64,000 nucleotides of DNA from NCBI GenBank assembly GCA_018664825.1, contig JABJNO010000017.1:163011-227010 (forward strand), given 5' to 3'. Origin of the DNA: Candidatus Parcubacteria bacterium (GTDB lineage: Bacteria > Patescibacteriota > Patescibacteriia > UBA1558 > GWA2-36-10). How positions within the stretch are numbered: position 1 is the stretch's first letter; the number at the start of each line of letters is the position of its first letter. Below the pieces are notes generated by a model, which had not been told where the DNA came from, ran no database searches, and saw only the letters and a program-made list of their open reading frames with translations. Below, piece by piece: positions 1 through 64,000 of this stretch. The position numbers and the translations under genes are program-made.

Positions 1-1460
1 TCAAAAGCAATTTTTTCACCTAATTTTGTTAGTTTTTCCTCATGATGCTTCTTTACAGCTTCTTCATATTCTAATTTTATTTTTTGAAATTCTGCCTCGG
101 CTTTTTTCTTTAAGTTACCTATACCAAATTTTCTTTCCTTAAAATTAAAAGCCTTTCTCCTGTTTCTCAAAGCTTCTGCATATTGGTTACGCGCTTCTTC
201 AAGTACACTCTCCAAAGACTCTTCACCTTCTGGAGTTTCTTCACCGTCCTCCGATGCAGATGATTCCTCTTCGCTAAATTGTTCTGATCGACTATCTCTT
301 TGAAATTTATTTTCTTCTTCTATTGTTCTACCTGTATTTACGTCAATTTTACAATCATCACAAAGATTGGTTCCGGGAATACTAGGCTTCCCACAATTTG
401 GACATTCTTTTTCAGCATTCTCTCCATAATATGCTTCATGTGCTTCTAATACTCTACCTTTAAAATATTGAACAGTTGAAGCAGCGTTCATTTTTTCTCC
501 AAGCATCGATTCTTGTGTTTTGATACTCTTTAAAAATCCCTCTACTTCAGACATAAACTCTTTTTCCCAATCAGCAGGATTATCTTTTCCTTTTAATTTA
601 TCTAGAAAGTCCTTAATACCTTCAAAATCAACAACTTCGGCCTCTGGGGCCTCTGGACTATTGTCAGTCTCTGATTCTGTAGTTGGTACAGCCTCTGTAT
701 TATTTTTTCTTTTTATATCACTATGCTTTGCAATAGCCGCTAATACAGCATTATGAACCTCTTCTTGTATTTTATCCTTCTCTTTTCCTTTTATATCACC
801 AAGCGCTAGACTATCAAATAATTCAATAACCTCCATCATCAAAACTCTCGCTTGTTCTTGATCGTCCACTTGAGTGAGTCGTTCCTTTAAGATTGCTAAT
901 TTATTTCCCGCTTCTCCTACTATAGACTCTTCCGTTGGGATTTCTTCAACTGGTTCTACGGGTTTTTCAGCTGGCTCTTCTGTAGCTTCTTGGTCATCTC
1001 CACCAAAGCTATTTTTGTATAGTTGTACCAAATTATCTTCATGAAAACGTACAGCTGAAACTGCCTGCACACTTTCACCCACGCTAGATTCTGCCAATTT
1101 TATTCTGGCAATTATTTTTTCAGCTTGCGCCAAAAAACGCTTATCTTTGTCTGATAAGTCCTTACCTTTATTGGCTTCAATAAAGTCTTTGACAGTTCCA
1201 AAATTTACATCACCACCTTCAATACCAGTGAGGGTTTTTTCAATTTGAGCTTCTGTTTCATCGGCAATAGTTCTCAATTCATCTACAGAATCCGGTCTTG
1301 CTCTACCAGCTTCTGACCCTGCAAATTCATCTACGTTTTCTTCAATTTTATCTACAGTTTCTTTACCTTCATCTTCGGGTGAGGTTTCATTTTCAGCACC
1401 AGACTCTGGACCACCTTCTTGTGTCTTGTCTTTGTCTGGATCTTCAGTGTGTTTAGGCAT
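1..1460 (-). CDS. Partial CDS (start codon at 1460, runs off the window). Acidic coiled-coil protein with a C4 zinc ribbon (CPNCGKPS...CDDCKID).
   Basis: Reverse-strand translation from ATG at 1460 stays open through position 1. Frame checked at 419 (NAEKECPNCGKPSIPGTNLCDDCKID) and 899 (LAILKERLTQVDDQEQARVL). Not in the ORF track because it is truncated at the edge. Confidence 0.45.
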   Translation of the reverse strand, partial: MPKHTEDPDKDKTQEGGPESGAENETSPEDEGKETVDKIEENVDEFAGSEAGRARPDSVDELRTIADETEAQIEKTLTGIEGGDVNFGTVKDFIEANKGKDLSDKDKRFLAQAEKIIARIKLAESSVGESVQAVSAVRFHEDNLVQLYKNSFGGDDQEATEEPAEKPVEPVEEIPTEESIVGEAGNKLAILKERLTQVDDQEQARVLMMEVIELFDSLALGDIKGKEKDKIQEEVHNAVLAAIAKHSDIKRKNNTEAVPTTESETDNSPEAPEAEVVDFEGIKDFLDKLKGKDNPADWEKEFMSEVEGFLKSIKTQESMLGEKMNAASTVQYFKGRVLEAHEAYYGENAEKECPNCGKPSIPGTNLCDDCKIDVNTGRTIEEENKFQRDSRSEQFSEEESSASEDGEETPEGEESLESVLEEARNQYAEALRNRRKAFNFKERKFGIGNLKKKAEAEFQKIKLEYEEAVKKHHEEKLTKLGEKIAF

Positions 1461-1464
1461 AAGT

Positions 1465-1632
1465 TTAAAAATTATTATTAATCTTATCTAAAATTTTATC
1501 TACCTCTTTTTTTTCGATAGATTCTATTTGATTTTTCAAACTACCATTGGCATCTTTTTTGATCCTAGATAGTTCAGTCAAAAATTCTTTGTAGATAGCT
1601 CTGATTTTTTCTATTTTTTGTTTTTTTGTCAT
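1465..1632 (-). CDS. Small ORF (~55 aa, MTKKQKIEKIRAIYKEFL...) packed between two minus-strand genes.
   Basis: ATG at 1632, stop at 1465, same strand and tight spacing with neighbours. No homology recognised. Confidence 0.2.
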   Translation of the reverse strand: MTKKQKIEKIRAIYKEFLTELSRIKKDANGSLKNQIESIEKKEVDKILDKINNNF

Positions 1633-1646
1633 TTTTACTATTTCAT

Positions 1647-1949
1647 TTATAAAATAGCTTCTTTCATTTCAACCATTTCTTTTTTTAGGTCTTCAACAAT
1701 TTCTTGGTGAATTTCAGCAAAATTTGGAACCTTTTTTTGAATAAATTTATTCATTTTTTCCAAATCTTCACCTGCCAACAACTCATCAAGCTCTTTCTTG
1801 TCTTTTTCAGTCAACATACCAAGTAGCACTCGATTAAAGCGACTCTCAACAAGGCCAATTATTTTTTCTTGGAGTATTACTTTTTTGTCATCTGGCAAAT
1901 CTTCTAAGCCAAATTCTTTTAAGAGATCAAAGTCTTTTTGTGTAGGCAT
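1647..1949 (-). CDS. Hypothetical 100-aa protein.
   Basis: ORF track. Operon-like spacing with downstream genes. Confidence 0.4.
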   Translation of the reverse strand: MPTQKDFDLLKEFGLEDLPDDKKVILQEKIIGLVESRFNRVLLGMLTEKDKKELDELLAGEDLEKMNKFIQKKVPNFAEIHQEIVEDLKKEMVEMKEAIL

Positions 1950-2002
1950 AATTTTTATTTTAAAAATTTTAATTAATTATATTAAATCATACTTAGGCAA
2001 AA

Positions 2003-2031
2003 AAAACAACCCCACATCCGTAGATGTGGGG
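2003..2031 (-). terminator. Rho-independent terminator (CCCCACATC-loop-GATGTGGGG followed by a U-run on the minus strand) after the 2049..3512 gene.
   Basis: GC hairpin with A-run on plus strand (U-run on minus strand). Confidence 0.6.
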
Positions 2032-2048
2032 TTTGGTTGGGGAAATTA

Positions 2049-3512
2049 TTAGGTAAGCTTAGTGCTAGCAAAACGTGACAGGGCCGAACCTAGTGGTCCA
2101 ACACCAATCACATGGCTTGCAGCCTTACCCGCACGTTCGTGCTCAATTACGAGCTGCCATACGTCGTCAACAGTAAGCTTTTCGCCCGCTGCGCGAGTAC
2201 GATTGATCGTCGTCCTGATCGTCCCGAGATAAGCCATAAAGGCTTTACCCTTGGCGGTCTGGACATTGATATCCCGAAGAGCAGTCTGCTCTTCGGCGTT
2301 TTTGGTCGCGTAGTCTTCCATGGCCTTTTCGAAGTTCTTGTCGGGAGTACGATCGATAATACCAATCACCTCAAGGGTATGTCCTGTTTCATCCAGGACT
2401 TTCTTCTTGAGATCCTTGATAGCATCATTGATCTTTCTCTGGATCTCATATGCTTCCAGAGCATCTTTGTACTCTTGTGAATCAACGTCATCCGAAACAC
2501 GACGAGATGTACGATAAGCATCGAAGTTGACAGGAAGATTTTTGATCTCCCGCATAAAGGTCTCATCCAGAATATCGGATGCCTCCTGCGAGTTCAAATA
2601 ATCAGCCATCCAATCTTCGATCACTCGACGAATATACTCGTCGATGTTGTTTCGCTCATCATCATCCATCTCCAAGAAAATATCAAGATTCCTCGGATAT
2701 TCAGAATGACCAGGATCCATCTTGTGTACTTCACGGTACTCAATCTTAAACTTGGTACCAGCAGCCACAGCCTCTTTACCACCTTCATTGCTCATAGCTT
2801 TACTTGGCAGCTCACCTGTCTTGTATTTCTCTTCCCGCTTTGCAACGGAAACAGGAATAATATCGACAAAGGTAAACCAAGTTGACCACGCCCAGAAAAA
2901 GTTGAGGCCAGTTTTCATGGCCCAGCTTGTCCAAGGTTTGTTGAATACTGTTGGTATCCAAATCTGACGAAGTGGAACACTGTGAAGCAATGACAGGATA
3001 TACATACCCGGAACCAAAATGCATGCCACAAGGACAAACAATTTGTTGAATCCGCTCATGATAGCGCCCATGGCCGACAACCACGAAACAAGGTGGGTAA
3101 TCGACAGATTGAGGTAGACCTTATCAATCCGAACAGGCTTGCTCTTTTGAAAAGTCACAAACCAATCACGAGGCTGGTAAGCCTTGTAACCTATCGAAAA
3201 GTAAAGGACTGTTACCAATACGGCGGTAACGATTGAGCCGACACTTAGGTCAACACTGATAATATCACGTAGATACCACAGTGCCGTCACTAGCAAAGTA
3301 CCAATCAGACCAGAGGCCTGGGTTTTGGTACTCCTGTTGGAGCTACAAAAGATCGACAGAGCGATCAGAGCAAGAATCGGAACAACAAAGATGCTGAACC
3401 AATGCGAACCCATGTAACTAAGAGCAGAATCAAACCAAGCACTGATTTTTTCTTCACCAGACATAATTTCCTCCTTTTTTTCCAATTTATTTGGAAGTTT
3501 TTTAACGAACAA
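2049..3512 (-). CDS. Membrane protein (N-terminal multi-TM region) with a C-terminal soluble charged domain. Function unknown.
   Basis: ORF track. Hydrophobic helices in the N-terminal half. The C-terminal half (about 2049-2900) is clearly more GC-rich than its surroundings. Confidence 0.55.
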   Translation of the reverse strand: MFVKKLPNKLEKKEEIMSGEEKISAWFDSALSYMGSHWFSIFVVPILALIALSIFCSSNRSTKTQASGLIGTLLVTALWYLRDIISVDLSVGSIVTAVLVTVLYFSIGYKAYQPRDWFVTFQKSKPVRIDKVYLNLSITHLVSWLSAMGAIMSGFNKLFVLVACILVPGMYILSLLHSVPLRQIWIPTVFNKPWTSWAMKTGLNFFWAWSTWFTFVDIIPVSVAKREEKYKTGELPSKAMSNEGGKEAVAAGTKFKIEYREVHKMDPGHSEYPRNLDIFLEMDDDERNNIDEYIRRVIEDWMADYLNSQEASDILDETFMREIKNLPVNFDAYRTSRRVSDDVDSQEYKDALEAYEIQRKINDAIKDLKKKVLDETGHTLEVIGIIDRTPDKNFEKAMEDYATKNAEEQTALRDINVQTAKGKAFMAYLGTIRTTINRTRAAGEKLTVDDVWQLVIEHERAGKAASHVIGVGPLGSALSRFASTKLT

Positions 3513-3543
3513 ACAAGATTTTCTCTATCTTAAGAACAATATA

Positions 3544-3572
3544 GTATAGCATATATTATAGTTTTTGTCAAT
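3544..3572 (-). promoter_or_regulatory. Sigma70-like promoter (TTGACA-17-TATACT, minus strand) for the 2049..3512 gene.
   Basis: Consensus -35 and -10 hexamers with a 17-nt spacer. Confidence 0.5.
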
Positions 3573-3664
3573 CCTTTCGACTTTGCTCAGGATTGACCCT
3601 GAGCGTAGCCGAACGGGTCAATATATATATTGACTCGTATTTTACCCCAATATTAGGGCTTTTT

Positions 3665-4333
3665 TTAGAGGTCTCGATCCCCTTCTGGACCTTTTTTTAT
3701 ACTTTTATATACAAAATATGAGTAAACTAGACTACTCAAAATAGCTAATATAGCCAAAATAAAGGCATATACAAACATCCCAGGAGGAAAAAAGGGAATA
3801 GCCAAAAACATTACTCCTCCAATCATAAAGGCTTTGCCGCCATATTTATGAGTCCTCTGCCAGACCTCATCACTAGAAAGTGTCCAGGGAGTACGAATAC
3901 CAACAAACCAATTTGGCTTGATGTCTTTCATATATACGCCCATGATTATAAATAAAATTCCAACCATAAACGGTATTACCATACCAATTGGAATATTATA
4001 ATCCATATTTACCAAGCTTGTTATCACAAACAACACAAAGAAAAAGCCGATTATTACCAATTGAATTATTTTGTAGGTAGGCATAAAGTCATCATAGTTT
4101 CTCCTTTTTGGGTCAAGTTTTGGTAGGTACATAAATAAAATCCAAACAGCAATCATCAACAATGGTGTAAATAGTATATGAAACATTTTACTGCCCCAGT
4201 CATCTGGCTGACCAGCTCCATTCCAATGAGTAATTACTTCATCTGGCAAAACCTGATAAAAATAATAAGCCAGACCAACGGTGGCTAGCATTAATAATTT
4301 AATAATTAGATCAATTACTTTTGATTTTTTCAT
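3665..4333 (-). CDS. SdpI/YhfL-family membrane protein (DUF1648-like N-terminus).
   Basis: Motifs HWNGAGQPDDWGSK and GIRTPWTLSSDEVWQRTHK resemble the SdpI/YhfL family. Multiple TM helices. Confidence 0.55.
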   Translation of the reverse strand: MKKSKVIDLIIKLLMLATVGLAYYFYQVLPDEVITHWNGAGQPDDWGSKMFHILFTPLLMIAVWILFMYLPKLDPKRRNYDDFMPTYKIIQLVIIGFFFVLFVITSLVNMDYNIPIGMVIPFMVGILFIIMGVYMKDIKPNWFVGIRTPWTLSSDEVWQRTHKYGGKAFMIGGVMFLAIPFFPPGMFVYAFILAILAILSSLVYSYFVYKSIKKGPEGDRDL

Positions 4334-4346
4334 ATGTTTGTATTAA

Positions 4347-5204
4347 TTATTTTTGACAACTTGGACAAAAATGAGTCCCTCTGCCTGCCAATTTTATTTT
4401 TTTAATATTTGATTTTTTACAATTCAAGCATTTTTTATCTTGACGACCATATACTTTGAGAAAATCTGCAAATCCTCCTCTACCTCCATCAGCATTTCTA
4501 TAATCACTAAAAGTTGTTCCTTTTTTATCAATAGCTTTCTTTATTATATATTTACTAGCTTGCCAAAGTCGCCTGATTTCATCTTGGCTCAAAGTATCTA
4601 GATGCCTACTTGGCATTACCTTGGCTCGAAAACATATCTCGTCAGCATAAATATTACCAATACCTGATATAATTTGTTGATTTAATAAAAAAGCTTTTAG
4701 CACTGCCCTCCGTCCTTTTACCAATGCTTTGAAATTTTTTAAAGTAAACTCTTTGTCCGTTGGCTGTAAGCCGTGCCTATCTACTGCTTTTTGCTTATCT
4801 GCTTTATTTACCAACTTCAAATAACCAAATTGCCTCAAGTCATTGAAAAATAGTTTTGAATTGTCATCAAAGGTAAAAATAATGTGTGAATATTTATTTG
4901 GCAAATCATCTACTTTTGGCCAATTGTGACCCCCGGCAACCAAGTCATCCTCTTTGGAATATATCAATTGTCCAGTCATCTTGAGATGAATCAATAAATA
5001 TTTTTCTTCTGGCAATACAAAAATAAGTAATTTTCCTACTCTATCTATATCCAAAAACTTGTTTCCTACCAATTTTTCAATAAAACTTTTAGTATTATTT
5101 TTTATTAGTTTATCTTTGGAAACCTTTAGATCTACTATCTTTTTATTCAAAATTTTGGCTTGCAAGCCAAGTCTTATTGTCTCTACTTCGGGTAGTTCTG
5201 GCAT
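4347..5204 (-). CDS. mutM: Formamidopyrimidine-DNA glycosylase (Fpg/MutM/Nei family).
   Basis: N-terminal MPELPEVET with catalytic Pro2 and Glu3. C-terminal zinc finger CLNC...CPSCQK. Start refined to the internal ATG at 5204. Confidence 0.85.
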   Translation of the reverse strand: MPELPEVETIRLGLQAKILNKKIVDLKVSKDKLIKNNTKSFIEKLVGNKFLDIDRVGKLLIFVLPEEKYLLIHLKMTGQLIYSKEDDLVAGGHNWPKVDDLPNKYSHIIFTFDDNSKLFFNDLRQFGYLKLVNKADKQKAVDRHGLQPTDKEFTLKNFKALVKGRRAVLKAFLLNQQIISGIGNIYADEICFRAKVMPSRHLDTLSQDEIRRLWQASKYIIKKAIDKKGTTFSDYRNADGGRGGFADFLKVYGRQDKKCLNCKKSNIKKIKLAGRGTHFCPSCQK

Positions 5205-5234
5205 AACTCTATTATATGCCAAAAACAATCAAAA

Positions 5235-5258
5235 AACCACCCCCAGACGGGGGTGGTT
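5235..5258. terminator. Bidirectional terminator hairpin (AACCACCCCCAGACGGGGGTGGTT) flanked by A- and T-runs.
   Basis: Perfect GC-rich inverted repeat between convergent or tandem genes. Confidence 0.6.
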
Positions 5259-5270
5259 TTTGTCTATATC

Positions 5271-8200
5271 TTAGTATTTATTTAACACATCATCAGTTAC
5301 GTTGTATATTTCTTCTCCTGCATATTTAGCCAATTCTTTCAAAGTCTTGATATGACGTTTATGACCATCTTCGATGATATAAATTCTCATATCACTACCT
5401 CTTAGTAAGCTACCATCTGCAAATTCTTTGATACCAAGAATCTGTTTGTTATCTTCCCAGTCTGGATAATTATCCAATACATCGGTCAATACATTGTAGA
5501 TTCTTTGTCCCAAATAGTTATCATGCAAATACTGCCAACTTGGAATATGCCACTTCTTTTGTTCACGAAGTAGATATACCATCATTTCTGCACTACAAGC
5601 ATCTCTCAATAAACTACCATCAGGATATTGGAAAATTTGATCAATATCAACGTCTGGACCAGTTGAATGACTAGGTCTCATAAAGTCACAAGATAAAATC
5701 TTTTCACCCAATACCTCTGGAGGAGTTGGTCCTGGAGGTGGAGGTGGAGGCGGTGTGTCTCCACATGATTCTGCGGTTGGGGTAGTAAATGTTCTGTCAT
5801 AATCAACCTTTGCAGCATTGTCTACACCTTTTGATTTTACAAGATAATGATAAGTAGTACCTGGTTCTAAGCCAGCCAATAGAACTGAGTGACTTGAAAC
5901 ATAATCTGTACTCAAGATTTCTTCACCGTAAGTTTGAGTAAGTCCATGAATCATCCAAGTAAGAGAATCTTTTGAGGTATTCCAAGTAATAGTTGCGTCA
6001 TTTTGACATGAGGTCACAGCTAAAATATCTGAAATATCTGGAGGTGTCTTTCCTCCACCACAATTGGTAATACATCCGCCGCCACGAGTTTGAACTGTTA
6101 CAGTTCTAGTGACTTGAGAGGCATCGTTGCCATCTGAATCAGATACGTCATAAGTGACAAGATAGGTACCTACTGCAGCAACTACTGGATTTACAGTGAC
6201 AATATCAGGGGTGATATCACCATCTTCATCGTCATAAGCTGTAGCTCCGTCATCAACATAAGTTTCGTCAGTATAAATATATACTGGATCAGCTCCAATC
6301 AAAGTGATTACTGGAGGCTCATCTGTATATGGACACATTTCAAATGGTGGTACGAAATGACTATAACAAGTAGTACTGTTTCCTATTGGATCAGCCATAT
6401 ATTGAGACATAATAACTATATCACTCAAGTTGATAACTCCTAGGCCATCACCTTGATATAAGTCAAAATGTTCAAAATATCTTTCTGGTCTATTTACTGA
6501 ATCTGTTACTCCTTGTAGTAGAGCATCACACCAACCTACAGCTGGATCTTCACATTGAAATTGAAAACCTTCTTCAGGATGATCAAACTCGTTATAACAT
6601 AGCTTATCATTTCCTTCGCTGTACATCTGAGATACTAAGCTTATATCAGTCAAATTTACCTTTCCATCATTGTTTAGATCAGCTACAGGATTGTAACTTG
6701 GAGTATTTATTGAATGTTTTACAACTCCCAATAAAGCACTACACCATGGAGCCCATGGGGTCTCACAATCTTCATCAATAGTCCAATCGGTATAAAAGCC
6801 ATCGTCAGCCACAGTAGTGGTCAACCAATAATGTGACATATTATCAGCCAGCCATACTTCGTCGTTTCCGGCATTGTAACTACCTACTCCTGTACCATCA
6901 AAACCTTTTTCTAGACCATTCCAAGCAGGAATTCCAGTAGCATCATCGCTTCTTTGAGTTGTTGCTGTAGCGTTATAAAACTCAATTTCACCAGATACAT
7001 GCTCTTTTTGACCTTCTAAGCCAGTACCATGCATAACTACTCTCAAGTTGTTTTCCAACCTTTGAACAGCTAAACCTGGAACATCCTCATATTGAGGACT
7101 AGCAGCTACATCTGGATCTATATAATGTGCACCGTTATAATATAGAGCAAACCATACATTTGATGGAATTTTATAACTAGCAGAACCTAGGAATAAATCT
7201 GAAGTCATATCTCCACCATTCCAGTTTTGTGTATCATCAACGTTTATTTTAGCTAAAGTCAAATCACTACATTCTGGAACAATAAATCGACATTGTTCTG
7301 AACATCCAACAAAATCTTTATGTGTAAGAGATATATTTGGATCACATTGTTCCCATTCTTGGTTTATTACACCATCACCACAATACGGGCTGTATTCTGG
7401 TAAGTCCTCTGTATTAAAGGCAACACAATAATATGTAGAATCTGAACTAACATCAATCCATTCAGCGTTATCATAATTTACAACATCGCTGTTACACCAA
7501 AATTCAGCACTTACATCATTACCTGGGGCGCTTCCTGGAGGAAAAGAAAATGGAACATAACCATCTTTCAATACTTCTCTAAACCAAAGTCTACCTGGTA
7601 AATTATCTAAGTCTAATTCTGTTTCTGTTCTACCGTTTATATCGGTAAGAGCATCAAAATCATACCAACCATCAACATTGTGTTCACCAATATAATTTCC
7701 ATCTAAATCTAACAAACTATTGTTGGTACCCCATTCAAATTTCCAATCTGATTCAAAACGACAGTTAGGGTGGCTATCTACAAAATCTTGAGCTGTATCA
7801 GCATTGATATTTGCAGAGCCAGACCAGTTTGGTAAATCAGTTTCATTGTCACACACAATTTTGTGTGCAATCACAGTAGCCTTGTTTTCTGGTTCTGGAT
7901 CAGCGGTTTTACAAAGACGTACATCGTCAACAAAGGTTCCAAAGCTGTTGCTTGGTCCAATATCTTCAAATGCTATCTCTGTAGTTGTATTATCAGCATT
8001 AAATACATAGCTAGAATTTGTCCAATCACCCTGAGCAAGAGGTGCGCTGCCTGTTACTGGGCCATCTGTATCTACTTGAATACCATCAACTTCAATTGAA
8101 AGTTCATTTTGTTCAGCAGTTATATTATGACGTGGGGCAAAAGACCAGAATAATTTGTATTCTGCACCTTCTTCTGTTCCAACGTCTTGAGAAATACGTG

Positions 8201-9656
8201 TTGAATGGTCTCCGTCAAGCTCAGCATATTGCAAGCCATCAGCCGCTACATTACCACTCCAGCCTTTGTGAAGCTCGAGAGTAGTAGCAGAACCATCAGA
8301 AGCCTTTTCGATTACCCAGCCAAGTACAGAACTCATTTTCTGCCATAAAGAGGCGTTGGTAACTACAGGTTCTTCAAAACTATAATTTACAAGAAGATTA
8401 TCTTCTACAGAACATTCTTCTTGTAATTCTGCTTCATTTAAGAAGTAAATAATATAAGTACCAGCGCCGTCTACAGTAAGGTCAACTGAACCGTTTGGTT
8501 GAGCAACACCGTTACCGCCAACACCAGTTCTTGACCAGCCTGACTGCATAACTTCATCAACGTTGTATGTACTATATGGTAAATCAAGAGTAGCACAACC
8601 ATCTAAAGTGCCATCATCAGCATCATTGTAGGTTGTTTGACCATCTACTGTAAAATCCCAACCATGTATAGTTGGTTCTCCTGAATCAAGAATACCATTA
8701 CCGTTTAGATCATTTTGCTTACAAAATTTGACTTGACCAGTTGGTGGTGCCTCTACTTCGTATAAACAAAGTTTTGTAACAGCAACACTGTTTCTATCCA
8801 TATCACTTGGATCAGAACATGTTTCAGTTGTGTCCATATGAATAGTATTTGTATTATCTACAAAATCAAAAGTTCCAGCATTTTGGATTTGCCAGGTTGT
8901 TCCTGGTGGTTGATCCAAAACTGCAGGACCTGCAGAACTAGTATTCACTCTCATGGTAAATTCTTCGTTGTCTTGTCCATAAGGAGAACCAGCATTGTCA
9001 CCACTACGATGAACTACGGTATGCAATTCATAGCTGCCACCATTTGTAGACAAATCAATGTCTTCAAAATCATAAGCAGGTACATTTTGTGAACCGCAAT
9101 TTAAACCCATTACTTCTAGGTCAACTACAAACTCATGATCAGCACCCTGACAACTTGGTTCAGGCTCTTCACAGGCAAAATTTATCAATACTGCATTACC
9201 TGGTTCATAATGATAACCACCATCTGTCAATGCTGCGTTATCTGGGGCACCAGTTGGTGTATTGTATCTAGCTGTGACAGAAAAATAATAATTCTGATCA
9301 CAAACTAGAGGACCATTCCAGGTATAAGAGAAAGTTGAAGTGCCTTCATAAGATAAAAGCACATCTCCTGAATTTGTAGGGTATTCTGGATTTGTATTGG
9401 TTTCAGACATTACAACCTTGTAACCTACCAATCTATCATCCTGAATAGGATCCCAGGTAATTTCAACGCTGTCTTGAGTCGGACTCAGATCAGCATAGAC
9501 CGTTGGAGCTGTATATGGCTCAACAATCACCAAATCTGGAACCGCCTCTTCTTCAGCGTTGGCAATAGAAACAGATACAAGGCTTAACCCTGTACTTGAA
9601 ACTACCATGCTCAAGGCTACAAAATATAGTAACCCCTTTGCCAAAAATTTCCTCAT
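5271..9656 (-). CDS. Giant secreted surface protein (1461 aa) with signal peptide, FN3-like and Ig-like regions, a PPPPPPPGPTPP linker, dockerin-like Ca loops, and two C-terminal copies of a ~55-aa module shared with the 12152..13498 gene.
   Basis: Signal peptide MRKFLAKGLLYFVALSMVVSS. Dockerin-like DLNNDGKVNLTDISLV and DLYQGDGLGVINLSDIV. C-terminal DGSLLRG...KRHI...GEEIYNVTDDVLN. Confidence 0.8.
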   Translation of the reverse strand: MRKFLAKGLLYFVALSMVVSSTGLSLVSVSIANAEEEAVPDLVIVEPYTAPTVYADLSPTQDSVEITWDPIQDDRLVGYKVVMSETNTNPEYPTNSGDVLLSYEGTSTFSYTWNGPLVCDQNYYFSVTARYNTPTGAPDNAALTDGGYHYEPGNAVLINFACEEPEPSCQGADHEFVVDLEVMGLNCGSQNVPAYDFEDIDLSTNGGSYELHTVVHRSGDNAGSPYGQDNEEFTMRVNTSSAGPAVLDQPPGTTWQIQNAGTFDFVDNTNTIHMDTTETCSDPSDMDRNSVAVTKLCLYEVEAPPTGQVKFCKQNDLNGNGILDSGEPTIHGWDFTVDGQTTYNDADDGTLDGCATLDLPYSTYNVDEVMQSGWSRTGVGGNGVAQPNGSVDLTVDGAGTYIIYFLNEAELQEECSVEDNLLVNYSFEEPVVTNASLWQKMSSVLGWVIEKASDGSATTLELHKGWSGNVAADGLQYAELDGDHSTRISQDVGTEEGAEYKLFWSFAPRHNITAEQNELSIEVDGIQVDTDGPVTGSAPLAQGDWTNSSYVFNADNTTTEIAFEDIGPSNSFGTFVDDVRLCKTADPEPENKATVIAHKIVCDNETDLPNWSGSANINADTAQDFVDSHPNCRFESDWKFEWGTNNSLLDLDGNYIGEHNVDGWYDFDALTDINGRTETELDLDNLPGRLWFREVLKDGYVPFSFPPGSAPGNDVSAEFWCNSDVVNYDNAEWIDVSSDSTYYCVAFNTEDLPEYSPYCGDGVINQEWEQCDPNISLTHKDFVGCSEQCRFIVPECSDLTLAKINVDDTQNWNGGDMTSDLFLGSASYKIPSNVWFALYYNGAHYIDPDVAASPQYEDVPGLAVQRLENNLRVVMHGTGLEGQKEHVSGEIEFYNATATTQRSDDATGIPAWNGLEKGFDGTGVGSYNAGNDEVWLADNMSHYWLTTTVADDGFYTDWTIDEDCETPWAPWCSALLGVVKHSINTPSYNPVADLNNDGKVNLTDISLVSQMYSEGNDKLCYNEFDHPEEGFQFQCEDPAVGWCDALLQGVTDSVNRPERYFEHFDLYQGDGLGVINLSDIVIMSQYMADPIGNSTTCYSHFVPPFEMCPYTDEPPVITLIGADPVYIYTDETYVDDGATAYDDEDGDITPDIVTVNPVVAAVGTYLVTYDVSDSDGNDASQVTRTVTVQTRGGGCITNCGGGKTPPDISDILAVTSCQNDATITWNTSKDSLTWMIHGLTQTYGEEILSTDYVSSHSVLLAGLEPGTTYHYLVKSKGVDNAAKVDYDRTFTTPTAESCGDTPPPPPPPGPTPPEVLGEKILSCDFMRPSHSTGPDVDIDQIFQYPDGSLLRDACSAEMMVYLLREQKKWHIPSWQYLHDNYLGQRIYNVLTDVLDNYPDWEDNKQILGIKEFADGSLLRGSDMRIYIIEDGHKRHIKTLKELAKYAGEEIYNVTDDVLNKY

Positions 9657-9795
9657 AAGTTTGTTTCGTTTAGATTAATTATTTTTTGCTTTTTTAAGCA
9701 ATATATTTAAAACTTTTTACTCCATACTATAACATAACTCCCCTCCTAGAGTCAATATGTACTTTAAAAATTCTACACCTCAAACTTACTCCTTT

Positions 9796-11610
9796 TTAGA
9801 AAATAGTCAAGAATCCCATCAATAGAATCAACCCTAAAGTTGACAAAATAGTGTGAGGGTGTTGTTTCTTTATTTCAATAAAAATGTTGAGTAGCAATGC
9901 AAAAATTGCTAACACTAGTATAACTTTATAATAAATGGCACTAAAATCAAATAATGGCTTTATGTGCTCTGATTGATTATTTTTTAGGAATAAATATTGA
10001 TCCAAAGCTGAGTTATCCACAGGAGTAACTTCTTTCCAATCTATGTCTTGCATGGCAATATTTCCTGCCCTATCTTTGACACGAATAGTAGCCATAATTA
10101 TTGGATTCATCAGTTCATCATAGTCTTGATCATTGATAATGACATTACCTGACCATTTGTTTATATCTGTTGGATCTTGGTTCAATTTTATAATATTTCC
10201 TTTGAATATCACCTCTGCTTGACTGACATCTTCAGAAAGTAAAGCATCCGCCTTCATCACAATAGCCTCATCTCCAAGAGGACGACTTACCATAATATTG
10301 GTAACTTTACTATCAATGGTTGGGGCTATTGTATCAACTGTCAGGGTATAAGCACTAGAAGAGATAGTTTCCTCTCCATTGCTAGCATCTATCACAATAG
10401 TATGTAAACCTTCTCCCAAATCAAGAGAAACATTTACTGTATCTTTATTTACTGCTTTGGTAATTATTTCTTTATTATTATCAAAAACAGTAATCTGCGT
10501 AGCATTTGGTGCAGAAATATTCAATGAAACTAGATTATTTTTTAAAACTGATCTATCAATTGGGTCAAATAATGTCGGTACTGACAAAGGACTAACTACA
10601 GATTCTGCCAAAACCTCGATCTCTTCTTCCAAGATAGGCTCTAATTCTGGTATTTCTGGTAGACTTGGCTCTGTAGGTACTATATCTGGTGTAGGCTCTA
10701 CTATTGGCTCTACTTCTGGTATTTCTACTGGTTCTGGAGTTAGCGTAGGCTCCGGAGTTGGTGTAGGCTCTGGTGTAGCAGGTTCTGGTGTGGGTTCAGG
10801 AGCTTGATATGTCTTTTTGGTGCCAAAATACTGGGCAATCAATGTAGTATCATATTCTTTGTAGTTACCACTGACTGCTCCAACACCAATTTGGTCATAA
10901 TCTGTATCAATCATATTGGCGTAATGAACTGGACTACCTACCCAGGCATCCACAACATCTTCGGCACTAGAAAATCCAATAGCCAAGTTTTCACCAGCTA
11001 TCTTATAATCATAACCTCTGCCTGCAAGCCAGCTTTTCAAGCTTTTATTGTCTGGGCCAACATGAGCAAAATACTCATTGACCAACATATCTTGAGCTTT
11101 ATCGAGAGCTGCTGCCTGCAAAGTATTGTCAGTTTCTAAGGTATTTAATCCTAAATTAGTACGAATATTATTTGTTAGTTGGACTATTTTTTGACTTTGT
11201 TCAAACAAAACATCGGGAGTCAACCATGCTTGGACAGGAAAAGTAAATAAAAAGGCAACCAAGACCAACTTTATCACTACAGCTGAAGCTGCGTGAAAAG
11301 CTATACGATGCGGATGCAAGGCATGTGGTTTGTAATGGTTGCATTGATTGGGGATAAACAAACGTCTCAATATACCCGTACCTCTTGGATTGAAACCAGC
11401 TTTTACTTCTACACCATCTTCTATTTGGTCACAATCTGTATCAGGGTCTAGTGGGTTTGTTTTATAAACATGGACTTCTTGGTAGTCACCAAGCTGATCT
11501 CTATCTGTATCTGAATGGTTTGGATCGGTACCCAAAGCCTCTTCCTCATGGTCAAATAAACCATCAGCATCAGAGTCCAATATTTCTTTTTTTATCTCCT
11601 TTTTCCCCAT
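9796..11610 (-). CDS. CAP/SCP/PR1-like domain surface protein with PEPT-rich linker, Ig-like region and C-terminal TM helices. The N-terminus has thrombospondin type-3-like D-x-D-x-D-G repeats.
   Basis: CAP-domain-like segment NNIRTNLGLNTLETDNTLQAAALDKAQDMLVNEYFAH...GENLAIGFSSAEDVVDAWVGSPVHYANM. PEPTPEP low-complexity linker. Confidence 0.65.
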   Translation of the reverse strand: MGKKEIKKEILDSDADGLFDHEEEALGTDPNHSDTDRDQLGDYQEVHVYKTNPLDPDTDCDQIEDGVEVKAGFNPRGTGILRRLFIPNQCNHYKPHALHPHRIAFHAASAVVIKLVLVAFLFTFPVQAWLTPDVLFEQSQKIVQLTNNIRTNLGLNTLETDNTLQAAALDKAQDMLVNEYFAHVGPDNKSLKSWLAGRGYDYKIAGENLAIGFSSAEDVVDAWVGSPVHYANMIDTDYDQIGVGAVSGNYKEYDTTLIAQYFGTKKTYQAPEPTPEPATPEPTPTPEPTLTPEPVEIPEVEPIVEPTPDIVPTEPSLPEIPELEPILEEEIEVLAESVVSPLSVPTLFDPIDRSVLKNNLVSLNISAPNATQITVFDNNKEIITKAVNKDTVNVSLDLGEGLHTIVIDASNGEETISSSAYTLTVDTIAPTIDSKVTNIMVSRPLGDEAIVMKADALLSEDVSQAEVIFKGNIIKLNQDPTDINKWSGNVIINDQDYDELMNPIIMATIRVKDRAGNIAMQDIDWKEVTPVDNSALDQYLFLKNNQSEHIKPLFDFSAIYYKVILVLAIFALLLNIFIEIKKQHPHTILSTLGLILLMGFLTIF

Positions 11611-11670
11611 ATTTTAAGGATATTTAATAAATTATATTATTATATCAAATTTATGACATTTTGTCAATAT

Positions 11671-12069
11671 CTAGTCAATTAGCTCCAACTGAGAACAATC
11701 AACTTCAATAATACTACCTTTACCAAGGCTTTCATCTACCACTGTGACTTTTGCTTTAGGATAATTAATTTCCATTACTATTACTGTTGCGACTTTCTGT
11801 ACATTTTCCGGTACATCTTGGACTCTTGATTCATCGATCAATGGATAATGCACTACGTCCCCCTCTTTGTAAGGTAATATGCATTCTCCTAAATACTTCT
11901 TTAGAAAACTTATATTTAAGGTAATAGACTCTTGAAGCGTTTTGGATGTATTAAAATCCCAGGTACCCACTACATCAATCAAGGCATCATTGAGTTCTCC
12001 TATCCTAAGATTAGCCTTGTCCAGTCTTCGGTTCAACTCTATACATTTTTCTGTTTTTGTAGCCGGCAT
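11671..12069 (-). CDS. Hypothetical 132-aa protein.
   Basis: ORF track only. Confidence 0.4.
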   Translation of the reverse strand: MPATKTEKCIELNRRLDKANLRIGELNDALIDVVGTWDFNTSKTLQESITLNISFLKKYLGECILPYKEGDVVHYPLIDESRVQDVPENVQKVATVIVMEINYPKAKVTVVDESLGKGSIIEVDCSQLELID

Positions 12070-12151
12070 ATATTTATTTAATTATAGCATAAAGTCAAAC
12101 AAAAAAACTACCCAGGTGGATAGTTTTTTTGAAACTTATTTTAGTTTTAAT

Positions 12152-13498
12152 TTAGAATAAATCTAAAATATCATTTGTTACATTATAGATTCTTTCTCCA
12201 ATATAGTTTAGTAATTCTGAAAAACTAGTAACATGACGTTTTTCTTGATTTTCAATACGGTAAACTTCTGGTCCACAGCCACGCAATAGTGTGCCGTCTT
12301 CCCAGTCAGTTTTTCCTAAAACATCTTCATCAGGAGTAGAATAAGTACAAACTTCTTCTTTTTCTCCCAAAACCTTAGGTTCTGGATCTTCAATAGAAAT
12401 CTTTTTACCTAATACTACACCACATGATTCAGCACTTGGAGTAGTAAAACTATAGTTATAGTCATTTTTACTTGCTCCTGCAATAGCCTTTGTTTTTACC
12501 ATGTAGTTGTAAGTAGTGTCATATGGTAAGCCAAATAGTGAGAAATTATGAGCTGAACTAAAGTCTTCGCTTGCAAATTCATCACCATAACCAGTAGTTT
12601 GACCATAAACAATCCAGGTAAGTGAGTCTTTTGAGGTTTCCCAAGTAAGATCTACTTGCTCACAACTTATTTCAGAACTAAGTTTTGAAACATCTGGAGC
12701 AGAAACTCCACCGCCACTCATATTGGCTGTTTCAACTGGAGTTGGATCACATACAAATTCACTAGCACACCAAGCATTGTCTTGGTTGTTTGAAGCATAC
12801 AATGTGACATCAACTAAATTGTGGATACCATCACCATTTACGTCAAAGGTGTCTGCACACTCTGCAAGCATGACTACATCAGTCAAATTACGAACGTTAT
12901 CACCATTGTGATCACAGATGTCCAAAGTATTTACTACGTCAGTAGTTTCTACTTCTGTTGCTGGGTCACACACAAATTCACTTGCACACCAAGCATTGTC
13001 TTGGTTCTTTGAAGCATACAATGTGACATCAACTAAATCATGATATCCATTGCCATCTACATCAAAAGTGCTTGTACAACCTGCAAACATGGCTACATCA
13101 GTCAAATTACGGATGTTGTCACCATTGTGATCGCAGATGTTTAAAGTTGGATTAACTATTGTCAATCCTTCCAGTGTACTTTCAGGTGCTTCCTCAGGAA
13201 CTACCGTAGGATTACACACAAATTCACTAGCACACCAAGCATTATTTTGGTTGTTTGAAGCATAGATTGCAACATCAGCTAAATCATGGATGTTGTCACC
13301 ATTTACGTCAAATGTATCAGTACAACCTGCAAAAATAGCTACATCGCTCAAATTACGAACGTTGTCACCATTGTGATCGCAGATAGCAAGAGTTGTCGGC
13401 GTTTCTACAGAATCAGTAGAAAGATCAGCAGCTTTTACTGCTAATGCGCTAAAACTAGCTAAAATAACTAGAACAGCAACTAATTGTTTTTTAAACAT
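12152..13498 (-). CDS. Secreted protein with three tandem ~80-aa repeats (each with two dockerin/EF-hand-like Ca-binding loops), an FN3-like domain, and the same C-terminal module as the giant protein.
   Basis: Signal peptide. Repeats LxICDHNGDNxRNLxDV...FDVNGDxIHxLxDV...NAWCASEFVC occur three times. C-terminal DGTLLRGCGPEVYRIENQEKRHV...GERIYNVTNDILD. Confidence 0.75.
   Translation of the reverse strand: MFKKQLVAVLVILASFSALAVKAADLSTDSVETPTTLAICDHNGDNVRNLSDVAIFAGCTDTFDVNGDNIHDLADVAIYASNNQNNAWCASEFVCNPTVVPEEAPESTLEGLTIVNPTLNICDHNGDNIRNLTDVAMFAGCTSTFDVDGNGYHDLVDVTLYASKNQDNAWCASEFVCDPATEVETTDVVNTLDICDHNGDNVRNLTDVVMLAECADTFDVNGDGIHNLVDVTLYASNNQDNAWCASEFVCDPTPVETANMSGGGVSAPDVSKLSSEISCEQVDLTWETSKDSLTWIVYGQTTGYGDEFASEDFSSAHNFSLFGLPYDTTYNYMVKTKAIAGASKNDYNYSFTTPSAESCGVVLGKKISIEDPEPKVLGEKEEVCTYSTPDEDVLGKTDWEDGTLLRGCGPEVYRIENQEKRHVTSFSELLNYIGERIYNVTNDILDLF
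12725..13390 (-). repeat. Three tandem ~220-245 nt intragenic repeats encoding the dockerin-like repeat units.
   Basis: Near-identical nucleotide blocks (for example ...aattcactagcacaccaagcattgtcttggtt...) repeated three times. Confidence 0.7.
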
Positions 13499-13754
13499 TT
13501 CTTTTCTATTAGTTAATTAAAATATATAAAATCACATATATACCTAGAGGACTATACTATACTTTATAAAAAATGTCAATAGCCAGGGGGTGCTCCTAGA
13601 ATAACTATATTCTTGACAAAAACAATATAAAATAGCAAAATAAGCCCAGCGTTCTGTTGTTGACTCTGGTAGAATCCTCTGAACGCGGGAATGGCTACCT
13701 TAGTACTTTCACCGACGAGATTTAATGGCTTGTCGAGAATGAAGGGTATTTTTC

Positions 13755-14615
13755 ATGAAAGTTCATTTTGACGAACCGATGTCCAAAAAGAGCATCGTAA
13801 TCCTTTTTGGCACACTAGCTTTATTTTGTTGGCTATTGAGCCTAACTATTCCTCGAATCTCCAGAGAACATATCGAAGTTATAATTGTTCTCATCGTAGA
13901 AGTTTTTGTTATCATTTGCTGCTTGGGACTCGTTGGTTCTGAATGGTTCCCTCGAAACTTTAAACCCAGCTACATTTGGTATTGGACACAAAACTACAAT
14001 GGCACACGAAGAAATGTCGTTGGACACAACAGCTTGGATGGCGAAGACATCACCAAAACTCCAATATGCTTCCAAGTAAAGACTTCTGGTTGGTTTGCTA
14101 AAAACCAAGTCTTGATCAATGGTCATCTTGGTAAAAATTGGAAAATCGAGGTTTTGAAGCAACCTCGCTACTCTGAGGGACACAAGCTGATTTTGATCGA
14201 CAAAGATAACCGCCCTCTCTGTGTTGATGGTCATTCCTTTGATGCTATCGAATACCTATTTTGGGTGATTGAACACTTTGCTGATTTGACCGAGTACTGG
14301 AGTCATATGTACGAAATCGATTACCAGCATCGTGATCTAATCTACGCTATGACTGTCCTCGAAGAAGCTGGTACCGTCCATGGTACTCTGGGCAATGTCT
14401 GGCAAGCCAAAGTTGTACATGATTTTGCTGCTCACGAGCTCGACCGAATCATTCCCAAGCTATTCCAAGATGAAGCCTTACTGACCACTGATGATGGCCT
14501 CTCTTGCAAGCGTAGTGCCTTGGGAGCTGTTCTTTTGAGAACTATTGGCCGACCAAAATTCGTGCCAGTCACACCTGTCATTAGGCAATTCAAAGATTCG
14601 CCTGAAATGGCATAA
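13755..14615 (+). CDS. Hypothetical protein with N-terminal TM helices, in a GC-rich (~48%) islet.
   Basis: ORF track. GC content clearly above the flanks. Followed by a terminator of the same family that flanks the 48556..49305 cassette. Confidence 0.5.
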   Translation: MKVHFDEPMSKKSIVILFGTLALFCWLLSLTIPRISREHIEVIIVLIVEVFVIICCLGLVGSEWFPRNFKPSYIWYWTQNYNGTRRNVVGHNSLDGEDITKTPICFQVKTSGWFAKNQVLINGHLGKNWKIEVLKQPRYSEGHKLILIDKDNRPLCVDGHSFDAIEYLFWVIEHFADLTEYWSHMYEIDYQHRDLIYAMTVLEEAGTVHGTLGNVWQAKVVHDFAAHELDRIIPKLFQDEALLTTDDGLSCKRSALGAVLLRTIGRPKFVPVTPVIRQFKDSPEMA

Positions 14616-14623
14616 AAAACAAC

Positions 14624-14657
14624 CCCCGTATGAAAATACGGGGGTCTTTATTTTAAT
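14624..14657. terminator. Terminator CCCCCGTATGAAAATACGGGGG followed by TCTTTATTTTA, apparently bidirectional (also downstream of rlmN).
   Basis: Hairpin plus T-run, with an A-run upstream. Confidence 0.6.
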
Positions 14658-14664
14658 TTATTTT

Positions 14665-15663
14665 TTATTTACAATTATTTTTGTTGGCTAGTTGACCACA
14701 GGCTGCATCTATATCAGCCCCAAAACTATAACGTTGAGTCACACCGACTCCTTCTTGTTCCAATATAGTCTTGAAATCTTCAATAGCTTTTTTGTCCGTT
14801 GGCTTGAATACATCCGTGGGATTGTAAGCAATCAAGTTGACCATATAGAGTGGTTTTTTCATCAACCCGGCTAGCTGGGATGCTTGAGCTGGACTATCAT
14901 TGACTCCTTTGATCATTAAATACTCAAACATTACTCTGCGACCTGTTTTGACAATATATTTATCTACGCTTTTTAGCAAATCACGTAAAGGAAATTTTTT
15001 GTTGATAGGCATCAATTCGCTACGCAGTTTATCATTTGGGGCATGCAGAGATACAGCTAGATTGATTTGCATCTTTTCATTGGACAATCTTTCTATACCC
15101 TTGATCACTCCGCTGGTAGAAACTGAAATATGCCTAGCCCCAATACCTAGATCTTCATTGATATATCCAATAGCCTTGAGAGTGTGGTCATAATTGAGAA
15201 ATGGCTCTCCCATTCCCATAAATACTACATTGGATACTCTTTTATCTTCTTCATGAAGCATTCTAGAAAAAAACAGTACCTGTTCTAACATCTCCTCTAC
15301 TTCTAAATTTCTTTTGAGTCCCATCTTGCCGGTAGCACAAAAAGTACAGGCCAATGGACAACCTACTTGAGTAGAGACACAGACGGTATGTCGTCCATCT
15401 TTGTGTGCTAGCATGACACTTTCAATCTGCAAACCATCGCTCAAAGTAATCAAAACCTTGGTAGTTTTGGCATCTCGAGAAGCAAAAATCATAGCATCTA
15501 TCTCTAGCGGGCATTCTTTGTTTAGCTTTTCTTTGAGGTCTTTGGAAATATTTGAAACTTCGTCCCAATTACCAGCCAATCTTTTGAATATACCATCTTT
15601 GGCTTGTTGGATACGATATTTTGGTTGACCTTCTAGTGTTTTATATAGTTTTTCTAAATTCAT
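14665..15663 (-). CDS. rlmN: 23S rRNA (adenine2503-C2)-methyltransferase, radical SAM RlmN/Cfr family.
   Basis: CPLACTFCATG (Cx3Cx2C radical SAM motif), MGMGEPFLNYD, and a C-terminal catalytic-Cys region. Confidence 0.85.
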   Translation of the reverse strand: MNLEKLYKTLEGQPKYRIQQAKDGIFKRLAGNWDEVSNISKDLKEKLNKECPLEIDAMIFASRDAKTTKVLITLSDGLQIESVMLAHKDGRHTVCVSTQVGCPLACTFCATGKMGLKRNLEVEEMLEQVLFFSRMLHEEDKRVSNVVFMGMGEPFLNYDHTLKAIGYINEDLGIGARHISVSTSGVIKGIERLSNEKMQINLAVSLHAPNDKLRSELMPINKKFPLRDLLKSVDKYIVKTGRRVMFEYLMIKGVNDSPAQASQLAGLMKKPLYMVNLIAYNPTDVFKPTDKKAIEDFKTILEQEGVGVTQRYSFGADIDAACGQLANKNNCK

Positions 15664-16060
15664 TTATTTTATTATTTATTTCTTTGGGTCGAAAATCTAT
15701 ACTATCTAATTTATCCACATCTGTCCACTCTATTTTATAAGCTCCAATATAGCCTGAATCTTTTTGAAATTCTGGACCATCACCAGAACCAAGCTCACCA
15801 CCCACAATCTCAGCCAGATAAAAATACTCCATTTGTCCTTTTGTCTCTGCTTTTTGAGATTCCATTTGATGAAACAACTCTAATACTTTTACATCTAATC
15901 CTAGTTCTTCTTTGCATTCACGAATCAAGGCTTGTTCATTTGTTTCTTCTTTTTCTATCATACCACCCGGACAACACCAAAAAATTTCTTTCGGCTTTGT
16001 CCTTTTCATAGATAAAATCTTATTATCCTTGATAATTATCGCTCTAGCTCTAGAAGGCAT
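15641..16060 (-). CDS. Nudix hydrolase.
   Basis: Nudix box GGMIEKEETNEQALIRECKEELGLD. Confidence 0.7.
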   Translation of the reverse strand: MPSRARAIIIKDNKILSMKRTKPKEIFWCCPGGMIEKEETNEQALIRECKEELGLDVKVLELFHQMESQKAETKGQMEYFYLAEIVGGELGSGDGPEFQKDSGYIGAYKIEWTDVDKLDSIDFRPKEINNKINEFRKTI

Positions 16061-16071
16061 TGTTTTTTATA

Positions 16072-16530
16072 TTATGGTTTCAAAAATAACTGATCAGCTG
16101 TCACCCAGTCGGCTACTGGATTGGCATCACAGGCCATGGCCTCGTATTGGACATTTTCTCCTGTGATTGGGTTGCCACCGCGGTCATATGACCAAACTAC
16201 CGATTCTGTGATTGTACCAGCTCCTGCTCGACAGCCACCATTTGTACTGTATGGACAAGTTGTTTTGTTGTAAGTACCAGCTCCTTGGCAATTGAGCTTC
16301 ATCTGTTCGTCAGTCCAAAAACTACCAATATAATCTAGACAATGACTAGCAGAAGCAATAGTATCGCAACTACCACGTACTTTGTACTCATCTTCAACTT
16401 CTTCTAGTAGATCCTCTACCACCTCTATACCCTCGTCTATTTCTTCCTGGCTTAGTTCTTCGCCTTTTTTACCACACCCCGCTCCCATGATCAATGGGAT
16501 GATTAATAAAAGTAATAATGTTTTTTTCAT
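16072..16530 (-). CDS. Cys-containing lipoprotein, function unknown.
   Basis: Signal peptide plus lipobox IMGAGC. GC-richer than the flanks. Confidence 0.5.
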   Translation of the reverse strand: MKKTLLLLLIIPLIMGAGCGKKGEELSQEEIDEGIEVVEDLLEEVEDEYKVRGSCDTIASASHCLDYIGSFWTDEQMKLNCQGAGTYNKTTCPYSTNGGCRAGAGTITESVVWSYDRGGNPITGENVQYEAMACDANPVADWVTADQLFLKP

Positions 16531-16637
16531 ATGATTGATTTAAATAATTTTATAAGTTTATTGTATCAAAAAGCCCTAGTATTTACTAGAACTTAAAATA
16601 AAAAAGAGGGTAAGTATAAACTTACCCTCTTCGCGAT

Positions 16638-16799
16638 CTAGCAGTCGTCATAGTCAGCGCAATCGCAATCATCTTGCCCACAATCACCATCGCAATCACT
16701 GGGCATAGGACTATTGCTCTGCAAACGCTCTGACTGAAGAGCTTCCTGTGACACGGGAACAAATTCCCGGTCAACCAGACCGCTAATAATAGTATCCAT
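16638..16799 (-). CDS. Candidate RiPP precursor peptide (53 aa) with a Cys/Asp-rich core: MDTIISGLVDREFVPVSQEALQSERLQSNSPMPSDCDGDCGQDDCDCADYDDC.
   Basis: Perfect SD AAGGAGGTG 5 nt upstream of ATG at 16799. Lies immediately downstream of the rSAM/SPASM gene on the same strand. Five Cys interleaved with Asp, ranthipeptide-like. Confidence 0.55.
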   Translation of the reverse strand: MDTIISGLVDREFVPVSQEALQSERLQSNSPMPSDCDGDCGQDDCDCADYDDC

Positions 16800-16813
16800 C
16801 TGACACCTCCTTA

Positions 16814-17833
16814 CTAGGCAACGCCTCGAATATGGTCCTGTGCGCTTCTCGAAAACCAAATCAGATTACACCCACCAAAGCAGGTGTTCCACAGTTTACA
16901 ATCAACGCACTTTTCACTCGGTGCATGAGTACGAAGAACAGTTCTGTCGCACTCTTTTTTGGCTAGAAAATTCTCAATAGCCTCGGGCTCATTGAGGTTG
17001 CCGTAGCTCAAACCAGCCATATGTGTACAAGGCAATAAATTGCCCTCCGGATCAACTGTTACTGCACGAGCAAACAAAGCGCAGGAAACAATGAGTCGCC
17101 TAAGCTCTATCAATTCGCGTAGTTTGTCCTGATCAAATAAACACAGTGGCACCAAAGCGTAGAAACTGACAAAGTCATAGGCAAGACCAATGTCTTCCAC
17201 CAAGCTAACATAATCCTGCAAATCAACAATGCCTGCGTCTTCGCCTTCTTCAAAACCACTTGGCTGAGATGAGCACATATTGAAAGCTGAGCGCTTCAAG
17301 CCGAATTCTTGAAAAAAATTCACCAAATCTGGTATGTTTTCCAGATTATAAGAACCAACCGTGGTTATTGAGTTGATTGGAATATCTTCCAACTGACAAT
17401 TTTCCAAACCACGAATAGCTTGAGAAAAAGATCCTTCTCTCATAGTGATGTTGTCATGAACTGCTTCTGTGCCTTCGATAGAAATCGAACAGTTTTGTAT
17501 GCCCGCTGCCTTGAGATCTTGCACAAAACTACGTTGAGCAAAACGACGACCGTTGGACATCATTTTTACTCGAATACCAAGGTTTGCGGCATACTCTACT
17601 ACTTGTAAAATGTGGGGATAAATACTAGGTTCCCCACCAACCAAAATACAAGTCCTGGCACCAGCATCAAACATTTGTTTGATGTATCTCTTGGCATCAA
17701 CCAATGTCATATCTATGCTATGACACAACTTACTGCCAGCATAGCACCACCGACAACGATTATTGCATTTGTAAGAGGGCGCAAGCCAGAATCCAAAAAT
17801 GCCCTTTTTATGGGCGTTTGTTAATTGTTTCAT
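16814..17833 (-). CDS. Radical SAM / SPASM-domain peptide maturase.
   Basis: N-terminal CNNRCRWC (Cx3Cx2C). C-terminal CVDCKLWNTCFGGC (Cx2Cx5Cx3C SPASM signature). GC ~48%, atypical for this window. Confidence 0.8.
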   Translation of the reverse strand: MKQLTNAHKKGIFGFWLAPSYKCNNRCRWCYAGSKLCHSIDMTLVDAKRYIKQMFDAGARTCILVGGEPSIYPHILQVVEYAANLGIRVKMMSNGRRFAQRSFVQDLKAAGIQNCSISIEGTEAVHDNITMREGSFSQAIRGLENCQLEDIPINSITTVGSYNLENIPDLVNFFQEFGLKRSAFNMCSSQPSGFEEGEDAGIVDLQDYVSLVEDIGLAYDFVSFYALVPLCLFDQDKLRELIELRRLIVSCALFARAVTVDPEGNLLPCTHMAGLSYGNLNEPEAIENFLAKKECDRTVLRTHAPSEKCVDCKLWNTCFGGCNLIWFSRSAQDHIRGVA

Positions 17834-18039
17834 GGTTTTGACTCCTTTTCAAGGTAGAAAGATAGACTGTTAATGAGCTATTATAATGTATTAATCTACA
17901 ACAATGTCCCAAAAGTGTCAATAATAATTGACATAAACAGTCAAAAATTATATAGTAATCTGTCAGGAGAATGTTCTTATAATTTAAAAGTGAGGTCCAA
18001 AAAAACGTAGTTAAATACTACAAACCTAGGAGTAAAATC

Positions 18040-18237
18040 ATGACAGACACTTGGTGCAAACAAGCTAATTGTAGCCATTGCGGTGGAAAAACTAAATGTA
18101 ACTGTTCAACTTGCGGAGGTAATCAACCAGGTACTTTTGACAGTAAACCTAATTGGTGTGCGGGTATTTGCAAAGTTTGCAAAGGTTCTGGCAAAGTGCC
18201 AAATCCTTACTACGATCCAAAGACAGGACAACAATGA
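18040..18237 (+). CDS. Small Cys-rich protein (65 aa) with DnaJ-type CxxCxGxG zinc-finger repeats.
   Basis: CSHCGG, CSTCGG and CKVCKGSG motifs. RBS AGGAG upstream. Terminator 18245..18272 downstream. Confidence 0.5.
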   Translation: MTDTWCKQANCSHCGGKTKCNCSTCGGNQPGTFDSKPNWCAGICKVCKGSGKVPNPYYDPKTGQQ

Positions 18238-18355
18238 AAATAACCCCCATACAAAAGTATGGGGGTTTTATTATTGACAATATCTGTATATCATAATATA
18301 TTAAATTGTTCGAAAAAGTCCTTTTAAACCCAAACCTCTGAAAGGAGGTGAAATC

Positions 18356-19006
18356 ATGAAAGAATTCAAAGTTATCTCAATCTTGATGATTGTTGCTTTT
18401 GTCTGCTACTGGATCTGGCGTTGGTACAAACTTGTCACTTCTGAAACTTGGCAAGGTTACCTTGCTATATTTATCACTGTTGGTGTACTTGCTCTGGCCT
18501 ACTGGCTATTTGGAAAATGGAGTGAGTGGAGTTATGCTCAACAACAAGAAATAGCCAATCAAAGAAGTGCGCAACGAAAAGCAGAATATGAAAAAGGTCT
18601 CCAAGAAGACAGAGAGCTAGCGGCCAAGTATGACCCCAAGAAAGATCCTTATCTAATTCGTCTAAGGGCTCAACATAAAAAAATATATGATGAAATAGAC
18701 GAAGTACGCGTTTCTTGTGGGCAACCCACTCAAGCTGAAGAAGCTGCTCAAAAAGAAGCTGAGCGCATACGACAACGTGAAGCAAGGCTACAATTACTAC
18801 GCGATAACGAGGCTAAAGGGAGAGATGTTTGCTGGGTTTGTGAAACTATTGATCCCCGTAGATGTGACTACTACTCCTGCGATAATTGCATGAATTGCGA
18901 TAATGATTATTCGCAATATTGCAGCGATTGTCGTAGCTCAACATATTGCGGTGATCCAACTTGTAATGGTTATTGTTATATGTGTGATGACGATGATGAC
19001 GACTAA
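18356..19006 (+). CDS. Membrane protein (2 TM) with a coiled-coil region and a C-terminal Cys-rich domain ending in poly-Asp (...CYMCDDDDDD).
   Basis: RBS GGAGGTG upstream. C-terminus has multiple CxxC pairs and a D6 tail. Terminator 19009..19037. Confidence 0.55.
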   Translation: MKEFKVISILMIVAFVCYWIWRWYKLVTSETWQGYLAIFITVGVLALAYWLFGKWSEWSYAQQQEIANQRSAQRKAEYEKGLQEDRELAAKYDPKKDPYLIRLRAQHKKIYDEIDEVRVSCGQPTQAEEAAQKEAERIRQREARLQLLRDNEAKGRDVCWVCETIDPRRCDYYSCDNCMNCDNDYSQYCSDCRSSTYCGDPTCNGYCYMCDDDDDD

Positions 19007-19107
19007 CAACCCCGTACTAAAGTATGGGGTTTTTATTTATTGACAAAACAATATCTAATAAGCTAAGTTTAATATTGTAAATAAGCTAATAAAATAACTT
19101 ATACCAT

Positions 19108-19695
19108 ATGAGAAATGCACGTAACTTACTATTAATAATAATTTTATCGGTGACCCTAAGTGGCTGTACACTTGGTTCTTCATGGCTTGATAATTTTTTT
19201 GGCCTTGGTCCAAATACGGGCACAGACCTTGTAGCAAGCAACGATGCTATTTTTGATTTGTTCCAAGATACTGATACACAGTATTCTGAGATCTTCAAAG
19301 ATAGTGGTGATGGTGATTTGAATGTTGGTGATACCAATACTTCTGCTGACGGAGAAGTGAGGTATGATTTAGAAGAAGGCCTAACTTTTGATCCTGTATA
19401 TACTGAAATAGGCAAAATGACTCCATCTGAACTCCATGGAAAAGAAGTATTGGAAATTCCTGTTTTGATGTTAGGCGACAATTTCTTCCCTTTCCCTGAC
19501 AAACAATTTGGTGATCAATATGATCCTGAACTGTGTGACCACAAACATCATCATGGAGTAACTGGATATACCTTGGATGGTAAAATCATACCCGAACCAG
19601 ATGATCCTTGTGGTTTTGACAACGCAACAAAAATAATGCGTGTAAGTGGTGACGAAATGATTGAATGGTTTCACAATCGCCCTCGTAACTTCTAA
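19108..19695 (+). CDS. Lipoprotein, function unknown.
   Basis: Signal peptide plus lipobox LSGC. Terminator 19703..19729. Confidence 0.5.
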   Translation: MRNARNLLLIIILSVTLSGCTLGSSWLDNFFGLGPNTGTDLVASNDAIFDLFQDTDTQYSEIFKDSGDGDLNVGDTNTSADGEVRYDLEEGLTFDPVYTEIGKMTPSELHGKEVLEIPVLMLGDNFFPFPDKQFGDQYDPELCDHKHHHGVTGYTLDGKIIPEPDDPCGFDNATKIMRVSGDEMIEWFHNRPRNF

Positions 19696-19759
19696 AAAAC
19701 TTAAAGCAGGTCATTAGGCCTGCTTTTTTGTATTAAAAAAACACCCCATTGGGGTGAAA

Positions 19760-20088
<329 letters not shown>

Positions 20089-20222
20089 TATTTTATCGTC
20101 TCATGCCCTTCGGCTACGCTCAGGACATTCTCCTCGTCTTGGTATATCAAGAATGGTTGGCGCTCCGAACGAAAGTGAGGAGCAAAAACCATGAGCGAGG
20201 AGCTATTTAGCGACGAGTCGAA

Positions 20223-20308
20223 TGGTGGGCCCGGAGGGATTCGAACCCCCGAAGGCGAAAGCCAGCAGGTTTACAGCCTGCCCCGTTTGACCGCTTCGGT
20301 ACAGACCC
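20223..20308 (-). tRNA. tRNA-Tyr (anticodon GUA) with long variable arm.
   Basis: Manual fold. Acceptor GGGUCUG/CGGGCCC (2 G-U pairs), 3-bp D stem, anticodon loop CUGUAAA, long variable arm, T-arm GGGGG-UUCGAAU-CCCUC, CCA. Confidence 0.7.
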
Positions 20309-20424
20309 ACATATAAAAACTATTTGGTCTGACCCTGAGCAACGCCGAAGGGTACAGACCCACATAAAAACTCAACAGCTGACACAAGTCATGAGCCAAC
20401 TGTTTATATATTCTATATTAACTG

Positions 20425-21309
20425 TTATAAATTATCAATGCGCTCTTGAAGTTCAGAAATTTTTTGATTCTCAGGATTTACTTCTCGTAGTTTATCCAAG
20501 TATTGTTTTCCGAGCTCATAATCTGCCATTATTATACTGATATCTATCAGAAAGTCAAGAACCTTGGGGTTGTTCGGGGAAAGTAATAGTGCTCTTTGGG
20601 CAACTTCTAAAGCCTTTTCTTGCTCTTCTAAATCAAGATAAACCTCTGCTAAATTTAAAAAATAAAAATAATTATCATCAGATAAAGAAATTGATTTGAG
20701 ATAATCTTCTTCTGCCTGTTTGAGGTTTCCTCGCTCTTTGGCAATATTTCCCAGAGATGAATATACAGCTGCATCATCATCATGAGTGAGCTTCAAAAGA
20801 TATTGCAAAGTTTCCTTGGCTTGTACGTACTCTTTGCGACAACGATAGACCTCGGCCAAAAGCATATAAGCTTCGGCATTGTGTTGATCAATATTTAAAA
20901 TATCCAGCAAAGTCTCCTCTGCTTTTTCATATTCTTCACTATTTATATATTGCTTAGAGTCAACCAACAACACATCGACAGTTTGTAGCTTGTCCACTGA
21001 AGAAGTCAATTGTTTGTGTCCTCTGCGACGCAGATCTTTTTCGATTGTTTTTAGCTTTTGATAATACTGCCTAAAAACATTATTAAATTTATCCTGAACT
21101 GGCTCAGACAAATCCTTTGCCCTCAACCACAAATCATACCAACTTCTTTGTAGGCGCCCTTTGAGAATGGCATCTTTTTGCTTGCGTACCCTTGTCTCTG
21201 GCAAACTATCCACATTGATGTTGGTCAAATTTGGGACTTTTTGTACCACTTTAAAAACAATGAATACCAAGGCCAAAACTCCAAAAATTATCAATATAAT
21301 ATCAATCAT
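20425..21309 (-). CDS. TPR-repeat protein with N-terminal TM anchor.
   Basis: N-terminal hydrophobic helix followed by repeated TPR-like helical pairs (AEAYMLLAEVY, SSLGNIAKERGNLKQAEEDY, ...). Confidence 0.6.
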   Translation of the reverse strand: MIDIILIIFGVLALVFIVFKVVQKVPNLTNINVDSLPETRVRKQKDAILKGRLQRSWYDLWLRAKDLSEPVQDKFNNVFRQYYQKLKTIEKDLRRRGHKQLTSSVDKLQTVDVLLVDSKQYINSEEYEKAEETLLDILNIDQHNAEAYMLLAEVYRCRKEYVQAKETLQYLLKLTHDDDAAVYSSLGNIAKERGNLKQAEEDYLKSISLSDDNYFYFLNLAEVYLDLEEQEKALEVAQRALLLSPNNPKVLDFLIDISIIMADYELGKQYLDKLREVNPENQKISELQERIDNL

Positions 21310-21311
21310 AT

Positions 21312-22181
21312 TTATGCTTTATTGCTGCTCCCAAAGATACGAATCATCTTTTCTACTTCACGCTGCATAGCATCTGTAGATGGAGCCAAAATCTTTCGCG
21401 GGTCTATAATATCGCTTTTTTTCTTCATGCTGTCAAGTAAAGCTTTTCTAAAAGCTAATCGTAAATTTGTATCTATATTTATGACGCTGACGCCATTTTT
21501 TATAGCTTTTTTAAAAGTCCCAGTAGATAACCCACTTCCCCCGTGCAAAACCAAGGGTAAACTCACTAAACTTCGGATTTTTTTCAATCGAGGGTGATCT
21601 ACTCTTTCTATACCTTTGAAATGCCCATGAATAGTACCCACAGAAATAGCCAAAGTATCAATACCGGTTTTTTTGACAAAGTCCGCAGCCTGATAGGGAT
21701 CAGTCATCATGTCTTTCATATTTATTTCACCTGTCGCCAACTTGACCATACCTTCTTTACCCAAAATACTCCCCAGCTCTGCTTGTACCCAGATTCTTTT
21801 TTTATGAGCTACTTCTACAGTTTTTTTACTAAGACGTACATTTGTGGCATAATCTTTTTCTGAAGCATCCATATGAACAGAACTATAACCAATATCGATA
21901 CAACTTTTGACGATTTTGTAATCATGTCCGTGATCAAGATGGATAGCAATCGGTACAGATTTTCCGATAGTGTTGGCTATATTTGTCATAATATCAAAAA
22001 TAGTCGGCAGGCTTGAATATTTGATAGCACTCTCAGAGGTCTGGATGATAACAGGAGCCCCTTGCTTTACGGCTGCTCTGATAATCGCCATACTAATCTC
22101 TAAATTTGAAGTATTAAAAGCTCCAACGGCATACTTGCCTTTTTGGGCTTTGGTTATGATTTGTTTGATTGGGACTATCAT
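21312..22181 (-). CDS. fba: Class II fructose/tagatose-bisphosphate aldolase.
   Basis: IAIHLDHGHD zinc-binding motif and LVLHGGSG. Confidence 0.8.
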   Translation of the reverse strand: MIVPIKQIITKAQKGKYAVGAFNTSNLEISMAIIRAAVKQGAPVIIQTSESAIKYSSLPTIFDIMTNIANTIGKSVPIAIHLDHGHDYKIVKSCIDIGYSSVHMDASEKDYATNVRLSKKTVEVAHKKRIWVQAELGSILGKEGMVKLATGEINMKDMMTDPYQAADFVKKTGIDTLAISVGTIHGHFKGIERVDHPRLKKIRSLVSLPLVLHGGSGLSTGTFKKAIKNGVSVINIDTNLRLAFRKALLDSMKKKSDIIDPRKILAPSTDAMQREVEKMIRIFGSSNKA

Positions 22182-22182
22182 A

Positions 22183-22932
22183 TTATGAATTTTTAATTAA
22201 TTTTACAAAAGTTTTTGCCTCTAAACTAGCTCCACCAACCAAGGCTCCCTTGAAACCATCTTTTCCTACAAAATCAGTCACCGTATCAGGACCCACGCTA
22301 CCACCATATATAATATCAAAGTTTTTGAGCTTGGCAGGTACTGCCTCGCGAATAGTATAAAGCTCTTTTTTGGCTTCAGCTGGAGTGATGATTTGGCCAC
22401 TACCACTAGTACTGATAGCCCAGACAGGCTCATAGGCAACTATAAAATATTTGTTTGGCACATCTTCCAGGGCTTTTTGAATTTGATGGATAAGTACATC
22501 ACTAGTTTTACCACCTTGTCGCTCGGCCATTTTTTCTCCAATACAAATAATCGGTATTATATTATTTTCTATCAATGCTTTTACTTTTTTGTTGACGCTA
22601 TCATCGGTCTCTCCCATAGCCCGTCTTTCTGAATGACCAACTATCGTATACTTACAACCAATCTTTTTTAGATTGTCCGGAGATATTTCTCCAGTAAAAG
22701 CTCCCGCGTCTTCATAAAATACATCTTGGGCACCAAAATCTATTTGACTACCAGATAATACTTTTGAAATATCATACAAAGCCAAAAAACTTGGACACAG
22801 AATGACTTTTTTATTTGCGTCTAACTTTGCCTTATCCAAAAGCATATGAATCTCCTTGGCTATGTCGATAGACTGTCCAGGGTCTAGATTCATTTTCCAG
22901 TTAGCAATTATTATTTTATCAAAATTATTCAT
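22183..22932 (-). CDS. tpiA: Triose-phosphate isomerase.
   Basis: IIANWKMN, VGHSERR, AYEPVWAI. Confidence 0.9.
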   Translation of the reverse strand: MNNFDKIIIANWKMNLDPGQSIDIAKEIHMLLDKAKLDANKKVILCPSFLALYDISKVLSGSQIDFGAQDVFYEDAGAFTGEISPDNLKKIGCKYTIVGHSERRAMGETDDSVNKKVKALIENNIIPIICIGEKMAERQGGKTSDVLIHQIQKALEDVPNKYFIVAYEPVWAISTSGSGQIITPAEAKKELYTIREAVPAKLKNFDIIYGGSVGPDTVTDFVGKDGFKGALVGGASLEAKTFVKLIKNS

Positions 22933-23420
22933 AATACTGATTTAAAAAATCCAAAAATTCCTAAAGATATCAATGTGACCAGTACTCCAGCCAACATCGC
23001 TCCCAAAATAATATATATCAACGAATCTTTTTTCTTGATCCCAAACAACCAAGCTGCAACCGAACCAGTCCAAACTCCTGTAAATGGCAATGGTATAGCT
23101 ACAAAAAACAATAACGCCAAGTTACCCCAAACTTTGTACTTAGCATCAAACCTTGATCTTGTATGAGCAAACAGCCAAACAAAAAATTTGTCAGCTATCC
23201 TCCATTTGCGCAAAAATCTGGATATCGGACCAATAAAATAAATAATCAAGACTCCAGGAATAATATCTCCCACTACTGACAATACATAAGCCTGCCAGAT
23301 AGGTAAATCAAAAGTCTCCAAAGCCACTGGTATAGAAACCCTCAGCTCAGTGATCGGCAACATAGCTAACAAAAAAGTAGCCAATTGCGGAGATAAATTA
23401 TTTATCCATTCAATGTCCAT
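22929..23420 (-). CDS. Small polytopic membrane protein (small multidrug export-like, COG2426-like).
   Basis: Four predicted TM helices, and an ITELRVSIP motif resembling that family. Confidence 0.45.
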   Translation of the reverse strand: MDIEWINNLSPQLATFLLAMLPITELRVSIPVALETFDLPIWQAYVLSVVGDIIPGVLIIYFIGPISRFLRKWRIADKFFVWLFAHTRSRFDAKYKVWGNLALLFFVAIPLPFTGVWTGSVAAWLFGIKKKDSLIYIILGAMLAGVLVTLISLGIFGFFKSVL

Positions 23421-23447
23421 TTATATTATTATAAAACAAATAGTACT

Positions 23448-24374
23448 TTAAGACCAGTCAAAATTTTCTAGTATCCAACCTGTCAAAATTTTGAGATCCT
23501 GAAAACGATCTGGATTTGTTTCTGAACCCAAAACCACTGTAATAACATTTGCTTGTTCGCCCTTTACTTCGGCAACTATACAATAGCCCGAAGCATTTAT
23601 AAATCCTGTTTTACCTGCTTCGATATCTAGATAACTACTAAGTAATTGATTGGTAGAAAAAATCCGATGACTTTCTCCACTCAAAGATGTAAAATTGTAT
23701 TCGGCCAGACCTGCCACTGCATTGATATCCTCGTGTTCAAAGGCGTATTTGGCAAGTTGCAATATCTCTATAGCAGTTGACTTGTTGTCATCACTCAGGC
23801 CAGTTGGTCCAACAAAATGTGTATTTTCAAGTCCCAAACTTTTGGCTTTTTTATTCATCTCTTTTACAAATTCATCTCGTGTCAGCCCTGTACTACGTAC
23901 CAAAGCCAAGGTTGCATTGTTGTCAGAGGCAATCAAAGAGGTATGAAACAAATCTTTGACCCTGACCGTTTCACCGCGCTTGATATCTGGTGTACCGCCA
24001 TTTGCTTCGTCTCTCGGTTCCAAAACAATAGAATCATTCCAGTCTGGTTTATTTTCCAAAAATATTATAGCCGTCATCAATTTTGTGATACTAGCTATAG
24101 AGCGTATTTGGTCAGCATTTTTCTTCCACAAAACAATGCCAGAATCTTTATCAATCACAGCAGCTGATTGGGCAGTAATCTTTACTCCCAATGAACCATT
24201 GTCTAGTTTGTGTGGTAAGGCAGTCCTGTTTTGATTTGATACCTGATGATCATTCAAAATCGCTTGTTTATTTTGACCATCCTCAACAAAATCAATTGTT
24301 GGCAAATGATAAACAGGGCTTGAAGTCAAGCCAAGTGCTATTACAACTGTAGAAATTATACTCCACAAACTCAT
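23448..24374 (-). CDS. dacA: Serine-type D-Ala-D-Ala carboxypeptidase (PBP5/DacA-like).
   Basis: SITKLMT (SxxK), SDN, and KTG motifs. Signal peptide. Confidence 0.8.
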   Translation of the reverse strand: MSLWSIISTVVIALGLTSSPVYHLPTIDFVEDGQNKQAILNDHQVSNQNRTALPHKLDNGSLGVKITAQSAAVIDKDSGIVLWKKNADQIRSIASITKLMTAIIFLENKPDWNDSIVLEPRDEANGGTPDIKRGETVRVKDLFHTSLIASDNNATLALVRSTGLTRDEFVKEMNKKAKSLGLENTHFVGPTGLSDDNKSTAIEILQLAKYAFEHEDINAVAGLAEYNFTSLSGESHRIFSTNQLLSSYLDIEAGKTGFINASGYCIVAEVKGEQANVITVVLGSETNPDRFQDLKILTGWILENFDWS

Positions 24375-25063
24375 ATAATGTCTTTTTTATCCAATTTTTT
24401 ATATTTACCAACTGGTAGATCACCCAAAACCAGTTTTCCTTCTTTTATTCTCTGCAATTCCATCACACCATAACCAAATTCTCCAAGCATCCTTCTAATC
24501 TGCCTATTCCAACCCTGGTGAACCACAATTTCCATCTTTCTTTTCTCTTTTATGACCACATGATCTGCCTTGGCTATACCTTCTGTCAGTTGGACTCCTT
24601 TTTTTAATTGAGCCACATCTTTTTTGTCTATATCTTTGTTGATGGTTACCAAATATGTTTTTTTGACTTCAAACTTTGGATGAGTGACCTTATAAGTCAA
24701 ATCACCATCATTACTAAGCAACAATAATCCACTTGAGTCTTTGTCTAACCTGCCCACTGGAAACACTCTAGGATGTCGGGGTACAAACTTCAAAACTGTT
24801 TCTTTGTAGTGTGGATCACTGACCGAACTCAAGGTGCCTACTGGCTTGTGTAATAAATAATAAACTTTATGTTCAATGGTTATTTTTTTACCATTTACAA
24901 AAATATCATCTGCATCAGGTGACACTTTGGTGGCCAAGTTTTTTACAACTTCAGTCCCAATTTTTACTTTTCCAGCCGAGATTATATCTTCTGCCTTACG
25001 ACGAGAAGCTACACCTGCTTCAGCCAAAAATTTGGCTATTCTTATTTTATTATTTACTTCCAT
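24371..25063 (-). CDS. Pseudouridine synthase, RsuA/RluB family (S4 domain plus catalytic domain).
   Basis: S4-like N-terminus (ASRRKAEDIISAGKV) and catalytic VGRLDKDSSGLLLLSNDGDL. Confidence 0.8.
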   Translation of the reverse strand: MEVNNKIRIAKFLAEAGVASRRKAEDIISAGKVKIGTEVVKNLATKVSPDADDIFVNGKKITIEHKVYYLLHKPVGTLSSVSDPHYKETVLKFVPRHPRVFPVGRLDKDSSGLLLLSNDGDLTYKVTHPKFEVKKTYLVTINKDIDKKDVAQLKKGVQLTEGIAKADHVVIKEKRKMEIVVHQGWNRQIRRMLGEFGYGVMELQRIKEGKLVLGDLPVGKYKKLDKKDII

Positions 25064-25598
25064 CCAATATTTCTTTTGCTTTTTTCAAAAAAGTTAAATC
25101 TCTTTCCCTCATAAAATGACCATTATAAGTAGTGGCTTTTACATTTTCGGCTTTGACAATTGCTTCATCAAAGTTTATCCACTCCAAACTATAGCCATAG
25201 CTCTTCTCCGTATCATCGTATTGAGGTTCACCCTTTTCTCCAACAAGTTTTGCCAAATAACAATCAGACTCCAGTTGTTTTTTCGTTTGCTCCGGAAGCT
25301 CTACTATTTTACCAAGCTCAGCTATCACTTCTGCCTGACAACCCGCCTCTTCCAATACTTCTCTGTTTAGAGCTTCTTCTAGACTTTCTCCTGATTCTAT
25401 TCCGCCACCTGGTATTTTGTAATGATTATTGTGTTTATCAAAAATAAGTGGCGTCTGATCATTTTCATCCAAAATAACAGCTCTAACTGTTTGTGTTTTG
25501 GTATTAAATTTTACTTCTTCGCCTGCCTTATAATTTGGTACTACATCTTTGTCTCTTATAGTTTTCAATAATTCCATTTTATTTTTCTTCTTTCTCAA
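25050..25598 (-). CDS. Nudix hydrolase.
   Basis: Nudix box GGGIESGESLEEALNREVLEEAG. Confidence 0.7.
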   Translation of the reverse strand: MRKKKNKMELLKTIRDKDVVPNYKAGEEVKFNTKTQTVRAVILDENDQTPLIFDKHNNHYKIPGGGIESGESLEEALNREVLEEAGCQAEVIAELGKIVELPEQTKKQLESDCYLAKLVGEKGEPQYDDTEKSYGYSLEWINFDEAIVKAENVKATTYNGHFMRERDLTFLKKAKEILDGSK

Positions 25599-26172
25599 GC
25601 CGCTTCTCTTCTTGAGCTTCAGCTGTGTTATCCAAAAGTTTATTTAAATTGTCATCACTATTTAATTTTTCAAAATCTGGCAACTCTGTCACAGAATCTA
25701 TTCCCAGATGACGTAAAAAATCCATAGTAATAGAATAAGTAGTAGCTAGACTATCTTTGTCATCACGAGTTTCTACAAAACCACGAATCAACAAATTTCT
25801 CAAAATCAAACTACAATTGACACCACGAATCTGCTCAAGCTCTTCTTTGGATATTGGTTGACGATAAGCTATGATAGTCAAGGTTTCCAAAGATGGCTTA
25901 GTAAGCTCGCTAGTCAACTCTTCTTTGTAGTATTCTTGCAAAATTTTGGCATTGTCGGGATTGCTAATCAATCGAATCTTATTGTTGTTTATAGCTATAT
26001 GAACACCACTTTCTAAAGTGTTTAATTTTTCTTGGAGCTCAGCTACCAAAGATTTTATTTTGTCTTCATCAACAGACAAAAAACTAGCCAATTCTTTGGT
26101 GGTCAACGGTTTACCCGCTACCAACAACAAGCTCTCTAAAGCTGAAGATTTATTACTCATACTATTCACCAT
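25579..26172 (-). CDS. scpB: Segregation and condensation protein B.
   Basis: LESLLLVAGKPLTTKELASFL winged-helix N-terminus. Adjacent to scpA. Confidence 0.8.
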   Translation of the reverse strand: MVNSMSNKSSALESLLLVAGKPLTTKELASFLSVDEDKIKSLVAELQEKLNTLESGVHIAINNNKIRLISNPDNAKILQEYYKEELTSELTKPSLETLTIIAYRQPISKEELEQIRGVNCSLILRNLLIRGFVETRDDKDSLATTYSITMDFLRHLGIDSVTELPDFEKLNSDDNLNKLLDNTAEAQEEKRLEKEEK

Positions 26173-26866
26173 TTTTATTAATATTTAGATCACCAAACAT
26201 ATCGTCCTGATGGACCATGATTTCTTTTTGTTTGACTAGCTCCAACATTGCCAAAAAACTGACAATCACTTCCATTTTATTATTTTTAGCTCTCAACAAT
26301 TCGTTGAAACTAAATTTATTTTTATTACGAATCAAATCTTTTATGTTTTTTATTCTCTCTCCAATAGACACTGCTCGAGCGATCACAGCTTTTGGCAAAT
26401 TAACCACTCTTTGAATACGAGCCAAAACTCCACCAAACATTTCTTGTAAAAGTCCTGTGTCTACATTTTTGGGCTCAATAAATCCTTTTTGCAAAATATT
26501 TTTGTAGCTCGCCACCGGGCTATGAGATCTTTTCTTTTTATCAGAAAATATTTTTTGGATATGTTTACTAGCCTCATAATACTGACGATAGATTTTGAGC
26601 TGATGTTCTAGATCTACCACTTCTTCATCATCAGTAGCTAGCTCTGGCAAAAGAAACTTTGATTTGATATAAATCAATTTTGAAGCGATTAATAAAAAAT
26701 CAGCCACCTCTTCGGAAGCTAAATTTTCATTGTTCTCAATATAGTCCAAGTATTGATCAGTAATTTTGGCCAGAGAAATTTCTGTAATCTGTAGTTTGTT
26801 TTTCTCTATCAACTGCAAAAGGAGATCAAGCGGACCTTCAAATTGTTCTACCTGAATTTTGTGCAT
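26162..26866 (-). CDS. scpA: Segregation and condensation protein A.
   Basis: FEGPLDLLLQLIEKNKL motif. Overlaps the scpB start. Confidence 0.8.
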   Translation of the reverse strand: MHKIQVEQFEGPLDLLLQLIEKNKLQITEISLAKITDQYLDYIENNENLASEEVADFLLIASKLIYIKSKFLLPELATDDEEVVDLEHQLKIYRQYYEASKHIQKIFSDKKKRSHSPVASYKNILQKGFIEPKNVDTGLLQEMFGGVLARIQRVVNLPKAVIARAVSIGERIKNIKDLIRNKNKFSFNELLRAKNNKMEVIVSFLAMLELVKQKEIMVHQDDMFGDLNINKNGE

Positions 26867-26934
26867 TATTTATAAAAAAATAACACCTATATTATAGCAT
26901 TTTTATAGTATTATTTCCAGATTTTTGGGAATAA

Positions 26935-27095
26935 AAAAAAGGGGACCGCCGTAGCTGGGTGCTGGCGGTCCCCGTTGGACTGTCGCTTGATAGCGGAGGG
27001 CGTTGGCAGGAGGCTACCAGCGACAGTGGATGTTTGCTATTAGATAACTTATCTAATTATGCTTTATTATATGGTACGTTTCTCAATTGATTTAG
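26935..27095 (-). ncRNA. Candidate small RNA (~155 nt): promoter TTGACA-17-TATACT (27097..27125) to terminator GGGGACCGCC..GGCGGTCCCC plus U8 (26935..26973). Contains a long bulged hairpin whose 18-nt loop carries two CCUCC motifs.
   Basis: Seen directly. Consensus promoter, no ORF of 30 aa or more, stable stem ACUGUCGCU/AGCGACAGU plus GGUAGC/GCUAUC, loop CUCCUGCCAACGCCCUCC, intrinsic terminator. Confidence 0.35.
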
Positions 27096-27149
27096 CAGTA
27101 TACACTATATTTGATATTTTGTCAACCCCCTATACGAAAACAATAAAAA

Positions 27150-27515
27150 ATGGGCCCAAGCGATTACCTGGGCCCTGCAAGTCCCTCCCACCGGGATGAC
27201 TTACTGACTAAAACAAAAACGTTGGTCAGCTGAGCTGAAAACATCTATTGCTTTCATACCTCGTGGCGTGATCCTACTAAAATGGTTCGGATCAACAGAT
27301 CTCTTAATTTTTTTACCCTTCAAGGTCATTTTATGCATCTAGCATATTGACAGGCACTTCAAAGAGAGCTGAGTTTAGTATTTCACCCTAAACCAAGGAT
27401 AGTTGTTGTTTGATGCGTTGAAAACACCAACAGTTTTGCCATGCCGACACTTGCATGCTTCTGGGCGTAAAAACGCACCGCCTTCTGCACACAAGCTTCC
27501 TGTTTCAGCACTGGC
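27150..27515 (-). ncRNA. Candidate ncRNA unit A (~360 nt): weak promoter (TTTACA..TATATA near 27525-27550), conserved 5' domain 27367..27491, variable 3' part, terminator GGGCCCAGG..CTTGGGCCC plus U6 (27150..27182).
   Basis: The ~125-nt segment is ~80% identical to 27775..27900. No conserved reading frame between the copies. Confidence 0.3.
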
Positions 27516-27554
27516 TTTATATAACAATTTTATTATTTTGTAAAGTAAAAAAAG

Positions 27555-27928
27555 GAGGCCTAAACAATAAATGCTTAGGCCCCAGTGCCTTAGACTAAGC
27601 AGTAATAAGTCCAAAGCTTACTAGAAAAAGAACGATCAGCGGGGTGATAGTTAAAAAACTATCTTCTCATAATAATCTATCTCTATTAAAGAGATAGTAC
27701 AGCTATAAAGTTAATTTCTGGTCTATTATACTTTTGTATAATTAGACAAACAAACGGCGGAAACTAACTAATTAGCTGAGTCCAGTATTTCACCCTGAAC
27801 CAAGGATAGTCGTTGTTTGGTGCGTTGTAAACACCGACGCTAGTAGATGATTGCTGAAATTGCTTGCTTCTGGGCGTAAAAACGCACCGCCTTCTGCACA
27901 GCAACTGTTCTTCATTATTCTAGCGTCA
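27555..27928 (-). ncRNA. Candidate ncRNA unit B (~370 nt): consensus promoter TTGACA-16-TGcTATAAT (27933..27960), conserved 5' domain 27775..27900, variable 3' part with an 8-bp perfect hairpin, terminator GGCCTAAGC..GCTTAGGCC plus U7 (27555..27590).
   Basis: Paralogous to unit A. Between the copies, substitutions and a non-3n indel break any reading frame. Confidence 0.3.
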
Positions 27929-27994
27929 GTATTATAGCATAGTTATGCTATTTTGTCAATATATATACTCTCCCCTATTTTAGCAATAAATAAA

Positions 27995-28030
27995 AAAGGG
28001 GCCCAGTAATACAACCGGGCCCCAGGACAT
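27995..28030 (-). terminator. Terminator GGGGCCCGGTTGTATTACTGGGCCCC plus U6.
   Basis: Perfect GC hairpin plus U-run on the minus strand. A second terminator lies at 28168..28197, directly after the aspS stop. Confidence 0.6.
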
Positions 28031-28197
28031 CATTAGAGTCGGTTGGGGGTACAACTTAATTGCACGATTGTGGTGTGCAACCCTCTAATGATTATCCAAA
28101 CTAAAAGAACTTAACGTCTATAATACATATATTTTGGATATCTGTCAATAGCTAAAGCGGGTAAAATAAAAAGCCCCGGACTAGCCGAGGCTTTTCT

Positions 28198-29616
28198 TTA
28201 TTTCTTTTTTATTTCCAGTCCAAGTTCATCAAGTTGAGCTTTATCTACTGGTGATGGCGAATCCATCATTGGATCTCTGCCGTCAGAGGTCAAAGGAAAA
28301 GCGGTCACTTCTTTGAGATTTTTCTCTCCCAAAAGGACCATCATCAATCTATCAAGTCCTGGGGCAATACCGCCGTGTGGTGGTACTCCATATTTGAAAG
28401 CTTCAAAATAATGCTGAAACTGTTTTTTCTGTTCATCAGTAAAACCAATCAAATCCCAAACTTTTTCCTGAATCTTCATATCATGGATACGGACAGCTCC
28501 TCCGCCTACCTCAAAACCATTGAGAGCCAAATCATGTTGATATGCCTTGGCTTTACCTGGATCTGAATCCAACAAAGGAATATCCTCTTCTTTTGGCATA
28601 GTAAACATATTGTGACTTGGTCCCCGAGTGTCTCCAGCACCGTGAAATTTGTCTTCTTCGGTCTGCTTGGCAAACAACGGGAAATTGACTATCCAAGAAA
28701 ATGCCAATTCATTTGGATCATTTTTATCTTTACGTAAATCTGGTTTATCATTACCATATTTTTTCATGGCCTCATCATAATCTATTCGTGGCCATGGCTT
28801 GCTTGTGATTTTCTTTTCAGGGAACAAAGTCTCTACCATTTCAGTAAACATCTTTTCGGTCAGATCCAGAATCTCTTCTTGAGTCATAAAACTCATTTCC
28901 ATATCCAACTGATAAAATTCACCCGGACTTCGGTCTGCTCTAGCATCCTCATCTCGAAAACATGGAGCTACTTGAAAATATCTATCCATACCCGCTACCA
29001 TCAATAGCTGTTTGTACTGTTGAGGTGCTTGTGGTAAAGCAAAGAAATTTCCTGGATGAAGTCTAGAAGGTACCAGATAGTCCCTAGCTCCTTCTGGAGT
29101 AGACTTTGAAAGTATTGGAGTCTGGATTTCTACAAAATCATTTTTGTGTAGCCATTCTCTAAAAAACATTATTACATTGTCGCGAGCTACGATATTGTTT
29201 TTCATACGCTCATGACGAAGATCTAGATATCTATGTTTGAGACGAAGATCTTCTCCAGCCTGACGTTCTTCATTATCTATTTCAAATGGTGGGGTTTCAG
29301 CCTCTGATAATATCTCAATCTTTTTGGCCAATACTTCTACTGTACCTGTAGCCAAATCTTTGTTTATTTGTTTTTCTCCTCTTTTTTGAACTATCCCTTC
29401 TATAGATAGTACAAATTCTGGACGAATATTATTGAGTATTTTTTGAGAATCTTCATCGAGCTCAGCAGGAACTGCTACTACTTGGAGTATGCCCCAACGA
29501 TCACGGATATCAAGAAATGCAATTTTACCCATGTTTCGGCGGACATTTACCCAGCCTTTTATAAGGACTGTCTTGTCTGCTTGTCCTACCGTCTCTATTG
29601 TTTTTATTCTTTTCAT
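28198..29616 (-). CDS. aspS: Aspartyl-tRNA synthetase (short form, reduced or absent GAD insertion).
   Basis: Class IIb motifs FRDEDARADRSPGEF, QHDLALNGFEVGGGAVRIHD, GVPPHGGIAPGLDRLMM. N-terminal OB fold GWVNVRRNMGKIAFLDIRD. Confidence 0.85.
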   Translation of the reverse strand: MKRIKTIETVGQADKTVLIKGWVNVRRNMGKIAFLDIRDRWGILQVVAVPAELDEDSQKILNNIRPEFVLSIEGIVQKRGEKQINKDLATGTVEVLAKKIEILSEAETPPFEIDNEERQAGEDLRLKHRYLDLRHERMKNNIVARDNVIMFFREWLHKNDFVEIQTPILSKSTPEGARDYLVPSRLHPGNFFALPQAPQQYKQLLMVAGMDRYFQVAPCFRDEDARADRSPGEFYQLDMEMSFMTQEEILDLTEKMFTEMVETLFPEKKITSKPWPRIDYDEAMKKYGNDKPDLRKDKNDPNELAFSWIVNFPLFAKQTEEDKFHGAGDTRGPSHNMFTMPKEEDIPLLDSDPGKAKAYQHDLALNGFEVGGGAVRIHDMKIQEKVWDLIGFTDEQKKQFQHYFEAFKYGVPPHGGIAPGLDRLMMVLLGEKNLKEVTAFPLTSDGRDPMMDSPSPVDKAQLDELGLEIKKK

Positions 29617-29628
29617 ATTTTTAAAATT

Positions 29629-30918
29629 TTATGGTTTTAATCTATTTATTGTACGTGGAAAAGGAATTGTCTCTCTGACATGTTGAATCCCACATACCCA
29701 GGCTACTATACGCTCCAGGCCAAAGCCGAAACCACCATGAGGTACTGATCCATATTTACGTAAGTCTAAGTACCAATCAAAGTCCTCTTGTGAAAGTTTT
29801 TCTTCTTTGATGCGCTGGAGCAGCGTATCATAATCATCTTCACGCTGACTTCCGCCAATAATTTCTCCATAACCTTCTGGAGCAAGTAAATCACTACATT
29901 CCGCCAATGAATCATCTTTGGCATTTCTTTTCATATAAAAAGATTTTATTTTAGCTGGATAATGAGTAACAAATAATGGATTATCAAATTTCTTAGTAAG
30001 TATTGTTTCATCATCTGCTCCTAGGTCTTCACCGTCTTTTATGTCGCTACCCATATCTTGTAGCATCTTAACAGCCTCAACATGAGTAATTTTGTGGAAT
30101 GGTTTAATAATATTTTCCAGAGCCTTGGTATCTCTTTCTAAAATTTCTAAATCAGCTTTATTATTTTCTAATACTGCTGTCACCATATGACGAATAAGCT
30201 CTTCCTGAACATTCATATTATCATCAAGATCAATAAAAGCCATCTCAGCATCCATCATCCAAAACTCTGTTAGGTGTCTTCTGGTTTTTGATTTCTCAGC
30301 ACGAAAAACTGGACCAAAGTCAAATACTCTATTGTGAGCAAAAATTGCTGACTCTATATACAGTTGTCCGCTTTGTGACAAATAAGCCTTGTCATCAAAA
30401 TAATCAATCTCAAATAGCTCTGTAGTACCCTCACAAGCATTGGGAGTCAATATTGGAGCATCAATCTTGGTAAATGAATTCTTGGACATATAGTCATAGT
30501 TGGCCTGAATAAGAGTATTTCTAATTTTCTGAATAGCAATCTGTTTGCTAGACCTTAGCCATAGGTGTCTATTGTCCATAAGAAAATCTACACCATGATC
30601 TTTTTTGCCAATCGGATACTCATCAGCTATTTGATAAAATTCAAAATCTTTTACTTGTAGCTCATACTCATCTTTTTTGGGATGCTTGGCTACCTTGGCA
30701 ATTATTTTTACGGAAGTTTCTATACTTACCTTTTTGGATTCTTCCCATTTGTCATCAGACAAATCAGTGGAAGACAAAATCGCCTGACTAAAGCCAGAAC
30801 CATCTCGTAGTTGCCAAAAGGCTATTTTTCCAGATGACCTAAAATTTGTCACCCAAGCACTGACCTCTACTTCTTTGTCTACAAATTTCTCCAAATCTCT
30901 AATAAATACTTTTTCCAT
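29629..30918 (-). CDS. asnS: Asparaginyl-tRNA synthetase.
   Basis: FRAEKSKTRRHLTEFWMMDAEMAF, GEIIGGSQRED, GSVPHGGFGFGLERIVAWV. Confidence 0.85.
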   Translation of the reverse strand: MEKVFIRDLEKFVDKEVEVSAWVTNFRSSGKIAFWQLRDGSGFSQAILSSTDLSDDKWEESKKVSIETSVKIIAKVAKHPKKDEYELQVKDFEFYQIADEYPIGKKDHGVDFLMDNRHLWLRSSKQIAIQKIRNTLIQANYDYMSKNSFTKIDAPILTPNACEGTTELFEIDYFDDKAYLSQSGQLYIESAIFAHNRVFDFGPVFRAEKSKTRRHLTEFWMMDAEMAFIDLDDNMNVQEELIRHMVTAVLENNKADLEILERDTKALENIIKPFHKITHVEAVKMLQDMGSDIKDGEDLGADDETILTKKFDNPLFVTHYPAKIKSFYMKRNAKDDSLAECSDLLAPEGYGEIIGGSQREDDYDTLLQRIKEEKLSQEDFDWYLDLRKYGSVPHGGFGFGLERIVAWVCGIQHVRETIPFPRTINRLKP

Positions 30919-31042
30919 AAATATAAAATAATAGCTGTTTATCAGGTTAAATCATACCTAAGTTTGGGATATTTTTCAAGTTTTTAAAAAAATTTAAAAA
31001 CCCCGCTACATTTGCATGCAGCGGGGCCAGATATTACCTCTT

Positions 31043-31924
31043 TCAAGAACCAGGGTAGATGACTTGGCTAAAGCTGAAATTTAGCCTTAGCTGCCATTTG
31101 TTGTTGGTATCATAGAAAATACCAAAAGTATTTCCTTTGTCGTTGGGAAATAGTGCGTAGTTGAGGCCGCCGATAAAAGCGCCTCGATGATCACCAATGT
31201 CCTGGTGAGCAAAGATACGAACGCGATCACCCAAACGAATATGATTTTCAACAAAGGCAGTATTCCGTCGATCCGGAAAATCTCGATCAATTCGATCCTC
31301 GTAATTGGTCCAACCCATATGTAGATTGACCCAAGGATGAAAACTTTCCTTGAAGAAAAGTCCTTGACCGTAATTCTTGATCCAGAAGGCTGTCACGGGG
31401 CCAAGATCTACTTTGGCTTGATAAGCTTCGTAACCAAAGTTGCCAAAATGCAACTTTAAATCCCCGCGCCCGACATAAGCACAAAGACCAGTTCCATAGA
31501 CCGGTAGATCTTTGATGGCATAAGCCCACCTAGGCATCGGTCGAAACACGGGTGGCGGAAAATTACCCATCATAGGTACCAGGTGCTTTCCACCCTTGAT
31601 ACCAAACTTCCAGTCAGCATAGTAATCGGAATATTCCAAATAACTATATTTCATGGAATTACTGTAAAGATCCTGCTCGATGCGGAGCATAAACTTGCCC
31701 CTGTAAGCCTTGAAGCCCAAACGCGTCCAGTCAAACTGACCGTAACCTTCTTCCTTTTCTTGAAGAGTTGTGGTGTTTGCGGAAAACACATAGACCTGCA
31801 AACTATCGGGCTGAGCCGCCCAACTTGCCTGACTGGTTAATATGAAGCCGGCTACCAGAATCACGATGAAAAACAGTGCTCTCCAGACTCTTTGCATGGT
31901 TGTCCTTTGCTTCTTACGACGCAT
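31043..31924 (-). CDS. Secreted hypothetical protein, Trp/Tyr/Gly-rich with possible beta-rich fold. GC-rich (~47%) relative to flanks.
   Basis: Signal peptide (ALFFIVILVAGFILTSQASWA). Compositional shift. Consensus promoter 31981..32009 upstream. Confidence 0.5.
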   Translation of the reverse strand: MRRKKQRTTMQRVWRALFFIVILVAGFILTSQASWAAQPDSLQVYVFSANTTTLQEKEEGYGQFDWTRLGFKAYRGKFMLRIEQDLYSNSMKYSYLEYSDYYADWKFGIKGGKHLVPMMGNFPPPVFRPMPRWAYAIKDLPVYGTGLCAYVGRGDLKLHFGNFGYEAYQAKVDLGPVTAFWIKNYGQGLFFKESFHPWVNLHMGWTNYEDRIDRDFPDRRNTAFVENHIRLGDRVRIFAHQDIGDHRGAFIGGLNYALFPNDKGNTFGIFYDTNNKWQLRLNFSFSQVIYPGS

Positions 31925-31980
31925 TTTCTTGCCTTTCTTTGAGGTTTTTAAATGTTGGAACGAACTTTTAGGAATATATA

Positions 31981-32009
31981 ATTATAGCATATTTATGATA
32001 TTTTGTCAA
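31981..32009 (-). promoter_or_regulatory. Consensus promoter TTGACA-17-TGcTATAAT (minus strand).
   Basis: Exact -35 and -10 hexamers with extended -10 TG. Confidence 0.6.
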
Positions 32010-32047
32010 TAATAAAACCACCCTATTTTCATAGGGTGGTGAAGTTT

Positions 32048-32287
32048 TTAGGCAGTAACCGGGTTGACGTTTAGAGCACCATCAAATCCCAATTGATTTC
32101 CCATCAATTTTAGTAGTTTTTCAAGGGTAAGCTCAATACGAGCAACGGGGTATTTGGCGGAACCAGTTTCATCCATTGGTGGAACATAATCATCCCGGTT
32201 ATCAGGGATAATATCTGCTCCAGAAATCATAGCAATTACAGCCATTACAATGACCAAAGCCATTAAATCAGCGAGTCGCTGCCTCAT
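32048..32287 (-). CDS. Small single-TM membrane protein (~79 aa).
   Basis: SD AAGGAGG upstream of ATG at 32287. One TM helix. Confidence 0.4.
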   Translation of the reverse strand: MRQRLADLMALVIVMAVIAMISGADIIPDNRDDYVPPMDETGSAKYPVARIELTLEKLLKLMGNQLGFDGALNVNPVTA

Positions 32288-32449
32288 GTTTTTTTCCTCC
32301 TTGTTTATGTTTATTGTTATGAACGTTTTACCAAAACATATTAGCAGTCTTTTGTATATCTGGCAATATATAAGAGTTATTGACAAATAAACCAATAACT
32401 AATAAAGTAAATCTTGGTTTATTGTACTTTTAAAAAAAGGAGGATGTCG

Positions 32450-32659
32450 ATGTCTGATAATAGAAATCAGGAAAGGTTCGAGGCAATTGCTCAAAAACTC
32501 CACGGTCAAAAAATGATCAGCGATGCTCTTGTCAATCAACTAGTTGCCGAGGAATTTGGCAAAGACCCAATCCCCGCAGACGCCAACTCTCAAGTAATCC
32601 GACATCTTCGCAGTATCCAAAAACGCGAAAGAATCGCTAATAGTGAAAAAACTGCATAA
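32450..32659 (+). CDS. Small hypothetical protein (~69 aa).
   Basis: SD GGAGG 6 nt upstream of ATG at 32450. Bidirectional terminator 32665..32700. Confidence 0.4.
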   Translation: MSDNRNQERFEAIAQKLHGQKMISDALVNQLVAEEFGKDPIPADANSQVIRHLRSIQKRERIANSEKTA

Positions 32660-32707
32660 AAAACAAAGCTCAAGGTAACCCTTGAGCTTTTTTATATAAA
32701 TATAATT

Positions 32708-35700
32708 TTAAATATTTCTTTCTTTTAGTTGCTTCTTTCCTTCAAATTTCAAATATACCATAGGAATGATAAATAGTTGCATAATGGTCGCAAAAGATAG
32801 ACCAAAAATGATAGCTATAGACATACCAAGCCAAAAAGGATCAGCAATAGCTAGTGGTATCACGCCAAATATAGTTGTAATAGATGTAAGTAGTATAGGT
32901 TGCAATCTTGTATCTCCGGCATCAGCCAAAGCATCTCGGATCAACATCTTTTTTTCATCTACGTTACGTTGGGTTTTGTCGAGTAATACAATAGCATCAT
33001 TTACAACTATACCAGCCAAAGATACTAGTCCCAAAAATACTGCAAAACTAAATGGTAAATTGAATATAAGCATTCCAATCACTACACCTATAAGCATAAG
33101 TGGTAATGTCATAAGGACTGCAAAGGGTTTTTTGTATGAATTGAATTGTAATACCAAAATAATCATGATAAGGAGTACAGCCACAATCATAGCACTCCAA
33201 AGCTCTTGGAAAGATTGCTCTATATCCTCTACCTCACCACCAAAACCAACGGTATAACCAGCAGGAACAATACCCTGCTCTTTGACTTGCTTTTCAATCT
33301 TTGGCACTACGGCATTTGGAGTATAACCAGATTCCAAATCTGCCTGGACAGTAATAGTCCTGACAAAATCTCTATGCCTTATAGCAGCAAGTGCAGGTTC
33401 AAGTGAAAAATCTGCCACATATGAAAGTTTTACTTCCTCACCAAAATTGTTTATCAAAGAAAGATTTTTGATTTCTTCTACAGAAGATATACTTTCTTTA
33501 TCAAGTCTAACTATCACATCAACATCTTCGTTGTTGATACTAGTCTCTGTGGCTGTGACACCAAATATTGCAGTACGTAAAAAGCTAGACACTTCTCCGA
33601 CCGATAGTCCAGATTTGGCCAAGGCTTCTTTGTCCAATGTAAAAGTAAGGTCAGCTGGAGATACCGCTCTATTGCTAACGACATTGATCACTCCTTCGGT
33701 GCCTTCCAAAAGACTCACAACATCTACAGATACCTTGTCCAAAACATCCAAGTCGTCTCCCAAAATACGAGCTTCTATTGGCGCGCCCGTTGGAGGTCCG
33801 GATGATAATTCTTGTAAAGTAATTTTACCTTTATTTATAGCCTGTAATTCTTCTCGGAGCTCATCTGTGATTTCATAACTCTTGAGTTTTCTATCATTTT
33901 CGTCTACCAAATTTATATTTATATTGGCTACATGCTCATTTGAGCTTGCACTATCAAAACCAAAGGCAGATGACTGACCAATTGTAGTCACAAAACCTTC
34001 GATATAATCTTTTTCATAAAGCCTTTCTTCAACCAAGGCTACCACTTCTTCTGTGGTCTCAAGGTCGGTCCCTATTGGCATTTCTATATCTACAAAAGAA
34101 AAATCCACATCTGTTTTTGGAAACAAAGCTACTGGCACAATACCTGAAATCAAAAGTCCGAGTGAAGCCAAAAACATAACTACCATAACAGACATCATTT
34201 GAACTTTCTTTTTTCTGGAAGTCAAAAACTTTGCAATCGCTATTTTATATTTTTTACGTAAAGCATTTGTCAAAAATTTTTCCAACAAAGAATCCTTTTG
34301 CTCTTTTTGTTTACCAGCTTTCAAAAATACTGCTCCCACAGAAGGTACCAATACTAGAGATACAAAAAGTGAAGCAAGTAATGTAATGGCAATGGTGATT
34401 GGAAATATTTTGAGATATTCTCCCAAAATACCAGAAACCAAAAGCATTGGCACAAAAGCAGAAATAGTAGTAAGTGTTCCTGCAGTCAAAGGTTTACGAT
34501 AGTGAGATACAGAAAGCAAGGCAGCTCGTCTTGGTCCATAACCCTCTCTTATGTTATGAAAAATACCTTCCAAAATAACTATAAATGTATCCACCAAAAG
34601 TCCGAGCGACAATACAAGTGCGTAAAGAGTCATACTATTTAGAGTATATCCCGCGTTGTACAAAACTATAAAAGTAATCAAAAAGGTCATTGGTATAGCA
34701 AACAGCGAGATCAATGCTTCTTTGAAACTTAGGGCCGCAAACATTATAATAAAAATAAGTATAGTTGCTTGGACACCACTATTACCCAAGGTGTTCAAAT
34801 CCTCACGAATAAATGAAGAATAATCACTACTGACTTCTATCTTCACCTCTTGAGGTACTATTTGTTTTGTTTGAAGTTCTTCTACTTTTTCTTTAGCAGA
34901 ATCTACAATATTCAAAATATTGCCACCTGTTTTTTTGAAAACCTGAAGAGATACAGATGACACTGTAGGCTCTCCATCTACTGAAATTTTGGAGATAGTT
35001 TTTACATCTTTGAATTTTTCTTGAACAATAGCTATGTCTTCCAACAAGATAGACTTACCTTCGTCATTGCTGACTACTACTTTTTTCAAATCATCTATAC
35101 TCTGAAATTTGGCTACAGTTCTTAGGTTGTAATTTAAATTACTAATAGTAATATCTCCCAATGGCATATCCATGTTGGCAGCAGAAATCGCACCAACTAC
35201 TTGACTCATTGGTAAACTAAGACGAGATAATGAAGCTTTATCTATAACAACGGAAAATTCTTTTTCTTTGGCTCCCAAAAGCGGCGCCTCAGATACTCCT
35301 GAGATAGATTCTAGTTCGTCTTGGACTATTTCACCCAATTGTTTGAGCTGAGTGTCAGTCAGGTCTCCTACAAGAGAAAAAGTAATAATAGGGAAATCAT
35401 TGGCTCGAATTTGAGTCACAACTGGATCTTCTGCCTCATCTGGCAAACCCCTTACTTCTAAAACTTTATCTTTGAGCTCCCTGATACTATCATCTAGATT
35501 TGCTGAAGCATCAAATTCTACAACAATAGAAGATACGCTAGTTAGAGAGCTGGAAGTAATAAGTTTTACACTATCTAACTCTTCTAATCTATTTTCAATC
35601 TCGTCGGTCACTAAATTTTCAATGTCTGCTGGACTAGCTCCAGGATAAAAAGTAGAAACTACGGCAATGGGTATTTTTACTTCTGGGTCAGACTCACGGT

Positions 35701-35899
35701 CTATGTTTGTCACAGCCATAACACCCAATAGCAAAATAGACATTATCAAAAGTAAGGCTACTCTAAAATGAGTAATAAAATAACCAGCCAAACCTTTGCG
35801 AGATTCAGCTATCCTTTTTTCGGAGAGATTTTCTTCTTTATCAATCTCAATTATTTTTTCTGGATCTTCTCCTTCAATTCTATCGTTTATGTTTGACAT
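32708..35899 (-). CDS. RND-family efflux transporter permease (AcrB/MMPL-like, 12 TM plus two large loops).
   Basis: ~1060 aa with the characteristic duplicated TM and periplasmic-loop architecture and RND-like TM4 region. Confidence 0.8.
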   Translation of the reverse strand: MSNINDRIEGEDPEKIIEIDKEENLSEKRIAESRKGLAGYFITHFRVALLLIMSILLLGVMAVTNIDRESDPEVKIPIAVVSTFYPGASPADIENLVTDEIENRLEELDSVKLITSSSLTSVSSIVVEFDASANLDDSIRELKDKVLEVRGLPDEAEDPVVTQIRANDFPIITFSLVGDLTDTQLKQLGEIVQDELESISGVSEAPLLGAKEKEFSVVIDKASLSRLSLPMSQVVGAISAANMDMPLGDITISNLNYNLRTVAKFQSIDDLKKVVVSNDEGKSILLEDIAIVQEKFKDVKTISKISVDGEPTVSSVSLQVFKKTGGNILNIVDSAKEKVEELQTKQIVPQEVKIEVSSDYSSFIREDLNTLGNSGVQATILIFIIMFAALSFKEALISLFAIPMTFLITFIVLYNAGYTLNSMTLYALVLSLGLLVDTFIVILEGIFHNIREGYGPRRAALLSVSHYRKPLTAGTLTTISAFVPMLLVSGILGEYLKIFPITIAITLLASLFVSLVLVPSVGAVFLKAGKQKEQKDSLLEKFLTNALRKKYKIAIAKFLTSRKKKVQMMSVMVVMFLASLGLLISGIVPVALFPKTDVDFSFVDIEMPIGTDLETTEEVVALVEERLYEKDYIEGFVTTIGQSSAFGFDSASSNEHVANININLVDENDRKLKSYEITDELREELQAINKGKITLQELSSGPPTGAPIEARILGDDLDVLDKVSVDVVSLLEGTEGVINVVSNRAVSPADLTFTLDKEALAKSGLSVGEVSSFLRTAIFGVTATETSINNEDVDVIVRLDKESISSVEEIKNLSLINNFGEEVKLSYVADFSLEPALAAIRHRDFVRTITVQADLESGYTPNAVVPKIEKQVKEQGIVPAGYTVGFGGEVEDIEQSFQELWSAMIVAVLLIMIILVLQFNSYKKPFAVLMTLPLMLIGVVIGMLIFNLPFSFAVFLGLVSLAGIVVNDAIVLLDKTQRNVDEKKMLIRDALADAGDTRLQPILLTSITTIFGVIPLAIADPFWLGMSIAIIFGLSFATIMQLFIIPMVYLKFEGKKQLKERNI

Positions 35900-35901
35900 G
35901 A

Positions 35902-37545
35902 TTATTCTGTAATTATTTCTACCTCATCACCAGTGGCTACAAAAACTCCATTGAGTAAAATCAATTGATCGTTTTCTTCTAGTCCACTTGTGATGGATAC
36001 TTTATCACCAAATACTTGATCAAGAGTGACATTTTTACGAGCAACCTTGCCGTTTTCGCCAATAACGAATACATAGTTTCCAGTAGCTTCTATGGTCACA
36101 GATTTTATTGGTACGACAATCACGTCAACTTCTGTATAATTTAGTTTGATTTCTACTTCAGCAATATCACCAGCTCTTAGATTTTCTTTGGCTTCGCTAC
36201 TTTGGATAGTGACGTTTACTTTTCCACTATTTAAGTCCCCAATAGGTTCCACTTCTGAAACAATGCCTGTATATTTGTTTTCGATCATTATTTCATCACC
36301 AAGCTTGATGGCTTCAGAAAAATCAACATCAACATCAACCTTGACTTCTACGATTGCCAAATTACCAATTTCGATCAATTGCTGACCAACAGTAACTTGC
36401 TCACCCATATTGGTATAATGAGAAAGGATTGTTCCTGAAAATGGAGCAGCCAAAGTAAGGTTACCGTAGCTATAGGCTACACTATCAAACTGAGTTTGAG
36501 CGATATTTTTTTCCAAAGTTGCTCCGTCTTGAGCATTTTGAAAACCAATAGTTGCATTATCATAATCAATCTTTGCCAAATTCAGTTGGCTTTGCGCTTG
36601 ATTCAAAGAGAGTTGTTTGGAAATTTTTGTATTTGTAATATTATTGATAGAGGTAATAACTCCACTAACATGTCCATTTATTTGTAATTGATAATTTGAA
36701 TTCAAAAGTTTATTACTTTCTATAGTAACTGCTGTAAATTCTCCTCCATCTATAGCACCTTGCAAAAGTATAGCTGTATTATCGACCACATCTTTGGTAG
36801 CAGACACGGTAATTTGCATTTGACTCAGGGCAGAGTCAAGATTTGTTGTATTTACTGTATTTGGTAAAAGCAAAAAATTATCCACTGCGTTGGGATAGAG
36901 AATCATAGTATTGCTTTTTAACTGAGAATTGGTAGTTGCCAAATCTTTGAAAGCATAAAAACCTTCTTTATCTAGCAAATATCTTTCATCATCAATACTT
37001 CCGCCAGTTAAATAATTTAGAGTTTGATTTAAAGTATTATAAGCTGAGCTATAAGCTACAATTGCAGAATCTTCGGCTACTCGTACAGCTTGATCGGTTT
37101 GGGCTACACTAGAATTGTATTGACTCTCAGCCAAGTCTAGTCTGGCCTGAGCACTATTTAATCCAAGTTGTGATTGCTGGACACGTTGGTCCGTCACAAC
37201 TCGAGTTTGTTCAAGATTTTGTAAAGCATTGAAATATCCACTTTCAATTCCTTCGTCTCGAATACTAAACAACGGTTGACCCACAAAAATCTCTGAACCA
37301 ACCGGGCTTAGATATTCTACAGTACCAGGTACCAAACTTCTGATATTACTATATTGCTTTGGAGTGACTGTGCCACTAGCTAGCAATGAAGCAGTTACCT
37401 GATTTTGTCTGGCAATCTGTTGTACTTCAACTTGTTTTTTTATAACCGGTTTTTCCTCTTCTTCTTGTTTACCACATCCAGTAGTAAACAAAACCATAGC
37501 AAACAAGACTACAATCAGACTTAGCGACTTCAATTTCTTTGACAT
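35902..37545 (-). CDS. Efflux periplasmic adaptor (membrane fusion protein, HlyD/AcrA-like) lipoprotein.
   Basis: Lipobox LFTTGC after the signal peptide (start refined to ATG at 37545). Long coiled-coil hairpin. C-terminal beta-domain typical of MFPs. Stop is 3 nt from the RND start. Confidence 0.7.
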   Translation of the reverse strand: MSKKLKSLSLIVVLFAMVLFTTGCGKQEEEEKPVIKKQVEVQQIARQNQVTASLLASGTVTPKQYSNIRSLVPGTVEYLSPVGSEIFVGQPLFSIRDEGIESGYFNALQNLEQTRVVTDQRVQQSQLGLNSAQARLDLAESQYNSSVAQTDQAVRVAEDSAIVAYSSAYNTLNQTLNYLTGGSIDDERYLLDKEGFYAFKDLATTNSQLKSNTMILYPNAVDNFLLLPNTVNTTNLDSALSQMQITVSATKDVVDNTAILLQGAIDGGEFTAVTIESNKLLNSNYQLQINGHVSGVITSINNITNTKISKQLSLNQAQSQLNLAKIDYDNATIGFQNAQDGATLEKNIAQTQFDSVAYSYGNLTLAAPFSGTILSHYTNMGEQVTVGQQLIEIGNLAIVEVKVDVDVDFSEAIKLGDEIMIENKYTGIVSEVEPIGDLNSGKVNVTIQSSEAKENLRAGDIAEVEIKLNYTEVDVIVVPIKSVTIEATGNYVFVIGENGKVARKNVTLDQVFGDKVSITSGLEENDQLILLNGVFVATGDEVEIITE

Positions 37546-37688
37546 ATTTATCATTATTAATACCTTAATTCGTTCGCCTAAATTAACATAATAGGACTTT
37601 TTTGTCAATCTTGATAATTGACCCAAAATATATTCTATGTTAAAAATAATCATTGTTTTAAGAAAGTTCTTTAACAAAGGAGAAAGAT

Positions 37689-38486
37689 ATGCTGAGAATA
37701 GCAGGTTTTGCCAGACTAAATGGCATTACTTTTATTGGTCCCAAATACCAAGTCACTGCCACCCACACAGGAAAAGGCATCATAATAAAACAAAAAAGAG
37801 TGCCAAAACTCTTTTCATTTGCTGCCTGGCCAAAAAAAGTTCCCTTACTGCGAGGTATGTGGACTTTTATTGAAATGCTTGCCCATATGGTAATCAGTGG
37901 CAGTAAAAAAGCCAAAACAGCATTTGCTGCCTTGTTTTTACTTGGAGCTTATGTAGAATTTTGGCCAAAAGCCGAAAAAATCCCTGTCCCAAAATCATCT
38001 ACACTGATTACTGAAAATATTTTGATTTTAGGCAACTTACTAATGATGGTAGTCTTGATCTGGGCCCTACAAGGTCTATTTAGATATCACGCCGCCGAAC
38101 ATATGGCAATCAATGCCTACTTGTCTGGTAAAAATCTAAACCTTGAAAACATAAGGGAATCAAGTCGAATCAGTTCACGTTGTGGTACAAATCTGGTTGT
38201 AATCTTATATTTAATTCAAATAATTTTAATAGGATTTCTACATCTACATTTTTTTGTCTACCTCGACGTACTGTTTACGTTTGCAATTGCCTATGAGATT
38301 TTTAGGTTACAACTCAAGCCATTTATCTGGCTAGGTACTCTGGCACAAAAACACATTGTCACCAGAAAACCCGAAAATTACCACTTGATTATTGGTGGTA
38401 TGGGATTGGAAAGTCTGATTTCTCTAGAAGAAACCGGAGAGTTTCCTAAGCAATACACAATGAAAGAACATCTTTCTTCCGACTAA
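37689..38486 (+). CDS. DUF1385 (YqhQ-like) membrane-associated protein.
   Basis: RYHAAEHMAINAY signature. Terminator 38495..38525. Confidence 0.65.
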   Translation: MLRIAGFARLNGITFIGPKYQVTATHTGKGIIIKQKRVPKLFSFAAWPKKVPLLRGMWTFIEMLAHMVISGSKKAKTAFAALFLLGAYVEFWPKAEKIPVPKSSTLITENILILGNLLMMVVLIWALQGLFRYHAAEHMAINAYLSGKNLNLENIRESSRISSRCGTNLVVILYLIQIILIGFLHLHFFVYLDVLFTFAIAYEIFRLQLKPFIWLGTLAQKHIVTRKPENYHLIIGGMGLESLISLEETGEFPKQYTMKEHLSSD

Positions 38487-38598
38487 CTACAACGCCAAGC
38501 TCAGCTTGGCGTTTTTATTTATCTACAAGTACACTATTCCTCGCTTGACAGACTTTGTGAGTATGTTAGTATGTGTATATAAGACACTAACTAAGTAT

Positions 38599-39282
38599 AT
38601 GAAAGATTCAAAGATAAAAAAAGAACACGCCAAGCAAAATATCAAGCTTGCTGTTGATAATTGCATCTTTACCATCAAGGATGGTAAGTTGTGTGTTTTG
38701 CTGATAAAAATGAAAGATAAGCTCCAAGGACACTGGGCTTTACCAGGTGGCTTGGTCAACAATAACGAGACCTTGGATTCTGCAGCCAAAAGAATCCTGA
38801 AGACCCAAACTAGCGTCAGTGATGTTTATTTAGAACAACTATATACTTTTGGTGATGTCAAAAGAGATCCTTTTGCCAGAGTCATATCTACCGCCTATTT
38901 TGCTCTAGTTCCACCAAAAACCAACAATATCAAAACTTCTGCAAAATATAGCGATGTTCGGTGGATTCCAGTCAAAAAACTACCTGGATTGGCTTATGAT
39001 CATGATAAAATAGCTAAATATGCCAAACAAAGATTAGCCGATAAAATAAGCTATACCAACGCCGTATGGTCTCTTTTACCTACAAAATTTACCCTAACAG
39101 ACCTACAAAAAGTATACGAAATTATCCTTGGAAAAGTCATAGATAAACGTAATTTCCGTAAGAAAATCCTTGCTTTAGACATTATCCACCCTACTTCTGA
39201 GACCAAAATAAAAGGTGCTCATAGACCTGCTAAATTATATGAATTTAGCTCAACTAAGCCAAAAATAGTGGAAATTGTCTAA
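38599..39282 (+). CDS. nrtR: NrtR-like regulator: degenerate Nudix domain plus C-terminal winged-helix DNA-binding domain.
   Basis: Nudix box present but catalytic residues replaced (GGLVNNNETLDSAAKRILKTQTSV; the REuxEE residues are replaced by RILKTQ). ~90-aa C-terminal extension. Sits directly upstream of the pncB/prs/nadE operon. Own promoter TTGACA-16-TAGTAT at 38545..38572. Confidence 0.6.
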   Translation: MKDSKIKKEHAKQNIKLAVDNCIFTIKDGKLCVLLIKMKDKLQGHWALPGGLVNNNETLDSAAKRILKTQTSVSDVYLEQLYTFGDVKRDPFARVISTAYFALVPPKTNNIKTSAKYSDVRWIPVKKLPGLAYDHDKIAKYAKQRLADKISYTNAVWSLLPTKFTLTDLQKVYEIILGKVIDKRNFRKKILALDIIHPTSETKIKGAHRPAKLYEFSSTKPKIVEIV

Positions 39283-39318
39283 CATTAGCCAAATTCTTTG
39301 ATTTTTTTTGATCTTAAT

Positions 39319-39355
39319 TAGTGTAAAATATACACTAATGTAAAATATACACGTA
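39319..39355. promoter_or_regulatory. Candidate operator: 19-bp palindrome TAGTGTA-N5-TACACTA followed by a second half-repeat ATGTAAAATATACACGTA, abutting the -35 TTGACA (39359..39364) of the NAD/TerY-P operon promoter (-10 TAAAAT 39382..39387).
   Basis: Seen directly. Perfect 7-bp arms. Position overlaps the promoter of the downstream operon. Confidence 0.45.
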
Positions 39356-39536
39356 CTATTGACAAAAATACGAAAATATGATAAAAATAGCGGTTTCATA
39401 TGTAATAAAAACAATGTATTACTCCCCTATTTTGACCTAACTAGTGGAGCTCATTTTTGGGCTATATCAGTGAGGCCAAAAGTCCTAGTTCATTAACAAT
39501 TGGTTTTGGTAAAAAAACAAAACGAAAGGAGAAAAT

Positions 39537-40397
39537 GTGAAACTTTCAGACGTATTCGAAATCGCTTCTGGCACTATCACAGGCTTTGATCATGTGATCT
39601 CAAGCAAAAACAATCAGGACGGTCTAGCTATCTATGCTGATGATGATCAGCTAATAGCCGCTGTCTGTGATGGTTGTAGTGGTAGTAAAAAAGCGGAAGT
39701 CGGCTCAAACATTGCCGCGCGGTTGATTGTAAATCTACTGCGTGACAACCATTCTCTCTATTACGAGGATGCGCGTGCCTTGGAAAGGCTAAAGGATGAT
39801 TTCCTTATTGGTCTTTGCAATGTCGCGAAAGAGTTGGACACCAACTATCGTCAAGTTTTGATTGAGTACTTCCAATTCACTACCGTAGTGATGGTGCTCA
39901 ATCGTATCCAAAATAAGCTCTGGATTTTTTCTATTGGAGATGGTGCTATTGCTGTCAACGGAGAATTCGTTGACCTTGGTCCTTTCCCTGATAATGCGCC
40001 TCCCTATGTTGTCTACAATATGTTGGACACTAGCTTGGCTCAAGACAATCCCGAACTTTTGGATTTTCGGCTCAACTATGAGCTAGAACTAGACGAACTC
40101 CAGTCAGCAATGATTGGAAGTGACGGAGTTATTGACCTTGTCAATATTTCCGAACACAAGATGCCAGGAAAACAAACCTTAGTCGGTCCTCTGTCTCAAT
40201 TTTGGGAAAACGATTTGTTTTTCCGCAATCGAGATGCCTTGAGACGCAAACTGGTCTTGACCAGTCGTGAGTCTATCAAGCTGGATCGTAGCACTACCCC
40301 CTTTGGACTCCGTAAAGAACCTGGACTTTTGCCCGATGACACAACTATGTTTATCATCCGTCGCAAAAAGCCAAGCGAGGAAGGTGAAGTAACATGA
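39537..40397 (+). CDS. PP2C-family Ser/Thr protein phosphatase (GTG start).
   Basis: AAVCDGCSGS (PP2C motif DGxGG-like), conserved Asp positions, C-terminal LPDDTTMFIIR (DDxT motif). SD AAGGAG 5 nt upstream of GTG. Confidence 0.7.
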   Translation: MKLSDVFEIASGTITGFDHVISSKNNQDGLAIYADDDQLIAAVCDGCSGSKKAEVGSNIAARLIVNLLRDNHSLYYEDARALERLKDDFLIGLCNVAKELDTNYRQVLIEYFQFTTVVMVLNRIQNKLWIFSIGDGAIAVNGEFVDLGPFPDNAPPYVVYNMLDTSLAQDNPELLDFRLNYELELDELQSAMIGSDGVIDLVNISEHKMPGKQTLVGPLSQFWENDLFFRNRDALRRKLVLTSRESIKLDRSTTPFGLRKEPGLLPDDTTMFIIRRKKPSEEGEVT

Positions 40398-42262
40398 ACG
40401 TCTATCTAGGCGGAAAGCTTCTTCGCCTAAATCCAACCAAGTCAATTGGTAAAGGTGGTGAAGCTGATGTCTTCAACGTTGGTCAAGGATTGGCGGCTAA
40501 AATTTTTAAAGCCCCTAATCATCCTGACTATACTGGTCAAGCACACGAACAAAAAGCAGCCCAAGCTCGTCTGCTAGAACATCAGACAAAGCTCCGAGAA
40601 TTTCCTCAAAACTTACCTCCCAGAGTAATCACACCTAGAGGCTTGATTACCAACAAACCGGGAACTAAAATTTTGGGTTATGCTATGGAGCTAAAGCTAG
40701 GTGCTGAAGTATTGCTTCGCTACGGCGAACGCAGTTTCCGACAAGGTGGAGTTGGCAATGACTTGATAGTTGATATTTTCAGTGACTTGCATGAGACTGT
40801 CCTTGGTACACACAAAGCAAACGTTGTCTTCGGTGACTTTAATGATTTGAATATTTTGGTCATCAACAACCAAGCTTTTGTAATCGATGCTGACAGCGCT
40901 CAATTTGGCAAGTATCTCTGCAAAATGTTTACCGCCAAGTTTGCTGACCCCCTACTCTGTGATCCCAAGGCAACTTCGCTTGCGCTCAAAAAACCTCACA
41001 ACTCCAACTCTGACTGGTATTCCTTTGCTATCATGTTGATGCAATCCCTGCTCTTTGTCGGTCCTTATGGCGGTGTCTATCGCCCCAAAGACAAAAGCAA
41101 ACGCATGACGCATGATGCTAGGCCGTTGCACCGAGTGACTGTGTTTGACCCAGAGGTCAAATACCCTCGGCCAGCTACACCATTTGGTGTATTACCTGAC
41201 GATCTCTTGCAAGAATTTCATCGTATTTTTGTAGAAGATAAACGCGGAATCTTTCCGTTGCAACTTCTCCAAGAATTACACTGGACTACTTGTAGTGCCT
41301 GTGGTGCCGAACATGCTCGTGGTACATGCCCCGAATGTTCTCAAGTTGCCCCAAGCGCAATCAAAGAGACTGTCATGATCCGTGGCACAGTGACATCTAC
41401 CAGGGTTTTCAAAACTGCTGGTGTGATTATCTATGCTGCTGTTCAAAATGCTAAGCTCCATTGGCTCTGCCATGAAAACGGTGCTTACTTCAGAGAAGGA
41501 AATCGTAAGGTTATTCCTGGAAATCTCGATCCCCAGATGCGTTTCCGCATTCAGGGAAAAAATACGTTGATAAGCAAGACCGGACAATTGATAAAGATGC
41601 TCCCCGATGGGTCAACGTCCAAAGAACGAGTTGATAGCTTTGGCATCCTGCCAATCTTTGACTCAAATTCTAGTCACTCATACTGGCTCCAAGGCGGACA
41701 ATTGATGCGAGACGGACAATTTGGTCCCAAACGCATTGGTGATGTTTTGGAAGGACAGACGCTCTTCTGGACTGGAGATGAATTTGGCTTTGGTTTTTAC
41801 CGAGCTGGAAATCTCTGTGTAGCCTTTAGCTTTGATGCAAAAAAACCAGGTATCAATGACTCGATCAAATTACCTCCTATCAGAGGTCAGATGATTGATT
41901 CTACCTGTACATTTTCCAAAGAACGAGCTTGGTTTTTGATTGCTACCCGCCAAGGCGGAAAAACAATCAACCAATGTATCATCATCAACCGCAACGGAAC
42001 TATCGAAGCCGAAGCTGAAGCCGAAGAAGGCGACGGTAGCTGGCTCTCTAGCATCCGAGGCAAATGTGCAGCCGGCAAATTTTTGCTGGTCGCTACCGAT
42101 GATGGCATTGTCCGAGTGGAAGAAAATGGCGGCCAACTGTCGGTCACCAAAAAATTCCCTGACACTGAGCCCTTTGTACATTCTGGCTGCAAGCTATTTT
42201 CTAGCCAGGATGGTCTATGTGTTATCGATCAAAAAGAAATCCGCATCCTGAAAATAAAGTAA
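40394..42262 (+). CDS. Eukaryotic-like Ser/Thr protein kinase with a central zinc ribbon and a ~330-aa C-terminal beta-rich domain.
   Basis: GKGGEADVF (Gly loop), AAKIFK (VAIK-like Lys), FGDFNDLNILV (catalytic loop D..N), IDADSAQFG (DFG-like), CSACGAEHARGTCPEC. Start overlaps the PP2C stop (ATGA). Confidence 0.7.
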   Translation: MNVYLGGKLLRLNPTKSIGKGGEADVFNVGQGLAAKIFKAPNHPDYTGQAHEQKAAQARLLEHQTKLREFPQNLPPRVITPRGLITNKPGTKILGYAMELKLGAEVLLRYGERSFRQGGVGNDLIVDIFSDLHETVLGTHKANVVFGDFNDLNILVINNQAFVIDADSAQFGKYLCKMFTAKFADPLLCDPKATSLALKKPHNSNSDWYSFAIMLMQSLLFVGPYGGVYRPKDKSKRMTHDARPLHRVTVFDPEVKYPRPATPFGVLPDDLLQEFHRIFVEDKRGIFPLQLLQELHWTTCSACGAEHARGTCPECSQVAPSAIKETVMIRGTVTSTRVFKTAGVIIYAAVQNAKLHWLCHENGAYFREGNRKVIPGNLDPQMRFRIQGKNTLISKTGQLIKMLPDGSTSKERVDSFGILPIFDSNSSHSYWLQGGQLMRDGQFGPKRIGDVLEGQTLFWTGDEFGFGFYRAGNLCVAFSFDAKKPGINDSIKLPPIRGQMIDSTCTFSKERAWFLIATRQGGKTINQCIIINRNGTIEAEAEAEEGDGSWLSSIRGKCAAGKFLLVATDDGIVRVEENGGQLSVTKKFPDTEPFVHSGCKLFSSQDGLCVIDQKEIRILKIK

Positions 42263-42290
42263 TCAAAAGGAGGCCTTTTCCGTTAAGACT

Positions 42291-43373
42291 TTGTCTTTCA
42301 CCGTCAAACCTTTTCACTTTTCCGGAGGAAAAATCATGAATAAGATTCTACCCATTCCCCCTCATTTCAATCCGTCCCAGGCTAGCGAAGCCTATCGCAA
42401 TCCCTACCAAGAGCTGTTTGTAGCCGCTCAAAAGTGGGCTCGTGATCACGGATTGACCTCAGCTGGCGCTGACAAAAAGAGGGTCTGTTTGATGCCGATC
42501 GATACCCAAAACACCTTTTGCCTGCCCGACTTCGAGCTCTTTGTAGCTGGTGCGAGTGGCAATGGTGCTGTCGATGACAATATCCGTCTGTGTGAGTTTA
42601 TCTATCGCAACCTCGGTACTATTACCGAGATCTGTCCGACTATGGACACGCACAAGCTCATGCAAATCTTTCACCAGATGTTTTGGGTGAATGAAAACGG
42701 AGAACATCCCGAACCGATGACTATCATCAGTTTGGATGATGTCAAGACTGGTGTCTGGAAGGTCAATCCCAAGATCGCCGTAAGTGTTGCCAATGGCAAC
42801 TACGCTGGTCTCCAACGTCATGCTTTGCACTACGTCACTGAGCTTACCAATGCTGGCAAGTATCCACTCATCATCTGGCCCTTCCACGCCATGCTGGGTG
42901 GAATCGGTCATGCTTTGGCGAGTGTGATAGAAGCAGCTTGCTTCTTCCACGCTACCGCTCGCGGTATGGATACTGGCTTCGAGATCAAGGGAGGCAATCC
43001 GCTTTCTGAGAACTACTCTGTTCTTCGTCCGGAAGTACTCACCACTGATGGTGGCAATCCTATCGGACAAAAGAATACGACTTTCATCGAAAAGCTGTTG
43101 TCGTCCGACGTGCTGATCATTGCAGGACAAGCCAAAAGCCATTGTCTGGCCTGGACTATTCAGGATCTCTTGGATGAGATTTTGGCCCAGGATCCCAGTC
43201 TGGCGAAAAAGGTTTACATCCTGTTGGACTGCACTTCTCCTGTCGTCATTCCTGGTGTGATTGATTTCACTCCTCAGGCCGACGAAGCCTTCCAGCGCTT
43301 TGCTGATGCTGGTATGCATATCGTCAACTCGACCGACCCGATCACTGATTGGCCCGACATCGACTTGGGCTAA
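42291..43373 (+). CDS. Isochorismatase-family hydrolase (nicotinamidase PncA-like), unusually long at 360 aa.
   Basis: LMPIDTQNTFC (catalytic Asp motif) and AGQAKSHCLAWTIQD (catalytic Cys motif). Confidence 0.65.
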   Translation: MSFTVKPFHFSGGKIMNKILPIPPHFNPSQASEAYRNPYQELFVAAQKWARDHGLTSAGADKKRVCLMPIDTQNTFCLPDFELFVAGASGNGAVDDNIRLCEFIYRNLGTITEICPTMDTHKLMQIFHQMFWVNENGEHPEPMTIISLDDVKTGVWKVNPKIAVSVANGNYAGLQRHALHYVTELTNAGKYPLIIWPFHAMLGGIGHALASVIEAACFFHATARGMDTGFEIKGGNPLSENYSVLRPEVLTTDGGNPIGQKNTTFIEKLLSSDVLIIAGQAKSHCLAWTIQDLLDEILAQDPSLAKKVYILLDCTSPVVIPGVIDFTPQADEAFQRFADAGMHIVNSTDPITDWPDIDLG

Positions 43374-43438
43374 GTGTTTCATTTTCTTTATTGATCAATC
43401 GATCAATATAAACTTTTCTTAAAACAAGGAGGAGCAAA

Positions 43439-44227
43439 ATGAGCTCACCCAACGTTAGTGATCTTTTCCAGACTGCTGCTGAAGAAGGCGAATTGTCTGC
43501 TGGTACCATGCAAGTTTTGCAGGTAGCCGACATTGGCGCCAAAATTCAGGGAGCCCTGGGAATTGGTGTCGATCAGTTTGAATCCAGCGAAACTACGCTA
43601 GTCACTCTGATGCCGGACGATTCTGGTAGCATCCGTTTTGCAAACAACACTCAGTTGATGCGAGATGGTCACAACTTGGTACTCGACTCTTTGTCGGACA
43701 CCAAGCAAGCCGACAACATCCTGGCTATGACCCGTTATCTCAATGGAGAAGTTCTCTTTCCTTACGGTCCACTGGCATCTGCCGTCCGTATGGATCAGGG
43801 CAACTACAATCCCAATCAGGGTACTCCGCTCTATGATGAGTCGGTAGTCTTGCTCGGCGCTGTCCTGGCCAAAGCTCAGGAATTTGCCGATGCTGGAATC
43901 ATGGCTCGGACAATCACCCTACTCATCTCCGACGGAGCTGATCAGCATTCTCGACACCACGGTGCGGCTGACGTCGCAAAATTGGTTGCCGACATGCTGA
44001 GTCAAGAACGCCATATCATCGCTGCCATGGGTATCGATGATGGTCACGGTACTGATTTCCACCAGATTTTTGCTGCTATGGGTATTCCCGCCGAGTGGAT
44101 TCTCACTCCGGGTACCGATGCTAGTGAAATCCGAGCGGCTTTCAATACTTTCTCCAAGTCGGCTGTTCGTGCTAGCCAAGGTGCTGGTAGTTTTTCCCAG
44201 ACTGCAATGGGAGGCTTCGGCGCTTAA
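43439..44227 (+). CDS. vWA-domain protein (TerY-like).
   Basis: MIDAS motif LMPDDSGSI (DxSxS) with downstream Thr and Asp positions. Size ~260 aa, typical of TerY. Terminator 44246..44285. Confidence 0.65.
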   Translation: MSSPNVSDLFQTAAEEGELSAGTMQVLQVADIGAKIQGALGIGVDQFESSETTLVTLMPDDSGSIRFANNTQLMRDGHNLVLDSLSDTKQADNILAMTRYLNGEVLFPYGPLASAVRMDQGNYNPNQGTPLYDESVVLLGAVLAKAQEFADAGIMARTITLLISDGADQHSRHHGAADVAKLVADMLSQERHIIAAMGIDDGHGTDFHQIFAAMGIPAEWILTPGTDASEIRAAFNTFSKSAVRASQGAGSFSQTAMGGFGA

Positions 44228-44398
44228 CCAAAACCAACAACGGTGGAGTGTGTACCAAAAGGTGCACACTCCACTACTCTATTTTTAGAAAAGTGTTACC
44301 AAATACTTTGGTGATAATTTTCTTACCTTAAATATTTTGAGGTAATGTGTTCGTTTACAAATGTTCAACAATCAACCACCACTCAAAAGGAGAAAAAG

Positions 44399-44995
44399 AT
44401 GTTTGATCATGGAATGCCCAGTAAAATAGTTTGGAATGGTTTCTACAAAGTAGAGCTAATCGAAATCCCTGGAGCTCCTCATCCCCTCGAAATCATCCAT
44501 GCTACTGACTCTGTCAGCGTCCTATTTTACAACCTTGCCGAGCGTTATGCCCTGCTGGTCCGCCAGCCCCGTATCGCTATGGCAACTGATAAAAATCCCG
44601 AAGGCATGATCACCGAAACAGTTGCTGGTCGCTTTGACCTCAAAATCGGTGCTCGTGGCCTGATCGTCAAGGAAGCTCTCGAAGAAGCTGGTGTCGAAAT
44701 CACCGAAGGCCAAATCGAAATGCTCAACAACGGTCAGCCTATGGCTCTCACCGCTGGATGTAGCACTGAAAAAGCCTATCTGGCTATCTGTGAAATCAAT
44801 GCAACTATGATCGAGGCTCAGGAAAGAGTCTTTGGCGTCAAAGACGAAGGCGAAGAGATCGAAAGAATCTTTATCCCCTTTGCTGATCTGGAAGAATACG
44901 TCTGTGAAGACCTGCGTGTCTTTACTCTCATCCAGTACCTACTCAGCAAGCTGACGACCAAGGCTATCACCAGGCTCATCGACGATGTCGTATAA
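44399..44995 (+). CDS. Nudix-fold hydrolase (ADP-ribose pyrophosphatase-like).
   Basis: ETVAGRFD...KEALEEAGVEI matches the REuxEExGu half of the Nudix box. SD AAAGGAG upstream of ATG at 44399. Confidence 0.5.
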   Translation: MFDHGMPSKIVWNGFYKVELIEIPGAPHPLEIIHATDSVSVLFYNLAERYALLVRQPRIAMATDKNPEGMITETVAGRFDLKIGARGLIVKEALEEAGVEITEGQIEMLNNGQPMALTAGCSTEKAYLAICEINATMIEAQERVFGVKDEGEEIERIFIPFADLEEYVCEDLRVFTLIQYLLSKLTTKAITRLIDDVV

Positions 44996-45029
44996 ACTTT
45001 CCAAACCCCTTAACACAAGGAGAATTCAC

Positions 45030-46280
45030 ATGGACAGACCAATCATCAAATCCCTGATGGACTTGGATTTTTACAAGCTCACCATGGGACAGTTGATATT
45101 TCTCATGTACGCTCACATTCCAGTGACTTTCAGTTTTATCAATCGTAGCATTGACGTGCAACTTCCAAAGCATATCAATGTCGATGAACTGCGCGAACAA
45201 CTGGAGCATGCTCGTACTCTGCGTATCAACCCCGATGAACTTGGCTGGCTGGTCAGTAGCACAAGTATTTCTGGAAAACGAATCTTACAAGATCCGTATC
45301 TGAAATTCCTGTCTACTCTGCGCTTGCCAGAGTTCAACCTCGAAGTTGATGATGATAGAAGATTGCACCTGCAATTTTATGGCCCCTGGTCAACAGTCGT
45401 TTACTGGGAGACCATTGCCCTCTCAATCATCAATGAGATGTGGTGTCAGAGCCAGATGAAGGATATGAGTCGCTTCGAACGCGACTTGATTTTGACCGAA
45501 GGCAAGATGCGTCTAGGAAAAAAGATAGCACTTCTCAATCAACCTCAATGTGAAGGCCTGACTTTTTCTGACTTCGGTACCCGTCGTCGTTTTTCTGGCG
45601 ATTGGCAGTCGTATGTAGTTGACGCTATGGCCAATGAGCTGACCCAAGCAAAATTCAGGGGAACTTCAAATGTTCGCCTGGCTATGGATCACCATCTCCG
45701 ACCAATCGGTACTTCGGCTCACGAATTACCGATGATCATGAGCGGTATTATGCACAAAAACGATGACTCTATCCGAGCTTCCAACCAGCAGGTTTTGACC
45801 GACTGGTGGAATCTTTACGGACATGAGCTGTCTATTTTCTTGCCTGATACCTATGGTACCAAGTTTTTCTTTGACAACCTGACTCATGAACAGGTAGTCA
45901 ATTGGAGAGGCTTCCGCCATGACAGTGGTGATGCTATCGAGTTTGGCGAAAAGGTCATTTCCTTTTATCAGTCTCATGACGTCGATCCTCGTGAAAAGAT
46001 AGTTGTTTTCAGTGATGGACTTGATATTGAAAAAATTATCAAGTTCTATGGTCATTTCAAGGGTCGCATCGACACCGATAATGGTTGGGGTACTACTCTG
46101 ACCAATGACATGGGATTACGTACCTTGTCTCTGGTAGTCAAAGCTACCGAGGCCTGTGGTCATGGCTTGGTCAAATTGTCTGACAATCTGGCCAAAGCTA
46201 CTGGTAACCCCACTGATGTTGAACGCTTCAAAAAGATCTTTGGTCACACCGTGACCACTCGTACTGAGTGTAAGGTCTAA
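45030..46280 (+). CDS. pncB: Nicotinate phosphoribosyltransferase (NAPRTase family).
   Basis: N-terminal LMDLDFYKLTMGQ and SDFGTRRRFS motifs. SD AAGGAG upstream of ATG at 45030. Confidence 0.75.
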   Translation: MDRPIIKSLMDLDFYKLTMGQLIFLMYAHIPVTFSFINRSIDVQLPKHINVDELREQLEHARTLRINPDELGWLVSSTSISGKRILQDPYLKFLSTLRLPEFNLEVDDDRRLHLQFYGPWSTVVYWETIALSIINEMWCQSQMKDMSRFERDLILTEGKMRLGKKIALLNQPQCEGLTFSDFGTRRRFSGDWQSYVVDAMANELTQAKFRGTSNVRLAMDHHLRPIGTSAHELPMIMSGIMHKNDDSIRASNQQVLTDWWNLYGHELSIFLPDTYGTKFFFDNLTHEQVVNWRGFRHDSGDAIEFGEKVISFYQSHDVDPREKIVVFSDGLDIEKIIKFYGHFKGRIDTDNGWGTTLTNDMGLRTLSLVVKATEACGHGLVKLSDNLAKATGNPTDVERFKKIFGHTVTTRTECKV

Positions 46281-46401
46281 CACCTGTGGTGGGTAGAACA
46301 AAACTCTACCCACCACTCTTTTCTCAAGTCACCAAAACTTTGGTGATTTAAAAAAGGAAAATGTTCATTTACAATCAAGGTTTAAAACAAAGGAGAAGGC
46401 G

Positions 46402-47373
46402 ATGATTAAGTACCTACTTGCCTATCGTGAGATGGGTGAACTAGCCAAAGCTCTTGGCGAGTCAATGGCAACTCAAGACTCTACAACCCTAGTACCCAAA
46501 CACATCGAATGGAATAGGTTTGAAAACAACTACCCCAACCTCTTTATACCCAAGGTAGAAGAGATCGATGGCAGTGATGTAGTTTTTCTGGCCAATTTGG
46601 AAAAACCGGAAACTATTTTTGAACAACTAGCCATCATCCATGCTCTGCCTCGTTATGGTGTCCGCTCCCTGACTATCGTCCTACCATATTTCCCTACAGG
46701 AACTATGGAAAGAGTCGACAACGAAGGTCAGGTTGCTACTGCCATGACTCTGGCTCGGCTACTTTCAGCTACACCCTTGACTATGAATGGTCCTGCTCGG
46801 ATTGTCATCTTTGACATCCATGCCTTACCTGAACGCTTTTATTTTGGTGACGCAGTGATACCTCAATTGGTATCGGCTATCCCTTTGCTAAAAAGCCGAC
46901 TGGTAAAATTTGCCGAGGAAACCGATGATCCTCTTGCTATCTGTTTTCCGGACGAAGGCGCCAGAAAAAGATTTGGCAACATGTTCCCTGGTTACCCGCA
47001 GATTATTTGTGACAAAATTCGCGATGGCAATTCTAGAAATGTAGTCATAAAAGAAGGCGATCCTCGTGGTTACCACGTAGTGATTGTCGATGATCTGGTA
47101 ATTAGTGGTGGCACTACCAATGAGTGCAAAAAAGTACTCTTTGCCAATGGAGCCGCTGCTGTAAGTGCTTATGTCACTCATCCTGCATTTCCTCAAAAAA
47201 GTTGGAAACGCTTCATCGAGCGTGATCCTGAAGGATTGAATTTCTCAAACTTCTGGATTACAGACTCTTGTCCAAATACGGTCAGTGAGATCTTTTCTTA
47301 CAACAAGCATCAGGGCCATGGTCCTTTTGAAGTTTTGTCTCTGGTAGACCCTCTACTGGAAATGCTTAGTTGA
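46402..47373 (+). CDS. prs: Ribose-phosphate pyrophosphokinase-like PRTase-fold enzyme. Atypical.
   Basis: PRPP/ribose-5-P binding loop VVIVDDLVISGGT and overall Prs architecture. The canonical catalytic flexible loop (PYxGYARQDR) is replaced by PYFPTGTMERVDNEGQ. Confidence 0.65.
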   Translation: MIKYLLAYREMGELAKALGESMATQDSTTLVPKHIEWNRFENNYPNLFIPKVEEIDGSDVVFLANLEKPETIFEQLAIIHALPRYGVRSLTIVLPYFPTGTMERVDNEGQVATAMTLARLLSATPLTMNGPARIVIFDIHALPERFYFGDAVIPQLVSAIPLLKSRLVKFAEETDDPLAICFPDEGARKRFGNMFPGYPQIICDKIRDGNSRNVVIKEGDPRGYHVVIVDDLVISGGTTNECKKVLFANGAAAVSAYVTHPAFPQKSWKRFIERDPEGLNFSNFWITDSCPNTVSEIFSYNKHQGHGPFEVLSLVDPLLEMLS

Positions 47374-47433
47374 TTTGATCTCATCAAACCATCTCTTGTC
47401 TAAAACAAGAATACTCAAACGAGGAGATAAACA

Positions 47434-48396
47434 ATGAAAAAACCTGGAATCTTGGAAAAAGATCAGTGCGAGGCTATTATTGGCCTAGCAGCAAGCTCAC
47501 TCTATGAATACTGTGAACATCATGGTATTCACTATGTAGTCACTGGATCTTCCGGTGGTTTGGATAGTGCTGTCACTCTAGCCTTGGCTCAACGAGCCTG
47601 CAAGATGGCCGCTGAGAATGACTTTGATCTCACCTCTGTGGGTTTGATCATGCCTTGTCATTCTGACGAGTCTGCCGAACGCCTCGGCAAGATGGTCATC
47701 GAAAAATTTGGTGCCGAACAGATCACTATTGATCTAACATCAAACTTTGACTATGCCACCAATCTAATTGATGGCACCAATAGCCAAATCACGCATATTC
47801 TCAGAACTACCGGCGGTGTTGATGCTATTGATCAGCTAGATTGGTCCAAGAATATTGCCCAAGGCAATATCAAAGCTCGTATGCGAATGATGTTTGGTAC
47901 TTACCACGTCGCTCGCATGATGAATGGGATGGTCCTATCTACTGACAACCTGTCTGAGTTTTGGATGGCCTTTTGGACTATCTGTGGTGATGTCGGCGAC
48001 TACGGCATGATCCAGAGCCTCCTCAAAGGTCTCGAACTTTACGACTTGGCTGATTGCCTGGGTGTACCCAAGGAAATCATCAACTCCAAACCCGATGATG
48101 GATTAAACGTCGGTAACGGTGATGAAGATCAACTGGGTGCTTCTTATCCAGTACTCGATCTAGTAATGATCGAGCTTATCCATCAGGGATTTGATCCCGA
48201 TGGCAGCCTCGACCAACTCATGACCCTACCTTCTGTCGAAGGTGTTGACCAAGACGTGGTCGTGAAATTGGCCAAACGTTGTTTGCGAGGTAGCTTCAAA
48301 CGACATGGTCCAATCGTACTTTCACGTGCTGAGCTTGGCTTAGCTGCAATTAAAAACCTTGACCTTGATATGATTCAAAATCATTTCAGGGACTAA
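47434..48396 (+). CDS. nadE: NH3-dependent NAD+ synthetase.
   Basis: PP-loop VTGSSGGLDSAV (SGGxDS). ~320 aa is typical for NadE. Confidence 0.8.
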   Translation: MKKPGILEKDQCEAIIGLAASSLYEYCEHHGIHYVVTGSSGGLDSAVTLALAQRACKMAAENDFDLTSVGLIMPCHSDESAERLGKMVIEKFGAEQITIDLTSNFDYATNLIDGTNSQITHILRTTGGVDAIDQLDWSKNIAQGNIKARMRMMFGTYHVARMMNGMVLSTDNLSEFWMAFWTICGDVGDYGMIQSLLKGLELYDLADCLGVPKEIINSKPDDGLNVGNGDEDQLGASYPVLDLVMIELIHQGFDPDGSLDQLMTLPSVEGVDQDVVVKLAKRCLRGSFKRHGPIVLSRAELGLAAIKNLDLDMIQNHFRD

Positions 48397-48403
48397 CACA
48401 AAA

Positions 48404-48440
48404 CCCCCGTCGATTTTTTCGACGGGGGTCTTTATTTTAT
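48404..48440 (+). terminator. Terminator CCCCCGTCGATTTTTTCGACGGGGG followed by TCTTTATTTTAT (copy 1).
   Basis: Identical 39-nt copy at 49335..49373. Confidence 0.7.
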
Positions 48441-48464
48441 ATAAAAGATAAATTTTACTAATTC

Positions 48465-48493
48465 TTGACATTTTCTGTATTTTATGCTATAAT
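48465..48493 (+). promoter_or_regulatory. Consensus promoter TTGACA-17-TGcTATAAT driving 48556..49305.
   Basis: Exact hexamers with extended -10. Confidence 0.6.
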
Positions 48494-48555
48494 AATAAAT
48501 TAGTAAAAATCACTAGTTTTACCGACGGTTCATTAACACAAAAAAGGAGAAAACA

Positions 48556-49305
48556 ATGAAATTTTCAAAAACCAGTCTGCGCACCCTTCTGGTTGTATTT
48601 GTTGCAATCATTGCAGCGCTCACCCTTAACAATCTCACAAACAATCTGATCACCGATTATTCATCAGATGAATTCGCATCTGATGACAACTACAACAACA
48701 CCTCCGAGCTGTACTCTGATGAAGTGCCTGCTGAATCAAGTAAAAACACCAACAACTCATTCCCCATTCCCCCGACCCCCATCATCATTTTATTGAGTAT
48801 GTCACTTGTTACAATCGTTGGCATGATATTTGTTTGGACTAGAAATTTCATTAGGGTTCCGCCTGATTGCGTGATGGTAATCTTTGGATCCAAATCCAAG
48901 GGTGGTAAACCATATCGCGTTGTCAAGGGTGGTGGCGGTGCATTTGTTGCGCCGGTAATCCATTCCTACAAGTTGATCTACATGGGATCACAGAAGCTTG
49001 AGATCGACTTCAATGCCCTGTCTGCAGATTCTGAAAATCTCACAATCTTCTTGACTGCTCATTGCTCGCCCCTTACTTCTACCGAGGGCTTTGAGTCCTA
49101 CCTTGAACGTGGCATATACGAAAACTCCTCAATAGTGGAACAAACTATTGAGTCGTGCCTTAGGAGGCATATCGGTGAGTTCGAAGCCACAGATCTCAAG
49201 TCCAGTCCCCAAAAAACGTTATCAGAAGTCATTGATCTTATACGACCCGACCTAGAAGAGTTGGGCATGATGATCAATACCCTGATAATCACTGAAGTGA
49301 TGTAA
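48556..49305 (+). CDS. SPFH/flotillin-like N-terminal domain protein with TM anchor (short, 249 aa).
   Basis: FIRVPPDCVMVIFGSKSKGGKPYRVVKGGGGAFVAPVIHSYKLIYMGSQKLEIDF resembles the flotillin SPFH N-terminus. SD AAAGGAG. Flanked by identical terminators. Confidence 0.5.
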   Translation: MKFSKTSLRTLLVVFVAIIAALTLNNLTNNLITDYSSDEFASDDNYNNTSELYSDEVPAESSKNTNNSFPIPPTPIIILLSMSLVTIVGMIFVWTRNFIRVPPDCVMVIFGSKSKGGKPYRVVKGGGGAFVAPVIHSYKLIYMGSQKLEIDFNALSADSENLTIFLTAHCSPLTSTEGFESYLERGIYENSSIVEQTIESCLRRHIGEFEATDLKSSPQKTLSEVIDLIRPDLEELGMMINTLIITEVM

Positions 49306-49336
49306 GTCACCCTCTAATTCTCCTCTTTCGAGTAAA

Positions 49337-49373
49337 CCCCCGTCGATTTTTTCGACGGGGGTCTTTATTTTAT
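49337..49373. terminator. Terminator copy 2 (identical to 48404..48440), between convergent genes.
   Basis: Identical hairpin and tail. Confidence 0.7.
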
Positions 49374-49381
49374 AAAAATTA

Positions 49382-51142
49382 TTAAGCAATAAACCCACCT
49401 ACCTGTTTTTCCCATAACCTTTTATAGAGGCCTCCTGATTTCTTGATAAGCACTTGGTGGGTACCCTGTTCTACTATATTTCCTTTATCCAAAACTAAGA
49501 TTCTATCCATCTTCATGATAGTAGATAATCTATGAGCGACCACTATTACTGTTTTATCTTTCATAAGATTGGCTAAAGCATCTTGAATCATCTCTTCTGA
49601 TTCAGAATCCAAAGAGGATGTTGCTTCATCCAATATCAAAATTGGAGAATTTTTAAGTATAGACCGGGCAATAGCTACACGCTGACGTTCTCCTCCAGAA
49701 AGTTTTACTCCTCTTTCTCCAACATAGGTCTGATAAGCTTCGGGAAAATCATTTATAAATTTATCAGCATGTGCTAATTTGGCAGCTTTTTTAATTTCTA
49801 AATCTGTAGCCCTTGGCTGACCATAGCGAATATTTTCTTTGAGAGTCCTGTGAAACAATATTGGATCTTGATTGACCAAGGATATATTTTTCCACAAAGA
49901 ATCTTGAGTAACACCAATTATTCTTTGATCATCTATCAAAATCTTACCCCCATCAATATCATAATTTCTGAGTAATAAATTTATCAAAGTAGATTTTCCA
50001 GAGCCAGATGGTCCAATTAGGGCTATTTTTTCCTTGGCTTTAATATTTAAATTAAAATTAGAGATAATCTTACGAGTCTTATTATAAGCAAAAGATACTT
50101 TCTTAAATTCTATTTGCCCTCCTTTTACTTTTAATACCTTGGCAGTTTTTACATCTTGAATTTCATGAGGCTGCTCTAATATTTCAGTCATTTCTTCTGC
50201 TTCGGCCATAGCTTCATAATATTTTCTAATAATACGACCAAAATTCCATAATCTCATCATAATAGTAATCAAATAAGTTTGAATCAAAACAAATTCACCC
50301 ACACTTATAATACCTTTTTGCCATAATGAAATAGCATAATACATAATACCAATCTCCAAAACCATCATAAGTAAAGTCTGAGCAGCTTCAAAATAATTAG
50401 CTAAATTCCAAGTGAATTGCCTCAATTTTTGTAATTGACCAGTTGCTGTTTTAAAATGCTTTCTCTCTCTGCTGTAGCCGGTAAATAATTTTAAATTTAA
50501 ATGGTTGGTAATAGTGTCAGCTAAAACTCCGGTGACTTTAGAATTTAATCCTGCTCTTTGCACATCGTATTTTAATTTGTACAAAGAAAAATAATAATTA
50601 ACTAGCATATAAATTATTATCCATATCAGTATTCCTAAACCTAGCCATATGTTTCGCTTACCTAAAAATATAATAATCAAAAATAAGTTTACGAAAATTG
50701 GTAAAAAATCCCAAAAAATTAAATCTGTCACCACTTCAAAAGATCTAGAAAATCTATTTACTTTTTTGACTAGTGATCCTACAAAATTATTATTGAAAAA
50801 AGAAATAGAATGCTTGTGCATATATGCAAAAGATGAGTTGGATATACTAGCCATAGCATTGGTCTGAAAGTATGCTGTCAAAAATGTAGCTGCTCTCCAA
50901 AAAATCCAAGAACTCAAATAAACGGCCAATACTTTCATCAAGGTAATTTTGAGCATTGGAATCTTATCAAGAGTATTATCTGAACTAGTTAGGATATCAA
51001 AAAAGTCTTTATAATATAACGGTCCAATGACATGACCAAGCGAAGCAATGGTTATAGAAACGATTATAAACCAAGGAGCCCATCTATATTGTACTAGATG
51101 TTTCCAAAAAATTTTAAATGTTTGTTTTGTTAAATACTGCAT
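49382..51142 (-). CDS. ABC exporter, fused permease and ATPase (MsbA-like).
   Basis: Six TM helices, then Walker A GPSGSGKST, signature LSGGERQRVAIAR, Walker B ILILDEATS. -10 TATAAT lies only ~9 nt before the ATG, so the transcript may be leaderless. Confidence 0.85.
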   Translation of the reverse strand: MQYLTKQTFKIFWKHLVQYRWAPWFIIVSITIASLGHVIGPLYYKDFFDILTSSDNTLDKIPMLKITLMKVLAVYLSSWIFWRAATFLTAYFQTNAMASISNSSFAYMHKHSISFFNNNFVGSLVKKVNRFSRSFEVVTDLIFWDFLPIFVNLFLIIIFLGKRNIWLGLGILIWIIIYMLVNYYFSLYKLKYDVQRAGLNSKVTGVLADTITNHLNLKLFTGYSRERKHFKTATGQLQKLRQFTWNLANYFEAAQTLLMMVLEIGIMYYAISLWQKGIISVGEFVLIQTYLITIMMRLWNFGRIIRKYYEAMAEAEEMTEILEQPHEIQDVKTAKVLKVKGGQIEFKKVSFAYNKTRKIISNFNLNIKAKEKIALIGPSGSGKSTLINLLLRNYDIDGGKILIDDQRIIGVTQDSLWKNISLVNQDPILFHRTLKENIRYGQPRATDLEIKKAAKLAHADKFINDFPEAYQTYVGERGVKLSGGERQRVAIARSILKNSPILILDEATSSLDSESEEMIQDALANLMKDKTVIVVAHRLSTIMKMDRILVLDKGNIVEQGTHQVLIKKSGGLYKRLWEKQVGGFIA

Positions 51143-51164
51143 AATTTTTTAATTATAGCATATT

Positions 51165-51239
51165 TGGCTCCGGGGGCAGGATTCGAACCTGCGATATCCA
51201 CGTTAACAGCGTGGCGTTGTACCACTCAACTACCCCGGA
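51165..51239 (-). tRNA. tRNA-Asn (anticodon GUU).
   Basis: Manual fold. Acceptor UCCGGGG/CCCCGGA, D-loop AGUGGUA, anticodon loop CUGUUAA, T-loop UUCGAAU, CCA. Confidence 0.85.
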
Positions 51240-51382
51240 AAATTAAAAAAACCGATCATCTGGACCGGTCAACTATGATTATATTATAAAAAAGCCGCCG
51301 GTATTAAAATCGGTTATTATTATTTAAATTGTTGGCTTTCTTATACATCATGTCTATATATTAACATAAAAACTCATATTTG

Positions 51383-51859
51383 TCAATTCCCTATTTTCTT
51401 TAGAATAACATCGATTTCATGAAGGACATTTTCAAACATCGGCAAAGTCTTTAAGTCACTCACCCCAAACCAACCAATGTCGTGAGATTCTTTTATTTGA
51501 CGACTTACCTTTTGCATAGGCACTTCAAAGACATAAACAAAATCTATATGATAGTGTTCTGGTTGACCACCATGAGGATCTATTGTTTCTTCCAAAATAA
51601 AAGTAGGCACTGGTAAAATCTTTGCTCGATCATCTATTTTTTTGACTTCCTGTAAAAAAGGTCTAATATCTACACCTGATTCTTCTTTTACTTCCCTGAC
51701 CGCTGCTTCAATAGGATTTTCCAATTTTTCTATATGACCACCAGGAGGCATCCATTTGTCAAACTTTTTGTGATGGGTCAACAAAATCTTACGAGGTTTT
51801 GCCTCGGATACCACAAACACAGTTGCTGTATATTGTTTTTGTCCTTTTACTATATCCAT
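51383..51859 (-). CDS. Nudix hydrolase.
   Basis: GGHIEKLENPIEAAVREVKEESG canonical Nudix box. Confidence 0.75.
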   Translation of the reverse strand: MDIVKGQKQYTATVFVVSEAKPRKILLTHHKKFDKWMPPGGHIEKLENPIEAAVREVKEESGVDIRPFLQEVKKIDDRAKILPVPTFILEETIDPHGGQPEHYHIDFVYVFEVPMQKVSRQIKESHDIGWFGVSDLKTLPMFENVLHEIDVILKKIGN

Positions 51860-51914
51860 AGATAGATTCTAACACAAAATAAAAACCCCGCCAATTTCTT
51901 GACGGGGTTGTTTG

Positions 51915-53639
51915 TTAGTTGGTTATTGGCTCAGCAGCCTTCTGGTGAGCACGAGCACGTCTACGCAACTTTTCACCTTCAGTGATCTGAGCGACCTGCA
52001 TCTGGAGAAAATCTCCGATAAAGGTCTTTGTCACTGCTTCGTGGTCAGTCGGTAGACCAAACTCAGTCAAGGCCAAGATAGCCACTGTCTCTTGATAGCG
52101 AATCAGATAAGCATCTTTTACTTCACACCTGAACCACAACTTGTGACTACAGTTGAAAGTCAAAATGCCATTTTCGCGATCAAAAGTATATGCTTCACTG
52201 GAGCGAGGCATATAATCAAAGGCGAATTGCAGACCACTGCTACTACCTTTGACAGTCTTTCGCCTCTGACCCTTTGGACCTTGGACCGTGATAGGAGTGT
52301 GACCCTGCATCTCATCGGGTCGGACTCTATCCTTGCCCTTGGCACCAGACCCCTTGCCCGTGTCTTTGAGCTTGGGAGCTGACATCGCAGGATTATCCTG
52401 CGTAGCCTTGGGAGGCAAATCAGCATGACCTTTTCCGGTCGTGCCAAAAGCAAAATTCTCGATCAGGTCTTTGAGACCTCTTTGCTCAAGAATACCCTCG
52501 ACTACCGAAATAGCTACCAAACCAAGTCGCTGAAAGCGAGCCTCTTTGGAGCTATTTTGGATCTCACCCATGATCTCCTTGCCAACTTTGTTCCACCACT
52601 CTTCGATGCACATACACATGTCAACGAAGTTGTCGCTGTCCACAAACCGCTTACGGTCAGGATGGAGCTTGACGCGAGTAGCGGTGATTTCACCCTCAAA
52701 TATTCCTGATCTGAGAGCATCTATCGCTTCTTCGGGGAGGCCCAAAGATTTGACCTTGTCCCAAAAAGTCTTGGTAGTAAAACGAAATTCATCGTTTCGT
52801 TCACCAAAAAGTACCTTACCTCTCCGATCTTTCTTCTTGCCCTGCTTGGGGGCAATAAAAAGATCAAAGTAAGTAACTACTTTACTATCAGCTACCTCGA
52901 AAATCACCGGTTCGATAGGCTGGCCCTCAAAGCCAGATGCCTCAACCTTGTATGCCCTTTTGGCATTGGATTCATCGATATAATCAATATCAACGACCAC
53001 GCCACGCTTGTGCATGACTGTGCCAAAACGCTCCAAAATAGCGCCGTTGAGTTGATGAGGAGTCAGACGGGTAAGCTCCCTATCCTTGGTGATTTTCATC
53101 ACTCTCACCTGAGTACGCCAATCGACATAAATAGGCGTCCTGCCGCGAGCAGACCTCTTTTTGGAAGTCTCACGTCCAGGAGCATAGGTGTGCCACTTGA
53201 GCGGTGTCATGGGAATACCTTCCCCAACTACCAAGCCCTTGACCTCATCCGAGATAAACTTCCACTCGACATATGCATTGACGCCGTTTGCCTTTGCGCA
53301 AGACGTAAAGGTAAACATGTCACACTTATCGAGCGGAGAAATCAATCCCCGACCGAAACGACCAAGTTTTCCACTTGTCTTCATGGTCTGAAAAATCTGA
53401 CCAAGAGCCTGCTCAAACTTGTCCTTGGTGACACCTTCGCCGTCATCCATTACTTCGAGAGTCCGTTTTGAAAGATTCAGTTTGACTCGGATATTTTTGG
53501 CATTGGCATCTAGTCCATTTTGGATAATCTCCAAAATGAAATCCTGAAGATAAGGATAACACTGAGCGGCTGCCAAAAGCGCTCCTCCTAAATGTACACC
53601 AAGCTTACTTTCTCCAGCAGTCGCACGTCGAGCGTTCAT
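51915..53639 (-). CDS. GHKL-superfamily ATPase (MORC/MutL/HSP90-like Bergerat fold) with a Gly/Lys-rich linker and unknown C-terminal domain.
   Basis: Motif I ILEIIQNGLDANAKNIRV (ExxxNxxDA), motif II VMDDGEGV (DxGxG), G-rich motif III GKLGRFGRG. GC ~48%. Terminator 51880..51907. Start overlaps the upstream gene stop (ATGA). Confidence 0.65.
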   Translation of the reverse strand: MNARRATAGESKLGVHLGGALLAAAQCYPYLQDFILEIIQNGLDANAKNIRVKLNLSKRTLEVMDDGEGVTKDKFEQALGQIFQTMKTSGKLGRFGRGLISPLDKCDMFTFTSCAKANGVNAYVEWKFISDEVKGLVVGEGIPMTPLKWHTYAPGRETSKKRSARGRTPIYVDWRTQVRVMKITKDRELTRLTPHQLNGAILERFGTVMHKRGVVVDIDYIDESNAKRAYKVEASGFEGQPIEPVIFEVADSKVVTYFDLFIAPKQGKKKDRRGKVLFGERNDEFRFTTKTFWDKVKSLGLPEEAIDALRSGIFEGEITATRVKLHPDRKRFVDSDNFVDMCMCIEEWWNKVGKEIMGEIQNSSKEARFQRLGLVAISVVEGILEQRGLKDLIENFAFGTTGKGHADLPPKATQDNPAMSAPKLKDTGKGSGAKGKDRVRPDEMQGHTPITVQGPKGQRRKTVKGSSSGLQFAFDYMPRSSEAYTFDRENGILTFNCSHKLWFRCEVKDAYLIRYQETVAILALTEFGLPTDHEAVTKTFIGDFLQMQVAQITEGEKLRRRARAHQKAAEPITN

Positions 53640-54373
53640 GAATTCACCTTCCCGATTTGAGCTTTGAGCTCAGCCATGAAAATCTTGCGAGATTCTTTGC
53701 TGCAGAGAGCCAGAAGCATTCTGGCCAACTCTTGCAAACCATCATCTGGGATGCTGTTACGAAGTTCCCGACGCTCAGCGTCGCTAAACTTGTCGCTAAG
53801 TAAATACATTGCGACCGGCATCATTGCTTGAACCTGATGTCCGAGAACACCGATAGTTGCCTGGTGTCTTAGAGAATCCGGATCGTGAGACGATACCATG
53901 GGCCGAGTGGGCTTATTGGCTTCTTCCTTTTTCTTGTAAGGAGCCAAAAAACGATTCCACTTGTCCCTAGCACTTTGCCTAGAAGAAAATTTTTGTCTTC
54001 CAACCAACAATGCCAACAATGAATCATGAGCTTTGAATCCCAAGGATTCCTGAGCAAAATCAAATGTGACTTCGCCATCAGAAAAGATCTCCGCCAAACG
54101 ACGTACACATCGATGAATGGCCTTGAGCTCCTGGCAAAGATATCCTTGCCTTTCCAAAAAAACTCGGCATCGAACCAAATTTTCACCAATAGGCATGACA
54201 CTGCCTGTTACCCAACGGTAAACTGCGCGATCAACCATATTGGTATAGTCTGCCATGGGCTTTCGTGCCCCTTTGGCTGCTCTACCTGTTGCTAAAGTTT
54301 CACCATAAGCAATTAGGCATTCCTGGGTTGTACCGACGAATTTGTATCCGCCTGCATTGTTTCCATCATTCAT
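53636..54373 (-). CDS. Hypothetical protein (~245 aa) translationally coupled to the GHKL ATPase.
   Basis: SD AAGGAG 5 nt upstream of ATG at 54373. GC-rich like its partner. No motif recognised. Confidence 0.5.
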   Translation of the reverse strand: MNDGNNAGGYKFVGTTQECLIAYGETLATGRAAKGARKPMADYTNMVDRAVYRWVTGSVMPIGENLVRCRVFLERQGYLCQELKAIHRCVRRLAEIFSDGEVTFDFAQESLGFKAHDSLLALLVGRQKFSSRQSARDKWNRFLAPYKKKEEANKPTRPMVSSHDPDSLRHQATIGVLGHQVQAMMPVAMYLLSDKFSDAERRELRNSIPDDGLQELARMLLALCSKESRKIFMAELKAQIGKVNS

Positions 54374-54568
54374 CTCTTCTCCTTCCAAGGGTGTGAGGTG
54401 TTGACTATCTATTGTTTCTTGAAAAGCTATAACCAACTTATCAAAGAACCCTTATATATGAACGTAATTGTCCATAATACAACAATATAAAATAACATTT
54501 TTAGTAAAATCTGTCAACATTTAAAAAACTCCCAAAAAAGGGAGTTTTTTATAAATTACTGAGCAAAT

Positions 54569-57241
54569 CTAAGTCCTGTGCCTTTTACGATAAGTGATAA
54601 ATATCCATTTTACAGTCTCTATCAATAAGAGACCTATTACAATAACGCCCATAAGTATCTCCCATTCTTGCCAGCCCAGAGGAACTGTTCTCAAGACACG
54701 ATTGAAAAAAGGAATATATATTGAGGATAGTTGCAAAAATAATCCCAACACAACTGCGGCATTTAAATATTTATTTCTAAATGGTTTTGATTTCAAAATA
54801 ATCCTATCCAAACTTTTTACACTAAATACATAAAATAAAGTATCAATACCCAAGGCTGTAAAAGTAACTGTTCTAGCCAAATCTAGATTACCTGTCTCTT
54901 TCCAAAAATAATAAAATAATCCCAAACTGCTACCACTAGTAATCAAACTAATAATAACAATCAAAACTCTTCCTTCAAAATCAACTAAGGATTTTTCTTT
55001 TGTTGGCCTCTTGTTCATAATTTCTGGATCCTCAGGCTCCATAGTCAGGGCTAATGCCGGGAAGCCATCACTAACCAAGTTGACCCACAAAATCTGTGCA
55101 GCCAAAATTGGTAATGGAATTTGCAACAACAAACTACCTACAATAATCAAAACTTCTGAAAAACTATCAGACAGCAAATATAAAATTACTTTTTTGATGT
55201 TTGCAAATATCACCCTCCCCTGCTTGATAGACATCACGATAGTTTCAAAATTATTATCAAGCAAAACTAGATCCGCAGTTTCTTTGGCTACATCAGAACC
55301 GCTAAATACAGCTACTCCTATATCAGCAGCCTTGAGCGCCGGCGCATCATTGACGCCATCGCCAGTCATAGAGACTATTTCTCCTTTTTTTTGCCAAGCA
55401 TTGATAATACGTAATTTATCAGCCGGCGTCACCCGAGCATAAACTTTTATATCTTTGATTCTTTTACTCAGTTCTTCGTCTGTCATTTTGAGAAGCTCAT
55501 CGCCAGTCACCACAGTGTCCTTGGTTGTGGCTATGCCTAGATCTTTGGCAATCTTGTTGGCAGTAAATTTATTATCACCCGTGATAATAACAGTCTTGAT
55601 GCCGGCAGACAGTGTCTTGGCCAATGTCGCCTTTGTCTCTGGACGAAGTGGATCAGATAATCCCCAAATACCTACAAAAGTAAAACCCTTAGGCTCATCC
55701 TTGAAATCATCAAAGTCTTTGAAATTTTTTGATACCAAACGATAACCACCACCCAAAACACGCAAACCTTTTTTACTAGCTTCTTGCCATTTTTTATTAA
55801 AAAGATCTTCTTTGGCTTTGGTGAGCTTGCTAGTTTTTTTACCATCTAAATATTTATCTGAAAAACTAAGCATTTTTTCTGGAGCACCCTTGATAAACAA
55901 AATATCCTGCCTAGCGTCATAGCTATGCCTAGTTATCATATATTTTCGGAGAGAATCAAAAGGAATCTCTTCTAAACGAGGATATTTTTTGTTTAAGCCT
56001 TTTAAGTCATATCCCCTGGAACCAAACAATAACAAAGCTTTTTCTGTTGGACTACCTATCACCAACCAAGTATCTTGACTATCTTTTGGATTTTGAACAA
56101 TCGAATCATTACACAAAAAGGCAGTGTGCCCCAACATAGTAAGCTCTTTGTCTATGTCCATATCCCGCAAAGATTCCACCGCCAAATCCACCTGATGGCT
56201 AGCAGAGATAAGCTGAGTAACCCTCATCTCACCCTCGGTCAAGGTGCCTGTCTTGTCTGTACAAATCACAGTAGTAGAACCCAGTGTCTCGGCAGATACC
56301 AATTTTCTAACCAAACCATTGTGCTTGAGTATCCTCTGCATACCAACTGTCAAAATCATAGTCATACTTATGACCAATCCCTCAGGAATAGCAGAAACCG
56401 CGACTGCGACCGCCATAGTAAACATATGAGCCCATTCATATCCCTGAACAATACCCAAAACAAACAACAGGAACACAATAACCATGATTATCTTGGTGAT
56501 ATTTTTGGCAAAATTATCAAGTCTTTTTTGTAAAGGTGTTTTTTCTTCTTTGGTTTCTTTGAGTAATTGTGTAATCTTGCCCATCTCAGTTTGAAGGCCT
56601 GTGCTCGTCACTACTACCTGAGCCCGCCCTTCTACTATCAAAGTACCCATAAAAACCATATTGCTTCTTTCTGCCAATACAGTCCCTACATCCAAGGTAC
56701 CCAATTTTTTCTTGACTGGCCAAGATTCTCCTGTTAGCGAAGCTTCATTGACTTCAAAGTCATTGAGAATAACCAAGTATCCATCAGCCGGCACTCTATC
56801 TCCTGATTGCAACAAAATAATATCTCCTGGTACGAGTTCATTTGCTTCTACTTTTTTTTCGTGTCCACTTCGCAAAACAATACTTTCTTTTTTGACAATC
56901 TTGTTTAGTTTTTCCAAAGACTTGTTGGCTTTGTACTCTTGAAAAAACCCAACTACTACATTGAGAAAAACTGCTGCAAAAATAACATAAGCATCTACAA
57001 ACTCTCCAAAAAAGAAGCTCACAGCACCAGCAATCAATAAAACATACACCAAAGCACTTTTAAATTGTGATAAAAGCAAACGCCAAGCAGAAAACTTTTC
57101 TGCCTGAGCTAAAATGTTTAAACCATGTTTATTTAGACTTTTCTTGGCCTCATCATCAGACAAGCCTTGTTTGCTACTATTTAGCTGCTTCAAAACTTGA
57201 GCCGAGCTTAAAGTGTGCCAATTGATATCAATCTTTGACAT
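54569..57241 (-). CDS. Cation-transporting P-type ATPase (P2-type, Ca2+/Mg2+-like).
   Basis: DKTGTLT phosphorylation site, TGES, MTGDGVNDAPALK hinge, 10 TM helices. Confidence 0.85.
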   Translation of the reverse strand: MSKIDINWHTLSSAQVLKQLNSSKQGLSDDEAKKSLNKHGLNILAQAEKFSAWRLLLSQFKSALVYVLLIAGAVSFFFGEFVDAYVIFAAVFLNVVVGFFQEYKANKSLEKLNKIVKKESIVLRSGHEKKVEANELVPGDIILLQSGDRVPADGYLVILNDFEVNEASLTGESWPVKKKLGTLDVGTVLAERSNMVFMGTLIVEGRAQVVVTSTGLQTEMGKITQLLKETKEEKTPLQKRLDNFAKNITKIIMVIVFLLFVLGIVQGYEWAHMFTMAVAVAVSAIPEGLVISMTMILTVGMQRILKHNGLVRKLVSAETLGSTTVICTDKTGTLTEGEMRVTQLISASHQVDLAVESLRDMDIDKELTMLGHTAFLCNDSIVQNPKDSQDTWLVIGSPTEKALLLFGSRGYDLKGLNKKYPRLEEIPFDSLRKYMITRHSYDARQDILFIKGAPEKMLSFSDKYLDGKKTSKLTKAKEDLFNKKWQEASKKGLRVLGGGYRLVSKNFKDFDDFKDEPKGFTFVGIWGLSDPLRPETKATLAKTLSAGIKTVIITGDNKFTANKIAKDLGIATTKDTVVTGDELLKMTDEELSKRIKDIKVYARVTPADKLRIINAWQKKGEIVSMTGDGVNDAPALKAADIGVAVFSGSDVAKETADLVLLDNNFETIVMSIKQGRVIFANIKKVILYLLSDSFSEVLIIVGSLLLQIPLPILAAQILWVNLVSDGFPALALTMEPEDPEIMNKRPTKEKSLVDFEGRVLIVIISLITSGSSLGLFYYFWKETGNLDLARTVTFTALGIDTLFYVFSVKSLDRIILKSKPFRNKYLNAAVVLGLFLQLSSIYIPFFNRVLRTVPLGWQEWEILMGVIVIGLLLIETVKWIFITYRKRHRT

Positions 57242-57321
57242 GAATTTATTATACCATACAAAGCTCTTCTACATAAATCAAAACTTTGATATAATTCTGT
57301 ATATTATATATAATATAAAAC

Positions 57322-59139
57322 ATGAAAGTAATAAACAAAATAAAAATCGATATTCAGGGAGCAATCAAAAAAACCTTTGAATATGACATAGACGTCGACA
57401 AAATCGAATTAGTTTTTCCACTTGAAGAAAAATACGGCGATTATGCCTTCAATTGTTTTGCCTTGGCCAAAGAATTGTCCAAAAATCCACATGATATTTC
57501 TGCTGAATTAGCCAAAAATCTATCAAACAGTGATTTTGTTACCGAAGTAAAAAGTGCTGGTCCATATCTAAATTTTTATATAAATGACGATTTTCTCAAA
57601 GATATTTTGTTGGAAATAAATACTAACAAAAAATTTGGTAATTCTGATATAGGTCGTGGTCAAAAGATATTGATTGAATTTTCTGGACCAAACACAAACA
57701 AGCCTCAACATATCGGCCATGTCCGCAATGATTGTTTGGGACAAAGTCTAGTAAATATTCACAATGCTTGTGGCTACAAAGTGATTCCTACCAATATTAT
57801 AAATGATCGCGGTATCCATATAGTCAAAAGCATGCTAGCCTGGCAAGAGTTTGGTAAAGGTGAAACTCCAGAAAGCTCTGGTGTCAAGGGCGATCACTTG
57901 GTTGGTAAATATTATGTAAAATTTGGTCAGCTCCTCAAAGAGGAAGAAGAAAAATACAAAAAAGAGCATAAGCTTGATTTTGATGCTCTAGATAATCTAG
58001 CTCGCCGTAAAGCCGAAGATAATTTTTTGTCTCAATCCAGTTGGATGCAAAAAGCTCGCGACATGCTCCAAAAATGGGAAGCCAATGACGCCGAAGTACG
58101 TAAGCTCTGGAAAATGATGAATGATTGGGTTTATGATGGCTACAAACAAACTTATGCGGATCTAGGAGTAAACTTTGATCACGTTGATTATGAAAGTGAT
58201 ACCTATCTACTAGGCAAAGATTTGGTTGAGCTTGGACTAAACAAAAAAGTATTTTTCAAAAAAAATGACGGTTCTGTTTGGATTGACCTCACAAAAGATG
58301 GCCTGGATGAAAAAATAGTCCTCAGGAGTGACGGCACTTCTGTCTATATGACTCAAGATATTGGTACAGCTGAAAAAAGATACAAAAAATTTAAATTTGA
58401 TAAAGCAGTTTATGTAGTTGCCAACGAACAAGAATACCATTTTAAAGTATTATTTTTGATTTTGAAAAAACTGGGCTTTGAATGGGCAGATGACTTGCAT
58501 CACCTATCATATGGCATGGTCAGCCTACCAGATGGCAAAATAAAATCACGCGAAGGTAAAACTGCTGATGCTGATAGCATCATAGAAGAAATGACCACCA
58601 AGGCAAGTGAAATAATGTCTCAAGCTCAAAAGCAGGTCAAGAAAACAAAAAAAGAAAAACAAGACATTTCAAAAATAGTAGGTTTGGGTGCTTTGAAATT
58701 TTTTATGCTTGGTACCAACCCACAAAAAAATATCACTTACAAAGCAGAAGAATCAATTTCTTTTGATGGCTACACTGGTACTTTTATCCAATACACTCAT
58801 GCTCGTATTTCTACGATGCTAAACAAAGGAAAAAAAATAAAGCCTGTCAAAAAACTAGACACACCTCAATTTGAATTGGAAGAAAAAAGATTGTTGAAAA
58901 GTCTAGCCACCTTACCAGATATAATAATCAACTCTGCCATGACATACAATCCGGCAGATTTGTGTCATCGCTTGTTTGAAATCGCAAGGTTGTACAACAA
59001 CTTTTACCAACAACACTCCGTCCTAAATGCAGATGACGACAATACAAAACAGATCCGAATGAATATTTCTCTGGCTACCAAAAATACCATCAGAAAAGGA
59101 CTAGAACTTTTGGGTATAGAATCTCCTGAAATTATGTAA
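57322..59139 (+). CDS. argS: Arginyl-tRNA synthetase.
   Basis: HIGH motif PNTNKPQHIGHVRN. ~605 aa. C-terminal DALK-type anticodon-binding domain. Terminator 59152..59180. Confidence 0.9.
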   Translation: MKVINKIKIDIQGAIKKTFEYDIDVDKIELVFPLEEKYGDYAFNCFALAKELSKNPHDISAELAKNLSNSDFVTEVKSAGPYLNFYINDDFLKDILLEINTNKKFGNSDIGRGQKILIEFSGPNTNKPQHIGHVRNDCLGQSLVNIHNACGYKVIPTNIINDRGIHIVKSMLAWQEFGKGETPESSGVKGDHLVGKYYVKFGQLLKEEEEKYKKEHKLDFDALDNLARRKAEDNFLSQSSWMQKARDMLQKWEANDAEVRKLWKMMNDWVYDGYKQTYADLGVNFDHVDYESDTYLLGKDLVELGLNKKVFFKKNDGSVWIDLTKDGLDEKIVLRSDGTSVYMTQDIGTAEKRYKKFKFDKAVYVVANEQEYHFKVLFLILKKLGFEWADDLHHLSYGMVSLPDGKIKSREGKTADADSIIEEMTTKASEIMSQAQKQVKKTKKEKQDISKIVGLGALKFFMLGTNPQKNITYKAEESISFDGYTGTFIQYTHARISTMLNKGKKIKPVKKLDTPQFELEEKRLLKSLATLPDIIINSAMTYNPADLCHRLFEIARLYNNFYQQHSVLNADDDNTKQIRMNISLATKNTIRKGLELLGIESPEIM

Positions 59140-59221
59140 ATTTTTTCTACGCAGCGAGGCATTTGCCTCGCTATTTTTTTTGAAACAAAAAACAACCCTG
59201 TTGGGATGTAATTTTTAAAGA

Positions 59222-59298
59222 TGGTGCGCCCAGAGGGATTCGAACCCCCGACCATCAGCTTAAAAGGCTGTTGCTCTACCAGGCTGAGCTATAGGCGC
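59222..59298 (-). tRNA. tRNA-Lys (anticodon UUU).
   Basis: Manual fold. Acceptor GCGCCUA/UGGGCGC, D-loop AGCCUGGUA, anticodon loop CUUUUAA, T-arm GGGGG-UUCGAAU-CCCUC, CCA. Confidence 0.8.
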
Positions 59299-59441
59299 AA
59301 AATGTAAAATACGGGAATTATTATATACAATAATTTGCAATATGTCAACACAAATAAGTCCCTAATTGACAAAAAAGCTTTAAAATAGTAGAGTAAAGCG
59401 TTAACTTTTGTACTTTTCAAAACTAAACAAGGAGGTGTGAA

Positions 59442-60533
59442 ATGCCTGGCAAAATCGTACATCGGGCTTCACTGGCCTGGGAAAAATGGAGTCCATCCAA
59501 AATCAACACCGCTACATCCTGTCCTCTACGCTGCTATTATGAATATATGTTGCGTATGCGAGGTGAACGTTTCCCTTTGACCGTGTTTGGCTCTGCCTTG
59601 CACTATATGTTTGAAAAATTCTTCAAGGCTCACAAAAAAACCGGCAACTTCCCCTATCAGGAAGTCCGTAAATTCCAAAATGTCTGGAAAGGCTTTTGGT
59701 GGCGAGCAGTTGCAGGAAATCATGGTTTTTCCAACATGGGATCTGATCCCGAAGAAGTGCCCTGGAGAGACAGCGAACAAGTCGGACAACTCTTTGGATC
59801 AGGCTGGAATATTTTGGGTAAATTCTATGACCGCTATCAACCTTTTCGTATGGCTGGGAATATTCATATTCCCGAAAGAAGATTTACTTTTGATTTTTGT
59901 GGTTTGACCCTCAATGGAGTAATTGATCGCATCGATCTTTTTGATAACCATGCAGTCATCCTCGATTACAAAAGTAGAGTCTTCCCCAAACACGAACAAA
60001 TGACCGGCACTCAACTGACTGCCTACCAACTAGCCTATCAACAATACCTACGCAATCATATCGGCCAAGGCCGACCTTTGCAGAGTATGCAAGTCTATGG
60101 CTACTGGAAAGATGCTGTCCAAGATCTCCCTCTCAGGGATGATTATCAAATTGGTATGCTATTTTACTATATGTTGGAAGCTAGCGAATATTATCGTAGT
60201 ATCCTCACCGGACGTCCTGTCCGCAGAGAAATCATCGAACGCTTTCGATTTTTCCCTGAAGAGGATATTGAAACTGGTAATATCTCGCCTCGGCTACCTC
60301 GTGGTAATCACTGCACCTACTGTGAAAACGTTGAGACCTGTCTAGCCTGGGAAAAGGGAGAACATGACACTCCTCGTAAGTTGTTTGCTGATAAGCACAA
60401 AGAAAAATGGGATGCCAAAACTCCCACTCAAATTTCTCTGCCTTTTCAGTTCAGCCCCGTTGTCCGCATCGGTGCAAACAATTTTTACAGATTAAAAAAT
60501 CTGCCCTTTATAGAGCAGACCTCCTTGTTCTAA
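59442..60533 (+). CDS. PD-(D/E)xK nuclease of the RecB/Cas4-like family with probable Fe-S Cys cluster.
   Basis: GVIDRIDLFDNHAVILDYKS (D...D/ExK core), N-terminal Cys (SCPLRC) plus C-terminal CTYCENVETC. GC-rich relative to flanks. SD AAGGAGG. Terminator 60546..60580. Confidence 0.65.
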   Translation: MPGKIVHRASLAWEKWSPSKINTATSCPLRCYYEYMLRMRGERFPLTVFGSALHYMFEKFFKAHKKTGNFPYQEVRKFQNVWKGFWWRAVAGNHGFSNMGSDPEEVPWRDSEQVGQLFGSGWNILGKFYDRYQPFRMAGNIHIPERRFTFDFCGLTLNGVIDRIDLFDNHAVILDYKSRVFPKHEQMTGTQLTAYQLAYQQYLRNHIGQGRPLQSMQVYGYWKDAVQDLPLRDDYQIGMLFYYMLEASEYYRSILTGRPVRREIIERFRFFPEEDIETGNISPRLPRGNHCTYCENVETCLAWEKGEHDTPRKLFADKHKEKWDAKTPTQISLPFQFSPVVRIGANNFYRLKNLPFIEQTSLF

Positions 60534-60564
60534 ATCAAACCCCTTCAATTTTTTGGAGGGGTTT

Positions 60565-61098
60565 TTATCTTTTCCAAAAATTATCAAAAAATGTATCTAC
60601 ACTTGATATGATCAATGCCTTGCTTACCAAACCACTGCCAGCCAATTTCATTCTCTTTTCTAGATGGATATAATCCTGACCATGACTAAAACCCAAAACT
60701 CTATGAGCAAAATTATTTCCTTCTATAGCTCCTGTATATTTATCACCCACCTTTATTTCTACTTCTCCCAAATTGCTCTCCAACATTATACTAAAAATAT
60801 TTTGATCAAGATTTATAGCTTCGCCCTCTATCTCTACACCTGGACCAACCTCACTAAATACATTGTCTATACCAGCTGACAATCTAGCTCGACTATCTTC
60901 TCTCAAATAATTCATCCTACTTTTTAAAACCTCTATTTCATCTTCTATATATTGTTTTTGGGTTATAAAATTTCTGCCCTCTCGAGCAAGGCCCCGATCT
61001 TTTTTTAGACCTCCTAAGTTGTCCGAATATTTAGCCACCTTATCTTTGATGCTAGCTAATTCTTCTTCTATTAAATTTTTACAAATTGGATCTTTCAT
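60565..61098 (-). CDS. Paralog 1 of a tandem small-protein family (177 aa).
   Basis: N-terminal MKDPICKNL and internal IKVGDKY...VLGF. Family resemblance to the six genes upstream. Confidence 0.5.
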   Translation of the reverse strand: MKDPICKNLIEEELASIKDKVAKYSDNLGGLKKDRGLAREGRNFITQKQYIEDEIEVLKSRMNYLREDSRARLSAGIDNVFSEVGPGVEIEGEAINLDQNIFSIMLESNLGEVEIKVGDKYTGAIEGNNFAHRVLGFSHGQDYIHLEKRMKLAGSGLVSKALIISSVDTFFDNFWKR

Positions 61099-61100
61099 AT

Positions 61101-61652
61101 TTATATTCTTGCAAAACCATCAAACCAAGTTTCATCAAAACTTGTTGCAAATGCTTTATTATTATATTTTTCATTTTCGCCTTTATACAACAAAATAGGA
61201 TCACTATCCTCCTCTCCTTTTTGCTTTGTAAAACCAACTACAATAAACTCATCTCCTGGAAAAATCTGAAAAAAACCAAAAGCCCCTACAACTTTAAATC
61301 TATCTCCTGTATTTAATTTCTCAAATAATTCCTGTCCAAGGCCATCTCTACCCATAGATCTGTTTATCATCAAAGTATTTGGATCAGGAGTCAGCTTAAT
61401 ACCTCTCCCCTCTATATGTTCATATTTTTGCCTCATCAACTTTAGCTTATCAGAATTAAAAAGTAATGAACCAAAGGCAAGCCTAAATCTCATAAGCTCC
61501 TGATGAAAATTACTAATACTTATATGCGCATCTTCAATAGCTGTAATATCTCTATCTTTTTGACCACTTTCAAAATAATCATCAAAATCTTTTTTGTATG
61601 AAAGTACATGATCAAATTTTACTTTTAATTTGTCACAAATTTTTTTATCCAT
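61101..61652 (-). CDS. Paralog 2 (183 aa).
   Basis: MDKKICDKL N-terminus (identical to paralog 5). NTGDRFKVVGAFGF / FIVVGF motifs. Confidence 0.5.
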   Translation of the reverse strand: MDKKICDKLKVKFDHVLSYKKDFDDYFESGQKDRDITAIEDAHISISNFHQELMRFRLAFGSLLFNSDKLKLMRQKYEHIEGRGIKLTPDPNTLMINRSMGRDGLGQELFEKLNTGDRFKVVGAFGFFQIFPGDEFIVVGFTKQKGEEDSDPILLYKGENEKYNNKAFATSFDETWFDGFARI

Positions 61653-61657
61653 ATATT

Positions 61658-62176
61658 TTATAATAATCCAAAATCTCTCTCTGGCCCAACTTTATAAGAA
61701 GATAGGCCATCTTCATCGATAGTATAATGTATTTTTGTTATCCTACCCCTGGCTTCTACAATCAACTCTTTAGTATGCACTCTAAAGCCAACTATTTTTA
61801 TTCTCATTTTAGCCGGCTCATATTCTTTATTGTTATACTTCATTCTCAGGCCCTTGGCTGCTCTCATCTCATCACCAATCCTAAAAACATAACCATCAAT
61901 CTCCACGCTCTCAGCAAAAGAAGCATAAACCTCGGTGTTCTTTATAGTCATATATCTTTGTCCAGAAGTAGACCTCAGGGTAGCCTGCCAACTTTCTAAT
62001 ATTCCATCTCCATCATAGTCCATCCTGCGATACAATCTACTCCTGATTTGTTCAAAACCATCTACAAATTTTCCTATTTGTTCTGATTTATCAAAAGCAT
62101 CATCAAAATCAACTAGCCAAGACTTAGCCTTGTTTAGCTCCCCTCTCCATTCTTTACAAAGTTCTGCTTTTGTCAT
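61658..62176 (-). CDS. Paralog 3 (172 aa).
   Basis: MTKAELCKEW N-terminus. FRIGDEM...RIKIVGF motif. Confidence 0.5.
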   Translation of the reverse strand: MTKAELCKEWRGELNKAKSWLVDFDDAFDKSEQIGKFVDGFEQIRSRLYRRMDYDGDGILESWQATLRSTSGQRYMTIKNTEVYASFAESVEIDGYVFRIGDEMRAAKGLRMKYNNKEYEPAKMRIKIVGFRVHTKELIVEARGRITKIHYTIDEDGLSSYKVGPERDFGLL

Positions 62177-62179
62177 ATT

Positions 62180-62653
62180 TTATATCTTCTTATAATCATC
62201 AGCTATGGTGTAGAGATACTGAATAGCATAAAGTTTTTCTTTTTTATCAAGGTACTGAACTATAACTTTATTTGTGCTCAATTCAAAGCCTACTATTTTG
62301 ATTTTAACTGAGCCAGTTGGCCCTGGACCAGTTTCTATTGTATCTACAAAAACATCTCCTATTCTATATATCCTACCTGCATGAGCCAATCGTTTATTGA
62401 TACTTGCCTCAAATGTTTGCCGAAGGTCACTATCACAGAAAAATTTTTTACCACTTGAAACATACTGCCCATCTTCCTCATGATCATCTAGGCAAGAAGC
62501 TAATCTATTCCCAAGCTCTTGTTTCAACTCCAATAGCGTTGTCAAAGCTCTACTGTCTTTGCAATTCTCCAGATATTTAATAAAATAGTCTCTATCATAT
62601 TTTATTTTTTCTAGGTTTCGCAACCATTTTTTACAAAATTCTATTTTTGTCAT
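62180..62653 (-). CDS. Paralog 4 (157 aa).
   Basis: MTKIEFCKKW N-terminus. YRIGDVF...KIKIVGF motif. Confidence 0.5.
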   Translation of the reverse strand: MTKIEFCKKWLRNLEKIKYDRDYFIKYLENCKDSRALTTLLELKQELGNRLASCLDDHEEDGQYVSSGKKFFCDSDLRQTFEASINKRLAHAGRIYRIGDVFVDTIETGPGPTGSVKIKIVGFELSTNKVIVQYLDKKEKLYAIQYLYTIADDYKKI

Positions 62654-63153
62654 ATTTTTTCCATAGCATAAAGTGCTGTATCAAGGTGCATAGCAAAAAA
62701 AGTACCTTCTTTTTCGGGATGCTCCATTATAGGCATGCCACTAAACAATTCAAATGCCAAAATTTTATATCGTTTTTTAGCTTCTTTTTCTTTTCTTTCT
62801 TCTGACTCATCTTTAAATTTTGAATCCAAATATTCCTGATTTGCCTTCAAGACATCACCCAATAGAAAAACACCTTCTCTAAAAGACGATCTCTTAGCAC
62901 AACTTGCTCTCAGCTCTTCTTTAGAATCTTCGGCACTAGGAAATTTTACACCACTTGGCGTCCTGCTAATACCTAGCACCAACTCATCTTGACACTCTTT
63001 TATTCTTTTAGCAAAACTTTCATTTCCATGCCTAAACAGTTTAGTAAAATCCTTATTGTCTAAACACCTTTGACGGTCTTCCTCAAAAATACGACTATCA
63101 CGATTTAAATTACCTAAATAATCTCTCAATTTGTCACAAATTTTTTTATCCAT
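62650..63153 (-). CDS. Paralog 5 (~167 aa, start refined to MDKKICDKL).
   Basis: MDKKICDKL N-terminus. FLLGDVL...KILAF motif. Confidence 0.5.
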   Translation of the reverse strand: MDKKICDKLRDYLGNLNRDSRIFEEDRQRCLDNKDFTKLFRHGNESFAKRIKECQDELVLGISRTPSGVKFPSAEDSKEELRASCAKRSSFREGVFLLGDVLKANQEYLDSKFKDESEERKEKEAKKRYKILAFELFSGMPIMEHPEKEGTFFAMHLDTALYAMEKI

Positions 63154-63157
63154 ATAT

Positions 63158-63640
63158 TTATATTTTTTTATAAACATCTCCAAAGAGATTATCACTCACA
63201 AAAATTACTCTACCATTTTTAAGTTTTAGCAAAGCTTGTCGACGACTTTTTATATATTTATCCTCAACAAAACCTACTAGCTCAAAAACATCGGTACCCA
63301 AAACTTCGTCTCTCAGCAAGCCACCTCTTTTGACAAGTTCAAATTTATCACCAACCCGTATCACTTCTCCGCTTGCCAACTTTTTTCTCCTACGAATACT
63401 AGCAGCCACCTCATGCCCTTTGTCTACCAACTTAAATTTTTGTGATATAGAACCATTTTCAAATGTATCATACATTGATTTCAGTTTTCTTATGTTCATT
63501 TCTACGGTTGCCCAAAATTTATGAATATTTCTAAAATCTCCTGTTTCTCTAGTTGTATTCATTTGCAAATCAAAATTATCCAAATGATTTTTAATTTGGC
63601 TAAGTCTCAATAACATTTCTTGGCAAGATATTGTATTCAT
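63158..63640 (-). CDS. Paralog 6 (160 aa).
   Basis: MNTISCQEM N-terminus. IRVGDKF...ELVGF motif. Confidence 0.5.
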   Translation of the reverse strand: MNTISCQEMLLRLSQIKNHLDNFDLQMNTTRETGDFRNIHKFWATVEMNIRKLKSMYDTFENGSISQKFKLVDKGHEVAASIRRRKKLASGEVIRVGDKFELVKRGGLLRDEVLGTDVFELVGFVEDKYIKSRRQALLKLKNGRVIFVSDNLFGDVYKKI

Positions 63641-63641
63641 A

Positions 63642-63980
63642 TTATTTCAATTTAAATGCGCTATAAAAATGCTGTGGAGTATAAGCTACGATTCTGCCAT
63701 CAAAGCTGACTACTGGGCGCTTACCTTGAAAACCGACGAGTTCTACTTTTTTGGTAGTTTTTACAAAAGGCCGATCTTTTCCTATCCTTTCTATTTCTTT
63801 TTTTACCATAAGCAATATATCCCCCATGCGAAACTTTCTACCATTGATGACCATGATTCTAATGCCAGAAGTCCTAACCGTATTATACTCTTGAAAATGA
63901 TCATTAAAACGTCTACCATCGTGTACTTCGGCAAAAATATCCTGATAATGTTCATGCATATGATTTTTATCTCTATTCAT
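63642..63980 (-). CDS. Paralog 7 (112 aa, shorter). A further ORF continues to the window edge.
   Basis: FRMGDIL...VELVGF motif. Confidence 0.45.
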   Translation of the reverse strand: MNRDKNHMHEHYQDIFAEVHDGRRFNDHFQEYNTVRTSGIRIMVINGRKFRMGDILLMVKKEIERIGKDRPFVKTTKKVELVGFQGKRPVVSFDGRIVAYTPQHFYSAFKLK

Positions 63981-64000
63981 ATCTTTGAGCCGATGACTTG

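Follow-up and report, generated by a model that had tools for sequence, protein, structure and literature searches.

Two adjacent, GC-rich genes near a tRNA gene in Candidatus Parcubacteria bacterium (GCA_018664825.1, JABJNO010000017.1:163011-227010) raise the question of whether they form a recently acquired defence island and, if not, what their products might do together. A sequence-only reading had described them as a GC-rich islet at tRNA-Asn, in which a MORC/MutL-like GHKL ATPase is coupled to a 245-aa partner, and had proposed a compact defence or DNA-surveillance module. Here, "the window" is the whole 64,000-nt stretch of DNA that was analysed, and "the cassette" is the partner gene (PAR) plus the ATPase gene (ATP).

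Organization of the operon

ORF calls and direct reading of the sequence showed the two co-directional ORFs on the minus strand that had been proposed, with ATGA at 53636..53639 common to the partner stop and the ATPase start. An intrinsic terminator belonging to the pair was likewise seen (51909..51884; 11 stem pairs, then a T-run). On the minus strand, promoter, partner gene, ATGA overlap, ATPase gene, and terminator follow one another as one self-contained operon of 47% GC, in which the two genes are translationally coupled (Table 1). In a consensus scan, the promoter scored 10/12 with TG, and its -35 hexamer together with a 10-nt ATGTTATTTT block was invariant in the window and three relatives (L002, L003, and L004). 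The ArgRS proteins of these promoter-sharing relatives are only 55-77% identical to that of the window. Within the 5' UTR, a 10-nt element, AGTTGGTTAT (about 54429..54438), is complementary to the ATPase stop region, and an alternative partner start, TTG 54436, would give 266 aa. The interval first assigned to the cassette (51165..54436) was too wide, taking in the tRNA and the NUDIX gene, neither of which is part of it, and the tRNA-Asn gene does not lie 2.2 kb from the pair: it is 676 bp from the ATPase stop, with the NUDIX gene between.

Table 1. Coordinates of the cassette, its signals, its protein domains, and the neighbouring genes in the window
Feature	Position	Strand	Description
tRNA-Asn	51165..51239		
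NUDIX gene, AT-rich	51383..51859		Between tRNA-Asn and cassette
Intrinsic terminator of operon	51884..51909	-	11-pair stem (6 GC), 4-nt loop, T-run
ATPase gene, predicted GHKL-S5, 574 aa	51915..53639	-	ORF
ATPase C-terminal beta-rich domain and helices (aa 447-574)	51918..52301	-	
ATPase disordered Gly/Lys/Pro/Glu-rich linker (aa 406-446)	52302..52424	-	AF2 confidence
ATPase 50-residue helix (aa 336-386)	52482..52634	-	AF2 secondary structure, pLDDT mostly 85-96
ATPase transducer domain, predicted ribosomal-S5-domain-2-like (aa 143-335)	52635..53213	-	
ATPase Bergerat-fold ATP-binding domain (aa 18-137), N-terminal strap	53229..53588	-	
Partner gene, 245 aa	53636..54373	-	ORF; start ATG 54373, GGAGAAGAG in front
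Partner C-terminal conserved helical region (aa 176-245)	53639..53848	-	Family alignment
Partner N-terminal helical domain (~aa 10-100), predicted lambda-repressor/XRE-like HTH	54074..54346	-	
5' UTR, ~115 nt	54374..54488	-	Shine-Dalgarno GGAGAAGAG read directly from sequence
Sigma70-type promoter	54489..54517	-	TTGACA, 17-nt spacer, extended -10 TGTTATTTT

Inheritance, spread, and base composition of the cassette

The description as an islet at tRNA-Asn failed. Neither the ORFs nor family-model searches revealed an integrase or transposase near the pair; the 3' 25-mer of tRNA-Asn was unique in the window even at ≤ 3 mismatches, with no duplicate that could serve as an att repeat; and no direct repeats flank the cassette. 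Moreover, the cassette is located 5' of the tRNA gene, the wrong side for such an island, and the intervening NUDIX gene is host-like (GC3 0.26, 82% identical in L002). L002, L003, L004, and the P0005 contig share the order ArgRS, P-type ATPase, PAR, ATP with the window, and synteny was stable, with no empty site among the relatives examined. With no integrase, no tRNA 3' repeat, a cassette 5' of the tRNA, and a filled site in four relatives, a tRNA-integrated genomic island was rejected. The earlier reading had taken presence at the same locus in all relatives, with core-like GC, as evidence against itself; the same locus was found in all four syntenic relatives, but core-like GC was not.

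Identity at four-fold sites was 0.50 and 0.30 for the cassette genes, comparable with 0.34-0.54 for the flanks. Amino-acid identity with L002 was 72% over near-saturated synonymous sites, indicating a functional gene. In the window's clade, these alignments show the cassette to be vertically inherited at one locus and, as judged from substitution patterns, under purifying selection. The cassette proteins diverge faster than the flanks (42% and 37% identity versus 55% for ArgRS and 59% for the P-type ATPase).

A homologous partner gene was found upstream of the ATPase gene in 32/32 other loci (L001-L032). All these partners belong to a single family, and the two genes invariably lie next to each other, either overlapping or abutting. 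The distance matrices of partner and ATPase were correlated at r = 0.85, a value reached by none of 5000 Mantel permutations. Partner and ATPase make up a genuine module of two genes, obligate and strictly conserved; a third gene accompanies it in 9 loci. For the ATPase, 40 homologous clusters were aligned; the family has ~463 clusters at 50% identity (E <= 1e-30), mostly from CPR genomes, and among the best 150 of the 463, nearly all lengths fell at about 540-610 aa. A single pattern scan covering 185,579 species, with one genome per species, returned 29 loci, indicating a rare and patchy distribution, and the cassette was absent from the phage and plasmid collections searched. The ATPase tree shows transfers between CPR classes: one of its clades mixes Saccharibacteria with Parcubacteria-type sequences. 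No curated model describes the cassette family, which is undescribed, paraMORC-like, and found mainly in the ultra-small bacteria of the CPR/Patescibacteria. The cassette marks a conserved, unnamed module of this group, both window proteins being labelled "hypothetical protein" in NCBI (partner, MBT4849942.1; ATPase, MBT4849941.1).

The GC contrast on which the islet description had drawn stood with regard to the immediate flanks, which are AT-richer (0.30-0.34 at 50-51.5 kb and 0.30-0.42 at 54.5-57 kb) and meet the pair at sharp boundaries. The background is not uniformly 33% GC, however: a 10-kb block at 39.5-49.3 kb has 44-52% GC, and several further genes of the window are GC-rich. Cassette GC3 exceeded flank GC3 in 28/29 loci (mean +0.19), over hosts with flank GC3 from 0.24 to 0.71. 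The GC excess is a family-wide trait and not a sign of recent arrival in the window.

The two proteins and their known relatives

The Bergerat motifs noted in the ATPase were borne out as ILEIIQNGLDA (E37, N41, D44), DDGEG (D65, G67, G69), and GRFGRG (G93, G96, G98), these residues being kept at >= 95% in 173 family sequences. GHKL superfamily motifs I-IV are all present, with S113 as motif IV, at 93-100% conservation in the same 173. Pfam HATPase_c_3 matched the window ATPase (E 9e-14, 52 bits versus a cut-off of 25) and 40/40 aligned family members. The AF2 model had a pLDDT of 84 and a pTM of 0.66. In the predicted structure, the closest folds were MutL, SMCHD1, and MORC, to whose two-domain modules 260-300 residues align, and uS9 matched too. 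On this modelling, the ATPase is predicted to belong to the GHKL-S5 subgroup, having an S5-type second domain with a conserved basic residue. The transducer is basic (net charge +4.7) and conserves W174, R175, D186, R286, SGxFEG (311-316), and R329; of these, R329 never varies, and R175 and R286 reach ~87% conservation (173 sequences). The Gly/Lys-rich linker that had been placed after the Bergerat domain is present and disordered. It is the lowest-confidence internal stretch (pLDDT < 50 at aa 427-438; block means 46-54 over 421-440), spans 35-66 aa across the family, and has a net charge of ~0. Conserved H405 directly precedes it, and the C-terminal domain conserves H447, P449, G454, G457, R460, S467, G469, G491, N496, and H499. 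Library models reached only the Bergerat fold and covered nothing beyond it in either window protein, and family-model searches detected in neither of them an effector domain of any kind, be it a nuclease, helicase, methylase, or TIR.

The partner has a predicted XRE-type HTH at its N terminus; a variable linker follows, and a helical motif at the C terminus is conserved. Pfam HTH_3 matched 5/31 partner-family members (best E 7e-6), other HTH families matched members too, and PHROG transcription-regulator families matched two. The window partner itself had no Pfam HTH match at E <= 1 and lies below every HTH threshold. Its AF2 pLDDT was 82-88 for most of aa 11-80, 63-68 for aa 81-100, and < 55 past aa 100. 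In a Foldseek search of the PDB, the top matches of its N-terminal domain were nearly all XRE-type HTH proteins (P22 c2, lambda cI, ClgR, C.Kpn2I, C.BclI, and C.AhdI), but at E >= 0.36. At the family level, the profile matches indicate that the partners carry an XRE-type HTH; for the window member, which falls below thresholds, the fold is a prediction. The linker is hypervariable (32-247 aa across the family). The C-terminal region carries the family motif PLA..l.SD.FT.E.R..LR.L.G.DG.F.L.N.L.RLCSERAR, had no match in the family-model libraries, and was modelled by AF2 with low confidence; we infer that it is a candidate ATPase-docking module. Controller (C) protein genes lie directly upstream of the restriction-modification enzyme gene, often overlapping it. 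C-proteins such as C.AhdI, C.BclI, and C.Kpn2I have an XRE-type HTH and are among the partner's top structural matches, but they are ~80 aa and purely regulatory, whereas the partner has 245 aa, the hypervariable linker, and a conserved C-terminal module co-evolving with the ATPase.

As the earlier reading required, the ATPase is not a canonical MutL (NCBIfam TIGR00585, 27.1 bits versus a cut-off of 180) or HtpG (NF003555, 14.8 versus 371; NF010683, 17.3 versus 455). Further MutL models were far below cut-off, and only ATPase aa 32-84 align to MutL chains. MutL/PMS proteins have a C-terminal dimerisation/endonuclease domain, which Pfam did not find in the window ATPase or its family, and no mutS linkage was seen in the loci examined. 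In Foldseek, full-length Hsp90s ranked top for the ATPase (E 1e-13 to 1e-14, 410-460 aligned columns), those placed first having a TM of about 0.37-0.39 and the Hsp90 matches as a whole one of only 0.32-0.39, a ranking that leaves room for a protein-directed role. Hsp90/HtpG proteins have a similar three-part layout (GHKL domain, then a middle domain that bears a catalytic basic residue, then helices at the C terminus), but the cassette ATPase differs in its HTH partner and basic middle domain; given the model scores and TM values, membership in HtpG/Hsp90 was rejected.

Prokaryotic MORC and paraMORC1-5 GHKL-S5 ATPases have been described (Iyer, Abhiman, Aravind 2008; PMC2292703), and related GHKL-S5 families act in restriction-modification or defence contexts (PMC2292703, PMC12137116). 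Like these, the cassette ATPase combines a HATPase_c_3 Bergerat domain at the N terminus, complete in its ATP motifs, with a predicted S5 transducer and a family-specific C-terminal extension, and its distribution is sporadic, with lateral transfer. Unlike them, it has an obligate partner with a predicted XRE-type HTH, occurs mainly in CPR genomes, and carries a new C-terminal module of long helix, beta domain, and further helices. The MORC signature GhXhhpXXRhl of the S5 domain was absent from the window ATPase, with 2 scattered regex matches in 173 members, and the MORC family sensu Iyer et al. 2008 was therefore rejected. So was paraMORC3/type I-D Shedu (VcSduA), since neither DUF4263 nor SduA was found in the ATPase by Pfam and PADLOC, and paraMORC4, since no TIR match was found in ATPase, partner, or neighbours. 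The ExxxH motif of the paraMORC2 S5 domain and the HxH motif of the paraMORC5 C-terminal domain, compared by motif description, are not among columns conserved at >= 70%, and the conserved ATPase histidines (H16, H405, H447, H499) lie inside neither. VcSduA is of the same broad GHKL class and is a compact anti-phage system whose ATPase is proposed to gate its effector (PMC12137116); its PD-(D/E)xK nuclease sits on the same, single polypeptide, whereas the cassette ATPase lacks DUF4263 and has a separate HTH partner. SMCHD1 and eukaryotic MORC2/MORC3 are GHKL ATPases that compact and silence DNA and to which adaptors direct them; one such adaptor, LRIF1, is a loading factor on which SMCHD1 depends (PMC13434421). 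Identity to them is only 11-13%, and the bacterial ATPase, for which DNA compaction is hypothetical, is without CW, hinge, UBL, and chromatin-reader domains.

MORC/paraMORC genes are linked to SF-II helicase, methylase, and restriction-endonuclease genes; the cassette is not. The 129 neighbours of 29 loci were diverse housekeeping genes, with one type II MTase, 3 weak SduA matches, no helicase theme, and no enrichment of defence islands or mobile elements, so that a restriction-modification-type neighbourhood was rejected. With PADLOC-DB v2, only ATPase aa 34-99 matched, to TmtA models (Bergerat fold), and the partner had no match; neither protein thus resembled a component of a known anti-phage system over its full length. 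A defence role for the cassette is plausible.

Possible functions of the cassette

The reading that we favour, tentatively and at a little under an even chance, is that of an operon coupling an HTH partner to a GHKL-S5 clamp, which probably acts on DNA in genetic conflict and is not a tRNA island; its role is probably DNA-directed defence or silencing. Several traits of the cassette are accessory or conflict-like: rarity, fast divergence, cross-class transfer, the hypervariable partner linker, and the third gene in 9 loci. The partner would bind DNA through its HTH, and its conserved C-terminal helices would dock the ATPase. ATP binding would then bring the GHKL heads together as a dimer via their N-terminal strap, the invariant transducer residue R329 being a putative phosphate sensor, and the clamp would close around the DNA, secured by the basic transducer together with the arm of long helix and beta domain. 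By analogy with the C-proteins of restriction-modification operons, the HTH may in addition autoregulate the operon through its conserved promoter. The likeliest outcome would be that invading DNA is excluded, entrapped, or silenced, the effector being either compaction itself or a possible unrecognised catalytic site formed by the C-terminal His/Arg/Asn cluster.

Alternatively, the cassette might be a lineage-specific housekeeping factor of DNA metabolism that serves the host's own chromosome in some CPR, either as a MutL-like repair matchmaker or as a nucleoid-organising clamp with a DNA-binding loader. The housekeeping neighbours, stable synteny, purifying selection, and nearest folds (MutL, SMCHD1, MORC) are consistent with this, as is the loading factor that SMCHD1 likewise needs (LRIF1; PMC13434421). 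We nevertheless consider it unlikely: the 29 loci from the pattern scan of one genome for each of 185,579 species argue against a general CPR function, and the faster divergence than the flanks, the non-core composition, the movement between CPR classes, the MutL scores far below cut-off, and the missing MutL C-terminal domain count against it as well.

HipB acting on HipA, and a C-protein controlling a restriction enzyme, are the parallels for an addiction module, in which the HTH protein, as an autoregulating antitoxin, would use its C-terminal domain to neutralise a GHKL ATPase acting as toxin, loss would be lethal, and the pair would persist. The layout (HTH gene first, 4-nt overlap, own promoter and terminator), the restriction-modification controllers among the partner's fold matches, the tight co-evolution, the lack of further conserved neighbours, and the patchy distribution with horizontal transfer would all fit. 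Both proteins, however, are far above the typical size of type II toxin-antitoxin components, family-model searches and PADLOC found no known toxin domain, and the cassette has long been passed down vertically at a single locus while being absent from the plasmid and phage collections, where addiction modules are common. Furthermore, the MORC/MutL-like engine of the ATPase is complete, with both of its domains, which speaks for mechanical work rather than simple poisoning, and we regard addiction as improbable.

The Hsp90 middle domain carries a catalytic Arg, which the invariant middle-domain Arg of the ATPase resembles. This residue, the Foldseek ranking, a match to the NCBIfam sacsin N-terminal domain (E 1e-10), and weak matches of Pfam SACS to 18/40 members would fit an Hsp90/sacsin-like protein-remodelling ATPase, with the HTH protein merely a transcriptional regulator or client adaptor. 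The low TM, the HtpG scores, and the basic transducer surface make this very unlikely, and a partner C-terminal module that is conserved, independent of ATPase length, and co-evolving at r = 0.85 indicates more than a regulator. Equally doubtful, and largely refuted for the window by its locus history and family-wide GC excess, is a recently acquired GC-rich islet integrated at tRNA-Asn and carrying a compact anti-phage cassette, to which the 47% GC of the pair with its sharp boundaries, the nearby tRNA gene, and the transfers between CPR classes had lent some support.

The favoured DNA-directed reading has a bolder, rather unlikely form, in which the cassette would be the bacterial equivalent of silencing by adaptor-guided MORC/SMCHD1 and would work without a nuclease: the ATP-driven clamp would be placed by an HTH loader on particular DNA, foreign or AT-rich, and would entrap or compact this DNA and thereby silence it. 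To our knowledge, few immune systems have been recognised in CPR bacteria, so that such a cassette, if real, would represent a lineage-typical strategy of immunity or genome control. MORC mechanics could then also be studied in a prokaryotic model. Eukaryotic MORC silencers are considered descendants of prokaryotic MORC-like ATPases. The bacterial biochemistry of the latter is still poorly understood (PMC8011034). As a minimal two-protein system with a clear putative targeting subunit, the cassette is attractive for reconstituting the loading of a GHKL clamp on DNA.

Accessory genes are usually AT-biased, and the GC3 excess of the cassette, which runs counter to this bias, poses a separate and testable evolutionary puzzle; if the silencing form were true, it might be the footprint of self-avoidance or of recombination-driven turnover.

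The partner–ATPase pair and its products

The cassette consists of two minus-strand genes, one for a partner protein and one for a GHKL ATPase, both named "hypothetical protein" at NCBI (MBT4849942.1 and MBT4849941.1, respectively). The partner starts at ATG 54373, with GGAGAAGAG 5' of the start codon; starting instead from the in-frame TTG at 54436 would lengthen the product to 266 aa. The sequence-only reading had described an overlap between the two genes and a terminator of the pair's own, and both were recovered: the ATGA at 53636..53639, read directly, is common to the partner stop and the ATPase start, and a hairpin with a T-run follows the ATPase gene. A consensus scan also placed a promoter-like site upstream of the partner. 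This site is probably a genuine promoter, as the window and three syntenic loci (L002, L003, and L004) share its -35 hexamer and a 10-nt ATGTTATTTT block without any change, although ArgRS identity to these relatives is only 55–77%. The known RNA elements found in the window by Rfam were four tRNAs only.

Features at the cassette locus, listed in the direction of transcription
Feature	Coordinates	Strand	Basis or position
P-type cation ATPase	54569..57241	-	ORF/Pfam
Promoter-like site, TTGACA-17-TATTTT, TG upstream	54517..54489	-	consensus scan
Partner ORF, 245 aa	53636..54373	-	ORF
GHKL ATPase ORF, 574 aa	51915..53639	-	ORF
11-pair hairpin and T-run	51909..51884	-	consensus scan; directly 3' of ATPase stop
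NUDIX hydrolase	51383..51859	-	between ATPase gene and tRNA-Asn
tRNA-Asn	51165..51239	-	
ABC exporter	49382..51142	-	

Ten nucleotides of the window 5' UTR (54429..54438) are perfectly complementary to the ATPase stop region (51916..51925). L002 has an 8-nt complementarity at the homologous place (4834..4841 versus 7386..7393), where one T/A pair of the window is C/G in L002, a change compensated on each arm, and in another locus, L001, 11 nt including the partner Shine-Dalgarno (7358..7368) pair just 3' of the stop (9697..9707). In the remaining loci, such complementarity was not above chance. It could represent relic terminal inverted repeats or mRNA end-pairing.

In the ATPase, Pfam HATPase_c_3 covers aa 35–137 (E 9e-14), and searches with Pfam, NCBIfam, PADLOC, and PHROGs models gave nothing past this domain. 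The Bergerat-fold motifs noted earlier were substantiated by conservation of at least 85% across 173 family members at the ATP-site residues E37, Q40, N41, D44, D65, G67, G69, K87, G93, G96, G98, K105, C106, and S113, suggesting that ATP binding and hydrolysis should be intact. The protein is not a canonical MutL (27 bits versus 180 with the equivalog model). The MORC-defining motif GhXhhpXXRhl (PMC2292703) was tested for and is absent, which argues for a paraMORC-like ATPase; the proposed MORC-type identity holds in this broader form and not in the strict sense.

An AlphaFold2 model of the ATPase was built on 40 sequences (mean pLDDT 84, pTM 0.66). The second domain (aa 143–335) has a net charge of +4.7 and conserves W174/R175, D186, R286, and an SGxFEG motif (311–316); its R329, invariant in the 173 members, would act as a phosphate-sensing finger. 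Beyond aa 335, a 50-residue helix (336–386) and then short strands are predicted. The Gly/Lys-rich linker of the sequence-only reading corresponds to a stretch of Gly, Lys, Pro, and Glu predicted to be disordered (aa 406–446), and its family mean net charge of +0.4 ruled out a DNA-binding tail. A five-strand region (450–496) and helices, one of 39 residues (531–569), are predicted after it. Beyond aa 335, the family conserves H405, H447, P449, G454, G457, R460, S467, G469, G491, N496, and H499. The C-terminal third might form a catalytic site or a tip that binds DNA or the partner. Its description as uncharacterized stands, as neither profile nor fold searches gave a significant match to it; the sole PDB profile match of the last 187 aa was an insignificant one to the TFIIA beta-segment (E 0.045).

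A word-indexed search returned only three relatives of the partner, and further partners were collected by taking the upstream ORF from every locus encoding an ATPase relative. All 32 other loci (L001–L032) have a same-strand ORF there, of about 160–460 aa (typically 210–330), whose end meets or overlaps the ATPase start or falls short of it by up to about 45 nt. These ORFs are all homologous (phmmer E 1e-80 to 1e-5) and form a single linkage cluster by blast. In the family alignment, a conserved N-terminal region (A.F.G....TV..WL.G...P.GE.L.RL...L...GY...EL) is joined by a low-complexity, hypervariable linker of 32–247 aa to a conserved C-terminal helical motif (PLA..l.SD.FT.E.R..LR.L.G.DG.F.L.N.L.RLCSERAR). 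Pfam HTH_3 was matched in 5 of 31 family members (best E 7e-6), as were other HTH families, and the PHROGs matches were to transcription-regulator families; with the window partner, HTH models fell below every threshold. The AlphaFold2 model of the window partner, resting on the four sequences that the profile search yielded, has pLDDT 82–88 over most of aa 11–80 and 63–68 at aa 81–100, and is poor past aa 100. Its top Foldseek matches were almost all XRE-type HTH domains, including P22 c2, lambda cI, ClgR, and the restriction–modification (R-M) controller proteins C.Kpn2I, C.BclI, and C.AhdI, all with E of at least 0.36. The partner, initially taken as unknown, can thus be placed in an XRE-type family: that the family consists of HTH proteins is well supported, and that the window member is one is probable. 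Partner and ATPase pairwise distances, computed on shared alignment columns, were correlated (r = 0.85, reached by 0 of 5000 Mantel permutations), with the partner diverging faster than the ATPase.

Distribution and history of the cassette

A search of 1.84 billion representatives (E ≤ 1e-30) assigned 463 clusters at 50% identity to the ATPase family; almost all of the best 150 matches were about 540–610 aa long. Loci were collected with a single conserved peptide pattern, which yielded 29 of them when 185,579 species were scanned at one genome per species. CPR (Patescibacteria) labels were carried by 23 of these, namely 19 of the Saccharibacteria class and four of Parcubacteria, Paceibacterota, Minisyncoccia, or Sungiibacteriota. 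L003 and L004 come from Gammaproteobacteria-labeled MAGs of 33% GC in which tRNA-Lys, ArgRS, the P-type ATPase, and the cassette are ordered as in the Parcubacteria window, and the Bdellovibrionales, Thermotogae, and Acidobacteriaceae labels are on contigs of 3.5–12.5 kb; all these non-CPR labels may be binning errors. In a neighbor-joining ATPase tree, one of two clades contains Saccharibacteria only and the second mixes Saccharibacteria with Parcubacteria-type lineages, a mixing that implies old transfers between CPR classes.

The 129 neighbors at the 29 loci, taken from simple longest-ORF calls, are varied housekeeping genes (GroEL, DnaE, ArgRS, P-type ATPases, and response regulators), with no integrase, transposase, or defence-island signal among them. 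The cassette was not found by tblastn of phage and plasmid collections. Its sole copy in IMG/VR (L032, IMGVR_UViG_3300013121_000020, 354 kb; cassette at 7271..9635) is on a contig of ambiguous nature, either a CPR genome wrongly classed as viral or a huge phage. On one side, this copy is bordered by genes for ThyX, dUTPase, sulfatase, and glycosyltransferase, and on the opposite side by those for methyltransferase and beta-helix proteins. In nine loci (L005, L006, L007, L009, L011, L014, L015, L024, and L030), a third small gene abuts or overlaps the partner directly upstream (for example, L014 6882..7238 and L030 2258..2560). Its product of about 95–120 aa has a KGWRA..ARP motif and matched no Pfam, NCBIfam, or PHROG family; the gene is missing from the window and from the Saccharibacteria-only clade.

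The cassette occupies the same place in the relatives checked: the window, L002, L003, L004, and the 168-kb P0005 contig have the common order ArgRS (opposite strand), P-type ATPase, partner, and ATPase. Identities of the window proteins to L002 and L003 were 77% and 55% for ArgRS, 78% and 59% for the P-type ATPase, 53% and 37% for the partner, and 73% and 42% for the GHKL ATPase. At conserved four-fold sites, third-base identity to L002 and L003 was 0.50 and 0.30 for the GHKL ATPase versus 0.38–0.54 and 0.34–0.49 for the flanking genes. Judged by these comparisons, the cassette has been at this locus for about as long as its neighbors and is under purifying selection. When the adjacent P-type ATPase was used to scan metagenomes, the matches were one identical contig and five loci that were distant and non-syntenic; no empty site was found in this thin sampling.

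Possible function of the cassette

An HTH subunit, a complete MORC/SMCHD1/MutL-type engine that includes a basic transducer, translational coupling, and co-evolution point to a machine of two proteins acting on DNA; the partner would target or load an ATP-gated dimeric clamp. That such a clamp serves in conflict, as a defence or silencing module, is a tentative reading that we put at somewhat under an even chance. It is favored by the rarity and patchiness of the cassette, its faster evolution than that of its neighbors, the hypervariable partner linker, the transfers between classes, and the parts that related paraMORCs, the GHKL-Shedu protein VcSduA among them, play in R-M and defence (PMC2292703, PMC12137116). 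Against it stand the lack of a recognizable effector or of a match to a catalogued system, the housekeeping neighborhoods, and the stable synteny. A lineage-specific housekeeping DNA function is unlikely. A known defence system was ruled out, as PADLOC gave Bergerat-fold matches only for both proteins and the 129 neighbors.

That the two coupled genes form a TA-like module is improbable. An Hsp90-like protein remodeler is a very unlikely alternative: full-length Hsp90 chains were the top Foldseek matches of the ATPase model, yet with TM of only 0.32–0.39, and the HtpG equivalog model gave 14.8 bits versus 371. A recently acquired tRNA island, the earlier "islet at tRNA-Asn", is equally hard to credit, because the cassette is about as old as the flanking genes at a locus shared with relatives, searches found no att-like direct repeats around the cassette and showed the tRNA-Asn 3' end to be unique, and the cassette is located 5' of the tRNA gene, which lies 676 bp (not 2.2 kb) from the ATPase stop with an AT-rich NUDIX gene between. 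We regard the cassette as a variant among paraMORC-type GHKL systems; a full-text literature search covering paraMORC and other bacterial or prokaryotic MORC proteins, GHKL ATPases, and defence in CPR turned up no account of an HTH-partnered GHKL-S5 system.

Base composition and other features of the window

The pair is GC-rich as first described (47%), with immediate flanks of 0.30–0.34 (50–51.5 kb) and 0.30–0.42 (54.5–57 kb), but the uniform 33% background assumed around it does not exist: its GC level is matched by a 10-kb block (39.5–49.3 kb) and by several isolated genes. GC-richness is also not peculiar to the window genome. The pair was GC-richer than its flanks in 30 of 32 loci (mean +8 points), and in 28 of 29 loci the GC3 of the ATPase gene was above the flank mean, with an excess of +0.19; the excess of the partner was +0.12, and only 17 of 260 flanking genes reached the ATPase GC3 (Wilcoxon p = 2e-8). 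Cassette GC3 still follows host GC3 (slope 0.83, r = 0.75). Because the history at the locus is vertical, incomplete amelioration after recent transfer cannot explain the GC excess of the window clade. Candidate explanations of the GC3 excess are a recombination-prone cassette undergoing GC-biased gene conversion, its repeated replacement by copies from donors of higher GC, and selection on nucleotide content.

The other GC-rich genes of the window are mostly Pfam-less or accessory, and its aminoacyl-tRNA synthetase genes have AT-rich third positions. Three isolated, Pfam-less genes (2049..3512, 13755..14615, and 31043..31924) have GC3 of 0.43–0.48 versus a baseline of 0.22–0.34; together with the other GC-rich islets, they suggest a systematic GC excess of accessory over core genes in this genome.

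The block at 38506..48396 (+; 0.44–0.52 GC versus 0.33–0.38) encodes an NrtR-like Nudix/winged-helix regulator, a PP2C phosphatase, and a 622-aa weakly kinase-like protein, followed by three Pfam-less ORFs, NAPRTase, a Prs-like protein, and NadE. We take the Prs-like and NAPRTase-family pair to resemble the phage NARP1 NAD+-reconstitution genes. On the P0005 contig, the block order is kept from the PP2C gene onward and directly abuts the GHKL cassette.

A compositionally atypical PD-(D/E)XK nuclease gene (59442..60533, +; PDDEXK_1, E 6e-22; GC3 0.43) adjoins tRNA-Lys (59222..59298), some 5 kb away from the cassette, and has no conserved counterpart in L003 and L004, which are syntenic. Seven small same-strand ORFs lie in tandem at 60565..63980 (-; 112–183 aa, no Pfam family), in a region of strong negative GC skew (-0.3 to -0.48). 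A 'GD...(K)..VGF'-type motif in most of them suggests highly diverged paralogues; a single pair was significant by blast (24% identity, E about 2e-7). Two class-II aminoacyl-tRNA synthetase genes of the Asp/Lys/Asn type (472 and 429 aa) lie in tandem at 28198..30918 (-).

What the first reader, a model, noticed from the sequence alone, without database searches (positions are those of the whole stretch)
60565..64000. Tandem array of at least 7 divergent paralogous small proteins with a shared C-terminal (R/K)xGDx(F/L)...(K/R)(I/V)x(L/I)VGF motif
Seven consecutive minus-strand ORFs (112-183 aa) with 1-5 nt gaps or short overlaps continue past the window end. Pairs share N-termini (MDKKICDKL twice, MTK(A/I)E(L/F)CK(E/K)W twice), all with a Cys at position 6-7. 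All share a C-terminal beta-like motif (YRIGDVF..KIKIVGF, FRIGDEM..RIKIVGF, IRVGDKF..ELVGF, FRMGDIL..VELVGF, IKVGDKY..VLGF, NTGDRF..IVVGF, LLGDVL..KILAF). The middle of each protein is highly diversified. This resembles an immunity-protein or anti-defence array under diversifying selection. It lies convergent to a GC-shifted Cas4-like nuclease and close to tRNA-Lys. I do not recognise a described family matching it.
Basis: seen in the sequence. Interest (0 to 1): 0.75.

Follow-up and report, generated by a model that had tools for sequence, protein, structure and literature searches.

The report
Fast-evolving small-protein gene array, Parcubacteria
A tiny-genome Parcubacteria bacterium carries 17 back-to-back genes, seven of them in this window, for small, rapidly diverging proteins of an undescribed family; they look like a repertoire of binding proteins, but their function is unknown.

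Summary
The seven minus-strand ORFs are the last seven genes of a 17-gene co-directional array in a Candidatus Parcubacteria genome. The array lies between dnaB-ybaB-recR and a PD-(D/E)XK nuclease.

Sixteen genes encode 146-186 aa soluble proteins. Each has an N-terminal helical domain whose cysteine is kept in 47 of 47 relatives, plus a C-terminal SH3-like barrel carrying the GD...VGF motif. Gene 1 is two copies of that barrel module alone.

The module is homologous to an ~88-aa repeat present 3-14 times in giant proteins, most of which carry an AAA_5 ATPase domain (hhalign E 7e-10).

Pfam, NCBIfam, PHROGs, PADLOC and PDB sequences gave no match. No whole-protein structural match appeared in PDB or BFVD.

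The family is very rare: about 25 credible hits among 1.84 billion representatives.

Array members evolve 5-10 times faster than their neighbours. Their dN is 0.32-0.95 against 0.06-0.14, and identity is 26-59% against 78-90%. This was replicated at a second locus type.

The immunity or anti-defence reading is only partly supported. Diversification is shown, but there is no toxin, phage or mobile-element context, and single copies sit inside housekeeping operons.

My best guess, at about 0.38, is a repertoire of intracellular binders under conflict-type selection.

The parts
60537..60564 (.). GC-rich hairpin (12-bp stem) with T runs in the 31-nt gap between the convergent nuclease gene and the last array gene. 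Probable bidirectional terminator marking the 3' end of the array operon.
   Evidence: terminator-like site on the + strand. Its function is inferred.
60565..61098 (-). Array gene 17 (p17, 177 aa = P0003, HON36_03790). Cys-helix N-domain plus SH3-like unit, with Cys6, VGD and LGF. No counterpart in the syntenic array L008; 54-57% orthologues P0006 and P0007 exist elsewhere.
61101..61652 (-). Array gene 16 (p16, 183 aa). Starts MDKKICDKL and carries TGD...VVGF. Reciprocal-best orthologue q17 is 43% identical.
61658..62176 (-). Array gene 15 (p15, 172 aa = P0002, HON36_03800). This paralog gave the high-confidence AlphaFold2 model: helices 3-34, 41-52 and 59-69, then a beta domain at 71-153.
62180..62653 (-). 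[not shown]
62650..63153 (-). Array gene 13 (p13, 167 aa = P0001, HON36_03810), taken from the ATG start. Its first 26 nt and the 9 nt upstream are identical to those of p16.
63158..63640 (-). Array gene 12 (p12, 160 aa = P0012). The repeat HMM built only from giant proteins hits it at E 5e-9.
63642..64000 (-). Array gene 11 (p11 = P0004, HON36_03820), cut by the window end. The full protein is 154 aa and starts MTKQEACEK. Ten more array genes (p10 to p1) and then divergent dnaB lie beyond the window.
59442..60533 (+). Neighbour, not shown to be a functional part: a convergent PD-(D/E)XK nuclease (363 aa, Cas4/AddB-like C-terminal Cys cluster). It flanks the array only in the two closely related genomes.

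Best explanation
**Shown.**
- The window holds the 3' seven genes of a 17-gene, single-strand, tightly packed array (probably one operon) in a Candidatus Parcubacteria genome.
- Gene 1 encodes two copies of an ~75-88 aa SH3-like beta-barrel unit. It evolves at the pace of the housekeeping neighbours.
- Genes 2-17 each encode a soluble 149-183 aa protein. It has an N-terminal three-helix domain starting with an invariant cysteine and one copy of the same SH3-like unit (GD turn ... VGF strand).
- That unit is homologous to a repeat found 3-14 times in giant proteins, most of which carry an AAA_5 (MoxR/CobS-type) ATPase domain.
- The array members keep only Cys, GD, GF and a few hydrophobic positions. 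Everything else has diverged: pI runs from 5.0 to 9.9, and the GD-to-GF loop from 12 to 35 residues.
- Divergence is 5-10 times faster than in flanking genes, with gene gain, loss and truncation between related genomes.

**Inferred mechanism.**
- Each paralog is an intracellular binding protein built on a fixed scaffold. The helical domain and barrel core are constant, and the Cys supplies a shared chemistry or contact.
- The variable helix faces and the hypervariable GD-GF loop give each copy a different target.
- The array is therefore a co-expressed repertoire of specificities. It is maintained by conflict-type (arms-race) diversifying selection and by birth-and-death duplication.
- Functionally this is analogous to 'supernumerary immunity' arrays that neutralise diverse incoming protein toxins or effectors.
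- The targets and the role of the Cys are unknown.
For: - **Anatomy.** Gaps run from a 4-nt overlap to 5 nt, with no internal terminators apart from the end hairpin.
- **Soluble proteins.** No hydrophobic segment is present (maximum KD19 1.49), and the Cys is preceded by charged residues at positions 2-28.
- **Homology to the giants' repeats.** HMMER gives E 6e-20 (P0013), 7e-15 (P0015) and 8e-10 (P0018). hhalign gives probability 96.6%, E 7e-10. The reverse HMM, built from the giants only, hits array members and splits gene 1 into two units.
- **Conservation.** Cys 47/47, GD 43/47, GF 45-46/47.
- **Rate, locus type 1** (window organism against L008). DnaB 90%, RecR 90%, YbaB 86%, L21 82%, nuclease 78% and gene 1 79% identical. 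Collinear reciprocal-best array pairs are 26-59% identical. dN is 0.32-0.95 against 0.06-0.14, with dS about 0.85-1.5 throughout. One member is truncated to 74 aa, and several lack 1:1 partners.
- **Rate, locus type 2** (L009 against L018). Flanks are 63-84% identical, members 28-40%.
- **Known analogue.** Tandem arrays of divergent paralogs are a recognised signature of immunity repertoires in the SUKH paper (PMC3113570).
Against: - No toxin, secretion-system, phage, integrase or defence gene lies within 10 kb of any of the loci. PADLOC and PHROGs are empty.
- Both array loci are syntenic among housekeeping genes. Single members sit inside housekeeping operons: NUDIX-X-DNA_alkylation, and queH-X-queA with an overlapping stop and start. 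This fits a physiological role better than an immunity island.
- An absolutely invariant Cys is not explained by a pure binder model.
- Gene-wide dN/dS stays below 1 (about 0.3-0.7), dS is near saturation, and orthology of the most divergent pairs is uncertain. Relaxed constraint cannot be separated from positive selection.
- The domain's only other home is cytoplasmic giant proteins, most with an AAA_5 ATPase domain. That hints at a machine-associated role.
- No expression or interaction data exist.
Confidence: 0.38

Rival explanations
1. Alternative adaptors or co-factors of a conserved machine. The SH3-like unit is a docking module for a MoxR/CobS-type AAA_5 ATPase with its VWA partner, or for the conserved double-unit protein encoded by gene 1. 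Each paralog would bring a different client to that machine.
For: - The unit otherwise occurs only as C-terminal repeats of giant proteins. Most of these carry an AAA_5 domain, and P0015 lies beside a VWA/CobT_C gene.
- Gene 1 (two units, no Cys-helix) heads the operon and is conserved at the housekeeping rate of 79%.
- Tight operon packing suggests co-expression with it.
Against: - No AAA_5 or VWA gene lies near any array, and none was seen in the 64-kb window.
- The second locus type (L009, L018) and the singletons have no gene-1-like partner.
- The giants examined come from GC 0.47-0.49 contigs, so from different organisms. Co-occurrence in one genome is untested.
- Very fast divergence is unusual for subunits of a conserved machine.
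Confidence: 0.2
2. Nucleic-acid- or nucleotide-linked housekeeping factors. The SH3-like barrels (Tudor, KOW, PWWP or Sso7d-like) would bind RNA, DNA or modified nucleotides. The paralogs would be specialised regulators or chaperones in replication, repair or tRNA modification, with the Cys acting as a redox or thiol-transfer residue.
For: - Neighbours at every locus examined are information-processing or nucleotide-sanitising genes: dnaB-ybaB-recR and a PD-(D/E)XK nuclease; NUDIX-Ham1...PPIase-SerRS; NUDIX-X-DNA_alkylation; queH-X-queA.
- A NUDIX gene lies one or two genes upstream in three of the five contexts.
- The closest folds are chromatin, RNA or DNA readers.
Against: - Genomes of these candidate-phyla bacteria are dominated by such genes, so adjacency is weak evidence.
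- The NUDIX genes at the two contexts are not orthologous (29% identity).
- pI ranges from 5.0 to 9.9, so many members are acidic.
- Sixteen or more co-expressed, fast-diverging copies is unlike any known housekeeping nucleic-acid binder.
- The fold match is generic, at Z no higher than 7.5.
Confidence: 0.15
3. Exported effectors. The conserved N-terminal Cys-helix is a recognition handle for a non-classical export route. The variable remainder would act on the host cell of this presumably episymbiotic bacterium, so host-parasite conflict would drive the diversification.
For: - The pattern of a conserved N-terminus with a rapidly diversifying remainder, plus a large tandem repertoire, matches effector families in other symbionts (my own knowledge, not tested here).
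- Short identical 5' tracts between distant paralogs suggest that the N-terminus or 5' end is homogenised.
Against: - No signal peptide and no WXG100 or LXG Pfam match.
- No secretion-system gene lies nearby.
- The barrel core is conserved as well, so the variable part is not a swappable toxin cassette.
- The helical matches are non-specific.
Confidence: 0.12
4. Evolutionary debris. The array would be duplicated genes drifting under relaxed constraint with no current function, or mis-called ORFs.
For: - Gene-wide dN/dS of 0.3-0.7 fits partial relaxation.
- One copy in L008 is truncated to 74 aa.
Against: - Sixteen of the 16 Cys-helix genes are intact with near-constant length and architecture.
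- The Cys is kept in 47/47 members despite about 20% identity.
- The fold prediction is confident.
- The array persists with similar size (17 genes) in a second species with DnaB 90% identical.
- The sequence is essentially identical (3998/4000 nt) in independent metagenome assemblies.
- Reduced genomes rarely keep about 8.5 kb of junk.
Confidence: 0.04

Closest known systems
Tandem 'supernumerary immunity' arrays, such as SUKH-superfamily immunity paralogs of polymorphic toxin systems (Zhang, Iyer & Aravind 2011, PMC3113570)
   Same: - Several adjacent, strongly diverged paralogs of one small soluble protein family.
- Diversification of linked copies.
- An arrangement that the paper notes is rare in bacteria.
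- A possible reading as a repertoire against non-self toxins.
   Different: - No sequence relationship to SUKH or any Pfam immunity family.
- A different fold: helical domain plus SH3-like barrel.
- No adjacent toxin, CDI or nuclease-toxin gene in any locus.
- Larger (17 genes) and homogeneous in family.
- Syntenic among housekeeping genes.
- An invariant Cys.
SH3-like small beta-barrel domains (BAH, Tudor, PWWP, KOW, FeoA, CarD-N, VapX)
   Different: - No sequence-level match to any of these families in Pfam or PDB.
- Identity in the structural alignments is 8-20%.
- The match is at fold level only and carries no functional transfer.
C-terminal ~88-aa repeats of giant proteins, most carrying an AAA_5 (MoxR/CobS-type) ATPase domain (P0013, P0015, P0018, P0025, P0028, P0030, P0034); P0015 lies beside a VWA/CobT_C gene
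   Same: True homology of the barrel unit, with the same GxKVGD ... E(I/L)VGF ... (Y/F)FEKI signature. Gene 1 of the array is two such units. The singleton P0024 matches the repeat HMM at E 3.7e-15.
   Different: - The giants have 3-14 units fused to an ATPase (P0013 has no AAA_5 hit), and they lack the Cys-helix domain.
- The array proteins have one unit, a unique N-domain and no ATPase.
- The repeat itself is undescribed in Pfam, NCBIfam and PDB, so it supplies no known function.
Gre/DksA-type factors that bind the RNA polymerase secondary channel (coiled-coil hairpin plus small globular domain, about 150-160 aa)
   Same: Similar size and a crude architecture of a long N-terminal helical hairpin followed by a small globular domain. 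This resemblance is recalled from my own knowledge.
   Different: - No Pfam GreA/B or DksA match.
- The C-domain fold differs.
- I rejected it as a membership and keep it only as a remote analogy.

Membership tests
Polymorphic-toxin immunity repertoire (SUKH-like tandem immunity arrays) | Sequence or profile membership in a described immunity family (SUKH, Imm, SMI1/KNR4 and similar) | tested here: not met
   Pfam scans found nothing significant: seven window paralogs at E up to 1, and 21 repeat units at E up to 10. NCBIfam found nothing for three window paralogs and gene 1.
Polymorphic-toxin immunity repertoire (SUKH-like tandem immunity arrays) | Linkage of at least some arrays to a toxin or effector gene or its delivery system | tested here: not met
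   Gene lists within 10 kb of the loci L001-L009 and L017-L019 show only housekeeping genes plus a PD-(D/E)XK nuclease with no toxin architecture.
Polymorphic-toxin immunity repertoire (SUKH-like tandem immunity arrays) | Tandem, strongly diverged paralogs with accelerated evolution | tested here: met
   Seventeen genes at about 20% mutual identity. dN is 5-10 times that of the flanks in two independent locus pairs.
Polymorphic-toxin immunity repertoire (SUKH-like tandem immunity arrays) | Direct neutralising binding of a cognate toxin | not testable with these tools
   Needs biochemistry or co-expression assays. No candidate toxin has been identified.
SH3-like small beta-barrel fold | Five- to six-stranded partly open barrel superposable on known SH3, Tudor or KOW domains | tested here: met
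   [not shown]
Repeat unit of the giant proteins (most with an AAA_5 ATPase domain) | Significant profile similarity in both directions over the whole unit | tested here: met
   The small-family profile hits the giants with up to 11-14 stretches per protein and a whole-protein E of 6e-20. hhalign gives 96.6%, E 7e-10. The giants-only HMM hits array proteins at E 1.6e-14 to 2e-4.
MoxR/CobS AAA_5 with VWA system | An AAA_5 ATPase and a VWA partner encoded with, or in the same genome as, the array | tested here: inconclusive
   None lies in the 64-kb window or within 10 kb of any array. The rest of the 241-kb contig and the MAG could not be read.
Bacterial lipoprotein (N-terminal Cys) | Signal peptide with a hydrophobic h-region and a lipobox directly before the Cys | tested here: not met
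   The Cys is preceded by charged residues (MTKQEAC, MDKKIC). Its position varies from 2 to 28, and maximum 19-residue hydropathy is 1.49 or less.
Known anti-phage defence or phage anti-defence protein | Match to PADLOC or PHROGs models, or presence on viral contigs or structures | tested here: not met
   PADLOC and PHROGs give only scattered single hits at E above 0.002. BFVD Foldseek has a best E of 0.077. The viral-contig scan could not be run because the alignment was too divergent for pattern design.
WXG100/LXG type VII secretion substrates | Helical hairpin with a WxG or LxG motif and a Pfam match; EssC-type ATPase nearby | tested here: not met
   [not shown]
Diversity-generating retroelement target genes | A template/variable repeat pair and a reverse transcriptase nearby | tested here: not met
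   No long direct repeats other than the 26-35-nt 5'-end tracts. No reverse-transcriptase gene appears in the neighbourhood lists.

The most novel reading that the evidence does not exclude
The array is a previously unknown, lineage-restricted conflict system in which each paralog uses the invariant N-terminal cysteine for covalent or thiol-dependent chemistry. That chemistry could be trapping, modifying or sensing a target. The target would be selected by the paralog's hypervariable SH3-like surface. The recognition module would have been taken over from the repeats of giant MoxR-type ATPases of candidate-phyla bacteria. In effect this would be a germline-encoded repertoire of about 16-26 specificities in a bacterium with a very small genome.
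Probability: 0.1. Interest if true: 0.85.

Novelty: new variant of a known kind. Interest (0 to 1): 0.55.

Why it matters
Candidate-phyla bacteria have very small genomes. This lineage nevertheless keeps about 8.5 kb at this locus for co-directional, fast-diverging copies of one undescribed protein. It may keep more, since four contigs with members come from one sample. That points to strong, ongoing selection, most plausibly from interaction with hosts, competitors or phages. Almost nothing is known about such interactions in Parcubacteria.

The work also defines two new sequence modules. One is a Cys-helix N-domain. The other is an SH3-like repeat shared with giant proteins, most of them AAA_5 ATPases. 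It gives a simple evolutionary series: repeat, then singleton fusion, then expanded array.

If the repertoire reading is right, it offers a tractable entry point for finding the molecular targets in the conflicts of these bacteria. Sixteen small soluble proteins with one essential Cys make a manageable set. If the reading is wrong, the family is still a clean marker of a narrow Parcubacteria clade.

Tried and rejected
- **Known-family searches, all negative.**
  - Pfam on the seven window paralogs, the giants and 21 repeat units.
  - NCBIfam, PHROGs and PADLOC.
  - PDB sequence profiles for the whole family and for the repeat. These gave only coiled-coil noise and a non-significant RAD51C hit at E 0.023.
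- **Structure searches.**
  - BFVD has nothing below E 0.077.
  - The afdb50 library was unavailable.
- **Word-indexed protein searches.** They recovered only the same or near-identical genomes.
- **Collection scans.**
  - Scans using the family or repeat alignments failed because no conserved 7-10-column stretch exists.
  - A genome-contig scan with the flanking nuclease found only a Kerfeldbacteria homologue with no array.
  - Two metagenome-contig scans with gene 1 found nothing.
- **Rejected readings.**
  - Lipoprotein: no signal peptide or lipobox.
  - Diversity-generating retroelement target: no template repeat or reverse transcriptase.
  - Gre/DksA-like factor: no structural or sequence match.
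  - Bacterial intein-like or Hint domain: a single E 1.6 hit, and the helical N-domain is incompatible.
  - Pseudogene fragments: the ORFs are intact, predicted to fold and conserved.
  - Prophage or mobile island: the flanks are syntenic housekeeping genes, and array GC is slightly below the window mean.
- **Spurious hits.** P0019 (a protein with Thr-rich and 'KPGDKY' repeats) and P0027 (MBG repeats) in the exhaustive search were judged spurious low-complexity or repeat matches.
- **Literature.** Searches found no description of this family.

Full report
**1. Checking the observation**

The ORF listing shows seven consecutive minus-strand ORFs:

| Coordinates | Length |
|---|---|
| 60565-61098 | 177 aa |
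| 61101-61652 | 183 aa |
| 61658-62176 | 172 aa |
| 62180-62653 | 157 aa |
| 62650-63195 | 167 aa from the ATG at 63153 |
| 63158-63640 | 160 aa |
| 63642-63980 | 112 aa as listed |

- Gaps run from a 4-nt overlap to 5 nt.
- tRNA-Lys lies at 59222-59298.
- The convergent gene at 59442-60533 is a PD-(D/E)XK nuclease. PF12705 matches at E 6e-22, and the Cas4 model falls below its cut-off.
- GC is 0.44 for the nuclease, 0.386 for the window and 0.335 for the array.
- A stem-loop with T runs fills the 31-nt gap at 60537-60564.

**2. The array is larger than the window shows**

- A profile search returned the same proteins under the name Candidatus Parcubacteria bacterium (HON36_03790 to 03820), on contigs up to 241 kb.
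- The last ORF is really a 154-aa protein, P0004, that starts MTKQEACEK. The window end cuts it.
- Looking up P0004 in public assemblies gave the whole neighbourhood. Seventeen consecutive same-strand genes of 149-183 aa lie between dnaB-ybaB-recR (divergent) and the nuclease (convergent). ArgRS and a P-type ATPase follow, as in the window.
- Locus L001 matches the window at 3998 of 4000 bases.
- Loci L004 and L016 supply genes 1-11 and the 167-bp AT-rich dnaB/gene-1 intergenic region.

**3. Are they really paralogs?**

- Pairwise BLAST is mostly silent. Only a few pairs reach E 2e-4 to 5e-7.
- The multiple alignment of the 16 full-length Cys-helix proteins (genes 2-17) has four invariant columns: the N-terminal Cys, G, D and F. 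The G before F is nearly invariant.
- A 10-sequence profile was run exhaustively against 1.84 billion representative proteins. It found only 31 proteins at E up to 1e-3. About 20 of these are 155-180-aa proteins with the same layout, from other contigs.
- With members from related loci, 47 sequences give:
  - Cys 47/47;
  - G-D 43/47 each;
  - G-F 46/47 and 45/47;
  - length 146-186 aa;
  - Cys at residues 2-28;
  - Cys-to-GD spacing of 76-112 residues;
  - GD-to-GF spacing of 12-35 residues.
- No member of the window organism's array (p02-p17) has a hydrophobic segment. pI spans 5.0-9.9, and most have only the one Cys.
- So this is a real, extremely divergent family of soluble proteins. It is not a set of fragments of one gene.

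**4. Structure**

- AlphaFold2 on a 22-sequence alignment gave a confident model of the 172-aa paralog: pLDDT 89, pTM 0.75.
- The model has helices at 3-34, 41-52 and 59-69, followed by a beta domain at 71-153.
- BFVD had nothing below E 0.077.
- No solved structure in PDB and no predicted viral structure in BFVD combines the two domains.

**5. Where else the C-terminal module occurs**

- The exhaustive search also hit giant proteins, each with several matched stretches. The figures in the table are the per-protein domain hits in my own HMM run:

| Protein | Length | Matched stretches | AAA_5 domain |
|---|---|---|---|
| P0013 | 2127 aa | up to 14 | no |
| P0015 | 1363 aa | 9 | yes |
| P0018 | 1499 aa | 10 | yes |
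| P0025, P0028, P0030, P0034 | 838-1090 aa | 3-7 | yes |

- P0015 lies beside a 751-aa VWA/CobT_C gene.
- The repeat is about 88 aa long. Its pattern is F..sG..iE.t...E..GykVGD.L.........ei..AK.lEiVGF...g..iiQLDG........yFekie.
- A profile of 21 such units aligns to the small-family profile at 96.6% probability, E 7e-10.
- An HMM built from the giants alone detects array proteins at E 1.6e-14 to 2e-4. It resolves gene 1 into two units.
- Gene 1 (p01, 158 aa, no Cys) is therefore a bare double unit.
- The repeat has no Pfam, NCBIfam or PDB counterpart.
- Within the 64-kb window, only the seven array ORFs carry the module.

**6. Evolutionary dynamics**

- *Second genome, same locus.* L008 has the same synteny: dnaB-ybaB-recR, then 17 genes, then the nuclease.
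- *Flank identities between the two genomes*:
  - DnaB 90%
  - RecR 90%
  - YbaB 86%
  - L21 82%
  - nuclease 78%
  - gene 1 79%
- *Array members.* The Cys-helix members form collinear reciprocal-best pairs at only 26-59% identity: p03-q02, p04-q03, p05-q04, p07-q06, p10-q08, p15-q11 and p16-q17.
  - Others have no 1:1 partner.
  - q02 is truncated to 74 aa.
  - p17 has no counterpart in L008.
- *Substitution rates (Nei-Gojobori):*

| Genes | dN | dS |
|---|---|---|
| Flanks and gene 1 | 0.06-0.14 | about 0.85-1.5 |
| Array members | 0.32-0.95 | about 1.0-1.4 |

  - Array members therefore have a gene-wide dN/dS of about 0.3-0.7, against 0.05-0.16 for flanks and gene 1.
  - Caveats: dS is near saturation, and orthology of the most divergent pairs is uncertain.
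- *Second locus type.* This is NUDIX-Ham1, then 7 members (8 genes with the small Cys-rich membrane protein), then PPIase-SerRS. It occurs in two further contigs, L009 and L018 of GCA_003358065.1. It repeats the pattern: flanks 63-84% identical, members 28-40%.
- *Singletons.* Single members also exist. P0024 lies between a NUDIX gene and a DNA-alkylation-repair gene. P0031 lies between queH and queA, overlapping queA. P0024 matches the giants' repeat HMM best (E 3.7e-15), so it may be close to the ancestral form.
- *Short identical 5' tracts*.
  - p13 and p16 share 35 identical nucleotides across the junction and the first 26 nt of the ORF.
  - p10 and p11 share 27 of their first 28 nt.
  - p14 and p15 share 89% identity over 35 nt.
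  - The rest of each gene is saturated with change.
  - This suggests short-tract gene conversion or a nucleotide-level constraint on coupled translation starts.

**7. What it most likely is**

- *Shown:*
  - an operon-like array of co-directional, intact, soluble two-domain proteins;
  - a conserved scaffold (Cys, GD, GF) with everything else variable;
  - evolution much faster than the surroundings, with gene turnover;
  - a very narrow phyletic range;
  - a barrel module shared with giant proteins, most of them AAA_5 ATPases.
- *Inferred:*
  - The proteins are binders whose specificity resides in the variable helix faces and the length-variable GD-GF loop.
  - The array is a repertoire kept diverse by conflict-type selection. 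It is analogous to the supernumerary immunity arrays described for the SUKH superfamily (PMC3113570).
  - I put this at about 0.38.
- *Against it:*
  - No toxin, secretion, phage or defence gene lies near any locus.
  - The loci sit in housekeeping synteny, and singletons sit inside housekeeping operons.
  - The invariant Cys is unexplained.
  - Positive selection cannot be separated from relaxed constraint with two genomes per locus.
- *Rivals:*

| Rival reading | Probability |
|---|---|
| Adaptors for an AAA_5/VWA machine or for gene 1 | 0.20 |
| Nucleic-acid or nucleotide-linked housekeeping factors, suggested by NUDIX, Ham1, Que and DnaB neighbours and by Tudor/KOW-like folds | 0.15 |
| Exported effectors with an N-terminal recognition handle | 0.12 |
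| Drifting debris | 0.04 |

**8. Comparison with known systems, and novelty**

- The array works most like a tandem immunity or adaptor repertoire, but it fails the membership tests for immunity families. It has no family match and no toxin linkage.
- It is a member of the SH3-like fold class only at fold level.
- It is a true homologue of an undescribed repeat in giant proteins, most of them AAA_5 ATPases.
- Literature searches found no description.
- I rate it a new variant of a known kind: a tandem diversifying paralog repertoire built from a new domain architecture.
- Interest is 0.55. The feature is real, unusual for a reduced genome, and it defines two new modules, but its function is unresolved.

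Noticed in passing
window 61605-61658 vs 63106-63159; 62147-62181 vs 62624-62658; also L004 4247-4274 vs 4710-4737: Short tracts at the 5' ends of non-adjacent paralogs are identical or nearly so at the nucleotide level. p13 and p16 share 35 nt including the upstream junction, p14 and p15 share 89% of 35 nt, and p10 and p11 share 27 of 28 nt. The rest of each gene is about 20% identical at the protein level. This could be short-tract gene conversion or a constraint on coupled translation initiation.
   Followed up: partly
window 38506-48396 (+ strand), GC 0.44-0.49 against 0.33-0.39 around it: A GC-rich block encodes an NrtR-like NUDIX regulator, PP2C, four proteins with no Pfam match (622, 360, 262 and 216 aa), NAPRTase, a PRPP-synthetase-like protein and NAD synthase. 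This is an NAD salvage or reconstitution cluster. A similar cluster (NAPRTase, Pribosyltran, NAD synthase, NUDIX, ADP-ribosylglycohydrolase) lies directly upstream of the giant repeat protein P0013 in L013.
   Followed up: partly
window 51915-54436 (- strand), next to tRNA-Asn at 51165-51239: A 574-aa HATPase_c_3 (MORC/GHKL-type) protein overlaps a 266-aa protein with no Pfam match. Both lie in a local GC peak of 0.47. This may be an acquired two-gene module beside a tRNA.
   Followed up: no
L009 9223-9492 and L018 4888-5199: A small membrane-anchored or secreted Cys-rich protein (89-103 aa, 8 Cys, 65% identical between the two genomes) sits inside or at the end of the second type of array. 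It is far better conserved than the array members around it.
   Followed up: partly
L008 3901-4125: The counterpart of array gene 3 is truncated to 74 aa, leaving only the N-terminal Cys-helix. This is an example of decay within the array.
   Followed up: partly
L010 7086-14092; L013 10001-16384: Giant cytoplasmic proteins carry 3-14 copies of the same SH3-like unit. Most have an AAA_5 ATPase domain, and P0015 lies beside a 751-aa VWA/CobT_C gene. P0013 (2127 aa) has no AAA_5 hit and about 800 N-terminal residues with no Pfam match. The repeat is absent from Pfam, NCBIfam and PDB.
   Followed up: partly
L017 2912-3812; L018 465-1930; L009 5398-6987: A NUDIX hydrolase gene lies one or two genes upstream of family members, in an operon-like arrangement, in three of five genomic contexts. 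Ham1/ITPase lies between them in two. The NUDIX genes of the two contexts are not orthologous (29% identity).
   Followed up: partly
L008, L009, L017, L019 (all from sample ERR15087771, GC 0.31-0.33): Four contigs from one sample carry 17, 7, 1 and 1 members. If they belong to one organism, that genome holds at least 26 copies at four loci. I could not verify this.
   Followed up: no
L004 3765-4250 (array gene 9): Different pipelines call the start codon differently: TTG giving 161 aa, or ATG giving 150 aa with Cys at residue 2. An in-frame MTKAIMC start would match the family's usual N-terminus better.
   Followed up: no
window 5271-11610 (- strand): A 1461-aa protein with bacterial Ig-like and purple-acid-phosphatase-N domains is followed by a 604-aa CAP-domain (cysteine-rich secretory protein family) protein. 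They are likely large surface or secreted proteins.
   Followed up: no
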